Part shown: positions 1 to 64,000 of the stretch, piece by piece
Numbering within the stretch: position 1 is the stretch's first letter
Layout of the letters: each line of letters begins with the position of its first letter
From: Candidatus Magasanikbacteria bacterium RIFOXYC2_FULL_42_28
Lineage (GTDB): Bacteria > Patescibacteriota > Patescibacteriia > Magasanikbacterales > GWA2-37-8
Length of the DNA stretch: 64,000 nucleotides
Reading direction: 5' to 3'
Assembly: GCA_001784435.1 (NCBI GenBank)
Contig: MFQZ01000010.1
Coordinates: 169,960 to 233,959, forward strand
Position numbers and translations under genes: made by a program
The notes under the pieces: model-generated
Databases searched by the model: none
What the model was told of the DNA's origin: nothing
What the model saw: only the letters and a program-made list of their open reading frames with translations

Positions 1-1715
1 ATGAGACGTGGAAGCAAAGTTTTCGCGGCGATCTATTTGGTGCCGGTCAACAAGCGATAGCATGGAGGATGACTGATACTTTAGGTTACGCAGAGCTTGC
101 CGGATTGGAAAATATTTCTCCAGACAGTTTATCATTTTTCTCTTCTGGTCCTTATGTTGATACAAGTATAGGCGAAAATTATCGCGATTATATTAACTAC
201 GAACCTTCAGTTTGCGCTGATAATGAAACAGACGGCGAAGATGATTGGCACGGAGTAATGGCGTATTTTGACCCGGATGCCAAACAATTAGTTGGTTACT
301 GGATGTATTATTGTGACCATTCTGGCGGTAATGGTCATATATCATATAATATTACAATCAAATTACGCAATTCTTGTCAGGGGGTGGCTGAAACTACTTT
401 TGACGCAACCGGCCGATCGGCCGGTTGGACTGATCGTTTATGGAAACGTAGTGATTTGACGACACAGGAAGGGCTGTCAGGCACTGTCGGATTTAATACT
501 TTATCCGCCCCGTTTGGTAGTATGCGTATAAAATCCGGTATAGATCCGTATGATAGTGCGAGCGTTTTTGGTAATTTAAGTAAATTACCGGTGTATCTGT
601 CACCTTCGTCTGGCGATAGTTTTCATTGTAACCCACTGGTGACTTCAGACCCGCCCGTAGGGTATAACGATTGTGTCTTTAATTATAGTTCAGCTTCTGT
701 GCCTCCGGCTACAGTTGGTTTGGCGTATGATAATATATTAGGTAGTCCATTATCAGGCGATTTGAATTTACGACAGGTTTTTGCTAAACCGTCATCTTAT
801 TATACATATAATTCTGGAAGTAGTTCTAATTATTATAAAGGTTATTCATCGTCAGCTCCTTTGTATAATGAAACTGGTACTGTTGGATCCGTCGATCGCG
901 CCCCCAAAATATATCCGGTAATAAATTGTGAATTGATTAATGGTGTGGAAAAATGTTTAGAAGGCGATATTGCCGGAGTTACCGTTAATAATAAATGGAG
1001 AAGCGGTGAAAATGCGGTAATCAACGCCAATCCGGCCGAAGCGTCTTTGCGTTTTTACGCTTTTGCTGATAGCAACCAAATGCCACTTCGGAGCGTAAGT
1101 ATTAATTGGGATGACGGGTCGCCAGTAGAGGCGCGCGGTTCTGGGTTTTATCGTAATCGGCGCGGGGCAGCAGACGGCGGATGTACTTATGTAAATAATA
1201 TCAGTGGCGTCGCGTCCAATTATTACTGTAGAAGGCCAGGTATATTTAAAAATCTGGACAATACTATAAATATTGATGCTCAATCTTTGGTAAGTGGGAG
1301 CGAAGGATGTGACAGTGACACTGATTGTCGTTATCTTTCTCAGTGTGTGGCCGAAGGCGCGACGCCACAGGATCCATTTGGCCCGCTTGAATTTGGTCGC
1401 ATTTTAAATCGGACCTGCGATAATAAATATTTTGAGTTTACCAATGTTTATGATTGTACGCGCGCTTCGGTTAATTATCGTCCGGCCACTGGTCGTGGTA
1501 CTACCGCTGGCGCGGATATTTGTGATGATAGCAGTATGACCAATGGTTGTTGTGAGTATACTCCCAAAGTTCAAGTTAAAGATAATTGGGGCTGGTGTAA
1601 CGGTGGGTTTTATGATGGTAATGATACTTCCGACGCAAGCGATGATAATTGTGCCATAAGTTCTGGCGCCTGGACACCATTCCGTGGTAAAATTTTAGTG
1701 CCACCCTCGCAATAA
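1..1715 (+). CDS. Cys/Gly/Asn/Tyr-rich hypothetical protein, 5'-truncated by window edge
   Basis: The ORF track starts at the first in-window ATG (69), but the same frame is open from nt 3 with no upstream stop, so the gene begins left of the window. Many Cys, no recognisable catalytic motif. Confidence 0.5.
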   Translation, partial: ETWKQSFRGDLFGAGQQAIAWRMTDTLGYAELAGLENISPDSLSFFSSGPYVDTSIGENYRDYINYEPSVCADNETDGEDDWHGVMAYFDPDAKQLVGYWMYYCDHSGGNGHISYNITIKLRNSCQGVAETTFDATGRSAGWTDRLWKRSDLTTQEGLSGTVGFNTLSAPFGSMRIKSGIDPYDSASVFGNLSKLPVYLSPSSGDSFHCNPLVTSDPPVGYNDCVFNYSSASVPPATVGLAYDNILGSPLSGDLNLRQVFAKPSSYYTYNSGSSSNYYKGYSSSAPLYNETGTVGSVDRAPKIYPVINCELINGVEKCLEGDIAGVTVNNKWRSGENAVINANPAEASLRFYAFADSNQMPLRSVSINWDDGSPVEARGSGFYRNRRGAADGGCTYVNNISGVASNYYCRRPGIFKNLDNTINIDAQSLVSGSEGCDSDTDCRYLSQCVAEGATPQDPFGPLEFGRILNRTCDNKYFEFTNVYDCTRASVNYRPATGRGTTAGADICDDSSMTNGCCEYTPKVQVKDNWGWCNGGFYDGNDTSDASDDNCAISSGAWTPFRGKILVPPSQ

Positions 1716-1765
1716 CCAATTTTATTTAATCACCAAAATCTGCTATAATTACTAAGGTTGAACCA

Positions 1766-1789
1766 ATGAAATTTTAATTTCATTGGCGA
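1766..1789. promoter_or_regulatory. perfect inverted repeat ccaatgaaat-ttta-atttcattgg between genes
   Basis: 10-bp perfect stem read directly. No T-run follows, so terminator versus operator is unresolved. Confidence 0.25.
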
Positions 1790-1883
1790 GACCTGACGTA
1801 ATTTCAAGCTACGCTTACAATACCCGCATGTTTAAGAGCTTATCATCAAAATTAAAATTCACTTAAATCACAGAAATATTTTT

Positions 1884-2273
1884 ATGCCCGAAGAAATTAT
1901 CACCACTAACGAAATTATGGATTTTTTGCGCGAAAATATGGTGATGCGCAAAGATTTTGATGGGTTGAAATCCGATTTTGAAATTGTTAAATCCGATGTG
2001 GCCATCTTGAAATCCGATGTGGCCACGCTTAAATCAGATGTGGCCATCTTGAAATCCGATGTCGCTGAATTGAAAGACAGTATTCGTGAAATAAATTCAC
2101 GTCTCGATCATATTGACAGTGAAATTACCGCAATAAAATCACGTTTAGACGCTTTAGAAAAATCAACTTTTGAAGACGCCAATGTTTATGCCAGCGATAT
2201 TTTGTTGTTAAAAAATAAAATGGCGTCATTAGAACAGCAGTTGGCGCGTCTGCAGGCGCAAGTAGCGCGGTAG
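1884..2273 (+). CDS. small coiled-coil protein with tandem heptad repeats (LKSDVAx)x5
   Basis: Translation shows LKSDFEIVKSDVAILKSDVATLKSDVAILKSDVAELK, encoded by 21-bp tandem DNA repeats. C-terminal region also heptad-like. No TM segment. Confidence 0.6.
   Translation: MPEEIITTNEIMDFLRENMVMRKDFDGLKSDFEIVKSDVAILKSDVATLKSDVAILKSDVAELKDSIREINSRLDHIDSEITAIKSRLDALEKSTFEDANVYASDILLLKNKMASLEQQLARLQAQVAR
1966..2090 (+). repeat. about 6 tandem 21-bp direct repeats (ttgaaatccgatgtggccatc-like) inside the CDS
   Basis: Read directly from sequence; in frame, giving heptad protein repeats. Confidence 0.8.
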
Positions 2274-2294
2274 GTAGTTGTATTCTATACCATC

Positions 2295-5200
2295 ATGAAA
2301 AGGAATTTATCACAAAAATTAAAATTCGCTTTCGCTTGGCTCGCCCCTCGTCGCAAATGGGGCATACTTAGCGTGTCCGCGCTGGCGGTTTTAATTTTTG
2401 CCGGCGTTATCCTTACCACCACTCCGGCCGCGGCGGATGTTCTGGATTATGTTAATCGGGCATTTGCTTGGATTAATTTTGCTGTTTCTCGGTTGTTTTT
2501 ATCACTCGCTCTCTTTTTGCTTACTTTTGTTATTCAAATTGCCGGCTATAACGGCTATATTGATTCGGTGGCGGTCAATGTCGGTTGGGTGATGGTGCGT
2601 GACTTGGTTAATATGGCGTTTGTAATATTTTTATTGGTTATCGCTTTTGGCACGATTTTGGGATTGGAACAATACGAATGGAAAAAGTTAATGGTCAAAT
2701 TTGTTTTGGCCGCTATTTTAGTGAATTTTTCCCGCGTGATTTGCGGACTGATGATAGACGTGGCGCAGGTGTTTATGACCACCTTTGTCAATGGCATCGC
2801 GGCCACGGCCGGCGGTAATTTGATAACGGCTTTTTCGGCTGACAAATTGTATAAATTTAACCCCGATACCAATGGCACCGAAATTAACGATACCGAGTCC
2901 TTTATCGCGAGCATCGCGGCGGTGATGTTCGCCGGCATGATGATGATGACGATGTTTGCCATCGCGGTGATGTTACTCGCGCGTTTGGTCGTGCTGTGGG
3001 TGTTGATTGTTTTGTCGCCCATGGCTTTTGCCTTAAATGTTATCCCCAAAACCGAAAAATACGCCCAAGAATGGTGGCAAGAATTTGGTCAAAATTTAGT
3101 CGCCGGTCCGATTTTAATATTTTTTATCTGGTTATCATTGGTAACCGTGGGCGGGGGCGATGTGGCCAAAGAAATTAGCGCGAACAATGTTGTTAAACAA
3201 GATAACAGCCAACAGCCCAAATCCGGCATTTCTGAAGTAATGGAATGGGAAAACATGGCCAGTTTCGCGATTGCCATCGGGATGTTGCTTGTCGGCGCGA
3301 AAATTACCCAGCAAATGTCCCCGCAAGGTGGACAGTTTGTCGGCAAAGCAGCGGAATTTGGGAAGAAGGTGGCAATGGTGGCGGCCGGAGCGACGACTGC
3401 GAAATGGGGGCTGAAAGCCGGTAAGGCAGCGGGTAAATTTGCTTTAATGGAAATACCTTATGGCGGAAATTTTTGGAAAGCGAAAGCAAAAACTGAATGG
3501 GAAAGCGCGAAAACCGCGATGTATGGTAAGGCCGCCGGTATAACCAAGGAAAGTACGGAATTGAATAATGCTGCTGGGGAAAAGCGAGAAAAAGCACAAT
3601 CATTGCGACAACTTGCGAAAACGGAGACCAATGACGTTAAGAAAAAGAAGTATGAAGAAGCAGCTGCTCTTGCTGAGAAAGAAATGGAAGATCTAGAAGC
3701 TCGGGCGCAAGAAGCAATGGCGCCGAGTCGTTTAAGCAAGCGCGGCAAGGCATTAAAGGCGCAAGCTGCCGCGAAGAAAAAAGAGTCCGAAGATTTGCGA
3801 CAACGGGCCGCGACGGCCACAACACCGGAAGCGCAAGCTGATTTGGAAGTCCAAGCCAAAGTCGCTGATACCGAAGCGACTGAATTGCGACGACAACAAG
3901 AAGAAGAAACCACTCGCGGTGGTGGCGGGATTGTTGGGGCAATAGTTAGACAACGCATCGGCTACATGAAGCAATTAAAAAAATCTGAAGGGCAAAGAGA
4001 AATTCGAGAGAAATTAGCTTTTAAAAGGGCATCTGGTGATTCCGGCGGCTGGATTTTTAATCGGTCGGATGGTCAAGTAAAAGATGCTTATCGTTACGAA
4101 AAAGGCATGTTGGAAGTTGAGGAAATGCGCAGTTCGGCCAAAGACAAAGAATATTCCGCGATTGGTAAATCCGGCGCGTTGGGTATGCGTCGCTATCGTG
4201 ATGGCCGTTTTTTGCCGGGTGCTACTATGGCCGAACAGATCGCTAAACATGGCCGTGGTAGCGCGAGAATGGAAAGTGTTTCCAAAACCATTCAAGCGGC
4301 GACCGAGCTAAAGATTGATTTGGCAGCCAAAGCGAAAATTGATGAAGTTGATGTCGCCAAAGCGGCCTTGGATGTTGGTTTGCAAACAACAGCAGAAAAA
4401 GAATTATTAGCGAAAAAAGCGCAAGCCGAAGAAGACGCGAAGACCGCTCAAGAAAGAATAGAAGCGGAATTCGCGCCGGCGATAACAGCGGCGCAGGTGG
4501 CTATTAATGATCCAAAAGCTGAGTTTAATAAAGATGTGGCAAAAGCGGAGGATGATTTAGTAGATTATAGAAAAAATAAAAAGGTAAACGATATATTGAC
4601 GACTGATGAGCAAACAAGGCAAGCTAATTTGGATAAAGAAGCGGCCGATTTGCAGACTGTTATCCAGAATAGTGAGCTTGCGATGCAAGAAGCATTTAAG
4701 AAATACCAGGAAGAACGTCGGGGAATAACTGACGCAGATGCGTTAAAAACAGCAGATGAAAAATTCAAAACAGACCATGGGAAAAGACAGAAAGAGGTTA
4801 ATGACAAAAAGAATGAACTAGAACAATTAGGTTCAAGGAGAAATAAGACAGCGGCAGAAGAAAAACTTGAGAAAAATTTAGAAGATGCTAAAACTGCCAG
4901 AGAGGCAAAAGGTGCCGAAAATGGGTATGATACTGTAAAAAAAGCTTTGGTAGATAAAGAAACAGAAAAACAAGAAAAATTTGAAAAAGCCAGGACCGGA
5001 ATAGTTGCTGCCCAAAAAGCGATCGATGCTTACACCAAAAAAGATCCAACAACAAAGAAGAGTATCCAAGATACTGACCGTGAAGCAGAATTTAAAGCCG
5101 ACCCGACCACCGGCTCTAAAGATTTTGCGACCAGAGAGGCCGAAGTAAAAGCTAGAAAAGCGGCTTTGGAAGCCAGTTTAAATACTGTTCCCGGCGCCGG

Positions 5201-7058
5201 TGATTTTATGGCCGCGGAACGCGCTACGGCAATGGAAGAACATGCCCACGCTGGTAAATTATCCATGCAAGGCGCGGCTTGGGGGTTAAAGGCAATGCAC
5301 GATGTGTTAACGGCGATTGATTTGGGCGAGCAAGGGAAAAAAGCCGGTGAAGAATTTATTAAAACTATCAAAGATAACCATTTAGCTAACTCTTTTAAAG
5401 CCGCGCGCAAAGAAATTGACGCGGTTATCGATAACTGGAAAAAAGCCGGAACCGGACAAATTAAATTTTTGGATGAAGAGGTGCGCCGTTTGAGTGCGCG
5501 CAATGCTTTTGTGGCCGCTTTGAATTATTCTGAAAAAAGCAAGATCACGGCTAAAGATAAAAACATGCGCGAAGCTCAAGCCGCTGATGTGGCTTCTAAC
5601 GCGGTTGTCAATATTCGCAAAGGCCGAGAATTACCGTCCGAAGCGATTGACGCGCTATATGAGGCCGAAGCCAAAGAATTAAGCGGTATGGAACGCGCGG
5701 ACGCGTCGGCCGCGGCCGCGGACACGATGTTTTATTTAATGGCGCAAAAAGAAGCCGGCCATGAATTATCGGCCGATGAAAAATCTTCGATTATGGGCGC
5801 GTGGACTAAGGTAGATTCAGAATCGTGGAATGATGATTTTGCGGATTATTTTATTCGTATGGTGGGTAGACACGAAAGTGGTGACAAGACCCTGACCGGT
5901 CAAAAAAAGGCCATTGCCGAACAGATGGCTAAATTTGCCAAAGATGCTAATTTGAAGTTTGAAAATGAAGTTGTTAATGGTGTAGAAACCGGCAGGAAAA
6001 AATTTGCCGGCGCGTATAATCGCGAAATGTCATCAATGTGGCAGACACTGGCCGCTACCGGTGGCGATACCAAATTATGGAACGCTCATAATGCCATTAA
6101 TCAAGAAGAAAAAGAAATGGGTAGCACCAAGTTTGATAGCAGTGGTGGCTATTGGGGGGCGGCCGAAAGATTGGCCGCGCGGGGTCAACTGGGTGGTTAT
6201 AGTTCAGTGGCTGAAATGGAAGCGGCTTATGGCCAAAATCAAGATGGTCTTAAATTTGCCGCTCGCAAATTTAAAGCCAATGGTATTGGCAATGGGCATT
6301 GGGAGTCGGTATTAAACCAAGAGTTTGATGATAGAAAAGGTATTTATCGGATTAATACCTTAAATACCGCTCAAGGCGGTTCAATTACGGAGATGGGTAA
6401 ACGCACCTTGAACGAATTACTGAAATTTCAGAATCATTCTGCCGGTGATTTTGATTTGACTACCGGGCTGATGCGCTCAATTGATTCTAATTTGTTCGGC
6501 GCGCTTACTGCCCAGATGAAAACTGAAAATGATGTTAAGTTTATGAATTTTCGTTCCATTATTAAATTGTTGGGTGGTCATGAATCTGAAACCGAACTGC
6601 GCACTTCCCGAGGCGGTAAAGATGGTGCTGATACCTATTATCATTTGGGCGGTGAAAAAATGTTGGGCACATTTATCGATAGGTTTGGAGATACCATGGA
6701 AGCGCGAGATAAAATGGATGAGCACCTGTTGGAGAATTTTATGGTTAAGGAGTTGTTGGGGAATAAAAGCGCGACGATGTTACTTTTACAGCGTACAATG
6801 AAATTGAATGATGATGACACAGCGCATGGAAATTTTAGAATTAAATTTGACGGTTCCATTGGTGAAGTTCAAGGTATTGAGGAATTAGTTAAAAAAGTAG
6901 AGGCGTTAAAAGCACAGGGTCGTCTTACTAGTGTTACTCCGGCAATGTTAAAACAGCTTCAAGATATGTTACCAGATTTTAAATCCGGTGTCATTGCCCA
7001 ATCAGGAGATCGTGGTGGCAAGAAAGACAAGAGTGACTCCACTGATTTTGGCGGATAA
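2295..7058 (+). CDS. giant (1587 aa) membrane protein: N-terminal signal/TM plus about 5-6 TM helices (first ~280 aa), then ~1300 aa highly charged Lys/Glu/Ala/Gln-rich predicted coiled coil and a C-terminal globular region; possibly VirB6/TrbL-like
   Basis: Hydrophobic segments visible in the first 280 residues of the translation; long low-complexity KEAQ-rich stretch. The VirB6/TrbL analogy rests on architecture and T4SS-like neighbours only. Confidence 0.45.
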   Translation: MKRNLSQKLKFAFAWLAPRRKWGILSVSALAVLIFAGVILTTTPAAADVLDYVNRAFAWINFAVSRLFLSLALFLLTFVIQIAGYNGYIDSVAVNVGWVMVRDLVNMAFVIFLLVIAFGTILGLEQYEWKKLMVKFVLAAILVNFSRVICGLMIDVAQVFMTTFVNGIAATAGGNLITAFSADKLYKFNPDTNGTEINDTESFIASIAAVMFAGMMMMTMFAIAVMLLARLVVLWVLIVLSPMAFALNVIPKTEKYAQEWWQEFGQNLVAGPILIFFIWLSLVTVGGGDVAKEISANNVVKQDNSQQPKSGISEVMEWENMASFAIAIGMLLVGAKITQQMSPQGGQFVGKAAEFGKKVAMVAAGATTAKWGLKAGKAAGKFALMEIPYGGNFWKAKAKTEWESAKTAMYGKAAGITKESTELNNAAGEKREKAQSLRQLAKTETNDVKKKKYEEAAALAEKEMEDLEARAQEAMAPSRLSKRGKALKAQAAAKKKESEDLRQRAATATTPEAQADLEVQAKVADTEATELRRQQEEETTRGGGGIVGAIVRQRIGYMKQLKKSEGQREIREKLAFKRASGDSGGWIFNRSDGQVKDAYRYEKGMLEVEEMRSSAKDKEYSAIGKSGALGMRRYRDGRFLPGATMAEQIAKHGRGSARMESVSKTIQAATELKIDLAAKAKIDEVDVAKAALDVGLQTTAEKELLAKKAQAEEDAKTAQERIEAEFAPAITAAQVAINDPKAEFNKDVAKAEDDLVDYRKNKKVNDILTTDEQTRQANLDKEAADLQTVIQNSELAMQEAFKKYQEERRGITDADALKTADEKFKTDHGKRQKEVNDKKNELEQLGSRRNKTAAEEKLEKNLEDAKTAREAKGAENGYDTVKKALVDKETEKQEKFEKARTGIVAAQKAIDAYTKKDPTTKKSIQDTDREAEFKADPTTGSKDFATREAEVKARKAALEASLNTVPGAGDFMAAERATAMEEHAHAGKLSMQGAAWGLKAMHDVLTAIDLGEQGKKAGEEFIKTIKDNHLANSFKAARKEIDAVIDNWKKAGTGQIKFLDEEVRRLSARNAFVAALNYSEKSKITAKDKNMREAQAADVASNAVVNIRKGRELPSEAIDALYEAEAKELSGMERADASAAAADTMFYLMAQKEAGHELSADEKSSIMGAWTKVDSESWNDDFADYFIRMVGRHESGDKTLTGQKKAIAEQMAKFAKDANLKFENEVVNGVETGRKKFAGAYNREMSSMWQTLAATGGDTKLWNAHNAINQEEKEMGSTKFDSSGGYWGAAERLAARGQLGGYSSVAEMEAAYGQNQDGLKFAARKFKANGIGNGHWESVLNQEFDDRKGIYRINTLNTAQGGSITEMGKRTLNELLKFQNHSAGDFDLTTGLMRSIDSNLFGALTAQMKTENDVKFMNFRSIIKLLGGHESETELRTSRGGKDGADTYYHLGGEKMLGTFIDRFGDTMEARDKMDEHLLENFMVKELLGNKSATMLLLQRTMKLNDDDTAHGNFRIKFDGSIGEVQGIEELVKKVEALKAQGRLTSVTPAMLKQLQDMLPDFKSGVIAQSGDRGGKKDKSDSTDFGG

Positions 7059-7085
7059 TAATTTAGATTTCTAGTCAATTTTAGT

Positions 7086-8540
7086 ATGAAAACAAAATTA
7101 TACAATTATCTGTATAATACCGGCGTGCCGATAAATGAGGTGTATACACCTTTATTGGCGTTGGCGAATAAATTTGCTTCGCCGTCGTCGAATAATTTTT
7201 GGCAAACCATTATTACTGTTTCTGATTATATGAAGGCGCGGTACCAAACAGAACAATGGTATCCGGAAAAGATTATTTTTGGTTTAGTAGAGTGGAAAAC
7301 CGCGAGTGATTTAGCCGCGTCTTTGGAGGCGATTGACCGTTTGCTCGCGCGTTCGGGCGTGTCGCTGGTGGACAACACTAAAACACGCGGTAAGTTTATT
7401 GGTTTAGAGTTGAATGATGCCACCTTAAAACATTGGGCCAGCGCTTATGATCTTGCCGATTCGGTTGTTAAAAATCGCGTTGATAGTGAGTTGCCGATAG
7501 CACTATCGCTTTTTGCGCGTCTTAACATTCAATTTCAAACCGTGGGCATGCTCATCAATTTACCGCTTGGCCCGGCTCTTTATTCTAAGGCAGAAGTGAA
7601 TAATTTTGTTAATGTTGGGGGGGCGGACTGTGATTTTGCTCGTTTGGTTTTCACTTTGCGGGAAATGTCAATTACCGATGCTCGCCACGAGGTCTATGTG
7701 ATTGTTAAAGAATTTTTATTAGCCGACCATTGTTTGAATAATGAAAATTTAGAATGGGAACAGGCGGTCTTATTGGTTTGGTCTTTGGGATTTATGTTTA
7801 ATGAATTTGAACGTTTGTCCTCCGAAGACCAGATTTGGTTAATCAATAATTATTATTATCGAGCGTTTGCGATTGGCGTGCCTTTAAAAATAATTTTACA
7901 ATCATACCTTCTATCATCGCGTTGGGTAGTTGAATATGTGCGGAAATGTTCGGCTTTAATTTTAAATATTGAGAATAATTCTGAAAATGTTTATTTTGGC
8001 GGTGAAGAAAATAATTCTGCCTTTGGTTTAATCAGCGCCGAATATCACCGTCGATTAGCGGACAAAATATCCGAGGGGCTGTCGGATCAAACTGTGGCCG
8101 AGGCCTTTGTTGCCGGTTTATTTGGCGGTGGATACGACGAGAGCGCGCCCACGTATTATCATTGGCTACAAGAAGCGTTAATAGTATACGTCGGCTTGAA
8201 AGAATCGACTTTGGTGGATTGGCTGAAAGATGGCGACTCACCGTTAAATTATGAAAATCGCGGAGAGTTGATCAAATTGTTGACTTATTTTGTTTATGGC
8301 GGAGAGTTTGTCAAGTTGGTGGAATATTTCCAAGATAAAAAATCAAAAGTTCCATTTAAAATATTTTTAAATTATATAAAAGACGCTGTTGATTTGTCGG
8401 TTGACGTGATTATTCAGAATTGTCTAGCGTTTGCCGAAGTGATGCGCGACAATGGTTTGCTATCTTCGGACGATGACCTAATCGAATATCACCAGGAGGA
8501 TGGCCAATTTTATTGGAATAAAAAATTGTTAAAACAGTAA
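7086..8540 (+). CDS. hypothetical soluble protein, paralog of the next gene
   Basis: Shared segments: LSSEDQIWLINNYYYRAFAIGVPLKIIL here versus LSSETQIELIKKFTLKALCWGVPLDKVL in the 8544 gene. Tightly linked, same strand. Confidence 0.5.
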   Translation: MKTKLYNYLYNTGVPINEVYTPLLALANKFASPSSNNFWQTIITVSDYMKARYQTEQWYPEKIIFGLVEWKTASDLAASLEAIDRLLARSGVSLVDNTKTRGKFIGLELNDATLKHWASAYDLADSVVKNRVDSELPIALSLFARLNIQFQTVGMLINLPLGPALYSKAEVNNFVNVGGADCDFARLVFTLREMSITDARHEVYVIVKEFLLADHCLNNENLEWEQAVLLVWSLGFMFNEFERLSSEDQIWLINNYYYRAFAIGVPLKIILQSYLLSSRWVVEYVRKCSALILNIENNSENVYFGGEENNSAFGLISAEYHRRLADKISEGLSDQTVAEAFVAGLFGGGYDESAPTYYHWLQEALIVYVGLKESTLVDWLKDGDSPLNYENRGELIKLLTYFVYGGEFVKLVEYFQDKKSKVPFKIFLNYIKDAVDLSVDVIIQNCLAFAEVMRDNGLLSSDDDLIEYHQEDGQFYWNKKLLKQ

Positions 8541-8543
8541 ATT

Positions 8544-9722
8544 ATGTCGGCATTTTATTTTTTACAATCATCTAGTCCGGAGACGTGGAAACAACGCGTC
8601 GATTTGTTGATAAGAATTGGGATGATAGCCGACGATTTATTTTTGGGGAAATGGGAGAATGATTCTGTCTGGGGCTGGTCAAAATTTTTAGTAGCTGATT
8701 TGGCAAAATTTAATAAAGAAAAGATTCCGTCTGATTGGCGGTATCAGTCGTTTTTTTACGCGTTGGTTGGTTTTTTGGATTTTTCTCTACTTGAAAAAAT
8801 TACCAATGAGTTGGATAAGTTGGCGCGTATTAAAATTGGCCCGGCATCAAAGGGGGCGACAATCATTAGTACTGTTTCTGAAGAATGGAACGCTTTGGGT
8901 GATTTTTTGGATTTGACACCAGCTGGCGGGGGTATTTTGAGGAACAAAGTAAGCGGATTAACGGCCGTTGAATTAGAAAAATTAACAGCCGATATGCGTG
9001 TGTTAGCGGATGATTATAATGATTTTCGCATTGTTTTTAAATTTGTGGCGACCGCGTTGCTTTATCATATTCCGCCCGTGCCGGCAGTTGATTTGGATGG
9101 TTTTAAATATGCTGTGTCGGTTCAAGCCGAACAGAAAAAAAATGATTTTAGTATTGATCACGGATTGCTTTGCACTAATTTTTTAGGGTGGTCGTTTTTA
9201 AAGCGGGATGAAAAAGTGATGCGTTGGGCCGCGGAATATCTGCGACAGTTTTCCGTCGAATCGATTAAATATGATAGTCCGTTTGATTTGATTTTTTTAA
9301 TTGGTATTTTACATTTAGCTTTTTATAATTTTACCGGATTATCATCTGAAACACAGATTGAGCTGATTAAAAAATTTACTCTGAAAGCGCTCTGTTGGGG
9401 GGTGCCGCTAGACAAAGTGTTGTTATCCAAGTCGGGCGAAGGATTGTCTGTCGCCACCGGCCCAAAAAATACGAGAGCGCTGTTTACTGCTTTAGAAAAT
9501 AGTGAGGAGACAATGAATTTTGGTTCTGATAAAGTTTTAATGAATGTTGGGCAATTTGTTAAGCAATTTTTATTGTCGGCTCATCGTGATTATGGGGGAT
9601 ACGCGCAGACCGAATATGTTGGAGACGCGATCAGAGAAAATCATTGGCCAGATGGCGCGCGTGTTTATTTATTCGCACTTTTAAAATGTTGTTTATATTT
9701 AAAAGCCGGCAGTTCCGCTTGA
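8544..9722 (+). CDS. hypothetical soluble protein, paralog of the 7086 gene
   Basis: See the previous feature; 4-nt intergenic gap. Confidence 0.5.
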   Translation: MSAFYFLQSSSPETWKQRVDLLIRIGMIADDLFLGKWENDSVWGWSKFLVADLAKFNKEKIPSDWRYQSFFYALVGFLDFSLLEKITNELDKLARIKIGPASKGATIISTVSEEWNALGDFLDLTPAGGGILRNKVSGLTAVELEKLTADMRVLADDYNDFRIVFKFVATALLYHIPPVPAVDLDGFKYAVSVQAEQKKNDFSIDHGLLCTNFLGWSFLKRDEKVMRWAAEYLRQFSVESIKYDSPFDLIFLIGILHLAFYNFTGLSSETQIELIKKFTLKALCWGVPLDKVLLSKSGEGLSVATGPKNTRALFTALENSEETMNFGSDKVLMNVGQFVKQFLLSAHRDYGGYAQTEYVGDAIRENHWPDGARVYLFALLKCCLYLKAGSSA

Positions 9723-9806
9723 AGTCAATTGGTGTTGTATCGCTTTAAAATATGGTAAACAGCAATTAGTCCGCTATTTTATTAAAAAAATCCACCCGCA
9801 CCATTT

Positions 9807-9899
9807 AAAACCTTTTAAGCATCCTTAAAAGGTTTTGTAAAAATAGGGTATGGCAGACGCGATTAGATACTTGACAGCGATGTGGTTAAATGTTACAAT
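9807..9899 (+). promoter_or_regulatory. copy 1 of palindrome+promoter element: aaaaccttttaag-catc-cttaaaaggtttt inverted repeat followed by TTGACA-N17-TACAAT
   Basis: Inverted repeat at 9807-9838; -35 TTGACA at 9871-9876 and -10 TACAAT at 9894-9899, read directly. Related copies at 11341 and 13074. Confidence 0.5.
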
Positions 9900-9932
9900 A
9901 ATAGGTATATATATACTTATAAATGTAAACTT

Positions 9933-11330
9933 ATGGAAATCTCGCTTATTTTAGAGGAAATTACTCGACAGAATAAGTTCTGGGCGCGAGAAAAACAGCG
10001 TGATTTTTTTGGTAATAATACGTTTAAACGTGAATTGTACCCACGGCTTGTCGCTTTACTGACCGATCGGCTAATTATTTCGATCGTTGGATTGCGACGT
10101 GTTGGTAAAACAGTTTTACTCAAACAATTAATTGGGCATTTGATAGATAATGACAAAGTTGAACCGCGCAATATTTTATTTTTAAGTTTTGATGAAGCGA
10201 TGCTGAGTTCGGCTGTCAAACTCGACGATTACTTGCGGATTTATTTAAGCCATTTTCAGGCGCGACGCACCGGGCGTTTGTATATTTTTTTAGATGAAAT
10301 TCAATATGCGCCCGAGTGGCAACATATTTTAAAACGATTTTATGACACCGAACCGAATATTAAATTTATTATTTCCGGTTCGTCCTCGCTTTTTTTAAAA
10401 AAGAAAGCGACCGAAAGTTTAGTTGGTCGGATTTATGAATTTAATTTACCGGTATTAAGCTTTGTGGAATATTTGGAATTGGCCCAAGTTTTTTCCGCCA
10501 ACTTGTCAATTTTTAAATCTTTGCTATGTGATATCAAGGCGGGATCGAAAGATTGGTTGAAATTAGACGTCGCCAGAAAGATTTTTTTGTCCGAGCATTC
10601 ACTTTGGTTGGCCGGACAATTTGATGAATATTTACTACGTGGACAATTTCCCGAAGTGGTAGGCGAAAAAGATATTGTTAAAATTGAAAGATATTTACGT
10701 GAATCAGTTTATAAAAAAACCATTGAATTTGATATCCCACGGTTATTTGGCGCTGATAAGGTTGGTGATTTAAAATTTATTTTTCAAGTCCTGGTTAACG
10801 AAACAGGTAATCAGTTTGAAGTTGGCAATCTGGCCCAAGAGGCGCAGATCGATCAAAAAACTCTTACTCGCTATTTATCTTTTTTTGAAGAAAGTTTGTT
10901 GGCGCGGATTTTATATAACTATTCGCGCTCATTGCGTAAAACCCATCGCCAGCCCAAGAAGATTTATATTAGTAGTACTAATTTTTATCCGTTGGACTTG
11001 GCTACGCCGCTTGAAACCCGCGGTGCAATTTTGGGGCATTTAGCTGAAACGCATGCCTGCAATTTATTGCGAGCGCGTTTTGATAATTTATCATTTTATC
11101 GTGTGCGGAAACAGGAAGTTGATTTTATTGGAGCGGACAACTGGTTGGATCGGTCATCCTATCGCTTAATTGAAGTAAAATATCGGTCTGATGTCAGTCG
11201 ACAAAGGTTTGTGTTTTTGGAAAATACCGCTAAGCGTTTTGGTGTTGGTCGGTTGCCGGTGGTTTTAACAAAATATGAATTTGGCGTTTCAGAAAAATTA
11301 GCGTTGGTGCCGTTATTTATGATAAAGTAA
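9933..11330 (+). CDS. AAA+ ATPase of the COG1373/DUF4143 type (Walker A GLRRVGKT, Walker B IFLDEIQ)
   Basis: Motifs visible in the translation. Start moved from the track's 9882 to the ATG at 9933 (MEISLILEE) because the promoter -10 ends at 9899. Confidence 0.6.
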   Translation: MEISLILEEITRQNKFWAREKQRDFFGNNTFKRELYPRLVALLTDRLIISIVGLRRVGKTVLLKQLIGHLIDNDKVEPRNILFLSFDEAMLSSAVKLDDYLRIYLSHFQARRTGRLYIFLDEIQYAPEWQHILKRFYDTEPNIKFIISGSSSLFLKKKATESLVGRIYEFNLPVLSFVEYLELAQVFSANLSIFKSLLCDIKAGSKDWLKLDVARKIFLSEHSLWLAGQFDEYLLRGQFPEVVGEKDIVKIERYLRESVYKKTIEFDIPRLFGADKVGDLKFIFQVLVNETGNQFEVGNLAQEAQIDQKTLTRYLSFFEESLLARILYNYSRSLRKTHRQPKKIYISSTNFYPLDLATPLETRGAILGHLAETHACNLLRARFDNLSFYRVRKQEVDFIGADNWLDRSSYRLIEVKYRSDVSRQRFVFLENTAKRFGVGRLPVVLTKYEFGVSEKLALVPLFMIK

Positions 11331-11340
11331 TACTAAGTGT

Positions 11341-11451
11341 TTTTAAGTACATTTAAAAGGTTTTGAAAAAATAGGGGAGTTTTTGGGCATAAAGAGTTAT
11401 CCACAGAGGTAGTTTGACATTTTTAACTGTTTTAAGTATACTTAAAACATA
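11341..11451 (+). promoter_or_regulatory. copy 2 of palindrome+promoter element (degenerate palindrome, TTATCCACAG box, TTGACA-N17-TATACT, palindromic ttttaagtatacttaaaa over the -10)
   Basis: TTATCCACAG at 11397-11406, -35 at 11414-11419, -10 at 11437-11442. The perfect palindrome ttttaagtatacttaaaa at 11431-11448 is a candidate operator. Confidence 0.5.
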
Positions 11452-11477
11452 GCATAAAAATATGAAATGTTTTAAGT

Positions 11478-12692
11478 ATGTTTAAAGAATATATCAAAAG
11501 AGAGGTTTATGTTAATAAAATTCGTCCTTTTATCGGCAAGGATATTATTAAGGTTTTAGTTGGCCATAGACGGGTCGGTAAGAGTTATTTGTTGTATCAG
11601 ATAATGGATGAAGTCAAAAACCAAGATTCAAAAATAGAGATTGTGTATATTAATAAGGAGTTAAATGATTTTGCCGATATTGTTGATCATCAGAGCTTGC
11701 TTAAATATATTGATTTAAAAAAAAATAAAAATAGTGGCGGAAAAACCGCGCTATTTATCGACGAAGTGCAGGACATTATTAATTTTGAAAAGGCCCTGCG
11801 TCACCTAAACGCCTCCGGGCAGTTTGATATTTATTGTACAGGCAGTAATGCTAAATTGTTATCAGGCGAGTTGGCGACTTTTTTGTCCGGTCGGTATATA
11901 GAAGTTGAAGTGCGCGGTTTGTCGTACAATGAATTCTTGGAATTTCATAAATTGGCAAAAGGTAAAGAATCTCTATTTCGTTATATTAAATATGGCGGTT
12001 TACCATATTTAATTAATTTACCACCGGAAGACGATGCCGTGTATGATTATTTGCGCAACATTTATAACACTATCGTTTTAAAAGATGTGGTCGAGCGTTT
12101 TAGATTAAGGAATGTAAATTTGCTGGAAAGATTGATTGAATATCTTGCGGATAATGTTGGTAGTTTGGTTTCAGCCAATAATATCAGTGATTTTTTAAAA
12201 TCGCAAAAAATTAAAATTTCACCGAATACCATTTTAAATTATCTGTCATATTTGGCGGCGAGTTATTTTATTTATAAAGTTCCGCGGCTAGATATTGTGG
12301 GAAAGAAAATTTTTGAGGTTAATGATAAATTTTATTTTGAGGATTTAGGATTAAGGCATGTGGTGGTTAATTACAAACAATCGGATATTAATAAAATTTT
12401 AGAAAATTTAGTGTTTTCGCATTTGAAATATATTGGTTATGAGGTTAAGGTCGGCCAATTGGGCCAGCAGGAAATTGATTTTGTAGCAAGCCGGGGTGAG
12501 GCGCGGGTTTATGTGCAAGTGGCTTACTTGCTAAATAGCGAGGCGGTCAAGCAACGAGAGTTTGGCAATTTATTAAAAATTGATGATAATTATAAAAAAA
12601 TAGTGGTGAGTATGGATGATTTTGGCGGGGGGAATGTTAGCGGTATCGAGCAGTGGAATGTCGTAGATTTTTTATGTGATTTTCTCGGGTAG
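11478..12692 (+). CDS. second AAA+ ATPase of the COG1373/DUF4143 type (Walker A GHRRVGKS, Walker B LFIDEVQ)
   Basis: Motifs in the translation; paralogous architecture to the 9933 gene. Confidence 0.6.
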   Translation: MFKEYIKREVYVNKIRPFIGKDIIKVLVGHRRVGKSYLLYQIMDEVKNQDSKIEIVYINKELNDFADIVDHQSLLKYIDLKKNKNSGGKTALFIDEVQDIINFEKALRHLNASGQFDIYCTGSNAKLLSGELATFLSGRYIEVEVRGLSYNEFLEFHKLAKGKESLFRYIKYGGLPYLINLPPEDDAVYDYLRNIYNTIVLKDVVERFRLRNVNLLERLIEYLADNVGSLVSANNISDFLKSQKIKISPNTILNYLSYLAASYFIYKVPRLDIVGKKIFEVNDKFYFEDLGLRHVVVNYKQSDINKILENLVFSHLKYIGYEVKVGQLGQQEIDFVASRGEARVYVQVAYLLNSEAVKQREFGNLLKIDDNYKKIVVSMDDFGGGNVSGIEQWNVVDFLCDFLG

Positions 12693-12716
12693 AATTAAAA
12701 TAATTATGAATTTATT

Positions 12717-12962
12717 ATGAAAACTATAATAGAAATAGACCGAAAGCAAGATGAAGTAATCCGCCTTCACTTATCCAATGACGACTATGATGATTTTGGC
12801 TGGATAGACATGTGGACGACCAAAGAAAAAGAGGGGGATGAGCCGGAGCAGAGTGAAACCGTGAATTTTTTCATTGACGATTTACGCGCGGCTCTAGAAG
12901 GATTTGTGGCGCAAAGAGAGTTGCAACATAAGCGAGATCAGATGTTGAAAGAAAATGAGTAG
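12717..12962 (+). CDS. small acidic hypothetical protein (81 aa)
   Basis: ORF only; no motif recognised. Confidence 0.35.
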   Translation: MKTIIEIDRKQDEVIRLHLSNDDYDDFGWIDMWTTKEKEGDEPEQSETVNFFIDDLRAALEGFVAQRELQHKRDQMLKENE

Positions 12963-12989
12963 ACAAGTTGATAATTTTGAGATTTAATT

Positions 12990-13075
12990 TTTGGCAATAC
13001 TGTGCTATAATATATCCATGACCAATAATGCTTCACCGACAATTTTAGTCAAAAAATCCGACGGCACGTTCACAA
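12990..13075 (+). repeat. about 85-bp duplicate of the promoter and first ~20 codons of the gene at 14619 (copy at 14610-14695)
   Basis: gctataatatatccatgaccaataatgcttcaccgacaattttagtcaaaaaatccgacggcac versus ggtataatatacctatggacaataataccaaacaaccaacaattttagtcaaaaaatccgacggcac, read directly. The upstream copy runs into the palindromic element and a stop. Confidence 0.75.
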
Positions 13076-13178
13076 AACCTTTTAAGCACCCTTAAAAGGT
13101 TTTGTAAAAATAGGGGAAATTTTAAGTATAAAGTTATCCACAGCACCGTTTGACTTATCAGTGTTATTTTGGTAAATT
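13074..13178 (+). promoter_or_regulatory. copy 3 of palindrome+promoter element (perfect aaaaccttttaag-cacc-cttaaaaggtttt, TTATCCACAG, TTGACT-N17-TAAATT)
   Basis: Palindrome at 13074-13105; TTATCCACAG at 13134-13143; -35 at 13150-13155. Confidence 0.5.
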
Positions 13179-13197
13179 AGCACAATATACTAATTTT

Positions 13198-13782
13198 ATG
13201 AAATGGATTGATTTTGAGAAAAGTATTAAAGATAAAGATATTAAGTTATTTACACCGCGCGATGTAAGTGTTTTTTTGGGTCGCTCAACAATTGCTGTGC
13301 GATTTTTAATGCATCGCCTAAAACAAAACGGACAAATTATGGGGGTTAAGCGCGGTCTTTATAAATTATCCGGTCAACTCGTACCTGATTATTATTTGGC
13401 TAATAGAATTTACGCTCCCTCCTATATTTCTTTAGAATCGGCGTTGTCATATTATGGTGTTATTCCGGAAACCGTATATGAAATTACGTCAGTAACTTCT
13501 AAAATTACTCGTCGTTTTGAAACCGCCGGAAAAATTTTTTCTTATCATAAAATTAAACAATCTGCTTTTACCGGTTATGGTATAGCGCACCAAGACGGAG
13601 CAAATTTTTATTTGGCTGACGCGGAAAAAGCGTTTATAGATGTGTGTTATCTGCGGTTATTGGCGGGCCGAGAGTCGATATCTCGTTTTGACAAAACAAA
13701 GCTTAATAAGGAGAAAACTTTAAGTTATGCTGATTTGTATAAAAATAAAAAATTAGTTGCGACTATTCGTAAATTATTATGA
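13198..13782 (+). CDS. abiEi: AbiEi-like antitoxin/transcriptional regulator (type IV TA, COG5340-like)
   Basis: About 195 aa with an N-terminal wHTH-like region and SLESALSYYGVI segment. It overlaps the downstream AbiEii-like gene by 4 nt. Start taken at 13198, downstream of the promoter; the track gives TTG at 13150. Confidence 0.5.
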   Translation: MKWIDFEKSIKDKDIKLFTPRDVSVFLGRSTIAVRFLMHRLKQNGQIMGVKRGLYKLSGQLVPDYYLANRIYAPSYISLESALSYYGVIPETVYEITSVTSKITRRFETAGKIFSYHKIKQSAFTGYGIAHQDGANFYLADAEKAFIDVCYLRLLAGRESISRFDKTKLNKEKTLSYADLYKNKKLVATIRKLL

Positions 13783-14540
13783 TTACCAAAGATTATATTG
13801 AGAAATTAGCAAAGCTTGGCCATGTTGCAACATTTCCAAATATCGCGAGAGAGTATTTTCAGCATGTTTTTTTGTCAAATTTAAGTCAGATTCCTGGTGG
13901 GGAAAAGTTATTGTTTAAGGGTGGTACGGCCTTGCGAATAGTTTATGGTAGTCCGCGTTTTTCCGAAGATTTAGACTTTTCTTTGTTCGGCGTCTCGCAC
14001 TCGCTCGTTAATAAATTTGTGGAAGATATTTTTCTGAAGATTTTATCTGAAATTGAAAGGACTGGGATTAAGGTTGAATTGGGTAAAAAAAGCGGAGAAA
14101 CAAGCGGCGGATATTTTGGTGTGGCATCGTTTCGGTTCTATGATTATCCTTTGATTGGCGTTGAGATCAATGTATCCGCGCGAGGAACCAAGCAGTTGGC
14201 CGGGGAAGCAGATAGTATCGTTAGCGATTTTGCGCCGGCGTATTCGTTATTGCATTTACCGCAAATTGTTTTGGTTGAAGAAAAAATATTTGGCGCTTTA
14301 CTGGAACGCAAAAAACCACGTGATTTTTATGATTTGTATTTTATTATGCGCAAAGGAATGCTAACGAATGAGCAGAAACAGCGATTATCAACGGTCAAAA
14401 ATAAAATAATCGCGAGTGCCAAGAAGATCGATTTTCGATATGAACTCGGTGTTTTTTTACCTTCTGACCAGCAATTGATTGTACGGGATTTTTCAGCAGT
14501 TTTAGAGCGGGAGTTAAATAGACAATTAGCAAAAATCTGA
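13779..14540 (+). CDS. abiEii: AbiEii-like nucleotidyltransferase toxin (DUF1814 family)
   Basis: N-terminal LLFKGGTALRIVYGSPRFSEDLDFS matches the family's conserved GGTAL / RFSEDxDF signature as I recall it. Size about 250 aa; operon overlap with the upstream antitoxin. Confidence 0.65.
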   Translation: MITKDYIEKLAKLGHVATFPNIAREYFQHVFLSNLSQIPGGEKLLFKGGTALRIVYGSPRFSEDLDFSLFGVSHSLVNKFVEDIFLKILSEIERTGIKVELGKKSGETSGGYFGVASFRFYDYPLIGVEINVSARGTKQLAGEADSIVSDFAPAYSLLHLPQIVLVEEKIFGALLERKKPRDFYDLYFIMRKGMLTNEQKQRLSTVKNKIIASAKKIDFRYELGVFLPSDQQLIVRDFSAVLERELNRQLAKI

Positions 14541-14618
14541 TGATTTTATAATTTTTGCAATTAAGTAAAATAATATTCGCACCGGCACCAAATATTTGAT
14601 TAGGTAATTGCGTCTATT

Positions 14619-15665
14619 TTGTGGTATAATATACCTATGGACAATAATACCAAACAACCAACAATTTTAGTCAAAAAATCCGACGGCACCTTCGCGCGGA
14701 TGTCTTTGGGGGAGATAAAAAAGATGAAAGTGGGTAAAATTACAGCACCGTCGTCTGTCATCCTGAATGAAATGAAGGATCCCTTGAAGTTGGCAGTAAG
14801 GGATTCTTCGGTCGCTACGCTTCCTCAGAATGACAATAACAAAAAAGTCGGAATGACAGGTAAAGACGCCAAGTCGCTTTTAGAAGAAGACAAATTGGTA
14901 GCCCCGGGCACGAGCGTTGCCGTTGGCCGAAATAATCAGGTGGACACGGTAATTAAAAAACTATCATTTTCCGTCGCGTCTAATTTTTTCAATCGTTTGC
15001 GGAGCGCGATTCAGTTGCGTTTAAAAGATGTACGCGGGGAAAAAGAAACACGCGCCACGGTGTTGCGTTCTATAAAAGACGGGGGACTGGGCTTGACTGA
15101 AACCCAAGCCAACGAATTGGAGCAAGTGTGCGCGACGGTGGGTAATTTATTGGCGCGACCACCGGCTAAAAGTAAAACTGATTTAATGGTTGAAGATCAA
15201 ATTTTACCGCAAACGTTTCACAAAATGCCTGTGCCGGCGAAAATGGCTCCACATAACGCGTTTGTGCATGAGGAATTTTTAAAAAAAGAAGAAAAATTTA
15301 AAATTAGTCCAGTGGCTGTTAGCCGACCGGCGATGAAGGATGTGGTTGCCGCCGCCGCGCCGGTCGGGCCGGTGGAGGAAATTAAATTTTTTACCCTAAC
15401 TGATTTTCGGCGTTTGGCCCAAGACCCTAACCAAGCCACCAAACGTTTGGCGCAAAAATTTATTAATTTGCGTGAAGAATCAGTTTTGTTATTTTGGCAG
15501 GCCTTGGATGCCTGGAAGCAAAGCCCGTTATTTGCCGACTATGTTGGTGTATTAAATCGAGTTTTTATCGGTAAAGTCGCGTCTGATCAGCAAAAAACGA
15601 GTGACCAGATAACCGATGTTGAGATAAAGGCGCTTATCGCGATGGAAAAAGATTTGGTAATCTGA
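14619..15665 (+). CDS. hypothetical protein (348 aa); its promoter and 5' end are duplicated upstream of the AbiE cassette
   Basis: ORF only; no motif recognised. Confidence 0.4.
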   Translation: MWYNIPMDNNTKQPTILVKKSDGTFARMSLGEIKKMKVGKITAPSSVILNEMKDPLKLAVRDSSVATLPQNDNNKKVGMTGKDAKSLLEEDKLVAPGTSVAVGRNNQVDTVIKKLSFSVASNFFNRLRSAIQLRLKDVRGEKETRATVLRSIKDGGLGLTETQANELEQVCATVGNLLARPPAKSKTDLMVEDQILPQTFHKMPVPAKMAPHNAFVHEEFLKKEEKFKISPVAVSRPAMKDVVAAAAPVGPVEEIKFFTLTDFRRLAQDPNQATKRLAQKFINLREESVLLFWQALDAWKQSPLFADYVGVLNRVFIGKVASDQQKTSDQITDVEIKALIAMEKDLVI

Positions 15666-15677
15666 TATAATAATGTT

Positions 15678-16106
15678 ATGGAGCAATTTACCGTCCCACA
15701 ATTTTTAGATGTTGAAGATAAAATTTTTGGCCCGATTACCACGCGCCAATTTGTGATTTTGCTCGCCACCGGTTTATTTCTGTTTATTGCTTACAAATTG
15801 GCTGATTTTGCGTTGTTTATCACTCTGTTCGTATTTATTGGCGGATTTGCCGTAATTTTGGCGTTTGTTAAAATTAACGGCCAGACCTTCCATTATTTTT
15901 TACTGAATATAATTCAAACCATGCGTCGCCCCAGCCGCCGGTTGTGGCAGAAACGTTATACCGACCAAGAATTAAAAGCAATGGCCGCCGGACCGAAAAA
16001 AGAAATGTTAGAGGCGCCGTCTCCTATTCCCAATCTTTCCAATAGCCGCATTCGCGCCTTGTCGCTCGTCGTTAATACCGGTGGATATTTTAAATATGAA
16101 GAATAA
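15678..16106 (+). CDS. small 2-TM membrane protein, PrgI/VirB3-like candidate
   Basis: 142 aa with two hydrophobic helices (LLATGLFLFIAYKL..., LFITLFVFIGGFAVILAFV). Sits immediately upstream of a VirB4-like ATPase, as PrgI/TcpE do in Gram-positive T4SS. Assignment is by context and architecture. Confidence 0.35.
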   Translation: MEQFTVPQFLDVEDKIFGPITTRQFVILLATGLFLFIAYKLADFALFITLFVFIGGFAVILAFVKINGQTFHYFLLNIIQTMRRPSRRLWQKRYTDQELKAMAAGPKKEMLEAPSPIPNLSNSRIRALSLVVNTGGYFKYEE

Positions 16107-16782
16107 AGCTGTCGCCAAAAAGAAAGTCGCTTTGATATCCGCGCAAAAACATTTGTTTATCGCGGAAATTAAGCAAGATACGGTGATTTTAAAAGACGGC
16201 ACTTTGCGCGCGGTTTTAATGGTGTCCAGTTTGAACTTTGCGTTGAAAAATGAAGACGAGCAAACCGCGATTGTCTCATCGTATGTTGGCTTTTTAAATT
16301 CACTTGATCATCCTTTGCAAATTTTAATTCAGTCACGCGAACTTTATATTAAACCGTATTTAGACGATTTAGCCAAACATGAACATGAACAAACTAACGA
16401 ACTATTGCGCACGCAAATCGCCGATTATCGGTCATTTGTGTCGGAGTTGGTTGAGCTCGGACAAATTACCAGCAAACAATTTTATGTGGTTGTGCCCTAT
16501 GATCCTTTGAGTAATAAAAAACGCAGTTTTTGGTCGCGGGCACAGGAAGTATTGAATCCGATTTCGGCCGTAAAATTAAAAGATGAGAAATTTTTACAAC
16601 GCAAATATGATTTAGATCAGCGAGTGCGTTTGGTAGAGTCAGGGTTGTCCAGTATGGGGTTGGAAGTGAAACGGCTTGATACCCAAACTTTGATTGAATT
16701 GTATTTTTCGTCGTATAATCCGGATATTGCTTTAAGTGAACATTTGCCGGAAATTAATAAAATTCAGGTAGAAGAAGAATAG
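16081..16782 (+). CDS. hypothetical soluble protein in the T4SS-like operon (possibly a split-off N-terminal VirB4 domain)
   Basis: Overlaps the upstream gene and ends 1 nt before the ATPase gene. The VirB4-like ATPase downstream lacks the long N-terminal domain of canonical VirB4. Confidence 0.3.
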   Translation: MDILNMKNKAVAKKKVALISAQKHLFIAEIKQDTVILKDGTLRAVLMVSSLNFALKNEDEQTAIVSSYVGFLNSLDHPLQILIQSRELYIKPYLDDLAKHEHEQTNELLRTQIADYRSFVSELVELGQITSKQFYVVVPYDPLSNKKRSFWSRAQEVLNPISAVKLKDEKFLQRKYDLDQRVRLVESGLSSMGLEVKRLDTQTLIELYFSSYNPDIALSEHLPEINKIQVEEE

Positions 16783-16783
16783 T

Positions 16784-18646
16784 ATGGCCTTCAAACCAGT
16801 ATTCACCAATAAACCGGCGCTAGATAAAGCCAAAATTGCTCTGGAGCAAAAGACCGAAGCGGAGTTGATTACGCTTGAAGAAGAGCGGATTTATCGCGAG
16901 GGCGTGGTTTCAATTAAGGATTTAATTGCTCCGGCGGCTTTTAATGTTGAAAAAGATCATTTGGAATTGGGCACGACATATTGCCGCACCATGTTTATTG
17001 TCAGTTACCCACGTTATATCAGCGTCGGTTGGAGCTCGCCGGTAATAAATTTGTCCGTCAATATGGACATCACCATGTTCTTTTATCCGGTTAAATCAGC
17101 TATTATTTTGAAACAGTTAAGAAATAAAACCGGCGCTTTGCAAGCTCAAATTACCGCTGATTCGGAAAAGGGCGCCCCGCGCGACCCACTCCGTGAAACG
17201 GCTTTGCGCGATGTGGAAGAATTACGCGACAGTTTGACGCAGGGCACGGAACATTTTTTTCAATTTGCTTTTTACGTTACGATTTATACCCAAGACAAAA
17301 CCCGTTTGGATCAATTGTCCGAAGATATCGAAAACATGTTCGGCAGTAAATTAATTACGAGTCGTAAAGTTTTATACCAAGCCGAACAGGGTTTTAATTC
17401 TACCTTACCGCTTTGCAATGACGAACTGATGATCGCGTTCAACATGAATTCCAGTCCGATCGCCGCTTCCTTTCCGTTTATTTCGGCCGAACTTACCTCG
17501 GATGATGGTATTTTATACGGCATTAATCGCCACAACAACAGTTTGATTTTGTTTGACCGGTTTTCGCTTCAAAACGCCAATATGGTGGTGTTTGCCACTT
17601 CCGGCGCGGGTAAAAGCTATGCCATCAAATTGGAAATTTTGCGCTCGATGATGCTTGGCGTGGAAGTGATTGTGATTGATCCGGAAATGGAATATAAACA
17701 TTTGTCCGACGCGGTGGGTGGGACTTACATTAATATTTCGCTTTCGTCAGAAAGTAAAATCAATCCTTTTGATTTGCCACGGCCACGCGAACGCGACACG
17801 CCCGTGTCTGATATTATTCGGGGCGCGGTTATCACTGTCAAAGGTTTGCTTCGGATTATGTTGGGCGGTTTTACTACTCAAGAGGACTCCATTATTGACC
17901 GCGCTTTGATTGAAACCTACGCCAAAAAAGATATTACGCCGGAAGCGGATCTGTCGGCTGTCAAACCACCGATAATGCAGGATTTGCAAGAAATTTTAGA
18001 AGGCATGACCGGCGCGGATGAATTGGTTTTAAAATTGCAAAAATATACCGAAGGCACTTTTGCCGGGTTATTTAATTCGCCCACGAATGTTGACACTAAA
18101 AATCAATTAGTGGTATTTTCCGTGCGTGATTTGGAAGATGAATTGCGCCCGATGGCGATTTACGCCATTGTTAATTACATTTGGAATACGGTGCGGTCGG
18201 AGCGTAAAAAACGTTTGTTAATTATTGACGAGGCCTGGTGGCTCATGATGCACGAAGACAGCGCTCGTTTTATTCACGCGCTGGTTAAACGTTGTCGCAA
18301 ATATTTTTTGGGTGTTACAACCATTACCCAAGATGTGAATGACTTTTTGGGTTCTAAATACGGACAGGCGATTGTTACTAACTCGGCTTTGCAGTTGCTT
18401 TTGCGTCAATCGCCCGCGGCTATTGATAACATTCAAAAAACATTTTTGCTTACGGACAGCGAAAAATATCTGTTGCTGGAATCAGGTCCGGGTGAGGGGA
18501 TATTTTTTGCTGGCTTGAAACACGCGGCGATAAAAGTGGTGGCGTCGTATACCGAAGATCAAATAGTTACCACTAATCCGGAACAGTTATTACAAATTGA
18601 ACAGTCCAAAAAAGAATTTGAACAGATGAATAAAATTCCGAGTTAA
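16784..18646 (+). CDS. VirB4/TraC/PrgJ-like conjugative/T4SS ATPase
   Basis: Walker A FATSGAGKSY and Walker B RLLIIDEAWWL in the translation. The C-terminal ATPase domain arrangement is typical of the VirB4 family. Confidence 0.6.
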   Translation: MAFKPVFTNKPALDKAKIALEQKTEAELITLEEERIYREGVVSIKDLIAPAAFNVEKDHLELGTTYCRTMFIVSYPRYISVGWSSPVINLSVNMDITMFFYPVKSAIILKQLRNKTGALQAQITADSEKGAPRDPLRETALRDVEELRDSLTQGTEHFFQFAFYVTIYTQDKTRLDQLSEDIENMFGSKLITSRKVLYQAEQGFNSTLPLCNDELMIAFNMNSSPIAASFPFISAELTSDDGILYGINRHNNSLILFDRFSLQNANMVVFATSGAGKSYAIKLEILRSMMLGVEVIVIDPEMEYKHLSDAVGGTYINISLSSESKINPFDLPRPRERDTPVSDIIRGAVITVKGLLRIMLGGFTTQEDSIIDRALIETYAKKDITPEADLSAVKPPIMQDLQEILEGMTGADELVLKLQKYTEGTFAGLFNSPTNVDTKNQLVVFSVRDLEDELRPMAIYAIVNYIWNTVRSERKKRLLIIDEAWWLMMHEDSARFIHALVKRCRKYFLGVTTITQDVNDFLGSKYGQAIVTNSALQLLLRQSPAAIDNIQKTFLLTDSEKYLLLESGPGEGIFFAGLKHAAIKVVASYTEDQIVTTNPEQLLQIEQSKKEFEQMNKIPS

Positions 18647-18661
18647 ATTAATTAAAATTTT

Positions 18662-19261
18662 ATGCTTCCACTTCGCACCCGCATTTTCATAATCATCAGT
18701 TTAGTGGTTCTGGTAGTTCTGGGTATTAGTGTGTTGGTCTCGGTTTTAAGTAACCGTGAACCATCGGCGCCCACGACCGAGACGCCCGATTCGGTCGTTG
18801 ATTTGCCGGCCGGGACAGTGCTGTATAATGGTGCACCAGTGGTAGTGTCCCCAATAGAAAACGGTTTAACTCCACCGCCCGCACTCACTACTTTAGAGGC
18901 CGAACAAAACAGCGTCCGTCAATTGGCGCGGATTTTTACCATTCGTTATAATTCTTATTCCACGGATGCTAATTATCAAAATATTCGTGAAGTGCAGAGT
19001 TTGGTAACGGACAATTTATGGGCGCAAATTAGCAAACCACTCGCCGGTAACAGCGTTAGCGCCAATTTTTTGGGCGTTACTACCAATGTTATTGGCACGG
19101 AATTATTGTCCTGGGGAAGTGACGTCGCGGTTGTGGCCGTAAAAACCACTTCGGTGCAAGATAAAAATGGAGTAGAAAGTAATTTAGCGCGTAGTGGCAC
19201 GGTGAATTTGGTTAAGACCGACGGTCAATGGTTGGTAGATAAATTTGCATGGGAGAAATGA
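18662..19261 (+). CDS. bitopic membrane protein (N-terminal TM plus ~150-aa extracytoplasmic domain), VirB8-like candidate
   Basis: N-terminal IFIIISLVVLVVLGISVLVSVL helix. Its size and topology match VirB8-type proteins, but no motif was verified. Confidence 0.25.
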   Translation: MLPLRTRIFIIISLVVLVVLGISVLVSVLSNREPSAPTTETPDSVVDLPAGTVLYNGAPVVVSPIENGLTPPPALTTLEAEQNSVRQLARIFTIRYNSYSTDANYQNIREVQSLVTDNLWAQISKPLAGNSVSANFLGVTTNVIGTELLSWGSDVAVVAVKTTSVQDKNGVESNLARSGTVNLVKTDGQWLVDKFAWEK

Positions 19262-19273
19262 CATTCGATTCGT

Positions 19274-19309
19274 TTGTCATTCCCGTGAAAATGGGAATCC
19301 AGTCGTCAA
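19274..19309. repeat. TGTCATT-family palindromic element (ttgtcattcccgtgaaaatgggaatccagtcgtcaa)
   Basis: Near-identical copy at 61844-61879: ctgtcattcccgcgaaagcgggaatccagtcgtcaa. It overlaps the likely comFC start codon. Confidence 0.7.
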
Positions 19310-20007
19310 TTAAAGACAATCTATTTCCCATTTTTTGCGTGGACTGCGGACGGGAAGGGGAGACGTGGTGTGAAAACTGCCGGCGACAATTTGATGTTGC
19401 CGGTATTTTATTTTGTCCGGTTTGTTCTTTGCAGGCAGACAATGGCAAGACCCATTCCACTTGCGCGCGCGCCAATTGGCATTTGGACGGTTTGGTATCT
19501 TTGGTGCCTTATCGCGACAATTCGCCTTTGACACGGTTAATTAAACAATTAAAATATCATTTTGTTTCTGATAACGCCGATTGGATGGCGGATATTTTAC
19601 GAATTTGGTTGGCGTTTAATAGCGAGCGCGTTAAATTTATTTTTAATAATCGGATAATTGTGCCGGTACCGTTACACCGTCGTCGTTTGCGCGAGCGGGG
19701 ATTTAATCAGGCCGAATTAATCGCGGAAGCGTTAAGATTAGTTTTGTCAGAGCGCGGAATTGAAGATAATGTCAGCACTAAATTAGAACGCAGTCGTTAT
19801 ACTAGCGCGCAAGCGCGACTACACGAAGAAGCGAGAGAAAAAAATATGCTCTCTGCTTTTAAATGGCCGGATCAAGAGGTTTGCCCGCGCGCGGTGGTTT
19901 TGGTTGACGATGTTTACACTACCGGCGCCACGATGAATATGGCCGCTGGCGCGCTTAAAGCCGTGGGCGCGCAATCGGTGTGGGGGTTTACTTTATTGCG
20001 TGGGTAA
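19291..20007 (+). CDS. comFC: ComF/ComFC-family phosphoribosyltransferase-like competence protein
   Basis: N-terminal Cys4 zinc-finger (CVDCG...CENC, CPVCS) and C-terminal PRTase motif VVLVDDVYTTGATM. Start could be 19249 (track) or the ATG at 19291. Confidence 0.65.
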   Translation: MGIQSSIKDNLFPIFCVDCGREGETWCENCRRQFDVAGILFCPVCSLQADNGKTHSTCARANWHLDGLVSLVPYRDNSPLTRLIKQLKYHFVSDNADWMADILRIWLAFNSERVKFIFNNRIIVPVPLHRRRLRERGFNQAELIAEALRLVLSERGIEDNVSTKLERSRYTSAQARLHEEAREKNMLSAFKWPDQEVCPRAVVLVDDVYTTGATMNMAAGALKAVGAQSVWGFTLLRG

Positions 20008-20049
20008 TTGACTTTTATTGTTTATTTGATATAATTATAGGCGCAATAC

Positions 20050-20143
20050 GGAGAGGTGGCTGAGCGGTCGAAAGCGGCAGGTTGCTAACCTGTTATACGG
20101 TTGTAAAGCCGTATCGAGGGTTCAAATCCCTCCCTCTCCGCCA
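20050..20143 (+). tRNA. tRNA-Ser (anticodon GCU)
   Basis: Cloverleaf folded by hand: acceptor GGAGAGG/CCTCTCC, anticodon loop TTGCTAA, long variable arm, T-loop TTCAAAT, encoded CCA. Confidence 0.8.
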
Positions 20144-20145
20144 AA

Positions 20146-20186
20146 AATAATAACCCACAAGTGTGGGTTATTATTATTTTTGGATA
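20146..20186. terminator. bidirectional rho-independent terminator (aataacccacaagtgtgggttatt with flanking A/T runs)
   Basis: Perfect stem cccacaagtgtggg, with T-runs on both strands. Sits between convergent tRNA-Ser and the minus-strand beta-helix gene. Confidence 0.7.
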
Positions 20187-20191
20187 ATTTT

Positions 20192-21919
20192 TTATTTCCA
20201 CTCATCCGCCCCAATATCATAAGCACTGCCTTGCGGGCGAGTTTGTCCATCAATATCATTAGTGACAGCGCCAATTGTTTTGCCGGCATCAACTACGCCG
20301 GCAATATTTTGTTTTAGACGTAAATTGCCTGATTGATAATCGACAAACATATCAGCTGTAGCTTGCGAGTGGTTATTTGATAAATCAGCCGAGCCATTAT
20401 CGCGCTTGGCGATTGATTTGTTAACCAAATTATTATAAATTTCCACATTTTTTGTGTCAGCGAATCGATATTCAATCGCCGCCCAATAATTATTTTCCAT
20501 GAAAATGGTATTATTGTAAACTTTCGCGTCCGGAGCGTTCCAAAGGCCAATGCCAACATCGCCGGCAGTGGCGTTGTGGTAAATCATATTATTGCGAATT
20601 ATGCCACCGGTGTGTCTGTTGCTTAAGCCAAAGCCAATGCCACGATCGCTGTTAATGATGGTATTTCGTTCCACGAGCGTGCCTTCGGAATCATTCCAAA
20701 AATGAATAGCGTATTCCGCGATAGTTGAATTGGGGCTACGGATATTTTTAAAGGTATTCCCGCGGATTATCCAATTGACTGAATTGTGCGCGTCAATTCC
20801 GCCGATGTAATTTTGTGGTCCAATGCCGGCGGTGTATTCAAACAGCGAACATTCCACAATGCTATTTTCCGATTTGATTTCTTTGTGTTTATTATCCACC
20901 GATACTTTTAATAATTGTTCGTAGGCGTCAAATAGTCGGACATTGTGGACCAATAAATTATCCGCGTCTTTTTCACCAAATACTTGGATGACATGATTGG
21001 CCACTTGGCCGATGCTCATATCGGCAATAGTAACATTGTCGCCGATGACGCCAAAAATATGGCTGGCCCCACCTTTCATTTTTGGACTTTTGATAAGGAC
21101 TTTATTACGGTCGCCGGACGCGCTTCTAATCGTAACGTTATTTTGGTAGATAAACAGAAAATGTTCGGCCAAATATTCGCCATCATTAAGAAGTATGGTC
21201 ACATTACCGCTGTTGTCATTGGCATTTTTTACCGCGGTTCTTAGTTCTTTCCAGTTAGAAACAGTGACAGTGGCACCGGTTGGGGGCGGAAGTGCCGCGC
21301 AGGCCGAAGATGCCAATACTGGTGTTGGTGGATTGGGGGTTGGCGTTGGAGTTGGTGCTGGCGCAGGAGGCAGAGGTGGTGTAGGTGTTGGTGTAGGCGC
21401 TGGTGCGGGTACGGATGCCGGAGTAGACGCAGGATTGGGTTTAGCCGTTGATTTAGGCGCAACGACCTTAGCTATTTTAGTGGTTATTTTTTTCGGTGCC
21501 ACCGGGGCAGTGGCGTTTTTTAAAATTTTTTCTGGGAAATTAGTGATGATAATTAATCCGCCTAAATAATATTCCGGTCGGGTGGGGTGAAAGCCGACAA
21601 AAACAACCACCTTACTGTCGGTTTTTAAATTTGCAGATTTAGCCGGGACAAGTTTTGTTCCGCTTATCGCCAACACCGGCGTTTTATCTTTATAAATAAT
21701 TTTATCACGTCCGTCTTTGGTTTTTGGAATGGTAATAACTTTGTTGGCCGTGTCTATTTTTTTGATAACGGTTTGGATCATCAGCGGTTTGTCCGGCGCG
21801 CCGATGGTTTGGGCTTGAACACTGCCGGTATTAGTGAGAGATGAATGTTTAATAAATAAAAAAACCAAGACCGTGATCACGGCGCCAACTAAAATTAAAT
21901 TTATTTTATGTTTAAACAT
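20192..21919 (-). CDS. secreted/membrane-anchored protein with Pro/Thr/Ala-rich linker and right-handed parallel beta-helix (pectate-lyase-like) repeats
   Basis: N-terminal hydrophobic anchor; PAPAPTPTPTP linker; repeated N-x-(V/I)-x-I-x-N-N segments typical of beta-helix repeats. Confidence 0.5.
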   Translation of the reverse strand: MFKHKINLILVGAVITVLVFLFIKHSSLTNTGSVQAQTIGAPDKPLMIQTVIKKIDTANKVITIPKTKDGRDKIIYKDKTPVLAISGTKLVPAKSANLKTDSKVVVFVGFHPTRPEYYLGGLIIITNFPEKILKNATAPVAPKKITTKIAKVVAPKSTAKPNPASTPASVPAPAPTPTPTPPLPPAPAPTPTPTPNPPTPVLASSACAALPPPTGATVTVSNWKELRTAVKNANDNSGNVTILLNDGEYLAEHFLFIYQNNVTIRSASGDRNKVLIKSPKMKGGASHIFGVIGDNVTIADMSIGQVANHVIQVFGEKDADNLLVHNVRLFDAYEQLLKVSVDNKHKEIKSENSIVECSLFEYTAGIGPQNYIGGIDAHNSVNWIIRGNTFKNIRSPNSTIAEYAIHFWNDSEGTLVERNTIINSDRGIGFGLSNRHTGGIIRNNMIYHNATAGDVGIGLWNAPDAKVYNNTIFMENNYWAAIEYRFADTKNVEIYNNLVNKSIAKRDNGSADLSNNHSQATADMFVDYQSGNLRLKQNIAGVVDAGKTIGAVTNDIDGQTRPQGSAYDIGADEWK

Positions 21920-21954
21920 ATTTCTATCCTAACACGGATTTTGGCCTTTGGCAA

Positions 21955-21990
21955 ATAAAAAACCGCTCATACAGTATATGAGCGGTATCA
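21955..21990 (-). terminator. rho-independent terminator for the 22002-22310 minus-strand gene
   Basis: 9-bp perfect stem ccgctcata/tatgagcgg, followed on the minus strand by TTTTTTT. Confidence 0.6.
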
Positions 21991-22001
21991 CGATTAATTT
22001 T

Positions 22002-22310
22002 TTAAGCCGCCAAGCCATCTTCTTCCCGCAGTGCCTTTTCTTCTTTTTCTATTTCTGCGAGCATTTGTTGCCTTTTTAGCGCTGTTTGAAAAGCAGTAAG
22101 ATCATCAACTTCTACCCCCTTTATTTCGTCCGGATCAAGTGGTATGGCGCCAATATCCGTTATTTCTTCTAAATTATTCAAACTACGATCAATATCTGCT
22201 TCACGAATATCGTCGAGCACCGTCCCGCGTTGGCTTTTTTTCGGGTTAAGAAATTCTTTGGCTAATTTTTCACTATCGGGGATGCCCATTTCTGTTTCTC
22301 TTAAATTCAT
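22002..22310 (-). CDS. small acidic hypothetical protein (102 aa)
   Basis: ORF with a matching downstream terminator; no motif recognised. Confidence 0.4.
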   Translation of the reverse strand: MNLRETEMGIPDSEKLAKEFLNPKKSQRGTVLDDIREADIDRSLNNLEEITDIGAIPLDPDEIKGVEVDDLTAFQTALKRQQMLAEIEKEEKALREEDGLAA

Positions 22311-22397
22311 ATAATTTTTTTATTAAATTTTCGCTAATGTTAGCGTAAAACAATGGTATTATAGCACATTTTAGCATTTTTGTCAATACCCCCACTC

Positions 22398-22425
22398 TTG
22401 ACATATTTTTTAAACCTGATATAAT
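22398..22425 (+). promoter_or_regulatory. sigma70-like promoter TTGACA-N16-TATAAT for rplJ-rplL
   Basis: Hexamers read directly. Confidence 0.5.
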
Positions 22426-22434
22426 GCTTTTAAC

Positions 22435-22651
22435 CATAGACAGCAGGGGCTCAAAAAGCTTAATCATCCTGCCGAGGTGCAAAAGTGATTTATCACTTCA
22501 ATTGTCGATTTGCGCTTATAGGTCTGTGGAAAACACAGATTTTTTATTTACTGGCTTGAAAATTTTGATCCGCCTCGGGCGGAGAAAAAATTTTCACTAG
22601 CAGTAATTATCCCGGCCTTGGCCGGGATAATCCATAGTAATATAGGATAGT
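22435..22651 (+). promoter_or_regulatory. long structured 5' leader of rplJ (L10-leader-like autoregulatory region)
   Basis: Hairpins ctgtggaaaacacag, ccgcctcgggcgg and ttatcccggccttggccgggataa directly upstream of rplJ. The L10(L12)4 complex is known to regulate via such leaders. Confidence 0.45.
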
Positions 22652-23179
22652 ATGCCTAAATCAAAACAACAAAAAGAAACCAGTATCCAGTCGCTCGTGG
22701 CCGGTATTAAATCCGCCAAGACGACTGTATTCGCCAACTTTCAAGGCGTGAAGGTGAAGGACTCCGAAAAATTGCGCCGTGATTGTCGCGCTGGTAATAT
22801 TACCGTGCTGGCCACCAAAAAAACTCTTTTACGTCGGGCTCTTTCCGAAGTGGGCGTACAAGATGTTGATACGAAAATATTTTCCGGCGGTGTGGCCGTA
22901 TATATGGGCCAAGATGAAATTTCCGCGCCCAAGGCCGTGGCAAATTTTGCCAAAACCAACGAGTTGTCCGCTATCTTTGGTGGATTGTTTGAAGGGAAAT
23001 TTGTCAATGCGTCGCAGATCAAAGCATTGGCGTCACTCCCAACCAAACAGCAATTACTCGGTCAATTGGTTGGCACCTTAAATGCGCCGATATCCGGCTT
23101 TGTCAATGTGTTAGCCGGCAATTTACGTGGACTTGTTTCTGTTCTTAATAATATTTCCGAGGCGAAAGCCAAAGTATAG
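22652..23179 (+). CDS. rplJ: 50S ribosomal protein L10
   Basis: Characteristic L10 sequence; followed by rplL. Confidence 0.85.
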   Translation: MPKSKQQKETSIQSLVAGIKSAKTTVFANFQGVKVKDSEKLRRDCRAGNITVLATKKTLLRRALSEVGVQDVDTKIFSGGVAVYMGQDEISAPKAVANFAKTNELSAIFGGLFEGKFVNASQIKALASLPTKQQLLGQLVGTLNAPISGFVNVLAGNLRGLVSVLNNISEAKAKV

Positions 23180-23232
23180 CCCTGAAGTAAAAAATCATTT
23201 TCTACTTCACGAGTTTAATTTAATATAAATAT

Positions 23233-23637
23233 ATGACTGACGAACAAAAAGTAGTTGAGGTGCCGGCCAAGTTCCAGGCCCTCGTAAGCGAGATTGAAAA
23301 GATGTCTGTTTTGGATCTTTCCGAATTAGTTAAAGTGTTAGAAGATAAATTTGGCGTTTCCGCCGCCGCTCCAGCCATGATGATGGCCGCCGCTCCGGCC
23401 GCTGGTGGCGCTGCCGCCGAAGAGAAAACCGAATTTAACGTTGAGTTGACTGAAGCCGGTGCACAAAAAATCAACGTCATTAAGGCCGTCAAAGAATTGA
23501 CCGGCTTGGGCTTGGCTGATGCCAAAGCGATCGTTGACGCCGCTCCGAAGATGATTAAAGAAGGTGTTAAAAAAGAAGACGCCGAAGCGATGAAGAAGAA
23601 AATTGAAGAAGCGGGCGGTAAGGTGACGTTAAAGTAA
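23233..23637 (+). CDS. rplL: 50S ribosomal protein L7/L12
   Basis: Ala-rich hinge and conserved C-terminal domain (KEAKDLVE-like; EAGGKVTLK end). Confidence 0.9.
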
Positions 23638-23653
23638 TTACAGCGTAATTAAA

Positions 23654-23690
23654 AAAATCCCATGATGTAAATTCGTGGGATTTTTTTGTT
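23654..23690. terminator. bidirectional terminator after rplL (aaaatccca...tgggatttttttg)
   Basis: 9-bp stem plus T-run; the convergent minus-strand gene ends at 23690. Confidence 0.55.
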
Positions 23691-25954
23691 TATGGCAAAT
23701 TCACTTGATATAATTTGCCGTCATCGGCGATAAACGCGCGTTTGTTGGCTTCTTCCACTATTAGTCCTTCCGGATTTTTCCAATCTTGATGCTCAATTTG
23801 CGCTACTAAACGGCCGTCTTTATTAACTATAATTAACCGTTTGCCAACTGAATCCAAAATATATAAATTATTTATATCATTGTAAGTCCAAAGTTCGCTG
23901 GCCGAAAAGAGTAGGGGGTATAATCCCTGCAAAGCAAATGTTTGTTTGGCACCTCCGGCCCATTTGCCAATTTCGCCACTGCTGTGAGATAGATACAGAT
24001 CACCATCAATCGTTAGGTCAAAGGCGTCGGACAAAGAGTCCTGATCGGATTTTGACCATTGTTGACCCGGTCCAAAACCGTTGGTGATACTGTCGTGGCG
24101 ATAAATTTGACGGCTCGTAGCGTCCACGCTGTATAAGCGTCGGTTATACACCACCACTGTTGTTATTTTGGGATTATCGCCCGGGAAATCACTGTTGATT
24201 TTTTTTACCAGATTTTCGCCTGGCAGATATTGCGCCAAAGATGATTCATTATATAAAAGAACGGCATAGTCGTTTTCTTTGGGCACCGCCACGTCGTTAA
24301 ATCCCGGTAAACCGGTGTCGATCAGGTTGGTTTCTTTGGTTGATAGATCATAAAGGTACAATGAGGGCGACGACGAGGAATAAAGCGCGAGAGTGTTTTT
24401 AATTTTAAATAAGCGATTGGCGCCGGTATCGGGCCATTCTGACAAAATTACGGCGTTAGCGGCTGATATTTTGCGTAAACGCGCGAGTAATTCATCGGTC
24501 TGTTCGTTTAAAGCCAAGCATTGTTGTTTTTGGATTTTTGTTTCGCAATTCATCGTGTCTAAAATATTTTTAGCAGTAGCCAGTTCGGTCAGCGCGGCAT
24601 TGTCATCGCCGTAAACCAAGGCGCTTTCGGCACTATCTTTTTTAACAGTAACAGCGGAAAGATTGTCGTTAAAAATTTTTGCCTGTTCTTTTTCCAGGCG
24701 ACGAGTATTAAGATAAAAAATACTAATAATAAATATGACAACGATGAGAGTCGCCGCGACAAACAGCAGTTTGGTTATTTTGGGCATTTGATTGAAATAG
24801 AGCCGGATATTTTGAATTTGTCGACGCCAGTCGTTTAAGGTATTTTGCCGGCGATTTTGAAAATTGGTGGCGACGAAAAATAGTGTCATTATAAATCGGC
24901 CGATTTCGATAATTAATTTCGCGATTAATACTAAGAACCACCAGATGCCCAAGACCGTCAAGCGGATTGCTTTGGCGATATAGGCCAAAGCAATTTTAAT
25001 TCCGGCGGTGGAATTGTTTGGTTCGCGTCCGGCGACGGATTGGTGGCGCGAATGCAAATGAGTGGAATTTATTTGGGTGGGGGTGTTAGCCGGCGCGACT
25101 CGGCGCAACGGTTCGTTTTGTGGTTGTCCGTGGAGCGCGGTTTGGACGCGTTCATTCAAACCCGGGAATAGTGAAGGTGCCAATGTGCTGGCAGTGCGTT
25201 TTTCAGTGGAAAAGAGATTTTTTAAAGACCGTTCCGATTGCCCTTTATTTGGGTTGGGCGGGTTATCTTTGCCTACGGCCAGGGTAGCGACAGTGTCGGT
25301 TAAGTGCAAGATGATACCACCAAACGATAAATTATTGCGTAACTCTCCCAAAACTTTTTCTAAATGTTGCGCGCTTTGACGGGGCGGGCGAGCGGTGATG
25401 ATTTTTTGGAGACGGTCGCCGTTAAAATAGCGCAAAACATTTGGCGTACTGACAAACATAAAATCGTTGGGGCTGATTTTGCCTTGGATCAGTTGTGAAA
25501 ATAATGGTGGCTCCTCGTCATTTTCTTCCGCGCCCGATTCGGTTAAATCCATTCGTTCGTATGATCCGGCGCGATTATTGTAAAATAGAAAAATTTGCGG
25601 TTGTCCATGGAAAGAAAAAGACGCTTCTTTTTGGCGGATAACTCCAATCGCGCAATGCAGGCCGTCGGTGGTTGTTAATACCCAGCGTTCGCGGTTGATT
25701 TTTTTGAGAACTGTTTCCAAGCCGTGTTCTCCATCTGTTTCCGTTAAATTATAATATTCGCTTTCCGCGTCTTCAATTATTTTTTGAACAGCCACAATGT
25801 CGCGCTCCGAAGCGTTGTTCATTTCACAGACGGCAAAAAAATTACCCTTGGACATTTCTTCGGGCGTGGACGGTTCGGTGATGTGCAGGAGCACGTGCGA
25901 TTGTCGGGGTTTACCGCCCTCGACAAAAAATTCTTGTAATTGCAAACTTTCCAT
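23690..25954 (-). CDS. large membrane protein (754 aa): N-terminal soluble domain, central TM helices, coiled coil, C-terminal repeat-rich (propeller-like) domain
   Basis: Hydrophobic segments IWWFLVLIAKLIIEIGRFIMTLFFV and LLFVAATLIVVIFIISIFYL in mid-protein. Function unknown. Confidence 0.45.
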   Translation of the reverse strand: MESLQLQEFFVEGGKPRQSHVLLHITEPSTPEEMSKGNFFAVCEMNNASERDIVAVQKIIEDAESEYYNLTETDGEHGLETVLKKINRERWVLTTTDGLHCAIGVIRQKEASFSFHGQPQIFLFYNNRAGSYERMDLTESGAEENDEEPPLFSQLIQGKISPNDFMFVSTPNVLRYFNGDRLQKIITARPPRQSAQHLEKVLGELRNNLSFGGIILHLTDTVATLAVGKDNPPNPNKGQSERSLKNLFSTEKRTASTLAPSLFPGLNERVQTALHGQPQNEPLRRVAPANTPTQINSTHLHSRHQSVAGREPNNSTAGIKIALAYIAKAIRLTVLGIWWFLVLIAKLIIEIGRFIMTLFFVATNFQNRRQNTLNDWRRQIQNIRLYFNQMPKITKLLFVAATLIVVIFIISIFYLNTRRLEKEQAKIFNDNLSAVTVKKDSAESALVYGDDNAALTELATAKNILDTMNCETKIQKQQCLALNEQTDELLARLRKISAANAVILSEWPDTGANRLFKIKNTLALYSSSSPSLYLYDLSTKETNLIDTGLPGFNDVAVPKENDYAVLLYNESSLAQYLPGENLVKKINSDFPGDNPKITTVVVYNRRLYSVDATSRQIYRHDSITNGFGPGQQWSKSDQDSLSDAFDLTIDGDLYLSHSSGEIGKWAGGAKQTFALQGLYPLLFSASELWTYNDINNLYILDSVGKRLIIVNKDGRLVAQIEHQDWKNPEGLIVEEANKRAFIADDGKLYQVNLP

Positions 25955-25974
25955 AAGTAGATAGAGGACTAATT

Positions 25975-26003
25975 TTGACTTTTAACCACATAATTAGTAT
26001 ACT
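25975..26003 (+). promoter_or_regulatory. sigma70-like promoter TTGACT-N17-TATACT driving the 26100 gene
   Basis: Hexamers read directly in the divergent intergenic region. Confidence 0.45.
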
Positions 26004-26099
26004 ATATCTATCAAGAAAAACCAAGCCCCGACGAACAAGAGGTGTTGTTGGGGCAGGGAGTTTTCCCCAGTTGAATTAACACTTAATTTAAGACAAAAT

Positions 26100-26696
26100 A
26101 TGCTTGAACACATTATTGGTTCAACCACGCGTTTGAAATTATTACAGATTTTTTTTAACGCTCCGGATCGTTCTTTTTTTGTGCGGGAATTATCCCGTTT
26201 GGCCGACACTCAATTAAACGGGGTACGGCGAGAATTGGCGAATTTTGAAGATATTGAATTGGTTAAACAAGTGGAGGCCGACAAGACCTCGGTAGATGAA
26301 TTGGGCACGGAACGTTCCAAGTATTATCGCCTTAATCCGGATTTTTATTTGTTGGAAGAATTAAAGGCCTTGTTACTAAAAGCGCGCGTTTTAGAAGAAC
26401 AGCATTATGTTGATTTAATCAAGAATCGCGCGGGTGAAATTAAACTTTTTTTGTTGATGGGGCGTTTTACCGGCAATGTTGGCGCGTCTACGGATATGTT
26501 TATTGTCGGCAAAATTAAGCCGGTGGCTCTGGCTAAAATTATTCGCGATTTTGAAAAATTTTTGGGCCAACCGTTGCGTTACACTTTAATGGAAGCCAAA
26601 GAATACGCGGACCGACGGGAAATCGGCGATAAGTTTTTGTATAGTGTTTTTGAATCCCGCTACCGAGTGGTAGTGGACGAAGGAATGTTGCGATAG
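26100..26696 (+). CDS. winged-helix (ArsR-like) domain protein, function unknown
   Basis: N-terminal RLKLLQIFFNAPDRSFFVRELSRLADTQLNGVRRELANFEDIELV resembles a wHTH domain. Confidence 0.35.
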   Translation: MLEHIIGSTTRLKLLQIFFNAPDRSFFVRELSRLADTQLNGVRRELANFEDIELVKQVEADKTSVDELGTERSKYYRLNPDFYLLEELKALLLKARVLEEQHYVDLIKNRAGEIKLFLLMGRFTGNVGASTDMFIVGKIKPVALAKIIRDFEKFLGQPLRYTLMEAKEYADRREIGDKFLYSVFESRYRVVVDEGMLR

Positions 26697-26700
26697 TAAT

Positions 26701-27072
26701 ATGTTTTTAGTAATTGATTCTTCCGCGCCCGACCAGGTAAATTTATCATTATGGTTGAATACCGTTTGGGTTCACGGTTACTTTTTGGCATCCGCGCCCC
26801 TGCTCGTAAGTATTGACAAGTTTTTAAAACAACAACAAAAGACCGTGGCGGATTTAAAAGGGGTAGTCGTTGTGGTTGGGCGCGGTCGATTTACGGCTAC
26901 GCGTGTGGCTACTACCGTTGCCAATACTTTGGCTTACGTTTTAAATATCACTGTGATCGCGGTTACCGAAATTGATTGGGAAAAATTGCCGGAACAAATT
27001 AGGTCCGCGCCGACTAACCAATATGCGAGCGCGCTATATAGTGGTGAAGCGCATATCGGCCGGAAAAAGTAA
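26701..27072 (+). CDS. short TsaB/YeaZ-like protein (t6A biosynthesis partner of TsaD), truncated form
   Basis: N-terminal MFLVIDSSAPDQVNLSL matches the MxILxIDTS...ALxL pattern. VVVGRGRFTATRVATTVANTLAYVL matches the GPGSFTGxRIGvaxAkGLA segment. Only 123 aa. Confidence 0.4.
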   Translation: MFLVIDSSAPDQVNLSLWLNTVWVHGYFLASAPLLVSIDKFLKQQQKTVADLKGVVVVVGRGRFTATRVATTVANTLAYVLNITVIAVTEIDWEKLPEQIRSAPTNQYASALYSGEAHIGRKK

Positions 27073-27075
27073 TTT

Positions 27076-28560
27076 ATGCTTTCTAATTATCAGCGCTATC
27101 GGTTATACGAAATTTTACCAGGGGCTTCTATTTGGGCGACTTTGATTATTAGTGTTGTTTTGTCATTTGTCAAACCACTCTGGATGATTTACGCGGTGCT
27201 GGTATTTGACGTTTATTGGGTTTTGCGCGTGGCTTATTTTAGTTTGTATTTGATATTATCTTGGCGGCGATTTCGACGGGCACTCCAAATTGATTGGTTC
27301 GCGAAGCTCGGCGCTACTTTTCCTAATTGGGAAAAACGTCAGAATGTTATTTTTTTACCACTGTATAATGAAGATTGGCCGGTAGTTGACGAGACCTTAA
27401 AAGCGCTGTCTGCTTCCACTTATCCGGCGGGAAAATTGTTTGTGGTTATTTCCGGCGAGGCACGCCAACAAGCGCATTGGGATAAAATTCAGATTTTAAT
27501 TAACAATAATTACGCGGGCCAGTTTGCCGATTTGATTTTTTATACTCACCCGGATGGTTTAATAAATGAAATACCGGGCAAAGGTTCTAATATCCATTTT
27601 GCCGAGAAAGAATTTAAGAAATACGCCGATAGTCGCGGTTGGCAATATGGCGATATAGTCGTTTCGGTTTTTGACATTGATACCGTGGTCCATCCGCAGT
27701 ATTTCGCTCACCTCACTTTTCTATACTGCTCTCACCCCAATCCCGCCAAGAGCTCTTTTCAGCCGGTAACTTTATATAATAATAATTTGTGGGAGTCGCC
27801 TTCAATTCTGCGCGTGATGGCGTTTGGCACTACTTTTTGGATGCTTTTTTCCGTGGCGCGTTTGGATAATCTGGTCACTTTTTCTTCGCACAGCATGAGT
27901 TTTCAGGCGATTGTTGATTGTGGCGGACACGCGGCTGATATTGTGAGCGAGGACTCGCGCATATTTTATCAATGTTGGTTAAAAAATAATGGCAACTACG
28001 AAGTAACGCCGATGTATATTCCGGTTTCGATGGATACCGTGCGCGCCGATAATTGGTTCAAAAGTTTAAAAAATTTATATTTGCAACAACGGCGTTGGGC
28101 GTGGGGAGCGGAAAATATCCCGTATCTTTTGTACCAGTTTAAAAAGCACCAAGAAATTCCTTGGTTTAAAAAGTTTATAATTTTATTTCACGAATGGGAA
28201 GGTAAGTGGAGTTGGGCGGTCGTTACAATTTTGATTACGGTTTTGGGGCGATTACCACTCTGGCTCGCGAGTGATGATGTTAGACGGAGCGCTTTATTTT
28301 TTAATACCCCGTATGTTTTGGAAAGTTTGATGACCATTGCCATGCTTGGGTTATTGATTTCCGCCGCGATGGGGATGTTGTTATTACCGCCCCGTCCCGT
28401 TCATCACGGCCACCACAAATATTTGTTTATGTTGGCGCAATGGCTATTGGTGCCGGTTTCACTTATTTTGTTTTCCGCGTGGCCCTGTTTGGATGCTGTT
28501 ACGCACCTAATGTTTGGCAAGTATTTGGGGTTCAATGTTTCCCAAAAGAGCCGGGCGTGA
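27076..28560 (+). CDS. GT2-family processive glycosyltransferase (cellulose/chitin-synthase-like) with flanking TM helices
   Basis: QQRRW motif (LQQRRWAWG) and N- and C-terminal hydrophobic helices in the translation. Confidence 0.6.
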   Translation: MLSNYQRYRLYEILPGASIWATLIISVVLSFVKPLWMIYAVLVFDVYWVLRVAYFSLYLILSWRRFRRALQIDWFAKLGATFPNWEKRQNVIFLPLYNEDWPVVDETLKALSASTYPAGKLFVVISGEARQQAHWDKIQILINNNYAGQFADLIFYTHPDGLINEIPGKGSNIHFAEKEFKKYADSRGWQYGDIVVSVFDIDTVVHPQYFAHLTFLYCSHPNPAKSSFQPVTLYNNNLWESPSILRVMAFGTTFWMLFSVARLDNLVTFSSHSMSFQAIVDCGGHAADIVSEDSRIFYQCWLKNNGNYEVTPMYIPVSMDTVRADNWFKSLKNLYLQQRRWAWGAENIPYLLYQFKKHQEIPWFKKFIILFHEWEGKWSWAVVTILITVLGRLPLWLASDDVRRSALFFNTPYVLESLMTIAMLGLLISAAMGMLLLPPRPVHHGHHKYLFMLAQWLLVPVSLILFSAWPCLDAVTHLMFGKYLGFNVSQKSRA

Positions 28561-28577
28561 TATGATATTGAGGTGAT

Positions 28578-28700
28578 AATGTCAAATTTCCAATTTCCAA
28601 TGTCAAATCAAGCCCAAAATCCAAAACCCAAATTACAAATTGACATTTGAGCTTTGATCTTGATTTGAAATTGGAAATTTGGATTTTGAAATTTTAAGTT
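28578..28700. repeat. MITE-like intergenic element, family A copy 1 (terminal inverted repeats tcaaatttccaatttccaa / ttggaaatttggattttga)
   Basis: Second copy at 32293-32402 sharing about 30 nt at each end. Core atttgagctttga is shared with family B. Confidence 0.7.
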
Positions 28701-28705
28701 TAATT

Positions 28706-30082
28706 ATGAGATTACTCAAGATTTCAGTAATAATATTTATTCTGGCATTAAGCGCTACCGTATTTGCCGGCTATTTTTGGTTGAAAAATACTTCTCCGGA
28801 AAAAATTGTTTTAAACGTTGGTAAAACAATCGGTGTTTCTCTAACCAACGGAACTAATTTAGAAAAAGTGCTGGGATTTGATAAGTCCAAGACCTATTTG
28901 ATTTTGTTTTTAAATAATACGGAATTACGGCCGGGCGGGGGATTTATCGGCGCTTACGCGGTGGTGCGGGCGAATAAAGGGGTGCCGGAAATTTTAAAAA
29001 TTGAAGGGAGCGAGCGCCTGGACAATAGCGCGGCCACTTTTGTTGATAATCCACCGGAGCCGATTAGCCGGCGGTTAAAAGTTAAACATTGGTATTTCCG
29101 CGATAGTAATTGGTCACCGGATTTCGCTCTTTCAGCCGAGCGCGCGCTTCAAATTTATCAAACAGAAAATGGCATAGGCGCGGCGGATATTGACGCGGTG
29201 ATTGGGTTTACCCCGACTGTTATTGAAGAATTATTGGAAATTATCGGTCCAATTACCGCCGAAGGGATGGAATTTAACGCGAAAAATTTTACGGAAAAAT
29301 TAGAATACGAAGTTGAATATGGTTACAAAGATCGCGGTGAACAATTTAATGACCGTAAAAATTTATTAGAAGATGTCGGGCTGGCCATAATCGCCAAAGC
29401 GCGGGAAAATTTATTATGGCGTTTGCAAAAATATATCACACTTGGCAAAAAAATATTGGCCGAAAAACAAGTGGCGATTTACGCGGTTGATAAAACTAAC
29501 CAAGAATTGCTCCGTCAAATTAATTGGACCGGTGAGATGCGTCAGCGGAGTGGTGATTATTTAATGTGGGTGGACGCGAACTTGGCCGCGCTTAAAACTG
29601 ACGCTGCGATTACGCGTTCGCTGGAATATCGGATTATCTCAACTAGTACCGGATATTTGGCCAGCGCGTCAATGAAATATAATCATACGGGAAAATACGA
29701 TTGGCGCACGAGCCGTTATTTGTCATACACACGCGTATTTGTTCCGATCGGAAGTAAATTAGTAAAAGTAACCGGTGCTATCACCAAAGACAGCCAAGGT
29801 GATTTATCAATTGGACAAGGAACAGAAAACGGTCGGCAGTGGTTTGGGGCATATATAAATATCGCGCCCGGCACAACTGATACGCTTACGTTTGAATATT
29901 TATTGCCGGAAACAGTAGTTAAGCAAATTGCGGATAAACAATATAATTTATTAGTCCAAAAACAAATTGGCACGAATGATGTGGGGTTGACGTTGGATTT
30001 ATTTTTTGCTAAAAATACTAATTTAAATACTAATTTAAATAAGTATTTAAATACTGATAAAGAATTTAAGATTAATAATTAA
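28706..30082 (+). CDS. membrane-anchored hypothetical protein (signal-anchor plus large extracytoplasmic domain)
   Basis: Start moved to the ATG at 28706 (MRLLKISVIIFILAL) because the track start lies inside the repeat element. Ends with the TAATG overlap into mreB. Confidence 0.45.
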   Translation: MRLLKISVIIFILALSATVFAGYFWLKNTSPEKIVLNVGKTIGVSLTNGTNLEKVLGFDKSKTYLILFLNNTELRPGGGFIGAYAVVRANKGVPEILKIEGSERLDNSAATFVDNPPEPISRRLKVKHWYFRDSNWSPDFALSAERALQIYQTENGIGAADIDAVIGFTPTVIEELLEIIGPITAEGMEFNAKNFTEKLEYEVEYGYKDRGEQFNDRKNLLEDVGLAIIAKARENLLWRLQKYITLGKKILAEKQVAIYAVDKTNQELLRQINWTGEMRQRSGDYLMWVDANLAALKTDAAITRSLEYRIISTSTGYLASASMKYNHTGKYDWRTSRYLSYTRVFVPIGSKLVKVTGAITKDSQGDLSIGQGTENGRQWFGAYINIAPGTTDTLTFEYLLPETVVKQIADKQYNLLVQKQIGTNDVGLTLDLFFAKNTNLNTNLNKYLNTDKEFKINN

Positions 30083-31104
30083 TGATTCGTGGTTCTATGT
30101 TTATCAAAAAAATCGGTATTGATCTGGGCACGACAAATGTGCTTGTGTACGTCCCCAAAAAAGGGATTATTATTAACGAACCATCGGTAGTCGCTGTTTC
30201 TAAAGCCGATGGTAAAATTTTGGCAGTTGGTTTGGAAGCGAAAGATATGATCGGGCGCACGCCGGATAGCATTATTGCCGAGCGTCCGCTGAAAGATGGC
30301 GTTATCGCCAATTATCACACTACCGAAGCGATGATGCGGTATTTTATTAATAAAGCATTAGGTGGTATGCGTTTGTTTCGGCCGGAAGTGATGGTGGCGG
30401 TGCCGGCTGGGATTACGTCTACCGAACGACGCGCGGTAATTGACGCGGCATTGGCCGCGGGCGCGCGGGCGGCTTACATTATTAAAGAACCGATTGTGGC
30501 AGCGATTGGCGCCGACATTCCGATTGGCGCGGCGTCTGGGCACATGATTATTGATATTGGTGGCGGAACGGCGGAGATTGCCGTTATTTCGCTTGGTGGG
30601 ATTGTGGCGTCGGGTTCAGTGCGTATTGGCGGTAATAAATTTGATTCGGCCATTGCCGAATATGTGCGTCATAAATATAATTTGGCGATTGGCGAAAGTA
30701 TGGCGGAAAGATTAAAAATTGCCGTTGGTTCGGCTATTTATATGGATAAGCCCTTAACTATGGAAGTAAAAGGGCGCGATATGATTACCGGCTTGCCACG
30801 CACGGTAACGGTTAATTCCGATGATACCACCGAAGCGCTACAACATGATTTGGAATTATTAGTGGAAGCGATTAAAGAGGTCTTACAGCGCACTCCGCCG
30901 GAATTATCGGCTGATGTAATTGAAAAAGGTATTATTTTGTCCGGCGGTTCGGCCTTGCTTCGGAATTTAGATGATTTAATCGCGCAAGCGACCGGTGTGT
31001 CCACTTATGTGGCCGAGGAGCCGTTGTTGTGCGTGGCGAAGGGGACGGGGATTGCTTTGGATAATTTGGATAATTATAAACGGAGTATTTTGGCGACGAA
31101 GTAA
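30082..31104 (+). CDS. mreB: rod shape-determining actin homolog MreB
   Basis: IGIDLGTTN phosphate-1 motif and overall actin-fold sequence. Confidence 0.85.
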   Translation: MIRGSMFIKKIGIDLGTTNVLVYVPKKGIIINEPSVVAVSKADGKILAVGLEAKDMIGRTPDSIIAERPLKDGVIANYHTTEAMMRYFINKALGGMRLFRPEVMVAVPAGITSTERRAVIDAALAAGARAAYIIKEPIVAAIGADIPIGAASGHMIIDIGGGTAEIAVISLGGIVASGSVRIGGNKFDSAIAEYVRHKYNLAIGESMAERLKIAVGSAIYMDKPLTMEVKGRDMITGLPRTVTVNSDDTTEALQHDLELLVEAIKEVLQRTPPELSADVIEKGIILSGGSALLRNLDDLIAQATGVSTYVAEEPLLCVAKGTGIALDNLDNYKRSILATK

Positions 31105-31120
31105 GTGTAAAATTTAAAAA

Positions 31121-31157
31121 TCTCCGCCATAGGCGGACCCGCCTCTGGCGGGAAAAT
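31121..31157 (+). terminator. twin GC-rich hairpins (ccgccataggcgg, cccgcctctggcggg) after mreB
   Basis: GC hairpins in AT-rich context; weak T-run. The same cccgcctcgggcggg motif recurs at 22570 and 34585. Confidence 0.35.
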
Positions 31158-31168
31158 TACAATGCATT

Positions 31169-32263
31169 ATGGTCATTGGGATAGAAGCCAGCCATGCTGT
31201 TAAACTGCCGCGCACCGGCGTAGAAGAAGCGTGCTGGCAAATGATTGAAAATCTCAAATCAACTCTACCGGCGGACACGCGGGTTATTTTGTATTCACAT
31301 ATTTTACCGACCGATCAGTTGAAAGATTTACCGCCGAACTGGAAGTGGAAAATTTTAAATTGGCCGTTGAAAAAATTATGGAGTCAATTACGATTATCTT
31401 ATGAATTATTTAAAAATCCACCTGATATATTTTTCGCGCTCGGACAACTTTTGCCGTTTTTTTTACCAAAAAAAATTAAAGTAGTCACTTTTGTGCATGA
31501 CAGCGCGTTTGAGGCCGAACCCGAAGTGTATAGTTTTTTAGGGAAAATTTATTTGAAATTAATGAATCGCCGCATCACGCGCCGAAGCGATAAAATTATC
31601 ACTTCCACCGAATTTAATAAACAAGAATTACAAAAGTATTATGGAGTAGCGTCGGAAAAAACTATCGTCGTCCCGCTCGCGTATGATAAAAATGTTTTTT
31701 GTATAGGCTCGGTAGTAACACTGTCGGTAATTTCTAAACCATATTTTATTTTTCTTGGTCGTTTGGAAGAAAAAAAGAATACTCCACTTTTGGTGCGCGC
31801 GTTTAATCAAGTCCGGCACGATGGTGTTGATTGCCAATTATTGTTAATCGGCAAGCCCGGCCATGGATTTGAACAAGTTCAATTTGGAATTGAAAATAGT
31901 CCATACCAAAACGACATCATTCGCCCCGGCTATGTTGATACCAAAGATTTGCCCGGCATAATTCGCGGAGCGCGCGCGCTAATTTTACCATCGCGCTACG
32001 AAGGTTTTGGCATGCCAATTTTGGAAGGAATGGCTTGTGGCACGCCGGTAATCGCGAGTGATATTCTGGCTTTACGAGAGGTTGGGGGAGATGCTGTGGC
32101 CTATATTCGCCCTACAGTGCCTGATTTGGCGACGATAATGGCCACGGCGGTGAAAGATTCCATTTGGCGACAAAACCACATCCAGGCCGGTTTAGAACAG
32201 GTTAAAAATTTCAGTTGGGTCAAAACTTCCGCTAAAATTGGCCAAGTGATTGCCAATATTTGA
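31169..32263 (+). CDS. GT4 (GT1-fold) glycosyltransferase
   Basis: C-terminal EGFGMPILEGMACGTPVIASD motif typical of GT4 retaining glycosyltransferases. Confidence 0.7.
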   Translation: MVIGIEASHAVKLPRTGVEEACWQMIENLKSTLPADTRVILYSHILPTDQLKDLPPNWKWKILNWPLKKLWSQLRLSYELFKNPPDIFFALGQLLPFFLPKKIKVVTFVHDSAFEAEPEVYSFLGKIYLKLMNRRITRRSDKIITSTEFNKQELQKYYGVASEKTIVVPLAYDKNVFCIGSVVTLSVISKPYFIFLGRLEEKKNTPLLVRAFNQVRHDGVDCQLLLIGKPGHGFEQVQFGIENSPYQNDIIRPGYVDTKDLPGIIRGARALILPSRYEGFGMPILEGMACGTPVIASDILALREVGGDAVAYIRPTVPDLATIMATAVKDSIWRQNHIQAGLEQVKNFSWVKTSAKIGQVIANI

Positions 32264-32292
32264 TATTTTTGTTATACTAACTGGTGTAAATA

Positions 32293-32402
32293 ATGTCCAA
32301 TTTCCAATTTCCAATGTCAAATCAATGTCAAAGCTCAAACGTTAAATTTGATATTTGGATTTTGGATTTGATTTGACATTGGTAATTTGGATTTTGACAT
32401 TA
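32293..32402. repeat. MITE-like intergenic element, family A copy 2
   Basis: aatgtccaatttccaatttccaatgtcaaatcaa ... ttggtaatttggattttgacatt; see the 28578 copy. Confidence 0.7.
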
Positions 32403-32446
32403 TCAAAATTATTGATAGCTATTTTGATAATAGCAGACATTACGTT

Positions 32447-33361
32447 ATGTGCAATTTTATTGGTAATACCAAAATTCACCAGTATTTTTCTAAAATTGAT
32501 GGTAATAGTCAACTTGGTCATGCTTATGGATTTGCCGGATTAAATCAGGTGGGCAAACTCACTTTGGCAAAAATTGCCGCCGCGAAATTGTTGGGCGTCA
32601 CAATAGAAAAATTAGCGAGTAGTCCGGATTTTTATTTTGTGGAACGAGCTGTTGATGAAAAAACCGGTAAATTAAAACAAGACATTTCCGTTGAACAAGC
32701 GCGTGATGTCAAAGATATTTTGTTGCGCCGGCCGTGGTTAGGCGGATATCAAGTTGTAATAATTGACGAGATTGAACATTTGAATAAGGCCTCGGCCAAT
32801 TCCTTGTTAAAATTTTTAGAAGAACCGGCCAGTAAGAGTATTATTTTTATTATTACCGAAGACGAAAGTAAATTATTGCCGACCGTGCGTTCGCGGTGCC
32901 AATGGTGGCGGTTTAATCCGGTGGCGGAAGCGGAAATTGCGACTGGATTGCGTGAGCGCGGTATTGACGCGAGTGTCGCGAGCGAAGTTGCGGTTTTGGC
33001 CTCGGGACGGCCGGGGCGCGCTTTGGATTTGGCGCAGAGTCCGGAAAAATTAGCGTTAATTAAAGCCGAAGTGGTTCGTTACGAGAATTTGCGAATTGCG
33101 CCGGTACACGAACGATTTAAAACCATAGAAAGTTTAGCCGGAGAAAAAAAGGGTGCTACGCGTGGTAAAGATGAGTTAGATGAAATTTTACAAATTTGGA
33201 CAACGATAGAGCGAAAAAAAATGTTGCTCGCGATCGGGGCGTCTCAAAACCAATCTGTTAAAGTAATTGACGGTCTGACCAAATTACGCGAGTATTTAGG
33301 GAAGAATATTCATCCGCGTTTAGCGTTAGAAGAATTCTCATTAAATTTACCAATTAATTAA
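32447..33361 (+). CDS. holB: DNA polymerase III delta' subunit
   Basis: AAA+ clamp-loader motifs GHAYGFAGLNQVGK and TVRSRCQ. Start taken at the ATG 32447, because the track start lies inside the repeat element. Confidence 0.7.
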   Translation: MCNFIGNTKIHQYFSKIDGNSQLGHAYGFAGLNQVGKLTLAKIAAAKLLGVTIEKLASSPDFYFVERAVDEKTGKLKQDISVEQARDVKDILLRRPWLGGYQVVIIDEIEHLNKASANSLLKFLEEPASKSIIFIITEDESKLLPTVRSRCQWWRFNPVAEAEIATGLRERGIDASVASEVAVLASGRPGRALDLAQSPEKLALIKAEVVRYENLRIAPVHERFKTIESLAGEKKGATRGKDELDEILQIWTTIERKKMLLAIGASQNQSVKVIDGLTKLREYLGKNIHPRLALEEFSLNLPIN

Positions 33362-33365
33362 ATAT

Positions 33366-33480
33366 TAAATTCTAAACTCTAAATTCTAAACAAATCCAAA
33401 AATTAAAATTCAAATACTAAAATTTGAGCTTTGAAAAATTTGAACTTGTTTAGAGTTTAGAAATTAGAGTTTAGAATTTT
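33366..33480. repeat. MITE-like intergenic element, family B copy 1 (TIRs aaattctaaactctaaattctaaacaa / ttgtttagagtttagaaattagagtttagaattt)
   Basis: Second copy at 58118-58236. Central atttgagctttga core is shared with family A. Confidence 0.7.
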
Positions 33481-33494
33481 TATAAAATAATTCT

Positions 33495-34568
33495 ATGCGT
33501 AAAATATTCTATCTATTACCACTCGTAGTTTTAATTCTCACCGGCGCCGGTTGTCTTTCGTTTGGCAGTAGCACCGCCGGACCGATGGGCGTGTTTACGT
33601 CCGCTGATAAAGGTGAGACCTGGGCCGAGTCCAATGTCTATCCGACGGTGAAAGGCGTCCAAAGTGTCGCTGGCGCTAGAATATTCCGTTTACATACCGA
33701 CCCGTCCGATCCCAACGCAATTTATATGGCCACGCGCGGGCAAGGATTGTTTTATTCTTATAATAACGGTGGCTCTTGGCAGACATTTTCCGCTTTGGCC
33801 GGTAAATTTATTTATGGTTTTACGGTCGCGCCTCAAGATAAATGCGTGATGTACGCGAGCGATGGCCAACATATTTATAAAACCGATGATTGTGGCCGGA
33901 AATGGAATTTGTCTTACACCGAAGAACGCCCGAGCGAACATGTTACCGCGCTCGCGGTTGATTATGGTAATATCAATATAGTTTACGGTACCTTGATTGG
34001 CGGTGATTTTATGTTAAGTGAAGATGGCGGTCGCAGTTGGAAGGTGACAGCTCGTTTTGGTTTTGAAACGCAATATATGGTGGCTGATCAATTTCGCCCC
34101 AAGCGCGTGTATGTGGCCACGCAACGCAATGGCCTGCAACGTTCTGATGACGGTGGGCGCACTTTTCAAGATTTAAGCGAAGGCCTTGATAATTTTAGTG
34201 ATAGTTCTAACTTTTATCGTTTAGCGTTAAATCCAAAGACCCCGGGTGGTTTGTTTTGGATTTCTAAATATGGCATTTTAGAGTCCAATGACGCGGGCGT
34301 AACCTGGAGCGAGTTGAAATTGTTGACTCCGCCGGGCGGGGTGAATATTTACGCTTTCGCGATTAACCCCGGGAATTTAAATGAGATTTATTATACCGGC
34401 ACGATTTTGGGGCAAAAAAATGAGCATGTTCGTTCCACGTTTTATAAAACCACGGACGGCGGTAAAAGTTGGGTGACCAAAAAGTTGCCCACTAATTCTA
34501 TCCCCGTGTCGTTATTAATCAGCCCCAATAATGATAAACGGTTGTTCCTTGGGTTTACTAGCTTGTAA
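33495..34568 (+). CDS. lipoprotein with BNR/Asp-box repeat beta-propeller
   Basis: Signal peptide with lipobox (LTGAGC). Seven S-x-D-x-G-x-(T/S)-W repeats (SADKGETW, SYNNGGSW, TDDCGRKW, SEDGGRSW, SDDGGRTF, SNDAGVTW, TTDGGKSW). Confidence 0.65.
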   Translation: MRKIFYLLPLVVLILTGAGCLSFGSSTAGPMGVFTSADKGETWAESNVYPTVKGVQSVAGARIFRLHTDPSDPNAIYMATRGQGLFYSYNNGGSWQTFSALAGKFIYGFTVAPQDKCVMYASDGQHIYKTDDCGRKWNLSYTEERPSEHVTALAVDYGNINIVYGTLIGGDFMLSEDGGRSWKVTARFGFETQYMVADQFRPKRVYVATQRNGLQRSDDGGRTFQDLSEGLDNFSDSSNFYRLALNPKTPGGLFWISKYGILESNDAGVTWSELKLLTPPGGVNIYAFAINPGNLNEIYYTGTILGQKNEHVRSTFYKTTDGGKSWVTKKLPTNSIPVSLLISPNNDKRLFLGFTSL

Positions 34569-34572
34569 TTTT

Positions 34573-34614
34573 TTGTCATTGCGAGGACCCGCCTCGGGCG
34601 GGGACGCGGCAATC
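34573..34614. repeat. TGTCATT-family GC-rich palindromic element (ttgtcattgcgaggacccgcctcgggcggggacgcggcaatc)
   Basis: Shares the TGTCATT(G/C)CGAGG head with the secA-internal element at 60966, and the cccgcctcgggcggg hairpin with 22570 and 31140. Confidence 0.6.
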
Positions 34615-34647
34615 TCTTCAATTATTAAAAAATAAAATAAACACAAT

Positions 34648-35196
34648 ATGAACATCAACGATTTTAAAGAAGATTTTGGTAAGGCCATCGAGTTTTTCAA
34701 AACCGATATTGCCGGTCTGCGCACCGGTCGCGCCACGAGTGCGATGGTAGAAAATGTTACCGTGGAGGCCTACGGGATTAGACAGCCACTTAAAGCCGTG
34801 GCGTCTATTTCTATTATGGATCCAAAGACATTGATGTTAGACCCGTGGGACAAAACTATTTTAGCAGCGGTGGAAAAAGGAATTCGCGATGCCAATATCG
34901 GAATTAATCCGGTTAATGACGGACGGGGAATTCGCCTGTCTTTGCCGGAATTAACCGTGGAACGTCGCCAAGAATTAATTAAAATTTTACGCGAGCGCAC
35001 TGAAGGTGTCCGAATCGCCATTCGTAAAATTCGCGAAGATATCAAAGACATGATTTTGGCCGAGCAGGAAGATAATAATATTGCCGAAGATGAAAAATTC
35101 CGTTTGATGGACGAGCTGGAAAAAGCGGTGAAGGATTATAATGAAGAGATTAAAGAGATTGCAAATAAAAAGGAGGAGGAAATTAGTACGGTGTAG
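34648..35196 (+). CDS. frr: ribosome recycling factor
   Basis: Characteristic RRF sequence (IAGLRTGRA...). Confidence 0.85.
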   Translation: MNINDFKEDFGKAIEFFKTDIAGLRTGRATSAMVENVTVEAYGIRQPLKAVASISIMDPKTLMLDPWDKTILAAVEKGIRDANIGINPVNDGRGIRLSLPELTVERRQELIKILRERTEGVRIAIRKIREDIKDMILAEQEDNNIAEDEKFRLMDELEKAVKDYNEEIKEIANKKEEEISTV

Positions 35197-35228
35197 TTGG
35201 TTCATAGCCAATAGTTCACAGCCAATAG

Positions 35229-36626
35229 ATGAGTGAGCGAATTGGGGAATTTTATAAATTTATGCCAGAAAAAAATGATCTAATGGAAAAAGTAATTTCA
35301 CTTTGCAAACGTCGTGGTTTTATTTTCCCCGGTTCGGAAATTTATGGCGGGTTGGCCAATAGTTGGGATTATGGTCCACTCGGCCACCAGTTGAAACAAA
35401 ATATCAAAACTTTGTGGTGGAAATTTTTTGTGACCAGTCGCGAGGATATGGTACCAATGGATACGGCTATTATTATGAATCCGCGCGTGTGGGAGGCATC
35501 CGGGCATTTACAAAATTTTTCGGACGCGCTCGTGGAATGCAAAGTTTGCCACAAACGTTTTCGTGCCGATCATTTACTCGAAGCCAAAGGTATTGTTCCG
35601 CGTTACGCTAAAGAAGAATTGCAGGATTTGGATCAAATTAATTGTCCGGAATGTGCTGGGGATTTAACCGCGCCGAAGAATTTTAATTTGATGTTTAAGA
35701 CTGCGTTTGGCATAAATGACGCGACTGCCTTGGATGTTTATTTGCGCCCGGAAACTGCTGGCGGCATGTTTGTAAATTTTAAAAATATCTTAAATGTAAC
35801 GCGCAAGCGTTTGCCGTTTGGAATCGCCCAAGTTGGTAAATGTTTTCGTAACGAAATTACGCCCGGGAATTTTATTTTTCGCACGCGTGAATTTGAAATC
35901 GGCGAGTTTGAATATTTTATTAAGCCCGGGGAATGGGAAAAGGTTTTTGAAATGTGGCTCGGCGAAATCAAACGCTGGTGGCAAGACGCGATGAAAATAA
36001 ATATGGATAATTTGGTGTGGCATGAAATTCCGGAGACAGAGCGCGCGCATTATAGCAAGCGCACGGTGGATATTGAATACAAATATCCGTTTGGCGTGAA
36101 AGAATTGCACGGCATTGCCTACCGCACGGATTTTGATTTGAGTCGTCACGAAAAAGTGAGTGGTCAAGATTTACATTATACTGATCCGGAAACTAACGAG
36201 AAATTTCTGCCACACGTGATTGAGCCGACATTTGGTATTGATCGGATGTTACTGGTGGCGCTTTTGGAAGCGTATCATGAAGAAGAAGTTGATAATGAAG
36301 TTCGTGTTGTTATGAAATTTCCGAAATATTTGGCACCGATTCAAGTTGCGGTTTTGCCCTTGTCTAAAAAAGACGAATTATCCGGTCCAGCCAAAGAGTT
36401 GGCCGCCGATTTGCGTAAGAATTTTGTCGTGGATTATGATGAAACCCAATCAATCGGCAAACGCTATCGCCGTCAAGACGAAGTGGGAACGCCGTATTGC
36501 GTTACGATGGATTTTGATTCTTTGGAAGATAAAAAAGTGACAGTGCGGGATCGTGATACGATGGTGCAAGAGAGAGTTGAAATTGTAGAATTAACAAATT
36601 ATTTAAAAGAAAAATTTAATTTTTAA
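35229..36626 (+). CDS. glyQS: glycyl-tRNA synthetase, dimeric class II type
   Basis: KRRGFIFPGSEIYGGLANSWDYGPLG N-terminal signature. True start may be a downstream Met (35283). Confidence 0.8.
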   Translation: MSERIGEFYKFMPEKNDLMEKVISLCKRRGFIFPGSEIYGGLANSWDYGPLGHQLKQNIKTLWWKFFVTSREDMVPMDTAIIMNPRVWEASGHLQNFSDALVECKVCHKRFRADHLLEAKGIVPRYAKEELQDLDQINCPECAGDLTAPKNFNLMFKTAFGINDATALDVYLRPETAGGMFVNFKNILNVTRKRLPFGIAQVGKCFRNEITPGNFIFRTREFEIGEFEYFIKPGEWEKVFEMWLGEIKRWWQDAMKINMDNLVWHEIPETERAHYSKRTVDIEYKYPFGVKELHGIAYRTDFDLSRHEKVSGQDLHYTDPETNEKFLPHVIEPTFGIDRMLLVALLEAYHEEEVDNEVRVVMKFPKYLAPIQVAVLPLSKKDELSGPAKELAADLRKNFVVDYDETQSIGKRYRRQDEVGTPYCVTMDFDSLEDKKVTVRDRDTMVQERVEIVELTNYLKEKFNF

Positions 36627-36637
36627 TATTTATAAAT

Positions 36638-36943
36638 ATGCCAGAAGATTTTGTCGCGGAGATGGAAAAAGCGCGTCACGCTGAAGCGCTTAGTGAATAT
36701 CAGCAGGTAGTTGCTAGAATAGAATCGGTTTATAAGCGTCCAGTATTACGCATTGGTTTGAATGGTGATTTTACGTTTGCTCCGACTGAAATCGTGGCAG
36801 AGATGGACGAGGATGCTGAACTAGTTGAAGCGGATAGGGCGCCTTTTGTAGCGGATTTGGCAGCGTTAGTCGCCAAGCATCAATGGATTCCACCAGAATA
36901 TGAACATGCGTCAGTATCTGGTACGTTGTCTGATAAAATTTAA
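36638..36943 (+). CDS. small acidic hypothetical protein (101 aa)
   Basis: ORF only. Confidence 0.35.
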   Translation: MPEDFVAEMEKARHAEALSEYQQVVARIESVYKRPVLRIGLNGDFTFAPTEIVAEMDEDAELVEADRAPFVADLAALVAKHQWIPPEYEHASVSGTLSDKI

Positions 36944-36949
36944 TTTATT

Positions 36950-38218
36950 ATGCACGAAATAAAAAAACTAAAAAACGGTTTACAATACATTTACATTCCA
37001 AACTCCGGTACGAGCGCCGTGACCGTTTTGCTTTTGTTCCCAATTGGGTCGCGCTATGAAACCCCTAAGACCTCCGGCATTTCGCATTTTTTGGAGCACA
37101 TGCTTTTTAAAGGCACCAAAAAGCGTAAAGATTATTTAGCGGTGTCGCGCGAATTAGATGCGGCCGGTGCCGAATACAACGCCTTCACTTCCAAAGATTA
37201 TACCGGTTATTATGTAAAAATTGGCGCCGAACTCGCGGACGAGGCGTTTGATATGATTTCGGATATTGCGTTTAATTCCACGATGCCGGCGAAAGAAATT
37301 GAGAAAGAAAAAGGGGTGATTGTGGAAGAATTGCGGATGTATGAAGATAATCCAATGATGGCGGTGGATTTGCTTTTTGACCGCACGATGTTTGCCAATC
37401 ATCCGCTCGGTTGGGATATTGGTGGTTCACCCGAAACTGTCCGCAATATGACACGGGAGGAATTATTAAATTATTATCACGATCATTATCATCCGCAGAA
37501 CGCGGTTTTGGTGGTATCGGGAAATTTAAGTAAAAAGGATTTTGCCAAACATTTGAAAAAATTTGCGAGTGGCAATAAAAAGAATCTGGCGGAGACCCAA
37601 TACTTAACATATAAACACAAAAGTAATCAGGCACTGGCCGACCGAGTAGCGGTGAAAGAACGAAAAATTGACCAGGCGCAAATTATTTTGGGTTTTCCGG
37701 GTTTGGCGCATGATGACAAACGTGCTTACGTAGCCGCGGTATTGCTAACAATTTTAGGCGGTGGCATGAGTTCGCGGTTGTTTGTGGAAGTGCGTGAAAA
37801 GCGTGGGCTATGTTATATGGTGCGGGCCGGCTCATCGTCTTATCGCGACACGGGTGTGGTATCTGTCCAAGCCGGCTTGGATCCGGCCAGAATGGGTGAG
37901 GCAATTAAAACCATTAAAACTGAATTAAAAAAGATTTCTACCAAACCGGTCAGCAAAAAAGAATTGGCTGATGCCAAAACCAATTTAATCGGACGGATGG
38001 AATTGGCTATGGAAGATTCGTCCACGGTGGCGGAAAAAGCCGCCAAGCAATTTATTTTTGTTAATCACGCCGACACGCCGGCTGAAACCACCGCCAAAAT
38101 TAAAAAAGTAACCGCGAGCGAAGTTAGAGCCGTGGCCAAGGTGTTATTTATTGAAAAAGAAATGCGTTTGGCGGTGATTGGCCCGATTACGAAAGAAAAA
38201 GTTTTAAAATTATTGTAA
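36950..38218 (+). CDS. M16-family (insulinase/pitrilysin-like) zinc peptidase
   Basis: Inverted zinc motif HFLEH plus a downstream Glu-rich region. Confidence 0.7.
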   Translation: MHEIKKLKNGLQYIYIPNSGTSAVTVLLLFPIGSRYETPKTSGISHFLEHMLFKGTKKRKDYLAVSRELDAAGAEYNAFTSKDYTGYYVKIGAELADEAFDMISDIAFNSTMPAKEIEKEKGVIVEELRMYEDNPMMAVDLLFDRTMFANHPLGWDIGGSPETVRNMTREELLNYYHDHYHPQNAVLVVSGNLSKKDFAKHLKKFASGNKKNLAETQYLTYKHKSNQALADRVAVKERKIDQAQIILGFPGLAHDDKRAYVAAVLLTILGGGMSSRLFVEVREKRGLCYMVRAGSSSYRDTGVVSVQAGLDPARMGEAIKTIKTELKKISTKPVSKKELADAKTNLIGRMELAMEDSSTVAEKAAKQFIFVNHADTPAETTAKIKKVTASEVRAVAKVLFIEKEMRLAVIGPITKEKVLKLL

Positions 38219-38224
38219 AATTTT

Positions 38225-39004
38225 ATGTCCACCCATAATAACCAATTTTACTTTTTCGCTAACTGGAAAATGTATTTGGATTTTAACGAAGCCAATATTT
38301 TAGCGCACGCGATTGCTAGTGAACACAAGCAGTTTTCGGCTAATGTTAAAATGGCAATTTTTCCAAACGCGCTGTCACTTTACACTGCCGGTCAGACGCT
38401 AAAAGACGTAGGCATTGCCGTGGGCGGACAAAATGTTTTTTGGGAAGATAAAGGGGGATACACCGGTGAAATTTCCGCGACCATGTATCAAGCGGCCGGA
38501 TGTGATTACGCGCTCGTGGGGCATTCGGAGCGTCGCCATCAATTCCACGAAACCAATCACGAAGTGCGACAAAAAATGCAAGCGGTTTTGGAGTCGGGTT
38601 TGACTCCGGTATTGTGCGTGGGGGAGACGCTTAAAGAAAGAGAAGATGGCAAGACCGAAGAAGTTGTCGAAATTCAATTGCGTAGTGCCTTGCAAGATAT
38701 TGTTTGGCCGACTGATCGAGAATTAATAATTGCGTATGAGCCGGTGTGGGCGATTAGTAAAGGTGCTGGGGCAAATGAAGCTGGAAAACATTGCGATGAC
38801 GTTGAGGCCGAAAGAGTGCATAAAATGATAAGAGAATTTTCTGCGGGTTTAATAAAATTAGACCCAGTAGTTTTGTTTGGTGGTAGTGTTCGACCACCCA
38901 CTACTGATTATTATTTGCGGCAGCTAAATGTAAATGGAATTTTGGTAGGTGCGGCCTCAACCCAATTGGAAAGTTTTATGGGTATTTTATCCAATATTAA
39001 ATAG
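38225..39004 (+). CDS. tpiA: triosephosphate isomerase
   Basis: IIAYEPVWAIS-G active-site region and overall TIM sequence. Confidence 0.75.
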   Translation: MSTHNNQFYFFANWKMYLDFNEANILAHAIASEHKQFSANVKMAIFPNALSLYTAGQTLKDVGIAVGGQNVFWEDKGGYTGEISATMYQAAGCDYALVGHSERRHQFHETNHEVRQKMQAVLESGLTPVLCVGETLKEREDGKTEEVVEIQLRSALQDIVWPTDRELIIAYEPVWAISKGAGANEAGKHCDDVEAERVHKMIREFSAGLIKLDPVVLFGGSVRPPTTDYYLRQLNVNGILVGAASTQLESFMGILSNIK

Positions 39005-39005
39005 T

Positions 39006-39902
39006 ATGCTAGATTGGATTTTTGGGATTATTATTATTTTGTGCCTCGGTGGAGCCATTTTTATTATTAGTCGGAAATTGCCGGAATTGTCCGCGTTAGA
39101 TGTTCACACTTTGCCGGAAGAAAAATCCGGTAAAAAGAAAAAAGAAATTATTGGTAAACGGATTGACGCGCGTCGGCAAAAAATTAAAGAAAATTCTAAA
39201 AAATATTTAACGCCGTTTCGGCGCCAGTGGGGACAATGGCAGTTAAAATTTCGGATTTATGTCGGGAAGATTGAGCGGTTGATGTTGCACGAGCAGGCGG
39301 CCGGCAAAAAAACGGAAATAAAAATTATGGATTTGGAGACAGAGGCGCGCCTGAAAAAATTGGTGGATGAAGGCGGGCAATATTTAACGCAAAATAATTT
39401 AGAGCGAGCCGAAGAAAAATTTATTGCCGCCATTAAATTGGACACTCATGCCGCGAGTGCTTACCGCGGTTTGGCCGACACCTACTTTGCCAAAAAATCT
39501 TTGGAAGAGGCGCGCGCCACTTATCAATTTGTTTTGCAATTAGACAAGGAGGACGATAGTGTCATGGTAAAATTGGCGGAAATTGCCGAAAGTCAGGGTG
39601 ATTTGGAAGAAGCGATAGAGTATTATCAGCAGGCCGTGGTGATTAATGATTCGCTTTCTCCCCGTTTTGTGCATTTGGCGGAATTGTTGTTGCGCGTGGG
39701 CCAACCGCTCGTGGCTCGCGAGGCGATTGAGGCGGCGGTGGAATTAGAACCCCAAAACCCCAAATATCTTGACTTACTGACAGAAACTGCTATACTATGT
39801 CAAGATAAAACTTTGGCCCTTAAGGTTTATAGCACTTTGTGCTTGGTAAATCCGGAAAACAAAAAATTACCGGATTTAAAACAGCGAATAGATTTATTAT
39901 AA
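39006..39902 (+). CDS. TPR-repeat protein with N-terminal TM anchor
   Basis: Start at the ATG 39006 (MLDWIFGIIIILCLGG); TPR-like AxxYxxLG repeats downstream. Confidence 0.5.
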   Translation: MLDWIFGIIIILCLGGAIFIISRKLPELSALDVHTLPEEKSGKKKKEIIGKRIDARRQKIKENSKKYLTPFRRQWGQWQLKFRIYVGKIERLMLHEQAAGKKTEIKIMDLETEARLKKLVDEGGQYLTQNNLERAEEKFIAAIKLDTHAASAYRGLADTYFAKKSLEEARATYQFVLQLDKEDDSVMVKLAEIAESQGDLEEAIEYYQQAVVINDSLSPRFVHLAELLLRVGQPLVAREAIEAAVELEPQNPKYLDLLTETAILCQDKTLALKVYSTLCLVNPENKKLPDLKQRIDLL

Positions 39903-39935
39903 CGCTTGCCTGGCGTAGCCGTCAGGCGAAGACAG

Positions 39936-40008
39936 GCCGATGTAGCTCAGTTGGTAGAGCACCTCCATGGTAAGGAGGTGGTCAGCGGTTCAAATCCGCT
40001 CATCGGCT
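39936..40008 (+). tRNA. tRNA-Thr (anticodon GGU)
   Basis: Hand-folded: acceptor GCCGATG/CATCGGC, anticodon loop ATGGTAA, T-loop TTCAAAT; no encoded CCA. Confidence 0.7.
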
Positions 40009-40017
40009 CGGAGTATT

Positions 40018-40093
40018 GCCGTCTTAGCTCAGTTGGTAGAGCAACGGTTTTGTAAACCGTAGGTCCAGGGTTCAAATCCCTGAGACGGCTCCA
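40018..40093 (+). tRNA. tRNA-Thr (anticodon UGU)
   Basis: Acceptor GCCGTCT/AGACGGC, anticodon loop TTTGTAA, encoded CCA. Confidence 0.7.
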
Positions 40094-40113
40094 GTCGGCA
40101 TTAGTTCTTTAAT

Positions 40114-40195
40114 GGGCAGGTACCGAAGCGGTCAAACGGGGTAGACTGTAAATCTACTGGCTCTGCCTTCCAAGGTTCGAATCCTTGCCTGCCCA
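40114..40195 (+). tRNA. tRNA-Tyr (anticodon GUA)
   Basis: Acceptor GGGCAGG/CCTGCCC, anticodon loop CTGTAAA, long variable arm, T-loop TTCGAAT. Confidence 0.65.
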
Positions 40196-40226
40196 CATGG
40201 TAAATTAAAAATTAATTTAATATTCT

Positions 40227-40379
40227 ATGTCCCAAGACAATTTGGCAAAATTGCAGTGTTCAACCTGCAAAACCGTCACGCATTTTACCACGCGCAACAA
40301 ACACATCAAAGAGCGCTTGGCTCTTTCCAAATTTTGCAAAAAGTGCAAAAAGCATACCGATCACAAAGAAACCAAATAA
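40227..40379 (+). CDS. rpmG: 50S ribosomal protein L33 (50 aa), absent from the ORF track because it is under 60 aa
   Basis: MSQDNLAKLQCSTCKTVTHFTTRNKHIKERLALSKFCKKCKKHTDHKETK has L33-like Cys pairs and a KHxxHKE tail. Confidence 0.7.
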   Translation: MSQDNLAKLQCSTCKTVTHFTTRNKHIKERLALSKFCKKCKKHTDHKETK

Positions 40380-40393
40380 TAATTTAAAATTAT

Positions 40394-41203
40394 ATGTGGT
40401 TTTTCAATTCATTCGTCAAAAGTTTGTATGATTTGAATTGGTTGCGAGGCACTCGCAAAGATCTAGGCAAGGCTTTTAGCTATTTTTGCTTATTTCTTTT
40501 TTTATATGTCGGTTTAACCATGGTGCCGGTATTCGTGAATATGATGAAAGGCGATACGGTCGCCGCGCTTAAAACTGGTTTGGCGCAGAAAGTTCCTGAT
40601 TTCACCGCAACTGTAAAAGATGGCGAATTGTCAGTTGTTGGTGTGGATCAGCCATATATTTTTAGAGATGGGGAATTTATCTTAGTGGTGGATACTATAA
40701 CTACTTCCACCTTAACTCTTGGTACTTATCTTGACGATAAAATTAATGCGGGACTACTTATCACTAGAAGTAAAGGTGAAATGTACGATGGCGACAAAGG
40801 ACAGTCTCGTTCGCAGGTGTGGAAAGATGTTGGGAATGTCAGTGTTAATCGGGCGCAATTAATAAATTTAGCAAATAAATTTTTATCCAAGCCGATGATG
40901 TTTGTGTATTTTCTGTTTATTTTGGTGTTCGTGTATATGTTTCTAGGCGTTGGTAAATTACTTTCCGTTTTAATTGTTTCTGCAATAATATTAGCAATAA
41001 CAAAAATTGCTAAAAAGCAATGGTTATTTAAAGAAATTTTTACAGTGGGATTATTCGCTGTGACGCTTACAACGATCATTATTGAGGCGATGGAAGGGCT
41101 TGGTATCGGATTTATTTTTTCAGGGATAATTATTTTCTTAATCTGGCTTGGAGTGATAGTGTTGTTAGATAAGCCGGCGCCAGTTGAAGAAATTAAATCA
41201 TAA
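40394..41203 (+). CDS. polytopic membrane protein, function unknown
   Basis: Several hydrophobic helices. It occupies the position where secE/nusG are often found, but is too large for SecE. Confidence 0.4.
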   Translation: MWFFNSFVKSLYDLNWLRGTRKDLGKAFSYFCLFLFLYVGLTMVPVFVNMMKGDTVAALKTGLAQKVPDFTATVKDGELSVVGVDQPYIFRDGEFILVVDTITTSTLTLGTYLDDKINAGLLITRSKGEMYDGDKGQSRSQVWKDVGNVSVNRAQLINLANKFLSKPMMFVYFLFILVFVYMFLGVGKLLSVLIVSAIILAITKIAKKQWLFKEIFTVGLFAVTLTTIIIEAMEGLGIGFIFSGIIIFLIWLGVIVLLDKPAPVEEIKS

Positions 41204-41207
41204 CAAC

Positions 41208-41232
41208 AAACAAATCCCGACTAAGTCGGGAT
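41208..41232 (+). terminator. perfect hairpin aaatcccgac-taa-gtcgggattt
   Basis: 10-bp stem flanked by A/T. Confidence 0.5.
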
Positions 41233-41238
41233 TTTAAT

Positions 41239-41309
41239 AGGGGGTTCGTATAATGGTAGTACGTTGCTCTCCAAAAGCAAACGCGCGGGTTCGATTCCTG
41301 CACCCCCTG
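41239..41309 (+). tRNA. tRNA-Trp (anticodon CCA)
   Basis: Acceptor AGGGGGT/ACCCCCT, anticodon loop CTCCAAA, T-loop TTCGATT. Confidence 0.65.
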
Positions 41310-41444
41310 CGATTTAGCCAAATTTATTTGGCTAAATTTATTTAGGAATCGAACGGGAAAGGGAGAAAACGGGAGTTTTCTCTTTGCTGAGGAAAGTACA
41401 CGAAAACCCGAAGGTTTTCGTGAGAGCCCCAAAGGGGCGAGTGA

Positions 41445-41463
41445 GCATTCTTGCACCCCCTGC
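41445..41463 (+). repeat. direct repeat of the tRNA-Trp 3' end (attcttgcaccccctgc versus attcctgcaccccctgc)
   Basis: 17/18 identity, about 135 bp downstream of the tRNA; the intervening DNA is full of hairpins. Confidence 0.6.
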
Positions 41464-41502
41464 AAAAAATGGGTATTTTCTATTTATCATCTATAAAAAT
41501 TT

Positions 41503-42543
41503 ATGTCGATAGAAATACCCGCTCAACCTCAAAAAAGATATCTGGAAATTGACTTTCTGCGTGGCAGCGCTGTTTTTTTGATGCTTGTCGCTCACATTAA
41601 TTTTGTTTTTACAAAAAATTACAATTTTATTCTCGATACCCTAACTTGGTTCGGGGCGACAATTTGCTTTAGCGTTTTTATATTTTGCTTTGCTTTTTCT
41701 TACGGTTTAAAATTATCCGATAATAAAAAGTTAAATTTAAAAAAAGAAACCAAAAGATTTTTCAGGTTACTTTTTGTTTATTACGGGTCGGCTTTCTGCG
41801 CGCAATATTTTATTTTTAGTAATATATCAATAGAAAAATTATATCTTATTTTAACTTTCCAATACTTGCCTGTTTTTACCGAGTTTATAATCCCATTTTT
41901 TCTTTATGTTATATTAATTTTAATTTTTTTTCCAGTATTTAAAAAATTATTAAAATATCCGATACTATTTATTTCAATTTCTCTCGCTATTTATTTTTTT
42001 GGTCAATGGCTTTATCCGCTTGATGGGGGCGGTAATTTTTTAAATGTAATTAAAACTTTACTCGTCGGCAACGGCGATGTTCACGCTTTCGGCGTTCTAT
42101 CTTATCTCCCCATTTTTGTGCTTGGTTTAATTGTGGGCGAGTCGCAATCCGATAAAAAAGGGGAATTGGCGGTCGTCGTTATTTTTGTCACTGCCGTAAT
42201 TTTATTTGCCTTCTTGAAAATTTTAGGATTTTCTGTTTGGCACAGATTCCCACCGTCCGTCTTATTTTTACTCTATGGAGTTATTTATAGTTTTGGAGTA
42301 CTATTGTTATATCGGTATCTCAAAAAAATTATTCCTTTAGACAAGTTCTTCATATTTTTAAGTAAAAAAACCTTATTTATTTTCTTTATAAGCATTTTGA
42401 TAATTCTAGGATCGTCTAATCTTTTAAATAAGGCAAAATTTGAATCAACGACAGTTTGGTTAATACATTTTTTGATCATAGCCGGTATATCTTTGTTAAG
42501 TTATTCTTATGGCAAATTGGTTGAGATTTTGGAAAAAAGATAA
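41503..42543 (+). CDS. polytopic membrane protein, acyltransferase-3 (OafA/DUF1624)-like
   Basis: N-terminal RYLEIDFLRGSAVFLMLVAH resembles the IDxLRG...H start of acyltransferase-3 family proteins; about 10 TM helices. Confidence 0.4.
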   Translation: MSIEIPAQPQKRYLEIDFLRGSAVFLMLVAHINFVFTKNYNFILDTLTWFGATICFSVFIFCFAFSYGLKLSDNKKLNLKKETKRFFRLLFVYYGSAFCAQYFIFSNISIEKLYLILTFQYLPVFTEFIIPFFLYVILILIFFPVFKKLLKYPILFISISLAIYFFGQWLYPLDGGGNFLNVIKTLLVGNGDVHAFGVLSYLPIFVLGLIVGESQSDKKGELAVVVIFVTAVILFAFLKILGFSVWHRFPPSVLFLLYGVIYSFGVLLLYRYLKKIIPLDKFFIFLSKKTLFIFFISILIILGSSNLLNKAKFESTTVWLIHFLIIAGISLLSYSYGKLVEILEKR

Positions 42544-44092
42544 GCCAAAACCCCACTTTTTTATTTTTATTGTATTGGGCTCGCTTTTGTTATTTAGTAT
42601 TTTTGTGATATTTTTTTTCAGTGTTAAACCTGAAAATGGTGGTATTTTTTTGACGGGGCTGGATGGGGTTAATAAAATTTTTGGTAATGAAGAGTGGTAT
42701 TGCGATGCGTTTGGATATGAAGCCGGCGGACTCATAAAACTCGCGGAGCCGGGTAGAAAATGGATTTTGATTGGTAACGAATTTCCCGAAGAAAACAAAA
42801 TGATAAATTTAAAAGTACAACTTGCCCAAAGAGCTAGAAAATATTTTGAGCAACCAAACTCGGTAAAAATATTTTATGAATTAACAAATGCTAGCAGTGA
42901 ACAGGTAACGAGTAGTATCCTTGGCGCTTACTTTTCCACTAGCTCTTTAAAAAATTCCGACGAACTTCTTTTTGAGGAAAAAATAAATCTGAGTGGACTC
43001 GCGGTTGGTAAATATAAAATTAAGGTAAAAGTTGAGTTTGACTGTGGTGAGGCGACGACATTACCCCAAGATATTTTTGTGTCCCACCCCCTGTATGTTG
43101 TTTGGAGTTTTGATTGGGAGGGTTATAATGTAAAAGACAAATATTTACAGAGTATCGACGAGCTTGCTTCCAAGCATGATAATTTTCCCCTTACCCATTT
43201 AATAAATCCTAGGTTATTTATTACGAAAACTATTCCTCAAGCCAATAGAGATCGCGTCCGAGATTGGTTGGTGGAGAAAAAAAATAAGCGCGGGGATAGT
43301 CTGGGGTTGCACCTGCATCTGTTTTATGAAAATTTTGAAGCCGCTGGTTTAGATATTCCCGAAAAAGACAGCGCTGAACTTGAAAAAATCTTTTTTACTA
43401 CCAATGGGTCTATGGTTACGAGTACTGCCAGCACTACCGTTGCGTTTGATAAAAGTAAATTAAAAAAGAAACAAATTTATGACTTAACCTACTGGGGCTA
43501 TGGTCGTGATGATGGTTATGATATACCGATAACTAACCTTAGTGATGCTGAATTTGATAAAATACTAAAATGGTCCAAAGCCACCTTTGGCGTTCTTGGT
43601 TTTGGTACGCCCGTCACCTATCGTTCCGGGGGTTGGTTTGCCAATCTTGCCACCCTGCAGGTTTTAGAAGAAAATGGTTTCGTAGTAGATTCTTCCGGTC
43701 GAACAAAATATAATTTTGGCGATAGTAAACTCCCCGGATTTTGGGATTTAGCAACTACTTCGCAACCTTATCAACCAAATATCCATAACCAAAACTCGGC
43801 TTTGAAGCCAACTATGAAAATATGGGAATTCCCCAACAACGGAGCGGATTCGTGGTGGTATAGCGCCAAAGAAATGATTGAGCGCTTTAATTTAAATTGG
43901 GGGGCAGTGGGGGGTCCGCTTGAAAAAAGCACGGTGGTAGTTTTTTTAAGTCATCCGGATTGGTTTGAAGTAGACATACCAAAAGTTGACGAGCTTTTCA
44001 ATTACACCGATACGTATTTAAATTCCAAAGACGGGGGACCGGTAATATATCAAAATTTAGAAAATTTACATAAAATTTGGGAAGCTAATTAA
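42509..44092 (+). CDS. membrane-anchored extracytoplasmic protein, possibly carbohydrate-esterase-like
   Basis: N-terminal TM anchor. DWEGYN and LHLHLFY segments are faintly reminiscent of polysaccharide deacetylase motifs; weak. Confidence 0.3.
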   Translation: MANWLRFWKKDKPKPHFFIFIVLGSLLLFSIFVIFFFSVKPENGGIFLTGLDGVNKIFGNEEWYCDAFGYEAGGLIKLAEPGRKWILIGNEFPEENKMINLKVQLAQRARKYFEQPNSVKIFYELTNASSEQVTSSILGAYFSTSSLKNSDELLFEEKINLSGLAVGKYKIKVKVEFDCGEATTLPQDIFVSHPLYVVWSFDWEGYNVKDKYLQSIDELASKHDNFPLTHLINPRLFITKTIPQANRDRVRDWLVEKKNKRGDSLGLHLHLFYENFEAAGLDIPEKDSAELEKIFFTTNGSMVTSTASTTVAFDKSKLKKKQIYDLTYWGYGRDDGYDIPITNLSDAEFDKILKWSKATFGVLGFGTPVTYRSGGWFANLATLQVLEENGFVVDSSGRTKYNFGDSKLPGFWDLATTSQPYQPNIHNQNSALKPTMKIWEFPNNGADSWWYSAKEMIERFNLNWGAVGGPLEKSTVVVFLSHPDWFEVDIPKVDELFNYTDTYLNSKDGGPVIYQNLENLHKIWEAN

Positions 44093-44097
44093 AAAAT

Positions 44098-46041
44098 ATG
44101 AGTTTTTTGATAAATTTTGGCATCGAAAATTTCCGAACGCGCCTGGCGGTTATTTTTATTTTTGTTTTTATTCTGGTTGTTTTTAATTTAGGTATTTTTA
44201 TTTTAAAACAATTTAAAACAGAATTTAACCGGCGGATTTTGTTCTATTTAAATATTATCCTGTTATTTTTTATTGGCCTTTTTCTTTCCACGGCTTTGTT
44301 TCTAAAGCCTTTTGCTCAATTAGAAACCTTGTCCGCAGGGGGGTATTTAGCAGAAGCGCATCAGCCAATTGAAATATCTTTTACTGTTCCCGTTCGACCG
44401 GAAAACTTATCTCTTTATATTTCCCCGGAAGTAGACGGTGAATGGGTTTTTAGAGATGTCTTACCATTTTTTTCTAACGGTTATAAGGATCGGGCAACTT
44501 TTATCCCCAAAGAATCTTTTTATCCGGAAAGTAAAATTGTGGTTTATATTGTTGGTTTAAAAAGATTGTTTCCGGTAGGAGAAAAACACGAACAATCCCT
44601 TGAGTTTTTTGCTCCCCGTCTGCCAAATATAACAGAAACCTATCCCAAAGATAACCAAGATAATGTCAGTGTCAACGATAATTTTACCGCAACCTTTGAC
44701 GCGCCTAGCGGAGAATTTATAAAATGGTTTTACGAGATAACGCCACCGATTGGTTTTGTCGTAAATGAATCAAATAAAAATAAAAATGAGATAGTTTTTA
44801 ACAAACCACTTCGGCAGGATAGTGAATATAGTGTGGCGATTTTCCGTACTGGACGATCTTATAATGTCACTGATTTTTCTGACGTTGAGTTAGGGGATTC
44901 GCAATTGATTAAAACAGTTGTATTTAATACTGTGCGGTCTCCAAAAATTAAATCATACGATCCTTATGGAGCGGGTGCTAGGGTAGATCTCCCGATAAAA
45001 ATAGTTTTTGAAGAGCCCATGAATCAGGCGAGCGTGGCCGAAAAATTCTCCCTAAGCCCAACCACTACCGGTAAGATAAGCTGGGAAGATGAAAAAACAT
45101 TTGTTTTTTTACCGGATCAAATTTTGGAAAAAGGAGCTGATTATAGGATTAATTTTTTGAGTGGGATAGAAGATGGCTCTGGTGGAAAAACCAGACAGGA
45201 TATAGTGCTAAATTTTAGCACGGCGGGAAAAGTAAAGATTTTGTCCACCTACCCCAAAAGTGGAGCAACTGGCTTAAGCCCGGATTTAGCCGGCGTGGTT
45301 ATTAATTTTGACCAAGAAGTGGATCATGTCTCCGCGGAAAATTATTTTTCTATTTTTCCAAATGTACGCGGGTCTTTTTCTTGGAATGGCGATAAACTGA
45401 CATTCTCTTTCAAAACTCCTTTGGCTTACGCCACAAAATATACGGTAAGTTTTAAAAAAGGCATCAAAGCTGTTTACGGACTAGAATTGGATCAAGATTA
45501 CGCTTATTCATTTACGACAAAAAATAAAAGTTTTTCTTTGAATGTTCCGCTGTATTATCAAAGTGAAACTTTTACCTGTAATATCGCCACTGCCAGAATG
45601 GCACTTGCTTACCGCGGTGATAATCTTTCCGAAAGTTTTATTAAAGCTGAAGTTGGCGAAGGAGAAGATCCGAATGTAAGTTGGGTGGCCGGTTATGGCG
45701 CTCACTGGAAGCCGATTTATAATTTTATTAGCAGATATAGAAAAGCATCTATTAAAACCGGTTGGAACATCGCCGAATTGGTAAAAGAAGTTAATGCTGG
45801 CAATCCGGTAATCATTTGGTGGCATAATCAATATAGCACGACCGGTTCGTTTACCTTAGATTCCGGAGCCACCGGTTATCGGGGGATGCATTCAGTGGTA
45901 GTAAAAGGATATGTCGGGAGCGTAGAAAACCCTATTTCTATTATTGTCAACGATTCTTGGCGGGGACCAAAAACATACAGCATCTCCAGTTTTAAAAGTA
46001 TTTGGGCGTATCTTAATTATACCGCTATTGTAGTTTATTAA
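44098..46041 (+). CDS. membrane-anchored protein with Ig-like (SbsA-type) repeats and C-terminal C39-like (YvpB-type) papain-fold peptidase domain
   Basis: Candidate catalytic Cys (TFTCNIATARMAL) and His (GMHSVVVKGY) in the last ~170 aa; repeated about 90-aa modules before it. Confidence 0.45.
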   Translation: MSFLINFGIENFRTRLAVIFIFVFILVVFNLGIFILKQFKTEFNRRILFYLNIILLFFIGLFLSTALFLKPFAQLETLSAGGYLAEAHQPIEISFTVPVRPENLSLYISPEVDGEWVFRDVLPFFSNGYKDRATFIPKESFYPESKIVVYIVGLKRLFPVGEKHEQSLEFFAPRLPNITETYPKDNQDNVSVNDNFTATFDAPSGEFIKWFYEITPPIGFVVNESNKNKNEIVFNKPLRQDSEYSVAIFRTGRSYNVTDFSDVELGDSQLIKTVVFNTVRSPKIKSYDPYGAGARVDLPIKIVFEEPMNQASVAEKFSLSPTTTGKISWEDEKTFVFLPDQILEKGADYRINFLSGIEDGSGGKTRQDIVLNFSTAGKVKILSTYPKSGATGLSPDLAGVVINFDQEVDHVSAENYFSIFPNVRGSFSWNGDKLTFSFKTPLAYATKYTVSFKKGIKAVYGLELDQDYAYSFTTKNKSFSLNVPLYYQSETFTCNIATARMALAYRGDNLSESFIKAEVGEGEDPNVSWVAGYGAHWKPIYNFISRYRKASIKTGWNIAELVKEVNAGNPVIIWWHNQYSTTGSFTLDSGATGYRGMHSVVVKGYVGSVENPISIIVNDSWRGPKTYSISSFKSIWAYLNYTAIVVY

Positions 46042-46092
46042 AATAATTTTATATAACAAAAATCGTATTAGCGGTCATCCACAACCGCTCTC

Positions 46093-46121
46093 TTGACAAA
46101 ACACCCAAAATGTGCTATACT
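46093..46121 (+). promoter_or_regulatory. sigma70-like promoter TTGACA-N17-TATACT
   Basis: Hexamers read directly; followed by about 95 nt of hairpin-rich leader. Confidence 0.5.
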
Positions 46122-46218
46122 GGTGTATTCTAATTAATCCTGACCTCGAAAAGGTCAGCGACTCGACTCTTTTGTGTCATTATGTGACCCAGCGGAAATT
46201 CGGGTCACAACAAAATAT

Positions 46219-47484
46219 ATGACACAAAAAAACACTACTGTGTCTAGTTTTAACACACTAGGCATCTCGGCGCCAATTCTAGCGATTTTAAATCAACTGG
46301 AATTCGCCACCCCGACCCCAATTCAACACCAGTGCATTCCGGCGGCGTTTGATGGGAAGGATATCGTGGGTATTGCCCAGACCGGTACGGGCAAGACCTT
46401 GGCTTTTGGTATTCCAATGATTCAATTGTTGGAGCAAAACCGTGGGCAAGGTTTGATTTTACTTCCGACCCGAGAATTAGCTTTGCAAGTTGATGAAGTT
46501 TTGCGTTCAATTGGTGGCAAGCTTGGATTGCGCACCGCTGTTTTAATCGGAGGCGCGTCTTCGTATCAACAAATTCAAGCGATTCGTCGCAACCCACATA
46601 TTTTCATTTCCACCCCCGGCCGTTTAATTGATCATTTGCAACAAAAAAATCTTTCCCTCGCGCGCATTAAAATGATTGTTTTAGATGAGGCCGACCGCAT
46701 GTTTGACATCGGGTTTGCTCCCCAAATTAAACAGATTTTAAATTACGCGCCGGCTGATCGCCAAACATTAATGTTTTCCGCGACCATGCCGAAAGAAATC
46801 GCCGAAATGGCCAATCGCTATATGCGCACGCCATGGAGAATTGAAGTCGCGCCGGCTGGCACAACGGTCGCGCAAATTGAACAAGAAATTTTTATCGTCA
46901 GCAAAGAATTACGTCCGCAGCTTTTGGATAAATTATTGGCTGACACAAAAGGCACGGTCTTGGTTTTTTCACGCACCAAACGGGGTGCTAAAAAAATTAC
47001 CGGGTTGATTCGGGACATGGGACACGCTGCCACCGAGATTCATTCGGACCGGTCTTTGGCGCAACGTCAAGCCGCGATGGTTGGATTTAAAACCGGAAAA
47101 TTTCGTGTGCTCGTGGCGACTGATATTGCTGCGCGCGGAATTGATGTGGACAATATTGAACTGGTCGTCAACTATGATTTACCGGATAATCCGGAAGATT
47201 ATGTGCATCGTGTTGGTCGTACCGGGCGCGCCGGTTTAACCGGTAAAGCGGTTTCATTTGTTGGCCCGGAACAAAGACGCGACATTCAAACAATTGAACA
47301 CTTGATTAAAAAATATTTACCAGTGGCGCCGTTGCCAGTGTTGCCACCGCGCCGTCCGATGGGCATTCGTCCGAAAGAAAATGATTTCGGCGGACATTAT
47401 CGCGGTGGCCGTCCGCAATTTGGTGGCAGACCTTCATTTGGTGGCGGTCGTCGCCCTGCGCCATATACGCGTAAGAAATGGTAA
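46219..47484 (+). CDS. DEAD-box ATP-dependent RNA helicase with C-terminal RGG-rich tail
   Basis: Q-motif, AQTGTGKT, DEAD (VLDEADRM), SAT, HRVGRTGRAG motifs; GGRPQFGGRPSFGGGRR tail. Start taken at the ATG 46219. Confidence 0.85.
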   Translation: MTQKNTTVSSFNTLGISAPILAILNQLEFATPTPIQHQCIPAAFDGKDIVGIAQTGTGKTLAFGIPMIQLLEQNRGQGLILLPTRELALQVDEVLRSIGGKLGLRTAVLIGGASSYQQIQAIRRNPHIFISTPGRLIDHLQQKNLSLARIKMIVLDEADRMFDIGFAPQIKQILNYAPADRQTLMFSATMPKEIAEMANRYMRTPWRIEVAPAGTTVAQIEQEIFIVSKELRPQLLDKLLADTKGTVLVFSRTKRGAKKITGLIRDMGHAATEIHSDRSLAQRQAAMVGFKTGKFRVLVATDIAARGIDVDNIELVVNYDLPDNPEDYVHRVGRTGRAGLTGKAVSFVGPEQRRDIQTIEHLIKKYLPVAPLPVLPPRRPMGIRPKENDFGGHYRGGRPQFGGRPSFGGGRRPAPYTRKKW

Positions 47485-47555
47485 AAATTTAATAAATTTA
47501 AAGCAATCTGTCGTTAGGCGGGTTGTTTTTTTGTAGAATAAAATAGTGTTGTAAT

Positions 47556-47584
47556 TTGACGGTTGGTTGTAAAAATCGTATAAT
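47556..47584 (+). promoter_or_regulatory. sigma70-like promoter TTGACG-N17-TATAAT
   Basis: Read directly. Confidence 0.45.
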
Positions 47585-47599
47585 ATAGAGACGTAAAAT

Positions 47600-48241
47600 A
47601 TGGATTTAGAATCATTTAAAGGAAAATATTATTTGTTTAATCCTGAACAATTCGGGAATATTTTTGTGTTTGTGGATTTTGGTAATGTTCGTCCGTGGGC
47701 TAAAGATTTTTGGCCAAAAGAAAATAAGTTTAGATTTTGTAAAGAAATAGATATAGCCAAATTGGCCGATGTTTGCAATTGGATTAACCCCAAGAAAAAA
47801 TTTTTTTATTATGGACATTTTAAATCGCGATTAGATTTGTTTAAAAATCATCCGGAAAATATCAAAAGTCGTAATTCAATTTTTCGTTTAGATAAAGCGA
47901 GAGGGTGTGGTTTTTTGGTTAAAACAAAAGAAATAAAAATGGTTCCACACCACGATGAAGATGGTTTATTCGTAGGTAAAGCTCCCAAGTGTAATTTTGA
48001 TGTTGAGATTACTATGGATTTGCTTACCAAAATTCATAAATATGACACCGTAGTATTGTTTTCCGGGGACAGTGATTTTAGTGGCCTATTGAGTTATTTA
48101 AAAAATAGAAATAAAAAAATAGTAGTAGTGTGTACTCGCGCTCGTATGAGCAAAGAATTGCAGGAAGTGGCCGACAAATTTATTCCGGCGGAGTCATTAA
48201 AAGAATTTTTAGTATATATAAAAAACACTCCGCCCGATTAG
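47600..48241 (+). CDS. NYN/LabA-like domain protein
   Basis: FVDFGNV near the N-terminus and VVLFSGDSDF match the conserved acidic motifs of NYN (LabA/DUF88) nucleases. Confidence 0.45.
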   Translation: MDLESFKGKYYLFNPEQFGNIFVFVDFGNVRPWAKDFWPKENKFRFCKEIDIAKLADVCNWINPKKKFFYYGHFKSRLDLFKNHPENIKSRNSIFRLDKARGCGFLVKTKEIKMVPHHDEDGLFVGKAPKCNFDVEITMDLLTKIHKYDTVVLFSGDSDFSGLLSYLKNRNKKIVVVCTRARMSKELQEVADKFIPAESLKEFLVYIKNTPPD

Positions 48242-48337
48242 GGGCGGAGGAATGGAATACGATCCTGGTATCGTTCAGGCGACGGTGCTTTTCAACACAA
48301 ATACACTATACCACACAAAAGTCATTTTTGTCAATGT

Positions 48338-48347
48338 TTATCCACAG
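48338..48347 (+). promoter_or_regulatory. TTATCCACAG box upstream of the RM gene
   Basis: One of four identical 10-mers (11397, 13134, 48338, 51469), all upstream of plus-strand genes. Confidence 0.3.
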
Positions 48348-48370
48348 GTGGTAAAATTTCAAAAAAACAG

Positions 48371-51300
48371 ATGAATTATATTAAAATTATGAAAAATGAT
48401 TTGGTAAATGAATACATAAAATCAATCACCGAAAAATATCAGTCCGGCCAAGCCAAAGAACATGCCTATCGTCCGGCATTACAAAAATTGTTTACCGACA
48501 TTACCGGTCTGAATGTCATCAACGATCCCAAACGAAGCGAATACGGCGCGCCGGATTTTTTGTTTATGAAAGGAAAAGTCGCCGCCGCTTACGCCGAAGC
48601 CAAAGATATTGGCGTATCGCTTGACGAAACCGAAAAAGGCGAACAACTTGCTCGCTATTTTGGCTATTCCAATTTAATTTTAACCGACTGTTTAGAGTTT
48701 AGATTTTTTCGTAATGGGCAAAAATATGAGGCGGTAAAAATTGCCGAAATTAAAAATGGCGAAATAGTCGCTGACGAAAACAATTTCGCGCATTTGGAAG
48801 ATACCATAAAAGAATTTATCAATGAAGCCAAAGAGCCGATAAAATCCGGTGCGGTGCTCGCTAAAGTGATGGCTGGCAAAGCGCGTCGTATTCGCGATAA
48901 TATCAAGAAATTTTTACATGACGGGGACACGCAAACCAATGAGAGTTTGTTGTCGGTGTATAATGTGATAAAAAAATTGTTGCTGGCCGATTTGGATTAT
49001 GACAAATTTGCCGATATGTACGCGCAAACAGTCGTGTATGGATTATTCGCGGCGCGTTATCATGATGAAACGCCCGACACTTTTTCCCGCCAAGAAGCGC
49101 GCGATTTGGTGCCGGTTTCAAATCCATTTTTGAGGCACTTTTTTGACCATGTGGCCGGACCGTCTTTTGACAAGCGCATTGAGTTTATTGTCAACGAACT
49201 TTGTGAGGAATTTGTCCACGCCGATGTGCAGGCGATTGTTCATGATTATTACAAAGTGGAAAAAGACGATAGCCGTGATCCGATTATTCATTTTTATGAA
49301 GATTTTTTGCAAGAATATGATTCGGCGGAACGCAAAAAGATGGGCGTATTTTATACTCCCTTACCGGTAGTGCGTTTTATCGTGCGCGCGTTAGATGATG
49401 TTCTCAAAAAAGAGTTTGGTTTAAATGGTCTGGCGGATTCTGCTAAAATTGAAATTAATAGTGTGAGCCAAGGCAAAAAGTTTAAACAGAGCGTTCACAA
49501 AGTTCAAATTTTGGATCCGGCCACCGGCACCGGAACATTTTTGAATGAAGTTATTTCGCATATTAAAAAATCTTTTGACGGCCAAGAAGGCCGTTGGGCG
49601 AATTACGCGCGCGAAGAATTATTGCCGCGTTTGCACGGGTTTGAAATTATGATGGCGTCATACACGATTGCCCATCTTAAACTGACGACTACGCTTAAAG
49701 AAAGTGGCGTAGATATTAACAGGGGGCGACTCGGAGTATATCTTACCAATAGTTTGGAAAAAGCTGAAAGCTACGATGATACTTTATTCGCAGGTTTAGG
49801 TTTGGGGCAGGCGATTACCGATGAGTCCATCGCGGCGAATAAAGTAAAAAATGATTTGCCAATTATGGTGGTGTTAGGGAACCCGCCGTATAATGTTAGT
49901 TCGCAAAATAAAGGCGAGTGGATTGGCGAGCTGATAAAAGATTATAAAAAAGATTTAAATGAGAGAAATATTCAACCTCTGTCGGATGATTATATTAAAT
50001 TTATTCGTTTTTCACAGTATCTGATAGATAAAAATGGCGAGGGAGTTATCGGGATGATAACCAACAATTCGTATATAGACGGCATTACCCACCGGCAAAT
50101 GCGCAAGTCGCTGTTAGAATCGTTTGACAGTATTTATATCTTGGATTTACATGGTAATGCCAAGAAAAAAGAAGTCGCGCCGGATGGTAGCGCCGATCAA
50201 AATGTATTTAGTATTATGCAAGGCGTATCCATCGCAATTTTTGTGAAAAAATCCGCCAAGAAAAAAACGCTCGGTGTGGTTTATCACGCCGAAATGTTTG
50301 GTAAACAAAAAAATAAATATGAAGCGTTAGATAATTCTGATTTTGAGAAAATGAAGTGGAACAAGATTAAGTATGAAGCGCCGTATTATTTCTTTGTGCC
50401 CAAGGATTTTGGGGCGAGCGAAGAATATGAAAGCGGATTTAAGTTAGACGATTTCTTTAGTATAAAGGCAGCGGGAATTAAAACTCATCACGATGATATT
50501 GTGATTGCATTTTCTGAAGATAATCTTAAAAAACAGATTTTGAATTATTGTGATAGCTCTAATTTCATATTTGATGTTGAAAAAATTAAAAAAATTTGTT
50601 ATAGGCCATTCGACGAGAGATTTTTGTATTATGACACAAAGATTGTCGTAAGACATAGAAAGGAGCAAATGAAACACTCTTTTTATTCTAATTTATCTCT
50701 TTTGGCTGGTAGGCAATCAAAATCAGATCAAATAAGTCATTTTTTTATTACCAATTTATTGTCTGAAATGAAAACAGCGGAAAGTACTACTGGATCTTAT
50801 CATTTTCCACTTTATCTCTACGCTGACGACGGCACCAAAATCCCAAATCTTAAAAAAGAAATCGTCCAAGAAATAGAGAAAATTACCGGCCCGATAACGC
50901 CAGAAAATATTTTGGATTATATTTACGCGGTTTTACACAGTCCTAATTATCGCGAAAAATATAAGGAGTTTTTAAAAATAGATTTTCCGCGCGTGCCGTA
51001 TCCAAAAGACAAAAATCAATTTTTTGCGTTAGCTAAGTTAGGCGAAGAATTACGCTATCTGCATCTGTTAGAAAGTCCAAAAGTAAATAGTTTTATTACC
51101 ACTTATCCGGTGGTGGGGGACAATATGGTAGAAAAAATTATTTACGAAAACGAAAAAGTATTTATCAATAAAACCCAATACTTTGGCGGTGTGCCCAAAT
51201 TGGCCTGGGATTTTTACATAGGTGGCTATCAGCCAGCTCAAAAATGGCTCAAAGACCGCAAAGGCCGAAAACTTACCAATGCTGATATAGAGCATTATCA

Positions 51301-51373
51301 AAAAATTATTGTGGTGTTGGTGGAAACGGGGCGGATCATGGGAGAGATTGATGGCGTGGGATTGATATTTTAA
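48371..51373 (+). CDS. single-chain Type IIL/IIG restriction-modification enzyme, MmeI-like (N-terminal PD-ExK nuclease plus gamma-class N6-adenine methyltransferase plus TRD)
   Basis: N-terminal D...EAK nuclease motif (PDFLF...AEAKD), methyltransferase motif I ILDPATGTGTFL and motif IV NPPY (VVLGNPPYN). 1000 aa. Confidence 0.6.
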   Translation: MNYIKIMKNDLVNEYIKSITEKYQSGQAKEHAYRPALQKLFTDITGLNVINDPKRSEYGAPDFLFMKGKVAAAYAEAKDIGVSLDETEKGEQLARYFGYSNLILTDCLEFRFFRNGQKYEAVKIAEIKNGEIVADENNFAHLEDTIKEFINEAKEPIKSGAVLAKVMAGKARRIRDNIKKFLHDGDTQTNESLLSVYNVIKKLLLADLDYDKFADMYAQTVVYGLFAARYHDETPDTFSRQEARDLVPVSNPFLRHFFDHVAGPSFDKRIEFIVNELCEEFVHADVQAIVHDYYKVEKDDSRDPIIHFYEDFLQEYDSAERKKMGVFYTPLPVVRFIVRALDDVLKKEFGLNGLADSAKIEINSVSQGKKFKQSVHKVQILDPATGTGTFLNEVISHIKKSFDGQEGRWANYAREELLPRLHGFEIMMASYTIAHLKLTTTLKESGVDINRGRLGVYLTNSLEKAESYDDTLFAGLGLGQAITDESIAANKVKNDLPIMVVLGNPPYNVSSQNKGEWIGELIKDYKKDLNERNIQPLSDDYIKFIRFSQYLIDKNGEGVIGMITNNSYIDGITHRQMRKSLLESFDSIYILDLHGNAKKKEVAPDGSADQNVFSIMQGVSIAIFVKKSAKKKTLGVVYHAEMFGKQKNKYEALDNSDFEKMKWNKIKYEAPYYFFVPKDFGASEEYESGFKLDDFFSIKAAGIKTHHDDIVIAFSEDNLKKQILNYCDSSNFIFDVEKIKKICYRPFDERFLYYDTKIVVRHRKEQMKHSFYSNLSLLAGRQSKSDQISHFFITNLLSEMKTAESTTGSYHFPLYLYADDGTKIPNLKKEIVQEIEKITGPITPENILDYIYAVLHSPNYREKYKEFLKIDFPRVPYPKDKNQFFALAKLGEELRYLHLLESPKVNSFITTYPVVGDNMVEKIIYENEKVFINKTQYFGGVPKLAWDFYIGGYQPAQKWLKDRKGRKLTNADIEHYQKIIVVLVETGRIMGEIDGVGLIF

Positions 51374-51468
51374 AGCGGAAGAGGTTGTATTTTTTGATCC
51401 ACAAAAGACACTAAAAGAGTGGAATGAGGGACTGGGTATATAGTGGGTTAGGTGATTGCCAAAAAAAC

Positions 51469-51478
51469 TTATCCACAG
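51469..51478 (+). promoter_or_regulatory. TTATCCACAG box upstream of hup
   Basis: See the 48338 feature. Confidence 0.3.
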
Positions 51479-51579
51479 GCCGATTTTATTAGGGATTTCC
51501 CTTATTTTCAAAAGAGTGTATACTATTACTGTGTATATCACAAGGTTTCATAACCTTTTTTATTCTTAACATTAAGTCT

Positions 51580-51861
51580 ATGGCAGGCATGACCAAGTCA
51601 GCCCTGTTGGCCGCTTTGGCGGAACAAACAGGTTTAGCGAAGAAGGATGTCGTCACCCTCACGGAGGCGATGACCGAATTGGCCTATAAAGAGGTCAAGA
51701 AATCAGGCGTATTCGTAGTCCCAGGTTTGGGCAAATTGGTAAAGGTGCACCGCAACGCGCGCGTCGGACGCAATCCAGCGACCGGAGCCACCATCCAGAT
51801 CCCGGCCAAGACCGTGGTGAAATTCCGCGTGGCCAAAGCTGCCAAAGAAGCGGTATTGTAA
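51580..51861 (+). CDS. hup: HU/IHF-family DNA-binding protein
   Basis: Typical HU sequence including the RNPxTGxxIxIPA arm region. Confidence 0.85.
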   Translation: MAGMTKSALLAALAEQTGLAKKDVVTLTEAMTELAYKEVKKSGVFVVPGLGKLVKVHRNARVGRNPATGATIQIPAKTVVKFRVAKAAKEAVL

Positions 51862-51879
51862 TTTTTCAGACAAAATAAA

Positions 51880-51910
51880 AATCTTCCGTAGACGTACGGA
51901 AGATTTTTTT
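51880..51910. terminator. bidirectional rho-independent terminator atcttccgta-gac-gtacggaagat plus T9
   Basis: 10-bp stem and T-run; the convergent minus-strand gene ends at 51910. Confidence 0.75.
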
Positions 51911-52950
51911 TACGCAAAAATTTTGGTAAGTTTCCAAAGGAAGGCGAGCAGGGCGAGGCCGGAAAGTAATAACGCCCAGGGGGTTTTAAAAATAAAGGCC
52001 AAGATCGCTATCACGCGGTATTGGATTTGCGCGCCGGATGGCAATATTTTGGCGATACCTTCAGCCGGTGGATATTTTTCTGATAATTTACTAAGTGTCT
52101 GCCAGAAAATCGGTTCATTGTTTTGGCCGGATTCGATAATTTTTTTTGTTTCAGCGCGTTTTTCTTCTAACACGGCCGCCACTTGTCCGATGACGCCGGT
52201 GTTAATGGGGGAGGTGGCAAAGGAAATTTTGTCGGCAATTGTGGACGGCAGAAATGATTTTGTCGGTTCGCTTGTTTCTGTTTCGTTAGCGGTTTGTTTA
52301 GTATTTTGGAAAATGTCAGTAATTTTTTGCGTGATATTTTCTACCGCGGTTTCTGCTATTTTTGTTTCAATTATATTTTCAACTGATTTTTCTTCGTCAG
52401 TAACTAACGGATCAGTGCCATTTTTTATTTCTTCTATATCACTTACGCGGTCATTGTCATCGTCTGGATCGGTGGCGTTGCCAATTTTGTCGTCGTCCGT
52501 GTCATGGTCAATTTCCTGGGCGTTGGTTATTGACTGCGCCGAAGGTGGCAATTCGATTGGTTCCGGTGTTTTTCCCGGCAGAGATTTTTTAGCATCAACT
52601 ATTTTTACTTTAATATTATGGTTTCCCGCTTCCACTTTCCAATCTGTCCATTTTTGGATTAATTGGCCACCGATTGACTCAAAATTTGTTTCCGAAATTA
52701 TTTTATCATTATCTGAAAATTGAATTTTACCGATTAAATCAAAGCCGGAATTATTTTGAAAAGCCGTATAGATCCGGATATTATCATTGGCGAAAAATTG
52801 ACTCTGTGAATACCAGATTCCATTGACAAAACCGGCGTTAACAGGCGTGGTTTCCGCATTAGCGGGGGAGACATGCACCCCTAAAAATATCACGCCGAGT
52901 ATCAGAATGAAAATTTTTTTGTTAATAGTTTTTGTTTGCGGAAAAAACAT
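51910..52950 (-). CDS. secreted protein with Asp-rich calcium-binding-like repeats and C-terminal TM anchor
   Basis: N-terminal signal peptide, DxDxDDD repeats (DHDTDDDKIGNATDPDDDNDRVSD), C-terminal hydrophobic helix. Confidence 0.45.
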   Translation of the reverse strand: MFFPQTKTINKKIFILILGVIFLGVHVSPANAETTPVNAGFVNGIWYSQSQFFANDNIRIYTAFQNNSGFDLIGKIQFSDNDKIISETNFESIGGQLIQKWTDWKVEAGNHNIKVKIVDAKKSLPGKTPEPIELPPSAQSITNAQEIDHDTDDDKIGNATDPDDDNDRVSDIEEIKNGTDPLVTDEEKSVENIIETKIAETAVENITQKITDIFQNTKQTANETETSEPTKSFLPSTIADKISFATSPINTGVIGQVAAVLEEKRAETKKIIESGQNNEPIFWQTLSKLSEKYPPAEGIAKILPSGAQIQYRVIAILAFIFKTPWALLLSGLALLAFLWKLTKIFA

Positions 52951-53091
52951 AAGTAAAGCATGGATATTATACTAAAATTATCTGTTTGGGTCAATTTTTG
53001 CGCTATTGTTATTGGTGGGTTTAACTGTTAAAATACGAGGAATAAGGGGCGATATGAAATATTTTTGAGTTTATCATTGTAATATAATTAT

Positions 53092-53637
53092 ATGGCAGTA
53101 TCCACGAAATTGAATGACGAGGAATTGGCAGTGGCAGTGCGCGCGCGCGATAAGGAATTATACGCGGAAATTATTTTGCGCTATGAAACGAAATTGGCGC
53201 ATTATTTGCGTAAATATATTCGTAGTGGCGATGAGTTGGACGATGTTTTACAAGAGACCTTTATTAAGGCCTATCGCAACCTATTTGATTTTGACGAAAA
53301 TAGAAGATTTTCACCTTGGATTTATCGCATCGCGCATAATGAGGCAATTAATCATCTAAAAAAATACCGCAAAGAAATAATTTCTATTGAGCCGGAAGAA
53401 TTGGAGATTGTTGATAGTAAATTAAATTTAGCAGAAAAAGTGGATGGGGTTTTGGCAAAAGAAAAAATTGAGCGCGCGCTGTCGCAGTTAAAAAATAAAT
53501 ATCGCGATCCGCTAGTGTTGTATTTTTTTGAACAGAAATCTTACGAGGAAATTAGCGACATTTTACATTTACCGATTTCTACCGTGGGGGTGTTGATAAT
53601 GCGCGGCAAAGAAATTTTGAAAAAGTATTTAATTTAA
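53092..53637 (+). CDS. ECF-type sigma-70 family RNA polymerase sigma factor
   Basis: Region 2 (FSPWIYRIAHNEAINHLKK) and region 4 HTH visible. Confidence 0.7.
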   Translation: MAVSTKLNDEELAVAVRARDKELYAEIILRYETKLAHYLRKYIRSGDELDDVLQETFIKAYRNLFDFDENRRFSPWIYRIAHNEAINHLKKYRKEIISIEPEELEIVDSKLNLAEKVDGVLAKEKIERALSQLKNKYRDPLVLYFFEQKSYEEISDILHLPISTVGVLIMRGKEILKKYLI

Positions 53638-53642
53638 ATTGT

Positions 53643-54422
53643 ATGGTAGAAAAAAATGACGTCGCCAACAAAGTAATGGAAAAAATTAAAGGTGGTAGCG
53701 TTAAATTGCGTTCCAAGTATGTTTTTATTTTGGAAAAGTTAAGCGCCAACGGCGCGCTGGTGTTAGTAGTCGCGCTCGCGGCGCTATTTTTTTGTCTGGT
53801 GATTTTTTATTTAAAAACTTCGGATAATTTAGCATATTTGTCTTTTGGTAGACGCGGGTTTAATCCGTTTATGCAGTCATTTCCCTATTTACTGTGTGGG
53901 GCTTTCGTTGGTTTGATTGGCGCGGGTGTTTATATTTTCAAAAAAAGCGCGACGGGTTTTCAGTATCCGGTAAAATATGTGATTACCGCTTTGGTGGTTG
54001 TAGTGGTCGCGGTGGGCGCGCTATTGGCATATATTGATGTCGGTGAACGTTTTGAGCGGCGCGTGTTTGAAAAGCGTGATTTTGGCGGGCGGATGTTTCG
54101 GCCGTTTTTACGTTCGGGATTAGACGAGCGCGCGGGTGGAATCGCGGGGAGAGTCGTGCAAGTTCGCGAAGGCGGGGCGTTAATTCAAACACCGCGAGGA
54201 GAAGAAACTGTTGATTTAACAAAATTAGAAAATTCTTTGTCGGAAAATTTATCTGATGGAATGTTTATCGTGGCGGTGGGTGACAGACGGGGAAAATTAT
54301 TTTTAGCGCGCGCGGCGAGAATAATCACCGCGGACGAAATGCCGATGATTGGACGCGGGGTCAATCGTCGTTTTGGGCCGATACCATCACCACGTTGCGG
54401 GAAAAGCAATCTTGGTTTTTAA
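53643..54422 (+). CDS. membrane protein downstream of the ECF sigma (anti-sigma factor candidate)
   Basis: Three hydrophobic helices; the position is typical of anti-sigma factors. No motif verified. Confidence 0.3.
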   Translation: MVEKNDVANKVMEKIKGGSVKLRSKYVFILEKLSANGALVLVVALAALFFCLVIFYLKTSDNLAYLSFGRRGFNPFMQSFPYLLCGAFVGLIGAGVYIFKKSATGFQYPVKYVITALVVVVVAVGALLAYIDVGERFERRVFEKRDFGGRMFRPFLRSGLDERAGGIAGRVVQVREGGALIQTPRGEETVDLTKLENSLSENLSDGMFIVAVGDRRGKLFLARAARIITADEMPMIGRGVNRRFGPIPSPRCGKSNLGF

Positions 54423-54433
54423 TAATTATTTGT

Positions 54434-56197
54434 ATGCAAAAAATATTTGGTTGGATGTTACGACACAAATTGCGCGTTGGGTTAATAATTTTAGTAATTG
54501 GCGTGATTGGTTATTTTGGTTGGAATAAATTTTTTCCGCCGACTGTGACTATTCGCTATGTGGAAGGTGTGATTGAGCGCGGGGTGTTGTCCACGACCGT
54601 GAGCGGGAGCGGGCAGGTTTCGGCCACGAGTCAAGTAGATTTAAAACCAAAAGCGTCCGGCGATGTCATCGCGGTAAATGTTAAAGTCGGTCAAGAAGTT
54701 AAAGTCGGTACTTTACTTTTGTCGTTAAACGCGCGGGACGCGTTAAAAGCGGTGCGTGACGCGCAGGATAGTTTGGAAACGGCGCAATTGAGCTTGGCAA
54801 AATTAAAAGCGCCAACGGACGCGTTATCTTTATTACAGTCGGAAAATTCTTTAGCCCAGGCCAAAGAGTCACTTCTGTCTTATCAAAATAGTTTAATAAA
54901 ATCCTATGAAGATGGTTTTAACACAGTAACGAACGCGTTTTTAGATCTGCCGACTTTGATTACCGGTTTAGATGGTTTGTTGTTGGATTATGATTTTGAA
55001 AATTATTCCAATGTCAACAATGCGGATTGGTATTTAAATGGTGGTATTAATTCTGATCGTGAAAATGAATACAAAATGCGAGCTTATCATGATGATGTTT
55101 TTACGTCTTATACCAAAGCGCGTACCGCCTATGAAGCCAGTTTTGCAAATTACAAGACCACTTCGCGCGCTTCCAGTACTTCTACGATTGAAGCGCTGAT
55201 TTTAGAGACGTATGAAACGACCAAATTAATCGCTGACGCGGTAAAAAATTATAGTAATTTTATTGACGCGGTGAAAGATAGTATCCAAAATAACAGTAAT
55301 TTTTCTGTCCCAGCGACTGTCGGTACCCACCAAACTACGCTTAGTGGTTATACCGGCAAAACCAATTCGCATTTAAGCAACTTATTATCAATTAAAAGTG
55401 CCATTGAAACCGCGAAGAATAATATTGTGAATACCACGCGCGGTATCGCGGAAAAAACTATTTCTTTCGCTGATTTACAAACCGGTCCGGACGCGTTGGA
55501 TTTGCGCACGCAAGAAATTTCCGTGAAACAAAAACAAAACGCGCTGTTGGACGCGCAAATAAATTTATCGGATTATTCCGTACGGGCGCCGTTTAGTGGC
55601 GTGATCGCGGCCCTAACCGCCAAAAAGGGCGATTCAATTTCGTCCGGTTCTTCGGTGGGCACTTTAATTACCACCCAACAGCAGGCAATTATCGCGTTTA
55701 ATGAAATTGATGTAGCAAAAGTTAAAGTCGGGCAAAAGGCCTCGCTTACTTTTGACGCGGTGGAGGCATTGACAATTACGGGTGAAGTGGCGGAGGTGGA
55801 TACAATTGGCGCGGTTACCCAAGGAGTTGTGAGTTATAACGTAAAAATTGTTTTTGATGTGCAAGATGAGCGCGTTAAGCCGGGCATGACAGTAAGCGTT
55901 AATATAATTTTAGCCAGTAAGCCGGATGTTTTGCTTGTTTCCAGTGGCGCGGTAAAATTTGGTGGTGGTAAAAATTATGTGGAACAATTAGACGCAACGG
56001 GCGCGTCGGTAAAAAAAGAGGTGGTGATTGGCGAAAGCAATGATACTCAAACTGAAATTGTGAGTGGGTTAAATGAAGGTGACAAAATTATTACACAAAC
56101 AATTAGTTTGGCGGTAACGACTGCGCCCACAGCGACCGGTGGCGGTGGATTTGGTGGTAGTAACGCGGCCGGGGCGGCGTTTCGTGTTTTGCGTTAA
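54434..56197 (+). CDS. HlyD/MacA-type periplasmic adaptor (membrane fusion protein)
   Basis: N-terminal TM anchor, lipoyl-like hairpins (VKVGQEVKVGTLLLSL), long coiled-coil. Start taken at the ATG 54434; the track gives TTG at 54395. Confidence 0.6.
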   Translation: MQKIFGWMLRHKLRVGLIILVIGVIGYFGWNKFFPPTVTIRYVEGVIERGVLSTTVSGSGQVSATSQVDLKPKASGDVIAVNVKVGQEVKVGTLLLSLNARDALKAVRDAQDSLETAQLSLAKLKAPTDALSLLQSENSLAQAKESLLSYQNSLIKSYEDGFNTVTNAFLDLPTLITGLDGLLLDYDFENYSNVNNADWYLNGGINSDRENEYKMRAYHDDVFTSYTKARTAYEASFANYKTTSRASSTSTIEALILETYETTKLIADAVKNYSNFIDAVKDSIQNNSNFSVPATVGTHQTTLSGYTGKTNSHLSNLLSIKSAIETAKNNIVNTTRGIAEKTISFADLQTGPDALDLRTQEISVKQKQNALLDAQINLSDYSVRAPFSGVIAALTAKKGDSISSGSSVGTLITTQQQAIIAFNEIDVAKVKVGQKASLTFDAVEALTITGEVAEVDTIGAVTQGVVSYNVKIVFDVQDERVKPGMTVSVNIILASKPDVLLVSSGAVKFGGGKNYVEQLDATGASVKKEVVIGESNDTQTEIVSGLNEGDKIITQTISLAVTTAPTATGGGGFGGSNAAGAAFRVLR

Positions 56198-56198
56198 T

Positions 56199-56882
56199 AT
56201 GATTGAATTAGAAAAACTAACAAAAACTTATAATCTCGGCGGTAATCCACTCACAGTTTTACGTGATGTTAGTTTTAAAATTGACAAAGGGCAATTCGTG
56301 GCGATCATCGGGCCGTCGGGTTCGGGCAAATCAACCCTGATGCATATTTTGGGCGCGTTGGATCGGCCATCCACTGGCAAATATATTTTAGATGGTCAAG
56401 ATATTTCTACTTTAAGTGATGATGAACTCGCGGATATTCGTTCCAAGAAAATTGGTTTTGTTTTTCAATCATTTAATTTGTTGTCGCGCGCGACGGTTTT
56501 GCGCAATGTTACTTTGCCGTTTATTTATGACAAACGGGTGACACGCGCCGAACGTTTGGAAAAAGCGGTGAAGGCATTAACTGATGTTGGTTTGGAAAAA
56601 GAGCGTTGGAATCACTTGTCCAATCAATTATCGGGCGGACAAATGCAACGGGTGGCAATCGCGCGGTCGCTCGTAAATAATCCGGGTATATTACTGGCCG
56701 ATGAACCAACCGGAAATTTGGATTCAAAAATCGGTCAAGTGGTTTTGGAAACTTTTCAAAAATTAAATCGCGATCATGGCCATACGATTGTGTTAATTAC
56801 GCACGACCCGAGTGTGGCCACGGCCGCGCGTAGAATTATTGAAATTAAAGATGGTCAAATTGTTTCGGACAAATTAAAGTAA
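56199..56882 (+). CDS. ABC transporter ATP-binding protein (MacB/LolD-like)
   Basis: Walker A GPSGSGKST, signature LSGGQMQR, Walker B LLADEPT. Start at the ATG 56199. Confidence 0.85.
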   Translation: MIELEKLTKTYNLGGNPLTVLRDVSFKIDKGQFVAIIGPSGSGKSTLMHILGALDRPSTGKYILDGQDISTLSDDELADIRSKKIGFVFQSFNLLSRATVLRNVTLPFIYDKRVTRAERLEKAVKALTDVGLEKERWNHLSNQLSGGQMQRVAIARSLVNNPGILLADEPTGNLDSKIGQVVLETFQKLNRDHGHTIVLITHDPSVATAARRIIEIKDGQIVSDKLK

Positions 56883-56886
56883 GAGT

Positions 56887-58110
56887 ATGTTATTTCAAGA
56901 TTTGATGGAAGAAACATTTTTTTCCGTGACCGCGAATAAATCGCGATCGGCTTTGACAATTCTCGGGATTGTAATTGGTATTAGCTCGGTGATTGCGATG
57001 ATTTCGGTGGGGCAGGGTGCGAGTCAAGATATCGCCAGTAGAATTTCCGCGTTGGGCACAAATTTATTAGTGGTGACGCCGGGCAATGCTCGTCAAAGTG
57101 GAGGAAATTTAGTGCGCAGTGGTAGTGGTTCGGCTACTAGTTTGACTTTGGAAGATGCCATTGCGGTCAAAAGCGTGTCCGGTGCTAAAATTGTCGCGCC
57201 CACTATTTCGGCGCGCAAACAAGTGACTGCGAAAGGTAAAAATACCAACACCAGTATCAACGGCATCGATGATCAATATTTTATTGTAAAAAATATTAAT
57301 TTAGCGCAAGGAATTGGAATTACGAGTGGGCAGGTGACAGCACGTTCCAAAGTGGCGGTGCTCGGGCCGACGACGCGCGATGATTTGTTCGGTGTGGACG
57401 CGAGCGTGGTTGGATTAAAAATTCGCATTGGCAGTCAAGAATATTCAGTGGTGGGTGTTACCGAAGCCAAAGGCGGGACGGGTTTTGGGAGTTCGGATGA
57501 TTTGATTTATATTCCGATTAGCACGGCGGCCCAATATTTAACCGGTTCACAATCAGTCAGCAATATTAACATTGAAGCTACGACCGCCGAGGAGATGACA
57601 ATGGTGCAGGCGGAAGTGATGGCGCTTTTGATGGCACGGCATCGGATTTCCGATCCACTATTAGCGGATTTTTCAATTTTAAATCAAGAAGATTTATTGT
57701 CTTCGGCATCATCGGTGGCCGGCACGATGACAATGTTACTCGGCGCGATCGCGGGAATTTCTTTGTTGGTTGGCGGTATTGGTATTATGAATATGATGTT
57801 AACAACCGTCACGGAACGCACCCGCGAAATTGGTTTGCGTAAATCACTGGGCGCGAAAAATCATGACATCAGCGCGCAATTTTTAGCCGAGGCCGTGGCG
57901 TTTACTTTTACCGGCGGGATTATTGGAATAATTTTAGGGTGGCTCGCGTCTTTGGCAATTCACCAGTTTTCCGGTTTAACCACAGTAGTAAATTGGGCGT
58001 CAGTTTCTTTATCGTTTGGAATCGCCGCCGTAGTTGGTTTGGTGTTTGGATATTATCCGGCCAAGCGCGCGGCGAAATTGGATCCGATTGAGGCGCTAAG
58101 ATATCAATAA
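56887..58110 (+). CDS. ABC transporter permease with FtsX-like domain (MacB-type)
   Basis: N-terminal TM, large periplasmic domain, C-terminal 3-TM FtsX-like region. Confidence 0.7.
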   Translation: MLFQDLMEETFFSVTANKSRSALTILGIVIGISSVIAMISVGQGASQDIASRISALGTNLLVVTPGNARQSGGNLVRSGSGSATSLTLEDAIAVKSVSGAKIVAPTISARKQVTAKGKNTNTSINGIDDQYFIVKNINLAQGIGITSGQVTARSKVAVLGPTTRDDLFGVDASVVGLKIRIGSQEYSVVGVTEAKGGTGFGSSDDLIYIPISTAAQYLTGSQSVSNINIEATTAEEMTMVQAEVMALLMARHRISDPLLADFSILNQEDLLSSASSVAGTMTMLLGAIAGISLLVGGIGIMNMMLTTVTERTREIGLRKSLGAKNHDISAQFLAEAVAFTFTGGIIGIILGWLASLAIHQFSGLTTVVNWASVSLSFGIAAVVGLVFGYYPAKRAAKLDPIEALRYQ

Positions 58111-58117
58111 GTTAAAA

Positions 58118-58236
58118 CTATAAATACTAAACTCTAAATTCTAAACAAATTCAAATTATTCAAATCCAAAATTTAAACATTTGAATTTTATGTTTTGAAC
58201 TTGTTTAGAGTTTAGTATTTCGTGTTTAGTATTTAA
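58118..58236. repeat. MITE-like intergenic element, family B copy 2
   Basis: aaactctaaattctaaacaaat ... gaacttgtttagagtttag matches the 33366 copy. Confidence 0.7.
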
Positions 58237-58246
58237 AATTAAGTAT

Positions 58247-58810
58247 ATGTCCAAACTATTAACAATATTTTCTGTCGGTGCAATTTTGGTTTTTACTTCC
58301 GGCTGTGGCAATACAAAACAACCAGACAACAACACTGCGCCAACTGATTTTACCGCGCGTCGAAATGTTTCTACCACACCGTTTGGCGCGGATTTTCCTA
58401 TTGGCACGACCACTGATTTGGCAATTGGTAAAAAAGTTATGGTGGTGGGTTCGGCTGGGTCAGATGGAATTGTCAGCGCCGCGCAAATTGTGGTTGGTGA
58501 ATTTAATTTTGGTATGGGTTTTGACGGTGCTCGATTCGCGACCGACACACCGACCGGACAACAAAGGCAGCGTCCAAATTTTAACGGCCAAGGTGGTGGC
58601 GGCCAAGGTGGTGGAAATTTCGCCGGACGAGCAGGCGACAGTAGGGGAATGACGCGAGTAGTTGGCGAAATTATCAAAATGGACAATACCAGTTTGGTGG
58701 TAAAAACCAATGATGGTGGCTCAAAAATCGTTTTTTATTCAGCAAATGTCAAGATTTTGCTGCCACCCATCGCGATTACGCCTGTGAAAACTGCCAGCAC
58801 TACGCCATAA
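58247..58810 (+). CDS. Gly-rich lipoprotein, function unknown
   Basis: Signal peptide with lipobox FTSGC; GQGGGGQGGGNFAGRAGD low-complexity stretch. Confidence 0.45.
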   Translation: MSKLLTIFSVGAILVFTSGCGNTKQPDNNTAPTDFTARRNVSTTPFGADFPIGTTTDLAIGKKVMVVGSAGSDGIVSAAQIVVGEFNFGMGFDGARFATDTPTGQQRQRPNFNGQGGGGQGGGNFAGRAGDSRGMTRVVGEIIKMDNTSLVVKTNDGGSKIVFYSANVKILLPPIAITPVKTASTTP

Positions 58811-58859
58811 TTTTGGCTGATTTAAGGCATTTTGCAACTATTGCTATTTAAGCGGAATA

Positions 58860-58899
58860 ATGATAAAATACTGTCGTTTTTAAGGCAGTATTTTATCAT
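58860..58899 (+). promoter_or_regulatory. perfect 14-bp inverted repeat atgataaaatactg-N12-cagtattttatcat 8 nt upstream of the secA start
   Basis: Read directly; candidate operator or translational-control hairpin. Confidence 0.4.
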
Positions 58900-58906
58900 A
58901 TAAATT

Positions 58907-61783
58907 ATGAGTTTTTTAACCAAAATTTTCGGTGATCCGAACGCCAAGGTAATCAAGGAAATTCAGCCGATTGTAGATAAAATTAATAGTTTAGAAAGCG
59001 ATTTAAAGGCGTTAAGCGATGAAGCGCTCAAAGCCAAGACCGCCGAATTTAAAGACCGCCTCTCAAAAGGCGAAACTTTGAATGATATTTTACCAGAATC
59101 GTTTGCGGTTGTGCGCGAAGCATCTCGGCGCGCGACCGGTATGCGTCATTTTGATGTTCAACTTATTGGTGGTGTCGCTTTGCATCGCGGACAAATTTCG
59201 GAAATGCGCACGGGTGAAGGTAAAACGCTTGTGGCCACGTTACCGATATATTTAAATGCTTTGGCTGGCAAAGGTGTCCATCTCGTTACTGTCAATGATT
59301 ACTTGGCCAAACGTGATGCCGTGTGGATGGGCAAAATTTATGATTTCTTGGGAATGAGTGTGGGGATTATTCAACAGCTTGGTGCTTCATTTAAATATAG
59401 AAGTGCGCTCGCGAACGCTCCCACCTCACCCTCGCCCTCTCCTCGGGCAGGAGAGGGGGCGACAGACGCGGACGCGACTGTAATTGGTAAAATTAAAGTT
59501 GGGGATGAAGAGGTTGAACAGTGCACGCGTCGCGAGGCCTATGCTTGCGACATTACTTATGGCACGAACAACGAATTTGGGTTTGATTATTTGCGCGATA
59601 ATATGGCGCCGTCACTTTCGGAAATGGTGCAAAGGCCATTTTATTACGCTATTGTTGATGAGGTTGACTCCATTTTAGTTGATGAGGCGCGCACGCCTTT
59701 GATTATTTCCGCTCCGGCCGAAGAGGCGGCGGATTTGTATTATAAATTCGCGGATTTGGTAAAGCGTTTAAAAGAAAATGAGGACTTTAATATTGATGAA
59801 AAAATGCGCTCAAGCACTTTAACGGACGCGGGTTTGAAAAAAATGGAGGACTGGCTTGGGATTGGCAATATTTATGCCGAGGGCGGGATGACGATGGTGC
59901 ACCATGTGGAGCAGGCCTTGCGCGCGCACGCGTTGTTTAAACGTGATCGTGATTACGTGGTTGATAACGGAGAAGTGGTGATTGTGGATGAATTTACCGG
60001 ACGTAAAATGCCCGGTCGACGTTATAGCGAAGGTTTGCACCAAGCGATTGAAGCGCAAGAAGGCGTAAAAATTCAGCGCGAGAGTCGAACTTTGGCAACG
60101 GTCACATTTCAAAATTATTTCCGTTTGTATGAAAAATTATCCGGTATGACCGGCACGGCGGTAACCGAGGCGGAAGAATTTGGCAAAATTTATAATTTAG
60201 AAGTGGTCGTTATTCCGACCAACCACCCTAATAAACGCGCGGATCGGCCGGATCGAATTTATCGCACCGAAGAAGCAAAATGGCAGGCGATCGCGAAAGA
60301 AGTTAAAGAATTGCAAACCAAAGGCCAGCCGGTTTTGATCGGCACGATTTCGGTGGAAAAAAATGAGGCGTTGAGCTTGTATTTGGATCGCGAAGGAATC
60401 AAGCATGAAATTTTAAACGCCAAAAATCACGAACGAGAAGGTGAAATTATCGCGCAAGCCGGTCGGCCGGGTGCGGTAACTTTGGCTACCAATATGGCGG
60501 GACGTGGCGTGGATATTATTTTAGGTGGTAATCCACCGGAAGTTGAAGCGCGTGATAAAGTTTTGAATGCCGATGGTTTGTTTGTAATTGGTACCGAGCG
60601 CCACGAATCGCGTCGTATTGATAATCAGTTGCGTGGTCGTGCCGGTCGCCAAGGAGATCCGGGCGCTACTCAATTTTATTTATCCACCGATGATGATTTG
60701 ATGCGAATTTTTGCGGGTGACAGAATCAAATCAGTCATGCAAACTTTGAAAGTGCCGGATGATATGCCGATTGAAAACAAAGGCATTACGAGAATTATTG
60801 AATCCGCCCAACGCAAAGTGGAAGGATTTCATTTTGATACGCGCAAGCATTTGTTGGAATACGACGATGTGTTGAACCGTCATCGTGAAGTTGTTTATGG
60901 CAAACGCCGAAATGTCTTGGATATTTTTGAGCAAGAAAAAAATGCGCTGTTTGGCGCGTCGTCAACTGTCATTCCGAGCGAGGCTCGCGCCGACGAGGAA
61001 TCTCCATTACAACGGGATGGAGATTTCTCACCCACTGCGACGGGGATTCGAAATGACAGTGATGTGATGGTTCCTCGCAATGACAACAAAACTCTGCGCG
61101 ATATTATTTTTGAAATGTTAGAGCAAGAAATCGAACAGGTAGTTTCCTTTCATACCAACGCCGAAGAACGACGCGAATGGAATATGGCAGAAATTAAAGA
61201 AACTGTGGTGACAATTTTCCCGTTGAACAGTGCGGAGCAAGAGCAATTATTGCACATGAGCAACGGTGGGACAGAAAAATTACAAGCCGTAGAAGCGCGG
61301 ACAAAAATTATTGAATATTTATTTGAACTGGCCAAGAAAAAATACGATGAGATGCTGGTGTCAGTCGTGCCGGATAAAGCAATGTTAATTGAAATTGAAA
61401 AGCAGGTGTTATTGCGTTCCATTGATAATTTGTGGGTTGAGCATTTGGTCGCGGTAGATTATTTGCGTACCGGCATTGGTCTGCGCGGTTATGGCCAGCG
61501 TGACCCACTTGTGGAATACAAAAAAGAAACTTATCGGATGTTTAATGAATTGTTAAGTTTGATTCAGAAAGAGGTTGTTTACACGATTTACAAAGTGAGC
61601 GCCGGCATTGCTTTGGCACCATCGGTGATGGCTAAAGGAAATATGATTTTAAGTGGGGCAGGCAAAGAAATGGCGGTTACTAAAACTGCCACTAAAGACG
61701 CCGAAGGCCACAAAATCGGGCGCAACGACCCATGTTATTGCGGGAGTGGTAAGAAATTTAAACGTTGTCATGGCGCTGAATAA
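58907..61783 (+). CDS. secA: preprotein translocase ATPase SecA (with two GC-rich in-frame inserts and C-terminal zinc-finger tail)
   Basis: Canonical SecA motifs (e.g. TNNEFGFDYLRDNM, GRQGDPG), CYCGSGKKFKRCHG tail. Confidence 0.9.
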   Translation: MSFLTKIFGDPNAKVIKEIQPIVDKINSLESDLKALSDEALKAKTAEFKDRLSKGETLNDILPESFAVVREASRRATGMRHFDVQLIGGVALHRGQISEMRTGEGKTLVATLPIYLNALAGKGVHLVTVNDYLAKRDAVWMGKIYDFLGMSVGIIQQLGASFKYRSALANAPTSPSPSPRAGEGATDADATVIGKIKVGDEEVEQCTRREAYACDITYGTNNEFGFDYLRDNMAPSLSEMVQRPFYYAIVDEVDSILVDEARTPLIISAPAEEAADLYYKFADLVKRLKENEDFNIDEKMRSSTLTDAGLKKMEDWLGIGNIYAEGGMTMVHHVEQALRAHALFKRDRDYVVDNGEVVIVDEFTGRKMPGRRYSEGLHQAIEAQEGVKIQRESRTLATVTFQNYFRLYEKLSGMTGTAVTEAEEFGKIYNLEVVVIPTNHPNKRADRPDRIYRTEEAKWQAIAKEVKELQTKGQPVLIGTISVEKNEALSLYLDREGIKHEILNAKNHEREGEIIAQAGRPGAVTLATNMAGRGVDIILGGNPPEVEARDKVLNADGLFVIGTERHESRRIDNQLRGRAGRQGDPGATQFYLSTDDDLMRIFAGDRIKSVMQTLKVPDDMPIENKGITRIIESAQRKVEGFHFDTRKHLLEYDDVLNRHREVVYGKRRNVLDIFEQEKNALFGASSTVIPSEARADEESPLQRDGDFSPTATGIRNDSDVMVPRNDNKTLRDIIFEMLEQEIEQVVSFHTNAEERREWNMAEIKETVVTIFPLNSAEQEQLLHMSNGGTEKLQAVEARTKIIEYLFELAKKKYDEMLVSVVPDKAMLIEIEKQVLLRSIDNLWVEHLVAVDYLRTGIGLRGYGQRDPLVEYKKETYRMFNELLSLIQKEVVYTIYKVSAGIALAPSVMAKGNMILSGAGKEMAVTKTATKDAEGHKIGRNDPCYCGSGKKFKRCHGAE
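59405..59478 (+). repeat. GC-rich palindromic insert inside secA (hairpin ccctctcctcgggcaggagaggg at 59435-59457), in frame, encoding ALANAPTSPSPSPRAGEGATDADAT
   Basis: Sharp GC jump versus surroundings. It expands a loop that has about 12 aa in E. coli SecA (between VGI and REAYAxDITYGT). Confidence 0.55.
60966..61059 (+). repeat. TGTCATT-family element inside secA, in frame (ctgtcattccgagcgagg ... cgaaatgacag inverted termini)
   Basis: Termini ctgtcattccg / cgaaatgacag are inverted repeats. The head matches the elements at 34573, 19274 and 61844; it encodes about 31 aa of a SecA loop. Confidence 0.6.
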
Positions 61784-61843
61784 CCCCCTTGCCAAAAAAA
61801 TGGTTTTAAGGTAAGATATTCACACTTTTACTTTTAACACTAT

Positions 61844-61918
61844 CTGTCATTCCCGCGAAAGCGGGAATCCAGTCGTCAAATTTAAAATTCTGGATCCCCG
61901 TTTTCACGGGGATGACAA
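61844..61918. repeat. two inverted copies of the TGTCATT-family element between secA and secD (ctgtcattcccgcgaaagcgggaatccagtcgtcaa ... ctggatccccgttttcacggggatgacaa)
   Basis: Read directly. Each copy contains a GNRA-type hairpin (cccgcGAAAgcggg); together they form a long hairpin. Confidence 0.7.
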
Positions 61919-61929
61919 TTAAATTAATT

Positions 61930-64000
61930 ATGGCCAATAAATATCATCAAGCCGTTGCAAAAAATTTAACTCGTTCTACCATTAGATGGCGTGTGGCCGG
62001 CGTGGCGATTTTGTTAGTCGCGTCGCTAACGGTCGTGTTGCCTAATTATGCCAATTCCGGAATCAATTGGATTAATTCCAAGACCAATATCGGCTTGCCA
62101 CAGTTGCCGGCCGGCGGTTTTAATTTAGGTTTGGATTTACAGGGTGGCGCGCATTTAATTTATGAGGCCAAAACCGACAATATCGCGGCGGCCGACCGCG
62201 CTGATTCCGTTGAGGGTGTGCGTGATGTGATTGAACGTCGTGTTCGTGGTGGTTTGGGTGTGGCCGAGCCGCTCGTCCAGACAACGCGCGTGGGTGAGAC
62301 CTATCGCGTGATTGTGGAGTTGCCGGGTGTTAAGGATGTTAATCAGGCGATCCAAATGATTGGCGGTACGCCGGTGTTGGAATTTAAAGAAGAAAATAAC
62401 GAGCCACCGCGCCCCTTGACCGCGACAGAACAAAAAGAATTAAAGGATTTTAATACCGCGGCGAAAAAGAAAGCGAACGAAGCATTGGTCGCGGCCAAAA
62501 CCGATTTTGCCGGAGCGGTAACAAAATATACCGAAGATGACCGCAGTAAAAATAACGGCGGGGATATCGGTTTTATTGACAGTCGAACCTTTCCTGAGAT
62601 TTTTGCTTGGGCCAAAACCGTTAAAGACGGTGAAATTGGCAAAAATTTAGTTGAAAGCGCCGAAGGTTATAGTGTCGTTAAACGCGTGGCTGAAAAAGAC
62701 GGCGAACGCTATGTCTCGGCTTCGCATATTTTAATTTGTTTCCTTGGCGCCGAGCGCTGTGATAATCCGCAATATACACGTGATCAAGCGACTGCTAAAA
62801 TTGCCGAATTAAAAACCAAAGCCACTCCACAGAATTTCGCGCAACTGGCGCGGGAAAATTCCACGGAACCGGGCGCGGCTGACCGCGAAGGGGACTTGGG
62901 TAAATTTAAAAAGGGCGAAATGGTGCCGGCTTTTGAAGCGGTGGCGTTTGACCTGCCCGTGGGGACAATTTCCGAACCGGTGGAGACCCAATTTGGTTTT
63001 CATTTAATTTATAAAACAAATGATGAAACGGAAAAGCAATATCAAGTAAGCAGAATTTTGGCGCGCACTAAAACTGAAATTGATATTGTGCCACCGGTAT
63101 CGCAGTGGAAGCCAACTGGTTTGTCCGGTAAGCAACTCGCGCGCGCGGAAGTTACTGAAGATTATCAGACCGGCCAAGTGCAAGTCAGTTTAAATTTTGA
63201 TGATGAAGGCGTTAAATTATTTTCGGAAATTACTACACGTAATGTTGGCAAGCCAGTGGCCATTCTGTTAGATGGTGAAGAAATCAGTGTGCCGACAGTT
63301 AATGAGCCGATTTTATCCGGCAGTGCCGTTATTTCCGGCGGGTTTACTTTAATGGAAGCGAAATTATTGGCGCAACGGCTTAATTCCGGCGCTCTGCCGG
63401 TGCCGGTTGAACTCGTAAGTCAACAGAGTGTGGGTGCGACGCTGGGATTTGATTCTTTAAATAAAAGTTTTAAAGCCGGTTTAATTGGTTTGGCAGTGGT
63501 TATATTATTCATGATTTTGTACTACCGCTTGTCGGGTATTCTCGCGGCTTTGAGTTTGGCGGTTTATGCGGCTTTGAGTTTGGCTATCTTTAAATTAGTC
63601 GGCGTTACCCTAACTCTTTCCGGTATCGCCGGTTTCGTTCTATCAATTGGTATGGCGGTGGACGCCAATGTGCTGGTATTTGAACGTCTTAAAGAAGAGT
63701 TGCGTTTGGGCAAAAGTTTGAAATCGGCCATGGAAGAGGCGTTTGTGCGCGCCTGGACATCAATTCGGGACAGCAACATCACCGGCCTTATCAGTTGTGT
63801 GTTTATGGTTTGGATGGGCGTGGGTTTTGTGCAGGGCTTTGCCGTTACTTTGGCTATTGGTATCCTGGTATCAATGTTTTCCGCCGTTATTATTACTCGC
63901 ACTTTGGCGCGTTGGATTTTTAGTTGGTTTAAAGAAGATGGCAATTGGTTATTTTTGGGACATCTTAAAAAAGACGCGTCTGCCAAGTCGGTCACCAATA
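61930..64000 (+). CDS. secD: SecD (or fused SecDF) with two parvulin-type PPIase domains inserted in the periplasmic head; 3'-truncated by window edge
   Basis: SecD P1 motifs (LGLDLQGG, VIVELPGV), then two PpiC-like domains (SKNNGGDIGFI...; REGDLGKFKKGEMVPAFEAVAFDLPVGTISEPVETQFGFHLI), then SecD TM bundle (LAAFVLSIGMAVDANVLVFERLKEE). Confidence 0.75.
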   Translation, partial: MANKYHQAVAKNLTRSTIRWRVAGVAILLVASLTVVLPNYANSGINWINSKTNIGLPQLPAGGFNLGLDLQGGAHLIYEAKTDNIAAADRADSVEGVRDVIERRVRGGLGVAEPLVQTTRVGETYRVIVELPGVKDVNQAIQMIGGTPVLEFKEENNEPPRPLTATEQKELKDFNTAAKKKANEALVAAKTDFAGAVTKYTEDDRSKNNGGDIGFIDSRTFPEIFAWAKTVKDGEIGKNLVESAEGYSVVKRVAEKDGERYVSASHILICFLGAERCDNPQYTRDQATAKIAELKTKATPQNFAQLARENSTEPGAADREGDLGKFKKGEMVPAFEAVAFDLPVGTISEPVETQFGFHLIYKTNDETEKQYQVSRILARTKTEIDIVPPVSQWKPTGLSGKQLARAEVTEDYQTGQVQVSLNFDDEGVKLFSEITTRNVGKPVAILLDGEEISVPTVNEPILSGSAVISGGFTLMEAKLLAQRLNSGALPVPVELVSQQSVGATLGFDSLNKSFKAGLIGLAVVILFMILYYRLSGILAALSLAVYAALSLAIFKLVGVTLTLSGIAGFVLSIGMAVDANVLVFERLKEELRLGKSLKSAMEEAFVRAWTSIRDSNITGLISCVFMVWMGVGFVQGFAVTLAIGILVSMFSAVIITRTLARWIFSWFKEDGNWLFLGHLKKDASAKSVTN

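Follow-up and report, generated by a model that had tools for sequence, protein, structure and literature searches.

What are the two related hairpin sequences that lie between protein-coding genes in this 64-kb stretch of DNA (the window), and how did they come to be there? They were originally predicted to be two copies of a MITE-like element, family B, at 33366-33480 and 58118-58236 with common termini, and both copies are indeed present. We use slightly wider limits taken from the folds and the covariance-model matches, 33360-33480 for B1 and 58113-58240 for B2, neither assigned to a strand. B1 is an ORF-less hairpin with heptad arms, the left arm at about 33360-33415, the loop at 33416-33421 and the right arm at about 33422-33479; the stem of B2 spans about 58121-58235 around a loop near 58177-58180, and its right arm holds an extra TTTCGTG unit. 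Both are long imperfect palindromes (inverted repeats I1/I4/I6/I7), B1 being delimited by I4/I7 and B2 by I1/I6/I10, and they are 75% identical ungapped and 83% identical when gaps are allowed. In the window, AAACTCTAAATTCTAAACAAAT occurs only at 33374 and 58129 and GAACTTGTTTAGAGTTTAG only at 33442 and 58197, whilst matches to the 20-mer CTAAACTCTAAATTCTAAAC with up to three mismatches are confined to B1 and B2, in both arms (five matches against 0.03 expected). The window sequence is identical across independent assemblies (ENA, two Logan runs and NCBI), so the B sequence is not an assembly artefact. The elements of the window, B1 included, are 114-138 nt long (the B copies about 115 bases) and non-coding, with stop codons in all six frames.

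Both B copies sit at gene-to-gene junctions, as had been predicted, each filling the spacer between two co-directional genes. Upstream of B1 is a holB-like gene (DNA polymerase III delta′; 32447-33361, plus strand; Pfam PF13177), for which a gene call is also present in L001 and whose product has a C-terminus 3-4 residues longer than those of its relatives in L004 and L005. Downstream is a BNR/Sortilin-like lipoprotein gene (33495-34568, plus strand; Pfam), the product of which matches a Candidatus Magasanikbacteria RIFOXYC2_FULL_42 protein at 100% identity. B2 is preceded by a MacB/FtsX permease gene (56887-58110, plus strand; PF12704 and PF02687) and followed by a gene for a 187-aa lipoprotein (58247-58810, plus strand; an ORF with a signal peptide and Cys in its sequence), the syntenic ORF in L188 and L190 being 203 aa long. 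Two family A elements, described below, bring the dispersed copies to 2 B and 2 A in 64 kb. The window contains no rRNA genes, and all four copies lie between protein-coding genes.

Comparison with related Magasanikbacteria indicates how the spacers were filled. The holB-to-BNR spacer is 133 nt here against 18-19 nt in three relatives (63-75% amino acid identity), and the MacB-to-lipoprotein spacer is 136 nt against 25 and 34 nt in L188 and L190. At the A sites, the spacer between the 494-aa ORF and the DUF4012 gene is 145 nt against 2 nt in L006, and that between the GT4 gene and holB is 183 nt against 39 nt in L005. Spacers in these relatives, which stand at species or genus distance, are thus 2-39 nt at all four sites, with no trace of heptamer arrays; the closest relatives of the flanking proteins are 75-80% identical. 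A covariance model (R1, below) found no match in approximately 62 kb of related Magasanikbacteria against four in the 64-kb window. By this comparison each of the four elements is an insertion, and the empty sites show that this Magasanikbacteria lineage acquired them once it had diverged from the relatives that have been sequenced.

Folded as RNA, the two strands of B1 reach -35.1 and -37.9 kcal/mol (z = -7.8 and -7.0) and those of B2 -33.3 and -37.2 kcal/mol (z = -6.7 and -6.8), none of 200 shuffles being as stable; the B hairpins comprise 45-55 bp. The terminal inverted repeats (TIRs) of the original prediction are present, though not as discrete termini. The complementary part is the whole arm: the inverted-repeat arms are 25-74 nt long and 70-96% complementary, making the entire element palindromic. 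Both arms of B1, B2, A1 and A2 are inverted arrays of heptamers, degenerate rather than perfect, with a lag-7 autocorrelation peak of 0.49-0.64 in all eight arms (0.06-0.25 at lags 3-4). The units follow a simple grammar, NNCTAAA in the outer and NNCAAAA in the inner positions with the complement on the opposite arm, and copies differ from each other by whole heptamers. RNAalifold returned no consensus on the gappy alignment, and consensus pairing was taken from the individual folds instead. In a covariation test, pairing was seen in 85.1% of cells and, after shuffling, in 84.7%, which does not separate selection on structure from sequence conservation, as the arms are conserved and in part determined by the search pattern used to find them. 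The G+C content of the window elements is 19-30%. Rfam has no family at the elements at either the gathering or a permissive threshold, the matches being generic miRNA-precursor hairpins alone, which score 18-30 bits where the cut-offs are 64-102 bits.

Family A comprises A1 (28567-28704; no strand assigned), built of TTTCCAA/TGTCAAA units within inverted repeat I2/I5 and flanked by the 494-aa ORF and the DUF4012 gene, and A2 (32290-32403; no strand assigned), recognised by inverted repeat I3 and a fold of -46 kcal/mol (z = -7.8). A2 sits in the 5′ leader of holB, just downstream of a conserved promoter-like site, a consensus match of the form TTGCCA-17-TATACT (with TG) at 32250-32278 on the plus strand, at the end of the GT4 gene. 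The hexamers of this site also occur in L004 and L005, and the predicted promoter would place A2 within the holB transcript. We built R1 from B1, B2 and 28 hairpins of other phyla, leaving the A sequences out. It scores B1 at 89.7 and B2 at 90.1 bits, and matches A1 at 72.9 bits (E 2e-15) and A2 at 63.5 bits (E 1e-13 to 1e-15 over the pair), with the best other site in the 64-kb window at 20.6 bits. Furthermore, ATTTGAGCTTTGA is exact in A1 (28645) and B1 (33422), and the 12-mer TTTGAGCTTTGA is common to A1, B1 and, on the opposite strand, A2, with no other window site even when one mismatch is allowed. These scores and the shared 12-mer bear out the proposal of a single superfamily for A and B, and the common core is not simply AT-rich low complexity. 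The suggestion of exchangeable ends also stands, since a Roizmanbacteria copy (L026) combines B-type outer units with an A-type interior. A candidate fifth copy at 61830-61931 proved to be a different element.

The arms also carry a record of descent. B1 and B2 have in common a mismatch between CAAATyCAAA on the left and TTTGAACTTG on the right, and A1 and A2 have their own common arm-to-arm asymmetry, so that each pair derives from one asymmetric ancestor. Together with the whole-heptamer differences, these asymmetries show that the elements were copied within the genome.

The family extends well beyond the window. A scan of a genome collection with the 20-mer gave more than 120 loci in many phyla, among the matches listed; 48 of these listed loci are compact hairpins, none of which lies inside an ORF of at least 100 aa. 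Additional copies lacking the 20-mer occur in the same loci, up to three in 3 kb. Elements are confined to intergenic spacers, in either orientation, and most family copies lie between co-directional genes. The same arms recur in Patescibacteria, Omnitrophota, Planctomycetota, Chloroflexota, Desulfobacterota, Nitrospirota and ANME archaea. Among viral contigs there were four matches, none of the hairpin type, giving no sign of a phage vector. In the accessible literature, mostly non-subscription, neither these elements nor a link between heptamers and a four-helix bundle was found described.

In those phyla the arms also bracket a gene of approximately 120 aa belonging to PF05635/TIGR02436, the "23S rRNA intervening-sequence" (Avd-like) family of four-helix-bundle proteins. 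This link came from a metagenome scan with a B-specific right-arm 21-mer. Of 27 ORFs starting just after an arm, 10 are of the PF05635 family, and a second, inverted arm lies past the stop codon in every arm-associated PF05635 gene examined. Three genes picked by protein similarity alone (in L180, L182 and L185) are likewise bracketed, by ...CTAAACAAATCCyA-ATG ... ATTGTTTAGGATTT. HMMs of the arms, made from ORF-less hairpins with the window copies left out, match precisely both flanks of these three genes (E 8e-8 to 1e-3); their only other matches in the three loci are near 6536-6576 of L185, at another arm-like site about 1.2 kb from the gene, and the control loci L004-L006 gave no matches. 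Cultured cyanobacteria and Bacteroidota also have the PF05635 family between inverted heptamer arrays with lineage-specific units, for example TCAGTTA/TAACTGA arrays in Chondrinema and STRR-like arrays in Nostoc. In all eight loci with 5-kb flanks, which include plasmids of cultured Nostoc, Aulosira and Planktothrix, the segments that directly adjoin the PF05635 gene to its left and right rank within the top four for heptad periodicity (the top two in L197, L180, L182 and L199; in the remaining loci, ranks 2-3 or 1 and 3-4); most loci were selected by heptad pattern, an ascertainment bias, and the unbiased samples are small, namely 3 metagenomic genes of one protein subfamily (68-98% identical) and 10 plasmid genes. 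The 64-kb window holds no PF05635 gene, and A-type units (TTTCCAA/TGTCAAA) were not seen flanking an ORF.

We consider it probable that B1, B2, A1 and A2 are ORF-less members of a family of palindromic hairpin cassettes resembling the intervening sequences (IVSs) of rRNA genes. The full-size form would carry one small gene in the hairpin loop, and the B copies appear, from the match of their arms, to be the empty form of the PF05635-carrying cassette; the layout would be that of ORF-bearing and ORF-less IVSs in rRNA genes. The elements would be co-transcribed with their flanking genes, given that A2 lies in the holB leader and that B1, B2 and A1 each have co-directional genes on either side, at a distance of 0-30 nt. 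Judging from the folds, the RNA of a B element would form an imperfect duplex of 45-55 bp, which by analogy with IVSs may either be cleaved by RNase III or act as a stable barrier. This duplex, together with stop codons in all six frames, would make insertion between cistrons harmless, and replication slippage would let the number of heptamers drift. The direction of change could be either, from cassette to empty hairpin or by a gene invading a pre-existing hairpin.

The original label, MITE-like, fits in part. The elements are small, non-coding, palindromic, multi-copy and insertion-like, and a classic MITE, a deletion derivative of an insertion sequence (IS) on whose TIRs a transposase encoded elsewhere acts in trans, would account for these properties as well as for sites that are empty in relatives and for random orientation. 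We nevertheless regard this origin as unlikely. A scan of 48 elements found no excess of direct repeats at the hairpin ends, as target-site duplications would leave (at k = 2, 6 against 4.1 expected; at k ≥ 5, 0), the ends of heptad arrays being fuzzy and the nearest relatives 75-80% identical. No transposase was found in the best 25 of 54 Pfam families of the 44 window ORFs, although the window is 64 kb of the genome and a transposase could lie elsewhere, and the ORF-bearing relatives found carry the PF05635 gene and in no case a transposase. Complementarity over a whole heptamer arm leaves no discrete terminal binding site. Finally, one arm grammar runs across phyla and into archaea, whereas prokaryotic MITE clusters are restricted to a single genus in 97.4% of cases (PMC11602168).

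It is unlikely that the elements are host-made regulatory hairpins or heptamer simple repeats (SSRs) that arose in place, their likeness across phyla being convergent. Polymerase slippage would then build the arrays, template switching would turn them into palindromes, and selection would keep the hairpins as terminators, attenuators, mRNA stabilisers or translational insulators. Heptanucleotides are the most over-represented class of long SSR in prokaryotic intergenic DNA, and Xanthomonas genomes have 70-75 convergent inverted pairs of heptanucleotide repeats each (PMC4692102, PMC4679880); arms that differ by whole heptamers, stops in six frames and a position mostly between co-directional genes would also suit such an origin. 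Against it, the asymmetries common to B1 and B2 and to A1 and A2 mark copies of an ancestor, not independent products, and relatives have no array traces at the four sites. Selection on a sense-strand RNA was not detected: neither stability (15 against 14) nor G-U pairs (112 against 112) reveals a preferred orientation with respect to the flanking genes. Consensus scans found no terminator-like site (a short G+C-rich stem and a T run) at the four elements and nothing promoter-like above chance at the elements. Family elements have a G+C content of 17-36% within genomes of 33-55%, and convergence leaves the specific tie to one gene family unexplained.

Integron-type attC sites, or REP/REPINs moved by a RAYT transposase, are a very improbable reading that the observed features already largely refute. 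In its favour, imperfect hairpins do lie between ORFs of one direction, TCTAAAC...GTTTAGA in the inner units is vaguely similar to the attC motif RYYYAAC...GTTRRRY, and the lack of an observed target-site duplication suits single-strand hairpin recombination. Against it, neither RYYYAAC nor the GTAG/CGTC REP heads match the units, and the elements are flanked not by cassettes but by housekeeping genes whose synteny is conserved (holB, mreB, secA, frr). Orientation is random, the elements, at 115-140 nt, are AT-rich whereas REPs are G+C-rich and 20-40 nt long (PMC3733652), and the best 25 of 54 Pfam families of the window ORFs include no intI, RAYT or Y1 transposase.

The IVS-like cassette reading bears on three puzzles that have stood apart for decades: why, of all long repeats, heptanucleotides are the most over-represented in the intergenic DNA of prokaryotes, the nature of rRNA intervening sequences and the way they spread, and the role of the very large, multi-copy "four helix bundle protein" family PF05635/TIGR02436 outside diversity-generating retroelements (DGRs). 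The window elements tie these together, as the same heptad arms occur either empty or around a PF05635 gene. More tentatively, it is possible that inverted intergenic heptamer arrays belong to a single class of selfish hairpin cassette in bacteria and archaea, of which they would be the arms or arm remnants, with the PF05635 (Avd-like) four-helix-bundle protein as cargo that would take part in making, maintaining or moving them, and with the 23S IVS as the special case that landed in rRNA. Such a class would embrace the CPR elements described here, the cyanobacterial STRR-type arrays, the TAACTGA arrays and the heptamers of the Coxiella IVS. Avd works with a reverse transcriptase in DGRs, and a PF05635 protein might, for example, bind the heptad duplex or likewise work with a reverse transcriptase. 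If the association of PF05635 genes with inverted heptamer arrays holds genome-wide, it would give a testable model of a hairpin cassette tolerated in essential transcripts, its stem removed or neutralised at the RNA level, and cultured strains exist in which to test it. Cultured carriers include Nostoc punctiforme, with two cassettes on pNPUN01, Mucilaginibacter lappiensis, and Anabaena cylindrica, with a cas2|cas1 insert. For annotation, the elements would account for many long spacers, and probably for many short contigs, in the metagenome-assembled genomes of groups such as CPR, Omnitrophota and Chloroflexota.

Among known systems, REPINs with their RAYT partners are similarly hairpin-forming, intergenic and multi-copy and evolve within the genome as units (PMC3116915); they lack target-site duplications, of which the scan of 48 elements gave no excess here. 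REPs differ in being short, G+C-rich, GTAG/CGTC-tagged and RAYT-dependent, none of which applies here.

Hairpin MITEs such as Correia/NEMIS, ERIC and RUP are closer in form, being 100-170 nt long, palindromic, multi-copy and intergenic, and are inserted between genes and co-transcribed, as our elements would be. Their transcripts can be substrates of RNase III or RNase E. They differ in having TA or similar duplications, discrete TIRs, IS parents and a genus-restricted range (PMC11602168), whereas for the elements here no duplication or IS parent was found, the arms are heptad arrays, the range covers many phyla and the relatives carry PF05635.

Heptamer arrays (cyanobacterial STRR, Xanthomonas GGGAATC, Beggiatoaceae/Bacteroidetes TAACTGA) are alike in their 7-nt unit, intergenic position often near gene ends, frequent arrangement as convergent inverted pairs and occurrence across distant phyla (PMC4692102, PMC4679880). 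They differ in having been described as near-perfect tandem arrays rather than discrete insertion units, and the accessible literature on them draws no tie to a gene in the loop.

The rRNA IVSs of Leptospira, Coxiella, Salmonella and CPR also take the form of a small selfish insert whose inverted-repeat termini form a long stem, with an optional four-helix-bundle ORF of approximately 120 aa in the loop and ORF-less versions of approximately 100 nt (PMC4990558, PMC11270868). In Coxiella, RNase III cuts the 28-bp terminal stem of the IVS, the loop contains a PF05635 ORF, and tandem heptamers closely precede the ATG of this ORF (PMC4990558), and rRNA insertions of CPR contain PF05635 ORFs too (PMC11270868). 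IVSs differ in occupying 23S rRNA genes (helix 25 or 45) or 16S rRNA genes rather than the spacers of protein-coding operons, and the stems here are longer (45-55 bp) and wholly of degenerate heptamers, with RNase III excision suggested by the IVS precedent. The window copies, being ORF-less, differ from the ORF-bearing subclass of IVS; the arms of the ORF-bearing relatives found here, however, match those of the window elements.

The window is gene-dense, with about 42% G+C and nearly all of its genes on the + strand. Its proteins match RIFOXYC2_FULL_42 entries of Candidatus Magasanikbacteria (CPR/Patescibacteria) at 100% identity, and ENA, NCBI and two Logan assemblies contain the same DNA. 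The hairpin elements B1 (33360-33480) and B2 (58113-58240) lie where the original prediction had placed two copies: their terminal strings were found only at 33374/58129 and 33442/58197, and a scan of the window with a 20-mer shared by the pair, allowing up to 3 mismatches, gave five matches, all within B1 and B2, against 0.03 expected. The copies are 83% identical when gaps are allowed, and each is a long, imperfect palindrome; the RNA of either strand has a folding energy of -33 to -38 kcal/mol (z -6.7 to -7.8). Both do occupy gene-to-gene junctions: B1 fills the 133-nt spacer from holB to a BNR-lipoprotein gene and B2 the 136-nt spacer from a MacB-permease gene to a lipoprotein gene, compared with a median of 25.5 nt for co-directional gene spacers in the window.

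In related Magasanikbacteria the spacer at the B1 site measures 18-19 nt (three genomes, 63-75% amino-acid identity) and that at the B2 site 25 and 34 nt (80% and 73% identity). For the two family A hairpins of the window, A1 (28567-28704) and A2 (32290-32403), the corresponding values are 2 nt in relatives versus 145 nt here (ORF494 to DUF4012) and 39 versus 183 nt (GT4 to holB). A covariance model of the hairpins, R1, found no match in ~62 kb from these relatives. B1, B2, A1 and A2 are lineage-specific insertions. B1 and B2 have an arm asymmetry in common (CAAATyCAAA on the left, TTTGAACTTG on the right), as do A1 and A2, so each pair stems from one already asymmetric element rather than from two in-place origins, and copying has taken place inside the genome. 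The last part of the holB-like gene (33332-33361) reads ...LNLPIN* here versus ...LNL* or ...LNF* in relatives; the stop codon beside B1 is therefore not ancestral, and the insertion seems to have taken the place of the gene's or the spacer's end. A promoter-like site (TTGCCA-17-TATACT), kept in relatives, lies just upstream of A2, which thus sits in the holB leader. The mreB/GT4 region is one operon with different hairpin inserts in different lineages: in a related Magasanikbacterium (L006, 4325-4458) an unrelated 134-nt hairpin, with 32-nt arms that are 94% complementary and a G+C-rich centre, separates mreB from the GT4 gene.

All eight arms of B1, B2, A1 and A2 show a 7-nt periodicity, with a lag-7 identity of 0.49-0.64 and an identity of 0.06-0.25 at lags 3-4. 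The B arm reads (NNCTAAA)n and then CAAATCCAAAA..., with the complement in the opposite arm, and the A-arm units are TTTCCAA/TGTCAAA. Arms within one copy are unequal by whole heptamers, the right arm having one additional unit in B1 and an additional TTTCGTG unit in B2. Whichever strand is read, G is scarce in the 5' arm and C in the 3' arm, and in each element all six frames contain stop codons.

The proposal that families A and B form one superfamily with a related core was borne out. R1 (124 positions, 36 pairs) was trained on B1, B2 and 28 hairpins of other phyla, with the A sequences left out, and was run over the whole 64 kb with filters off. With E-values that are rough owing to a short calibration, it scored B2 at 90.1 bits (E 1e-19), B1 at 89.7 (E 1.3e-19), A1 at 72.9 (E 2e-15) and A2 at 63.5 (E 5e-13); the next best match, a different element at 61830-61931, reached 20.6 bits (E 0.025). 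A1, B1 and, on the other strand, A2 contain exact copies of the 12-mer TTTGAGCTTTGA, which is absent from the rest of the window. Given the scores of A and this window-unique 12-mer, the explanation that the shared core is merely AT-rich low complexity fails. The predicted exchange of ends is seen in a Roizmanbacteria copy (L026), in which an A-type interior sits inside B-type outer units, and this copy fits a variation that is modular, heptad by heptad.

Other repeats occur in the window. A different small palindromic element follows secA (61836-61912, TGTCATTCCCGCGAAAGCGGGAATCC...GGATCCCCGTTTTCACGGGGATGACA), with two G+C-rich hairpins within TGTCAT/ATGACA ends, the first of which matches ATTCCC-N8-GGGAAT. 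In a related genome (L188, 1536-1616) the spacer from an ABC-ATPase gene to MacB is taken up by a similar element, and together they look like a second Magasanikbacteria repeat family. The intergenic repeat TTTTAAGnnnnCTTAAAAGGTTTTGnAAAAATAGGG, which includes hairpins, lies at 9813-9866, 11341-11394, 11430-11483 and 13080-13133, in a lower-GC stretch of 9.8-16 kb; possible roles are a promoter or operator common to several genes, or a repeat belonging to a defence island. Families matched by window ORFs include AAA_14/DUF4143 (two ORFs) and AbiEii, and we suspect that these ORFs lie in the same stretch. Five tandem 21-nt units (TTGAAATCCGATGTGGCCATC) at 1965-2069, in a 129-aa ORF (1884-2273), encode a 7-residue protein repeat. 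Ordinary features include a ribosomal protein L10 leader (22416-22554; Rfam RF00557, 73 bits), two tRNA-Thr and a tRNA-Tyr gene (39936-40196) and then tRNA-Trp (41239-41310).

Scanning species-representative genomes with the B 20-mer returned at least 120 loci. Those listed come from Patescibacteria (many classes), Saccharibacteria, Omnitrophota, Planctomycetota, Dehalococcoidia, Nitrospirota, Desulfobacterota, Elusimicrobiota, Kiritimatiellota, Bacteroidota and Gammaproteobacteria, and from the archaeal ANME-1/ANME-2 and Undinarchaeota. Among the matches listed, 48 are compact hairpins of the same layout (46-247 nt, mostly 85-180 nt) that share sequence independent of the search pattern (...CTAAACAAATyCAAAA ... 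TTTTGrATTTGTTTAGrrTTTAG). None lies within an ORF of at least 100 aa, so all 48 are intergenic. Where an ORF was called on both sides (36 hairpins), the setting is co-directional in 29, convergent in 5 and divergent in 2, usually at 0-30 nt from the flanking ORFs. The hairpins have 17-36% G+C and their loci 33-55%. Within these 8-kb loci R1 picked up extra copies that lack the 20-mer, with as many as 3 in 3 kb. The remaining pattern matches, mostly in Bacteroidota and Bacillota, are plain tandem arrays, and none of four matches in viral contigs is of the hairpin type. A small heptamer alphabet may be responsible for part of this broad distribution; even so, a common heptad grammar across phyla still needs explanation. 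Same-family hairpins of ANME archaea (L027, L033, L107, L125) carry a nested G+C-rich loop insert (…GGGGCTCTGCCCCACGACCCCGCAAGCCCAGTAGGGGCTTA…), which suggests a second small element targeting their loops. In L028, L049, L089, L101, L116, L118 (Anaerobacillus sp. MEB173) and L098 the heptamers are in the reverse order, a TTTAGAG arm and then a CTCTAAA arm, enclosing 60-100 nt or a PF05635 gene, with several copies per genome.

A metagenome scan with a 21-mer specific to the B right arm gave 48 loci, in several of which the arm adjoins a gene start. The recurrent TTTGGTCATTTGAAyTTGTTTAG reads on the other strand as CTAAACAArTTCAA-ATG-ACC-AAA, a start codon preceded by a heptad leader. One family makes up 10 of the 27 ORFs of at least 70 aa that begin within 70 nt past an arm. 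Its members, ~120 aa long, score 46-51 bits against PF05635, '23S rRNA-intervening sequence protein' (cut-off 33.8), and 69-76 bits against TIGR02436, 'four helix bundle protein' (cut-off 24). A second, inverted arm lies directly 3' of the stop codon in every such gene examined. To guard against ascertainment bias, homologues were chosen on protein similarity alone and three contexts were fetched. Each gene lies between co-directional housekeeping genes (AMP-ligase|ACT, HisG|ECH and MTHFR|UbiA), and all three are bracketed as ...CTAAACAAATCCyA-ATG ... stop ... ATTGTTTAGGATTT.... HMMs of the left and right arms, trained only on ORF-less hairpins of other phyla, match exactly both flanks of the three genes, with E-values from 8e-8 to 1e-3. 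Elsewhere in these loci they match only near L185 6536-6576, an additional arm-like site ~1.2 kb downstream of the gene, and there was no match in Magasanikbacteria control loci. Taking the ORF out of L180 would leave ~121 nt, the same size as B1. The arms of the window elements are the same arms as those around PF05635 genes. Many of the nearest PF05635 homologues to the query lie on contigs of 0.5-2 kb, which would be the expected outcome of a multi-copy repeat breaking short-read assemblies.

In complete plasmids, tblastn recovered annotated four-helix-bundle genes in Nostoc, Anabaena, Aulosira, Planktothrix, Pseudanabaena, Chondrinema and Bernardetia. Several of these genes split operons in the ten regions fetched (cas2|cas1, drmD|MmeI, RND adaptor|permease and fabH|M20). 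In plasmids of cultured cyanobacteria and Bacteroidota (L193, L201, L195, L199, L194), heptamer-armed genes sit within defence and transport operons, for example separating cas2 from cas1 (on the opposite strand), preceding cas1, separating drmD from an MmeI-type enzyme, or parting an RND adaptor from its permease. At all eight loci with 5-kb flanks, both gene-flanking windows are within the four strongest lag-7-periodic windows, ranking top two in L197, L180, L182 and L199 and 2-3, or 1 and 3-4, in the other four. The flanking arrays are mutual inverted complements in seven of the eight, that of Planktothrix (L199) being mixed. The units are lineage-specific: AATTCAA/TTGAATT in Aulosira and Nostoc flagelliforme, CAAGTCG/CGACTTG in Nostoc ATCC 53789, GTCGGAG/CTCCGAC and GGGTGTG/ACACCCT at the first and second genes of N. 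punctiforme pNPUN01, AGTAAAA/TTTTACT in Nostoc TCL26 and Anabaena 7122, TCAGTTA/TAACTGA in Chondrinema, and CTAAA-type in metagenomic Chloroflexi-like loci. On the Chondrinema litorale plasmid (L194) the arms at ~374-573 and 931-1140 flank the PF05635 gene; arrays of this unit are known, unexplained, from Beggiatoaceae, cyanobacteria and Bacteroidetes (PMC4679880).

The original prediction called the elements MITE-like. They are indeed dispersed, palindromic, inserted and of one superfamily, but the kind was probably wrong: direct repeats at the hairpin ends show no excess in 48 elements, no transposase family is among the best 25 of 54 Pfam families matched by 44 window ORFs, and the complementary part is the entire arm, not a discrete terminus. 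MITE clusters are normally confined to one genus (97.4%; PMC11602168). Consensus scans at the elements gave no terminator and no promoter above chance, and no Rfam family matches them. Pairing is 85%, not above column shuffles, so covariation speaks neither for nor against a selected structure. Of the 29 elements flanked by co-directional genes, 15 fold more stably as the sense strand and 14 as the antisense, with 112 G-U pairs on each, so orientation is random. The best placement of the window elements is in a family of heptad-armed hairpin cassettes resembling the intervening sequences (IVSs) of rRNA genes, as its ORF-less members.

Their location is strictly intergenic, their orientation random and their build heptad-wise. 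They are probably co-transcribed with the flanking genes, and the RNA would fold into a 45-55 bp duplex that, as in IVSs, could be cleaved by RNase III or block exonucleases. They may be tolerated between cistrons because translation cannot run through them, and heptamers could be gained and lost via slippage. The element links heptamer repeats with rRNA IVSs and with the PF05635 family, a link that cultured strains make testable. We found neither a connection of heptamer arrays with four-helix-bundle genes nor mRNA-spacer cassettes in the mostly open-access literature, and an earlier description is possible. Heptamer arrays are the most over-represented long SSRs; in Xanthomonas they form convergent inverted pairs, and TAACTGA arrays are common to distant phyla 'with no evident mechanism' (PMC4692102, PMC4679880). 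PF05635 proteins share homology with Avd, which serves diversity-generating retroelements as their accessory protein (PMC10053308), and rRNA insertions of CPR bacteria also contain PF05635 ORFs (PMC11270868). The rRNA IVS is the closest known kind. That of Coxiella, a selfish 428-nt insert of unknown origin and mobility, ends in a 28-bp stem that RNase III cuts, carries a PF05635 ORF in its loop and has, right before the ATG, heptamers in tandem, two or three of them depending on the strain (PMC4990558). It lies in an rRNA gene, whereas the window elements lie in spacers between protein-coding genes.

Follow-up and report, generated by a model that had tools for sequence, protein, structure and literature searches.

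Dispersed hairpin-forming repeats of two families lie in frame within secA of a Candidatus Magasanikbacteria bacterium

The secA gene of Candidatus Magasanikbacteria, a candidate-phyla-radiation (CPR) bacterium, carries dispersed palindromic repeats within its coding sequence. The repeats very probably represent two unrelated families of short hairpin-forming elements (families A and B) that are common in Patescibacteria genomes, each with a copy in secA. The secA copies belong to these families by sequence, lie in frame and are absent from orthologues, the insertions recur independently at two loops of the protein, and the elements are biased towards one reading frame. The feature is real. 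Its kind is already known in Rickettsia and some other bacteria, and is new for this lineage as far as the literature was searched. The original prediction of in-frame repeat insertion in the style of the Rickettsia palindromic elements (RPE) is thus supported in its core idea, and its remark that the phenomenon is not described for this lineage agrees with the same literature, in which no Patescibacteria paper was found.

The analysed DNA is a stretch of 64,000 nucleotides, referred to as the window. The secA coding sequence occupies positions 58907-61783 of the forward strand as an uninterrupted single open reading frame (ORF) of 958 aa, and both repeat-bearing blocks preserve the frame. The identification as SecA is supported by 8000 homologues, by the presence of all five SecA Pfam domains and by the match of the product to solved SecA structures (E = 1e-249). 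The identical 958-aa protein is found on 5 public contigs of 50 kb to 1 Mb, and a 99%-identical variant (P0001) contains both inserts. Two further relatives, P0002 (86% identical) and P0003 (81%), are mosaics in which one half each is identical to the query SecA and the other half comes from another lineage; they were therefore dropped as empty-site controls, and no record of either was found in the contig collection. The nearest independent SecA with an empty site shares only 74-78% identity, which leaves the insertion events undatable and not visible as polymorphisms.

In the 120 SecA homologues closest to the query, almost all insertions of 8 aa or more are at two sites, a loop of NBD1 and a second position (site 2). 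Many of the inserts at these sites show the signatures VIP...GMT / ...(N/D)D(N/K) or SP..PRG.. In the homologue P0109 one repeat peptide occupies both sites, and in locus L002 the subfamily found at site 2 is a different one. In the AlphaFold2 model, residues 169-199 and 685-725 have a pLDDT below 50 and no secondary structure, the stretch at site 2 being flanked by confident helices at 625-681 and 730-750. The site-2 insert lies where the scaffold helix meets the helical wing domain, a place at which B. subtilis SecA has no residues: positions 672 and 726 of the query both align to its residue 622.

Site 2 is occupied by the family A element. An element at 60966-61059 adding about 31 aa had been predicted. 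Its termini CTGTCATTCCG / CGAAATGACAG are present, with one mismatch, but the boundaries do not hold, as 94 bp is not a multiple of 3. Protein alignment and codon-level comparison with L001, L076 and L002 place the whole insert at 60950-61081 of the forward strand (aa 682-725, FGASSTVIPSEARADEESPLQRDGDFSPTATGIRNDSDVMVPRN), where 44 aa replace about 12, a net gain of 32 aa. This insert was not found in any SecA at or below 78% identity in the orthologue alignment. The family A element proper is a nested hairpin of 92 nt at 60967-61058 (forward strand), translated as VIPSEARADEESPLQRDGDFSPTATGIRND. Its outer stem is TGTCATTCC / GAAATGACA, and its interior consists of a left arm ATTCC-N21-GGAAT, a central 14-bp stem GAGGAATCTCCATT / GATGGAGATTTCTC and a right arm hairpin; the fold z-score of 60966-61059 is -3.1. 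Downstream, a second tail of 12 nt, CTCGCAATGACA, is found at 61074-61085 of the forward strand, its last 4 nt overlapping the ancestral DNKT codons in the orthologue comparison. The same 12 nt form the 3' end of the TGTCATTGCGAG...CTCGCAATGACA subfamily and terminate its copies in five loci (L027, L034, L046, L050 and L063), which suggests that they are the remnant of an earlier insertion.

The window contains further family A copies, which had been expected to share with the secA element a 17-nt head, TGTCATTCCGAGCGAGG. This head matches no other site of the window when up to 3 mismatches are tolerated: those at 19275 and 61845 have only TGTCATTCC in common with the secA element, and the copy at 34574 reads TGTCATTGCGAGG. 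The relation among them lies instead in shared termini and architecture. Between secA and secDF, 60 nt 3' of the secA stop codon, a full intergenic copy at 61845-61917 consists of two hairpin units in inverted orientation, TGTC-ATTCCCGC-GAAA-GCGGGAAT-CCAG ... CTGG-ATCCCCGT-TTTC-ACGGGGAT-GACA, with a fold of -43 kcal/mol (z = -9). A second in-frame element, at 14756-14858 of the forward strand (TGTCATCCTGAATGAAATGAAGGATCCC ... AGAATGACA ... GGAATGACA, read VILNEMKDPLKLAVRDSSVATLPQNDNNKKVGMT), is located within a conserved hypothetical gene at 14619-15665, in the part for its variable N-terminal linker. The 170 homologues of this gene have differing linkers, often with other element-derived pieces, and the subfamily of the element is the one that occupies SecA site 2 in L002. 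Two single units are also present on the forward strand. The unit TGTCATTCCCGTGAAAATGGGAATCCAG at 19275-19302 marks the 5' end of an ORF that is ComF-like (Pfam DZR_2 and Pribosyltran matches, both under curated cut-offs), with an in-frame ATG at 19291 inside the unit, and an intergenic unit of the TGTCATTGCGAG subfamily at 34574-34616 begins 6 nt past a stop codon.

Family A as a whole is an inverted pair of hairpin units of roughly 75-100 nt with the inner stem GGAATC...GAT(T/C)CC, and it also occurs in other CPR genomes. A metagenome scan with a DNA pattern detected it at ten loci, seven of them distinct after merging duplicate contigs. The copies from the scan are in frame in genes for LeuRS, QueA, a ComEC-like protein and HsdR, with three elements in a single LeuRS gene and two in QueA; two more are intergenic. 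DNA homologues of the secA element occur in L004, L003, L083-L085, L090 and L091; that of L004, TGTCATTCCGAGCGAGCCTCGCGGCGACGAGGAATCTC...GGGGATTCGGGATGACA, lies in SecA loop 1 and shares the reading frame of the secA element, giving VIPSEPRGDEES... Across the CPR loci analysed, 12 distinct full copies were found, most of them in frame in long ORFs. All 12 aligned copies have an invariant 9-bp terminal pair, TGTCAT(T/C)CC / GG(A/G)ATGACA, similar to the terminal inverted repeats of miniature elements (MITEs), and their consensus structure shows compensatory changes in 5 pairs of the central stem. The secA insert is collinear in sequence and structure over about 90 nt with the LeuRS, QueA, ComEC-like and intergenic copies of other organisms. 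Of the 19 element heads inside ORFs of 200 aa or longer, 16 are read as V-I-P/L; one frame of a family A tail contains a TGA. At the protein level, a word-indexed search with the 48-aa peptide of the insert gave no match, and the sole match of an exhaustive search of 1.8 billion representatives (P0121) is a low-complexity false match. Family A copies were not found in viral contigs, nor was the subfamily of the secA insert in plasmids. The Rfam covariance models gave no element match at the gathering score and only chance-level hits (E = 0.2-0.8) on 61844-61947.

Family B is located in the extended NBD1 loop (aa 155-206, 59369-59524 of the forward strand) between the VGIIQ strand and the REAY motif, a length-variable hot spot. 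The GC-rich block predicted here, at 59405-59478, is borne out by the GC profile, which reaches 67-72% over 59400-59489 against a window mean of 41.7%, and so is its 23-nt perfect hairpin at 59435-59457, a 9-bp perfect stem with a 5-nt loop (CCCTCTCC-TCGGGC-AGGAGAGGG). A gain of about 38 aa, on the other hand, is not found, because the long NBD1 loop is common to the whole clade and has the same length in relatives such as P0073. The loop is 44 aa longer than in B. subtilis SecA, which has 8 residues at this position; about 30 aa of the difference are present in essentially all Patescibacteria SecA, and every one examined has a long loop. The GEG encoded by part of the hairpin aligns with an EGS/EGG that is conserved in the relatives, and it has to be assumed that the sequence of the loop was replaced rather than simply inserted. 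GC richness was abandoned as a criterion: 68% GC or more is reached in 15 other 60-nt patches of the window, and these consist of normal coding sequence rich in Ala and Gly. The hairpin alone is not significant either (fold z = -1.9), the window having 34 perfect 9-bp hairpins.

The demonstrable repeat sequence of this block is limited to about 48 nt. The family B unit, CCTCACCC-NN-CCCTCTCC-loop-GGAGAGGG, has roughly 40-48 nt, and the secA copy at 59416-59463 of the forward strand comprises 16 codons: GCTCCCA-CCTCACCC-TCG-CCCTCTCC-TCGGGC-AGGAGAGGG-GGCGACA, read roughly as APTSPSPSPRAGEGAT. The motif has five copies in 755 kb of CPR DNA, four of them with the same asymmetric TCACCC flank; simulations gave 0. 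Local alignment to the copy in L089 covers exactly 59416-59463, with a significant left flank and a right flank that is not. In-frame copies also occur in L067 SecA and in L082 HsdR; the former has family B at site 2 and, in addition, two CCCCTCC...GGAGGGG hairpins of looser form, one in loop 1 and one around aa 730. Similar repeats may occur in enterobacteria; a search of E. coli genomes and plasmids gave no E. coli match and just two weak matches in Sinorhizobium.

The full copy between secA and secDF connects family A to described repeat classes. CGTC-tagged REPs (Di Nocera, De Gregorio and Rocco, 2013) take in Neisseria dRS3 (CGTC-1) and the Rickettsia conorii RPE-6 and RPE-4, and intragenic CGTC/GTAG REP dimers encoding 20-30 aa were published as a general phenomenon in the same study (PMC3733652). 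The elements resemble this class as short stem-loop units with a (C/T)GTC tag, mostly inverted dimers that are foldable into a larger hairpin, dispersed, intergenic just past stop codons as well as in known genes, and with no adjoining dedicated transposase. With inverted dimers at 61845-61917, 60967-61058 and 14756-14858, the elements share the dimeric, multi-copy and partly intragenic character of the class. The 8-bp stem and 4-nt loop of 61845-61917 are as in Table 1 of Di Nocera et al., and the stems of 8-9 bp and loops of 4-5 nt of the class fit both this copy (ATTCCCGC-GAAA-GCGGGAAT) and the unit at 19275. The secA copy, in contrast, has 5-bp arm stems around 21-nt inserts, beyond these ranges. 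The window copies also differ in that they all begin with TGTC, whereas the Neisseria relative reads CGTC and that of Sphingopyxis TGTC, and Patescibacteria are absent from the five phyla listed for the class (PMC3733652).

The Neisseria repeats are also known as NTS, which are bound and cut as single-stranded DNA by SsnA, a GIY-YIG nuclease (Nat Commun 2025, PMC11893778). In Neisseria this pair limits transformation. The ssnA gene, of the cd10448 GIY-YIG type, is typically flanked by the repeats, and genomes rich in the related SRM motif are mainly those of symbionts, including Rickettsia and Wolbachia (PMC11893778). The motif, HGTCWYN(0-2)YYVSBRHN(0-5)WNVSBRGN(0-2)RNCYNB, permits H at the first position of the tag (PMC11893778), and both arms of 61845-61917 match it; the window has 3 matches against 0.1 expected. 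The secA insert and the units at 19275 and 34574 fall outside the strict pattern. The left arm of 61845-61917, GTCATTCCCGCGAAAGCGGGAATCCAG, agrees with the NTS consensus at 27/27 positions, and near-identical copies occur in Sphingopyxis, Azospirillum and Neisseria, the left arm being identical to the Sphingopyxis ileS copy at 28/28 positions. These matches to the Neisseria NTS/dRS3 and SRM motifs probably place the superfamily with the CGTC-tagged REPs, RPE-4 and RPE-6 included. Gene-internal copies are not discussed for NTS (PMC11893778).

In the MITE review PMC10969869, which summarizes Ogata et al. (2000), RPE of the RPE-1 type are palindromes inserted in frame in unrelated housekeeping genes at presumably fold-compatible positions. 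The same trait is found here in SecA, LeuRS, QueA, the ComEC-like protein, HsdR and the conserved hypothetical protein, with the SecA inserts in low-confidence loops. The comparison may be more than an analogy, the tie to RPE-4 and RPE-6 being a class statement of the literature (PMC3733652). RPE-1, compared by description, differs in being about 150 bp long and Rickettsia-specific, and the present case differs in that several short families have repeatedly entered the same pair of loops in a single protein throughout a phylum-level radiation. The elements also resemble MITEs such as Correia, ERIC and those of Anabaena, which are small, non-coding, delimited by terminal inverted repeats and sometimes in frame in genes (PMC10969869), but the copies inspected have no target-site duplication, and about 0.8 Mb of CPR sequence contains no related insertion sequence with the same ends.

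No flanking direct repeat was seen at the eight copies inspected for target-site duplication, and no autonomous element or transposase adjoins the copies in about 0.8 Mb of CPR sequence, where every head-tail pair with a spacing of 300-3500 bp turned out to be separate small elements of a single gene. No GIY-YIG or ssn-like gene was found in about 0.8 Mb of CPR loci, including about 72 kb of this genome, by a motif search, by three Pfam checks or among small repeat-flanked ORFs: the motif candidates are an aminotransferase, a GNAT acetyltransferase, an MFS transporter or proteins with no Pfam match, and the small ORFs, inspected by eye, include no obvious candidate. Mobility of the elements is accordingly deduced from their distribution. 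The copies are free of stops in the frame used and would be translated as hydrophilic, probably disordered surface loops of SecA, one of them in the clade-specific NBD1 loop and the other at the turn that links the long scaffold helix to the wing domain. Their persistence would most likely reflect tolerance at these loops as selfish or presumably neutral DNA, with selection purging copies at other positions or in other frames; the two loops are probably the only places where this SecA tolerates a change in length. As for the spread, the literature offers as a lead a hairpin-specific enzyme for single-stranded DNA, such as an Ssn-type GIY-YIG nuclease.

It is also conceivable, although unlikely, that the elements are retained for a function of the nucleic acid, as recognition hairpins of an Ssn-type single-strand DNA nuclease that limits recombination or transformation across essential genes or as mRNA structures that slow ribosomes or affect transcript stability, the peptide being a tolerated by-product. 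Compensatory changes maintain the stems among copies, but such conservation is equally expected of a young mobile hairpin or of a spreading enzyme that requires the hairpin. The canonical unit is the NTS that SsnA binds and cuts (PMC11893778), but no ssn-like gene accompanies it in the CPR loci, and the full copy 60 nt past the secA stop is placed where REPs commonly act as RNA elements (PMC3733652). The LeuRS copies of L084 and L090 stand at the same site in diverged genes, but the pattern by which they were detected makes an identical left arm a requirement. Presence and absence among close SecA lineages look haphazard, and different families occupy the same site.

An origin of both segments as ordinary lineage-specific loops, made by point mutation and slippage, with palindromes and similarity due to chance or composition, is highly improbable. 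It is favored by the variable length of both sites in all relatives, by the failure of the shared 17-mer and by block 1, which has no net length change and a hairpin as common as described above. However, it is refuted for 60967-61058 by the collinearity with copies at unrelated loci, and the family B motif with its asymmetric flank, at five copies against 0 expected, also argues against it; only the GC-rich flanks of block 1, 59405-59415 and 59464-59478, are credibly explained in this way. An artefact of assembly or binning, by which a repeat was wrongly joined into secA, can scarcely be credited. The source is a metagenome-assembled genome and the relatives P0002 and P0003 look like two-lineage mosaics, but the identical protein recurs on five contigs, both inserts are in P0001, the frame is intact and the same kind of insert is found in many independent assemblies. 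Dispersed mobile repeats that are tolerated in SecA loops are preferred over these explanations.

The genomes of CPR bacteria are tiny and gene-dense, and selfish repeats consequently have few sites outside genes. The repeats described here often lie within essential CPR genes (SecA, LeuRS, QueA), in every case at one of a few tolerant loops and almost always in one frame, which explains part of the puzzling variation in length of CPR proteins. Annotators and structure predictors should be cautious, such segments not being functional domains. The established connection of the 25-year-old Rickettsia observation of selfish DNA in proteins with NTS/dRS3, whose partner enzyme was identified in 2025, is thereby extended to a new lineage. 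If an Ssn-like gene were found in these genomes, the spread of the elements would be directly testable. A broader and rather doubtful reading is that the in-frame elements of Patescibacteria, Neisseria dRS3/NTS, the Sphingopyxis and Azospirillum copies and RPE-4/RPE-6 form one ancient, phylum-crossing class of mobile hairpins, spread and possibly policed by Ssn-type nucleases. The colonization of surface loops of essential proteins would then be a general property of the class, and its main refuge in reduced genomes with little intergenic space. In that case, the 28/28 identity with the Sphingopyxis ileS copy would reflect either an enzyme-imposed constraint or horizontal spread.

The interval 58907-61783 is a single ORF without interruption and encodes a SecA protein of 958 aa. 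The product has 8000 SecA homologues, shows each of the five Pfam domains of SecA and aligns with solved structures of the protein (E = 1e-249). Its closest named relatives belong to Candidatus Magasanikbacteria (Patescibacteria, or candidate phyla radiation, CPR). Five public contigs, between 50 kb and 1 Mb in length, encode the identical 958-aa protein, so the gene is not a one-off assembly product. A variant (P0001) is 99% identical and shows twelve differences, three of them in loop 1. An ABC/FtsX exporter and a small lipoprotein-like ORF lie 5' of secA, and secDF lies 3' of it, in the window from about 61932 onward. In the compared locus L081 (13006-15996) the gene 3' of secA encodes a SecD/SecF fusion of 996 aa, within which Pfam detects two rotamase (PPIase) domains.

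Two blocks of this gene were considered as in-frame palindromic insertions. The second, at 60966-61059, carries the predicted inverted ends (CTGTCATTCCG / CGAAATGACAG, with one mismatch), an inner stem of 14 bp and a fold z-score of -3.1. The boundaries required revision: comparison with the closest orthologues places the insert at aa 682-725 (60950-61081), where 44 aa replace about 12, a net gain of 32. The element itself measures 92-94 nt, which is not divisible by three, and a second tail, CTCGCAATGACA, closes the insert at 61074-85. Five other loci have the same 12 nt at the 3' end of copies of the TGTCATTGCGAG subfamily, and the tail is probably the leftover of an earlier insertion. Alignment of 12 distinct copies of this repeat family (family A) shows an invariant 9-bp outer stem, TGTCAT(T/C)CC / GG(A/G)ATGACA, and a conserved central stem, GGAATC...GAT(T/C)CC, with compensatory changes in five pairs; the arm hairpins vary. 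The head TGTCATTCCGAGCGAGG had been thought to match intergenic elements at 34573, 19274 and 61844, a claim that did not hold, as the 17-mer matches only itself at up to 3 mismatches. TGTCATTCC is common to the copies at 19275 and 61845; the one at 34574 has TGTCATTGCGAGG. The secA insert is related to the other copies through common ends and architecture.

This block is a dispersed element. A collinear family A copy lies in SecA loop 1 of a Lake Baikal Magasanikbacteria genome (L004), in the same frame, where it is read as VIPSEPRGDEESLSQPTDGQRSLTPAKGIRDDK, and another occupies the same loop in locus L003. When a 35-nt pattern taken from the left arm was searched for in metagenomes, ten loci matched. 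Copies are in frame in leucyl-tRNA synthetase (three elements in one gene), QueA (two elements), a ComEC-like protein and, in the opposite orientation, a type I restriction R subunit; two loci have copies in intergenic DNA. The window has a further in-frame copy, from another family A subfamily, at 14756-14858; it sits in a conserved hypothetical gene, in the part that encodes a variable linker. The same subfamily occurs at the second SecA site in the orthologue locus L002. No copy of family A was found in the viral contigs searched, and no family was matched in Rfam. The leucyl-tRNA synthetase with three in-frame elements (1252 aa; groundwater metagenome contig L084, 5069-8824) also contains, following its editing domain, embedded NUDIX and serine-hydrolase (alpha/beta) domains. 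The product of the conserved hypothetical gene (14619-15662/15665) is 100% identical to protein A3J93_03705 of Candidatus Magasanikbacteria bacterium RIFOXYC2_FULL_42. Its family, with homologues P0123-P0175, so far seems confined to Magasanikbacteria and relatives and has a hypervariable Pro-rich N-terminal linker, in which many members carry different repeat-derived pieces (...PRND..., ...VGMT..., ...SAQDDK...).

The first block, at 59405-59478, is GC-rich as predicted (67-72%, against a window mean of 41.7%) and contains the 23-nt perfect hairpin at 59435-59457, with a 9-bp stem and a 5-nt loop. Neither property is special alone. Fifteen other patches of the window with at least 68% GC are ordinary Ala/Gly-rich coding sequence, perfect 9-bp hairpins number 34 in the window, and the fold z-score of the block is only -1.9. 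The core of the block is real as a repeat because it is a member of a second family (family B), and not through its GC content or its hairpin. The family B motif, CCCTCTCC-N3-9-GGAGAGGG, has 5 copies in 755 kb of CPR DNA and none in 20 simulations, and four of the five carry an asymmetric TCACCC flank 2-3 nt from the stem. The copy in locus L089 aligns locally to 59416-59463 (48 nt, 16 codons), the left flank being significant and the right flank not. A Komeilibacteria SecA has a strict copy in frame at its second site, and looser CCCCTCC...GGAGGGG hairpins in two further places, loop 1 and near aa 730. With the relaxed motif, in-frame copies are also seen in an ORF of 1543 aa and in the gene for a type I restriction subunit. 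No named counterpart of family B was established.

The proposed gain of 38 aa at this block was not borne out. Loop 1 (aa 155-206) is 44 aa longer than its B. subtilis counterpart, and about 30 of these extra residues (...EGSxxDKERDAKGMFKVEYEYLEPCSRQEAY) are common to essentially every Patescibacteria SecA examined. Only about 16 codons, within the hypervariable part of this ancestral loop, belong to the repeat. Loop length is exactly that of relatives such as P0073, and consequently the repeat brought no net gain; it appears to have taken the place of earlier loop sequence. In the second half of the loop (aa 185-206, about 59460-59524), the clade-wide motif DKERDAKGMFKVEYEYLEPC, which nearly all relatives retain, has degenerated to DADATVIGKIKVGDEEVE / DADATVIGKIKVGDEEVEQC. 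This decay, together with the three of twelve P0001 differences that fall in the loop, suggests that loop 1 is under relaxed constraint in this lineage. In the orthologue alignment the loop of the first block is shared by the clade, and the insert of the second is absent from all SecA at 78% identity or less.

Two mosaic homologues were left out as evidence of an empty site. P0002 is the same as the SecA of the window from about residue 500 on; its loop 1 is normal and it carries the second insert. P0003 coincides with the window protein as far as about residue 520, and has its loop 1 but lacks the second insert. The other half of each is about 75% identical, the changeover falling around residue 500-520. 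Recombination or chimeric assembly could explain them, and neither has a contig on record. In the 120 nearest homologues, nearly all insertions of 8 aa or more fall at the two sites, many with the peptides VIP(S/T/A)..., ...LGMT, ...(R/Q)(N/D)D(N/K) or SP..P.RG... In P0109 one repeat-derived peptide, SLLEEGREMLVNA(N/D)TSPTPPSRG(D/E)L, is present at both. The occurrence of different families at one site across lineages indicates repeated independent events and not an ancestral loop.

The first site is in the first nucleotide-binding domain, flanked by the VGIIQ strand and the REAY motif, and corresponds to the position after residue 157 in B. subtilis; the second follows the end of the long scaffold helix and precedes the first wing-domain helix. 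At the latter B. subtilis has no residues, as positions 672 and 726 of the present SecA both align to its residue 622. In an AlphaFold2 model (61 sequences), residues 169-199 and 685-725 lack secondary structure and have pLDDT below 50, with confident helices at 625-681 and 730-750. Low pLDDT is expected for lineage-specific inserts, and the model shows only that there is no hint of a folded domain. Predicted tryptic peptides of the inserts are ADEESPLQR, DGDFSPTATGIR and NDSDVMVPR, and, in loop 1, one that contains SPSPSPR. The reading frame is biased: the 19 element heads in ORFs of at least 200 aa in the compared loci include a few chance 9-mer matches, and the bias is still strong, with 16 read V-I-P/V-I-L, two S-F and one C-H-S. 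The tails read G-M-T or x-(N/D)-D, with TGA in the third tail frame. Selection that favours an acidic, hydrophilic peptide (VIPSEARADEES...) over the basic products of the other frames would fit this bias, and a preference in insertion phase could also produce it.

An intergenic unit at 61845-61917 connects these elements to known repeat classes. It folds at -43 kcal/mol (z = -9) as an inverted pair of ATTCCC-N8-GGGAAT-type hairpins, and blastn against plasmid records recovers near-identical units in Sphingopyxis indica, Azospirillum and Neisseria gonorrhoeae, the last with 21 places per record. On S. indica plasmid pMC4 (L092, 1501-1578) an inverted NTS-like dimer (HPRESGDPERASANPTLDSRFRGNDK) is in frame in ileS, an alphaproteobacterial isoleucyl-tRNA synthetase, and its left arm is identical to the window unit at 28/28 positions. 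In Neisseria the unit is known as dRS3 and, in extended form, as the 28-nt NTS CGTCATTCCCGCGMAVGCGGGAATCYRG; NTS flanks the ssnA gene itself, whose product SsnA, a 94-aa GIY-YIG nuclease, binds and cuts single-stranded NTS, and a degenerate motif, SRM, covers NTS relatives in several phyla (PMC11893778). Apart from the first base, the left arm of the window unit agrees with NTS throughout (27/27 positions). SRM fits both arms and has three matches in the window against 0.1 expected. CGTC-tagged REPs have an 8-9-bp stem and a 4-5-nt loop, are mostly inverted dimers and lack a dedicated transposase; their Neisseria family is dRS3, their R. conorii families are RPE-6 and RPE-4, and intragenic dimers encode 20-30 aa (Di Nocera et al. 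2013, PMC3733652). The secA insert itself is a variant: it shares ends and architecture with the NTS/SRM-matching unit 800 bp away outside the gene, and its arms, 5-bp stems around 21-nt inserts, fall outside the strict SRM and CGTC-REP ranges. The comparison with Rickettsia palindromic elements made in the original prediction is therefore apt, given the dRS3/NTS match and the equation of CGTC-REP families with RPE-6 and RPE-4, and possibly reflects homology.

The data demonstrate that two repeat families with conserved hairpin architecture have in-frame copies at two tolerant loops, that insertion recurred independently, and that the reading frame is biased. The inserts would be translated into disordered surface loops of SecA and probably persist there through doing little harm, copies elsewhere being purged. 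Evolution in place could account only for the GC-rich flanks of block 1 and is excluded for the second insert. The elements might instead act as DNA or RNA, as a nuclease recognition site or an mRNA structure, which is a serious but less probable explanation than persistence in tolerant loops. The copies show no target-site duplication, no parent insertion sequence was found for the elements, and no GIY-YIG gene was found in about 0.8 Mb of CPR sequence, of which ~72 kb is from this genome.

Translated palindromic repeats in Rickettsia housekeeping genes have been known since 2000 (as referred to in PMC10969869), and intragenic translated repeats since 2013 for CGTC and GTAG REPs generally (PMC3733652); the 2025 Ssn paper is silent on intragenic copies (PMC11893778). 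No description for Patescibacteria was found among open-access papers and bioRxiv preprints, consistent with the expectation that the phenomenon is undescribed for this lineage. What is added here is the lineage, the clustering at two SecA hot spots throughout a whole radiation, and, within secA, an in-frame insert with the ends and architecture of a nearby NTS/SRM-matching unit.

Two further repeats were observed in the window. A ComF-like ORF (19249-20007) starts over a single NTS-like hairpin unit at 19275-19302, with an in-frame ATG within it at 19291 (MGIQSS...), and this repeat may supply the true start codon or the 5' leader. A third, AT-rich family of imperfect palindromes of 115-150 nt, with units such as AAACTCTAAATTCTAAAC / GTTTAGAGTTTAGAA, fills several intergenic gaps (28567-28704, 32290-32403, 33360-33479 and 58101-58248), one copy being a little upstream of the secA region.

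Follow-up and report, generated by a model that had tools for sequence, protein, structure and literature searches.

The closest described relatives of the element considered here are the hairpin repeats reported by Chenal et al. (Nat Commun 2025; PMC11893778), a study reached by a full-text literature search with GTCATTCCCGCG. As set out in its main text, the Neisseria Transformation Sequence (NTS) is CGTCATTCCCGCGMAVGCGGGAATCYRG and contains dRS3 (ATTCCC-N8-GGGAAT), and a degenerate 'Ssn-related motif' (SRM) was defined by the same authors. The Ssn family was described as single-domain GIY-YIG proteins of ~94 aa (cd10448). Four proteobacterial Ssn homologues were found to bind the hairpin only as single-stranded DNA; binding and cleavage of the SRM were confined to single-stranded DNA of the forward strand, and the cut site lay just upstream of the hairpin head (PMC11893778). 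An IS-like nature of the Ssn system, or transposition by Ssn, was raised there as a hypothesis only. NTS inside genes were reported to be rare, at 2% in N. meningitidis. The genome set consisted of RefSeq reference genomes and the main text makes no mention of CPR; it describes the arrangement NTS-ssnA-NTS, but not a short outward-headed doublet as the commonest unit (PMC11893778).

The stretch of DNA analysed here (the window; 64,000 nt from a metagenome-assembled Magasanikbacteria genome) carries in its secA-secD spacer a 73-bp element (61845-61917) that is, with a probability of roughly 80%, an SRM doublet, a ssn-less miniature of an SRM-ssn-SRM cassette inserted in the secD leader. It is made of two inverted 28-nt arms. 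The left arm, TGTCATTCCCGCGAAAGCGGGAATCCAG (61845-61872, plus strand), is an NTS-type SRM hairpin with the stem ATTCCCGC/GCGGGAAT and the loop GAAA. An AT-rich spacer of 17 nt, TCGTCAAATTTAAAATT (61873-61889, no strand assigned), separates it from the right arm, which reads TGTCATCCCCGTGAAAACGGGGATCCAG on the minus strand (61890-61917). The TGTCAT heads of both arms point outward. Each arm folds into an 8-bp stem free of mismatches, closed by a loop of 4 nt. The four positions at which the right arm differs from the left correspond to two base pairs with compensated changes, one from T-A to C-G and one from C-G to T-A, so that each arm has kept its own hairpin. The two arms are 86% complementary to one another, which bears out the proposal, made in a sequence-only reading of this DNA, that the pair forms one long composite hairpin. 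The copies listed in that reading are all present, their coordinates being off by 1-3 bases, and its view that they belong to a true repeat family, in which head and tail are conserved around an internal hairpin, was confirmed. As DNA the doublet folds with -21.1 kcal/mol (z = -5.7), and the RNA of the whole secA-secD intergenic region with -53.4 kcal/mol (z = -7.9 against shuffled controls).

A search of the window with the SRM pattern HGTCWYN(0-2)YYVSBRHN(0-5)WNVSBRGN(0-2)RNCYNB gave three matches, compared with 0.08 expected from 100 dinucleotide shuffles. Two of them are the arms of the secD doublet, on the plus and minus strands respectively, and the third lies at 43337-43370 (minus strand); a single arm at 19275 and the long-loop copies described below do not match the pattern. 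Beyond the pattern, the doublet has the form of an SRM in being a hairpin-forming inverted repeat of 20-50 nt that is oriented by a non-palindromic conserved head. Under the narrower NTS search of Chenal et al., which takes CGTCATTCCCGCGMAVGCGGGAATCYRG with at most one mismatch (PMC11893778), the left arm qualifies with a single mismatch (T for C at position 1), and the right arm and the 19275 copy fall outside with five and four mismatches. The family is therefore of a kind already known, the NTS/SRM hairpins associated with Ssn described in 2025 (PMC11893778), and probably not one of the REP, RPE or ERIC families with which a comparison had been suggested, the comparison with the RPEs being one of behaviour. 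Since the element is an ordinary member of that repeat family, no new category is opened by it. Four points are added to what has been published: the host is a CPR bacterium, the doublet predominates as a unit, essential CPR proteins carry in-frame insertions, and there is an overlap with WsnRNA46. The shorter motif TGTCATTSC occurs seven times in the window against 0.99 expected, the match at 6989 not being established as a copy, and the density of NTS-type arms is low, at three in 72 kb (the window plus 7.8 kb beyond it).

The dRS3 sequence is present in the left arm (61849-61868) and in the 19275 copy; the right arm, with ATCCCC-N8-GGGGAT, lies outside the dRS3 definition. The secD doublet, with a short segment between two repeat arms, is built like the Neisseria intergenic mosaic elements (NIMEs), in which the enclosed segment is variable. 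The host phylum is different, however, and neither filamentous-phage integration nor an IS110-type recombinase was seen here.

The doublet lies between secA (58907-61783, plus strand; 958 aa, ~35-40 aa longer than most relatives) and a secD gene of the SecD/SecF type (plus strand), which runs off the window at 64000. By the homologues of this SecA the window belongs to Candidatus Magasanikbacteria, within the CPR/Patescibacteria. The gene caller placed the start of secD at 61912, the ATG of the right arm's terminal ATGACA, so that the predicted start would fall inside the repeat. Alignment with the SecD N-termini of two related loci (L126 and L127) points instead to ATG 61930 as the likely true start, 12 nt beyond the end of the doublet. 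Upstream of the doublet is a promoter-like motif, TTGCCA-17-TAAGAT (61789-61817, plus strand), recognised by its match to the consensus and by its conservation. It is found upstream of secD in the window and in the related Magasanikbacteria loci L126 (6722-6755), L127 (about 6303-6335) and L152 (about 3565-3595), whatever gene precedes, the variants in the four Magasanikbacteria-like genomes being TTGCCA/TGGACA-17-TAAGAT/TAATAT/TAAAAT. In L127 the secA-secD spacer is 79 bp long and in L126 secD is preceded by a nudix gene. The usable secD loci were reached via the proteins P0009, P0011 and P0036; P0005, P0006 and P0007 were uninformative for the comparison of spacers because their secA is not followed by secD. 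All three relatives retain the promoter-like motif upstream of secD but lack both arms (3/3), and for this reason the doublet is read as an insertion between that motif and the secD start rather than as a conserved regulatory structure. A MAFFT alignment of the spacers showed no single clean gap, whereas a pairwise alignment with cheap gap extension opened the gap cleanly. As the doublet is downstream of the promoter-like motif and before the start at 61930, it would belong to the presumed secD leader and not to the end of secA.

To survey how the motif is distributed, the 28-mer class TGTCATYCCCGYGAAARYGGGRATCCAG was searched for by exact matching, with each species represented by one genome; at least 120 genome stretches, belonging to more than 15 phyla, contain it. 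Copies restricted to a few sites had been named in the sequence-only reading as the outcome that would speak against a family, and the scan found the opposite. Among the matches listed are at least 14 CPR loci, two of them from Magasanikbacteria, and the SRM family thus extends to CPR/Patescibacteria with its 28-nt motif essentially unchanged. The motif was also seen in 18 viral-contig stretches (L132-L151, IMG/VR), and on two viral contigs Ssn-like proteins are flanked by a GC-rich SRM variant. The SRM pattern gave 209 matches in the loci among the matches listed; where two of these were adjacent and no more than 200 bp apart the heads pointed outward in 45 of 57 pairs, the remaining orientations accounting for 7, 3 and 2 pairs. 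The outward-headed doublet is the commonest unit of the family. Its layout is TGTCAT...CCAG, a spacer of 5-83 nt, and CTGG...ATGACA, and the 17-nt spacer in the window is typical. Neither a target-site duplication nor a conserved flanking motif was found in 49 doublets, the duplication being 0 nt in 34. The hairpin itself is under constraint. Across 38 distinct copies, chosen by head and tail only and hand-pruned of obvious chance matches, 98% of cells were paired and five of the eight pairs had changed on both sides, a value reached in none of 500 shuffles; pairing in the unpruned set was 87-98%. The GTCA of the head is invariant. In its 28-nt succession of head, hairpin and tail, and in the preservation of the hairpin by compensatory changes, the element at secD resembles the published NTS/SRM repeats (PMC11893778).

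The same arms flank ssn in other genomes, as they do in the published system. The cassette gene ssn encodes a single-domain GIY-YIG nuclease of ~95 aa. A GIY-YIG ORF (PF01541) was found within 8 kb in only two of the at least 120 motif-bearing stretches, and both of these genes lie exactly between outward-headed left and right arms. Five further ssn loci were obtained by protein look-ups and from viral contigs; four were bracketed and one had the right arm only. In all, ssn is bracketed by outward-headed arms in six of seven loci (L081, L105, L155, L157, L150 and L151), with L153 having the right arm only. Because the same arms bracket ssn in 6/7 of the loci examined, the doublet is best read as a ssn-less miniature of the cassette, related to it as a miniature derivative is to an insertion sequence, and the 17-nt spacer would then be the position held by the ssn gene in full cassettes. 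Among 23 N-terminally extended Ssn gene calls most begin with peptides encoded by the left-arm SRM, e.g. SFPRKRES, VIPAQAGIQ and CHSRESGNP. Ssn-like GIY-YIG proteins were found in Kiritimatiellia, Omnitrophica, Chloroflexi, Deltaproteobacteria and other groups. The proteins (P0121-P0240) are 75-97% identical across phyla and most are encoded on contigs of less than 2 kb, which fits a horizontally moving, multi-copy repeat that breaks assemblies.

Unlike the published NTS/SRM-Ssn systems, the copies in the window have no ssn nearby. Pfam searches of ten small or unassigned ORFs of the window found no ssn and no transposase near the copies, and a six-frame search of the window with phmmer at E <= 10 found no ssn homologue. 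An HMM built from 120 Ssn proteins gave no match in the window or in L121 and none in the CPR loci, which amount to about 100 kb, nor was a homologue found in the 7.8 kb beyond the window; a nearby cd10448 GIY-YIG gene, as expected of an SRM, was thus absent from the window plus 7.8 kb. Its absence does not exclude membership of the SRM family, because most copies in any genome are dispersed. A progenitor cassette specific to this lineage was sought by scanning metagenomes for the common tail ...CCAGTCGTCAA, which returned three matches, from unrelated hosts and with no ssn.

Other readings of the composite hairpin have to be set against this evidence. It might be a functional RNA signal, acting either on secA as terminator or attenuator, or in the secD leader as an element for RNA processing or stability. 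Its fold is very stable, with -42.2 kcal/mol for the 73 nt as RNA, its position between the promoter-like motif and the secD ATG would suit such a role, a double-strand-specific RNase could in principle act on a stem of 28 bp, and a homologous doublet in Wolbachia has been annotated as an expressed small RNA. However, the minus strand folds equally well (-40.9 kcal/mol), and this lack of strand asymmetry gives no pointer to selection on the transcribed strand. The sequence after 61917, ATTAAATTAATTATG, has no T-run and the doublet is not among the results of the consensus terminator scan, so an intrinsic (Rho-independent) terminator was rejected. The idea of a terminator or attenuator, put forward in the sequence-only reading, is weakened further by the position of the doublet downstream, and not upstream, of the conserved promoter-like motif and by the three relatives that have the same secD upstream region without it. 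The same sequence is also found in more than 15 phyla, where its contexts are unrelated and include coding regions. An RNA signal is for these reasons considered unlikely, and the doublet at secD is most likely a passenger, for which incidental effects on mRNA stability, processing or translation are possible and which may influence secD expression.

The Wolbachia annotation leads to a related suggestion, namely that the doublet is a small-RNA gene of the WsnRNA46 type (Wolbachia sRNA 46). Rfam at its gathering threshold found nothing at the secD doublet, but at a permissive E-value threshold RF02625 (WsnRNA46) matched over its whole model at 61829-61937 on the minus strand (42.9 bits, E = 3.4e-8), a match that is not random and yet below the gathering threshold of 65.3 bits. 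Other weak Rfam matches at this threshold were taken as chance. The RF02625 consensus follows the same plan (GTCAT head, hairpin, CCAG, spacer, CTGG, hairpin, ATGAC) and is itself an SRM doublet, so that the match reflects common heads, tails and doublet form; its arms are of the long-loop type, unlike those at secD. Expression and a cross-kingdom role have been reported for Wolbachia only. WsnRNA46 is moreover one of the sRNA annotations with the highest copy numbers in bacterial genomes, as would be expected of a repeat and not of a single-copy sRNA gene. A WsnRNA46-type gene at secD is thus highly improbable, and what the Rfam model describes, an outward-headed SRM doublet, may be a DNA repeat in dispersed copies and not a dedicated gene for an sRNA. 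Resemblance to a REPIN, a pair of REP sequences mobilised by a RAYT (an IS200/IS605-type Y1 tyrosine transposase), is one of architecture: both have two inverted hairpin repeats with a short spacer as the replicating unit, are dispersed mostly between genes, lack target-site duplications and are associated with a single-copy nuclease gene flanked by the repeats. The genes between the arms encode GIY-YIG proteins (PF01541), however, and not a Y1 transposase, no transposase was seen among the small ORFs near the copies, and the motif is the published Ssn-associated one. In addition, the SRM motif and Ssn hardly change from one phylum to the next, whereas the literature describes REPIN-RAYT pairs as lineage-specific, with vertical inheritance. 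That the secD doublet is a REPIN can be given almost no credence.

With the doublet read as a ssn-less miniature, a route to its present position can be proposed. An SRM-ssn-SRM cassette, present in many phyla, would have given rise to a gene-less doublet, and Ssn, or the mobility machinery of the cassette, would spread such doublets. The Magasanikbacteria genome would then have, or once have had, a ssn gene, and a doublet would have been inserted into the secD leader without target duplication. The fuller proposal, that SRM doublets are non-autonomous miniature transposons derived from SRM-ssn-SRM, mobilised by the GIY-YIG single-strand nuclease itself, moving horizontally between more than 15 phyla and giving rise to in-frame insertions in CPR, is tentative and is held at somewhat under even odds. 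Mobilisation driven by Ssn is an inference. On any one strand only a single arm of the doublet is in the cleavable orientation, which has no simple counterpart in the IS200/IS605 mechanism. The outward-headed doublet unit does support the published hypothesis that the Ssn system is, or once was, a mobile element. Were the proposal true, doublets mobilised by GIY-YIG would be a transposon class not yet demonstrated; gene-dense CPR genomes would be subject to recurrent in-frame peptide insertions in essential proteins (two hot spots in SecA, LeuRS and Tgt), and the doublets would be the CPR counterpart of the Rickettsia palindromic elements.

Other copies in the window vary in form. A degenerate single NTS-type arm, TGTCATTCCCGTGAAAATGGGAATCCAGTCGTCAA (19275-19309, plus strand), has three mismatches to the left arm at secD and the TCGTCAA tail in common with it. 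It overlaps the start of comFC, as had been noted from the sequence; the start codon of the ORF is ATG 19249, and the element itself contains an alternative ATG at 19293. The arm is a decayed member of the family at the comFC start, and it encodes VIPVKMGIQSS. Elsewhere the 5' ends of ssn genes are read through to give peptides like it, VIPMKMGIQ and VIPVQMGIH. A single long-loop arm (34574-34616, plus strand) is found between a BNR-repeat gene and frr. Its loop is the hairpin cccgcctcgggcggg, with a nested GC hairpin at 34588-34602, and nested-hairpin arms of this design flank ssn in L105 and L155. The hairpin at 34585, one of three that had been considered related to the family, is this loop. 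The other two, placed at 22570 and 31140, are present at 22569 and 31138 with two and one mismatches respectively, but were rejected as members since they are plain GC stem-loops without a TGTCAT head or GGAATC tail.

Two long-loop doublets lie in frame inside genes of the window. One, which had escaped the sequence-only reading, is at 14756-14835 (plus strand) in the ORF 14619-15665, with arms at 14756-14783 (plus) and 14800-14835 (minus); beside it is a partial extra head, TGTCATTCCGAC, on the minus strand (14847-14858). The other is in secA (60967-61058, plus strand; fold z = -4.1). An intragenic copy had been recognised here at 60966 and does exist, though not as a single element: it is a doublet with arms at 60967-61004 (plus) and 61020-61058 (minus), adjoined by a partial third arm, TGTCATTGCGAGGA, on the minus strand (61072-61085). 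The arms encode ...VIPSEARADEESPLQRDGDFSPTATGIRND..., and the in-frame reading of the doublet plus the partial arm is ...VIPSEARADEESPLQRDGDFSPTATGIRNDSDVMVPRNDN.... Long-loop arms of the GTCATTSYGAG type occur elsewhere too as outward-headed doublets, alongside NTS-type arms, and there are hybrid doublets with one arm of each type, e.g. in L107 at 2075. Because both types form the same outward-headed doublets and hybrids exist, it is defensible, with lower confidence, to place the long-loop 'GAG' arms and the short-loop arms in one superfamily; membership of the long-loop arms would rest on the common head and tail, the doublet form and the hybrids. In the same part of secA the terminal ATGACA of one repeat arm resembles a -35 hexamer and makes, with a downstream TATTAT, the best promoter-like match of the region (61080-61107, 10/12). 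Given this resemblance the outward-facing ends of arms could create promoters, and they could also create start codons, as at 61912 and 19293.

The in-frame position of several window copies sets them apart from the NTS of N. meningitidis, and similar insertions are found in other CPR proteins. In an alignment of 20 SecA sequences the 40-odd extra residues of the window SecA are missing from its closest natural homologues (P0004, P0005 and P0007), and other Magasanikbacteria-like SecAs have independent insertions at the same two variable regions, around alignment columns 170-225 and 730-790. In the secA of L152 each of these hot spots holds an NTS-type doublet of 75 bp, or 25 codons (1045-1119 and 2647-2721); the two are nearly identical, and both are in frame and encode VIPAESGNPDNS.G.WIPNQVGNDN. 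The right arm of this pair is identical to the arm that adjoins ssn in L155 (Dehalococcoidales). The occurrence of one doublet at two SecA sites is counted as evidence that the doublet may be mobile as a unit. A leucyl-tRNA synthetase in L047 (Parcubacteria GW2011_GWB1_42_6) has three in-frame insertions of hairpin elements (about 2185-3070), a tRNA-guanine transglycosylase in L006 has one doublet in frame (6950-7038) and a membrane protein in L037 also carries an in-frame insertion. Such doublets may account for part of the insertions in CPR proteins that have had no explanation. A census of SRM inserts by peptide signature in 120 SecA homologues was too noisy, since the pattern is also matched by VIPTN, a motif native to SecA. 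Two SecA entries (P0002 and P0003) look like mosaics, with long stretches identical to the window SecA and divergence elsewhere, and were left out of the natural homologues. The first variable region of the window SecA contains, in frame, a GC-rich hairpin of another kind, CCCTCTCC-TCGGGC-AGGAGAGGG (59435-59457), which encodes ...SPSPSPRAGEGA...; other SecA homologues have other inserts there.

Palindromic repeats of Rickettsia, the work on which is attributed to Ogata et al. (2000, 2002), are reportedly tolerated in frame inside essential protein genes, and the copies described here are like them in this respect, the comparison being one of behaviour and not of consensus sequence. Two Rickettsia loci (L016 and L111) contain doublets of 119-138 bp with the same arms as the secD doublet. 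A literature search found no paper on in-frame palindromic insertions in CPR and none linking RPEs to GIY-YIG proteins.

The window also contains a second and unrelated family of palindromes, which are AT-rich, intergenic and ~115-140 bp long (28561-28710, 32264-32410, 33355-33495 and 58108-58247). Short periodic units, e.g. AAATTTCCAATTTCCAATGTCAAATC or AAATTCTAAACTCTAAATTCTAAAC, make up these palindromes, of which there are two subtypes, and every copy takes up the whole of an intergenic gap.
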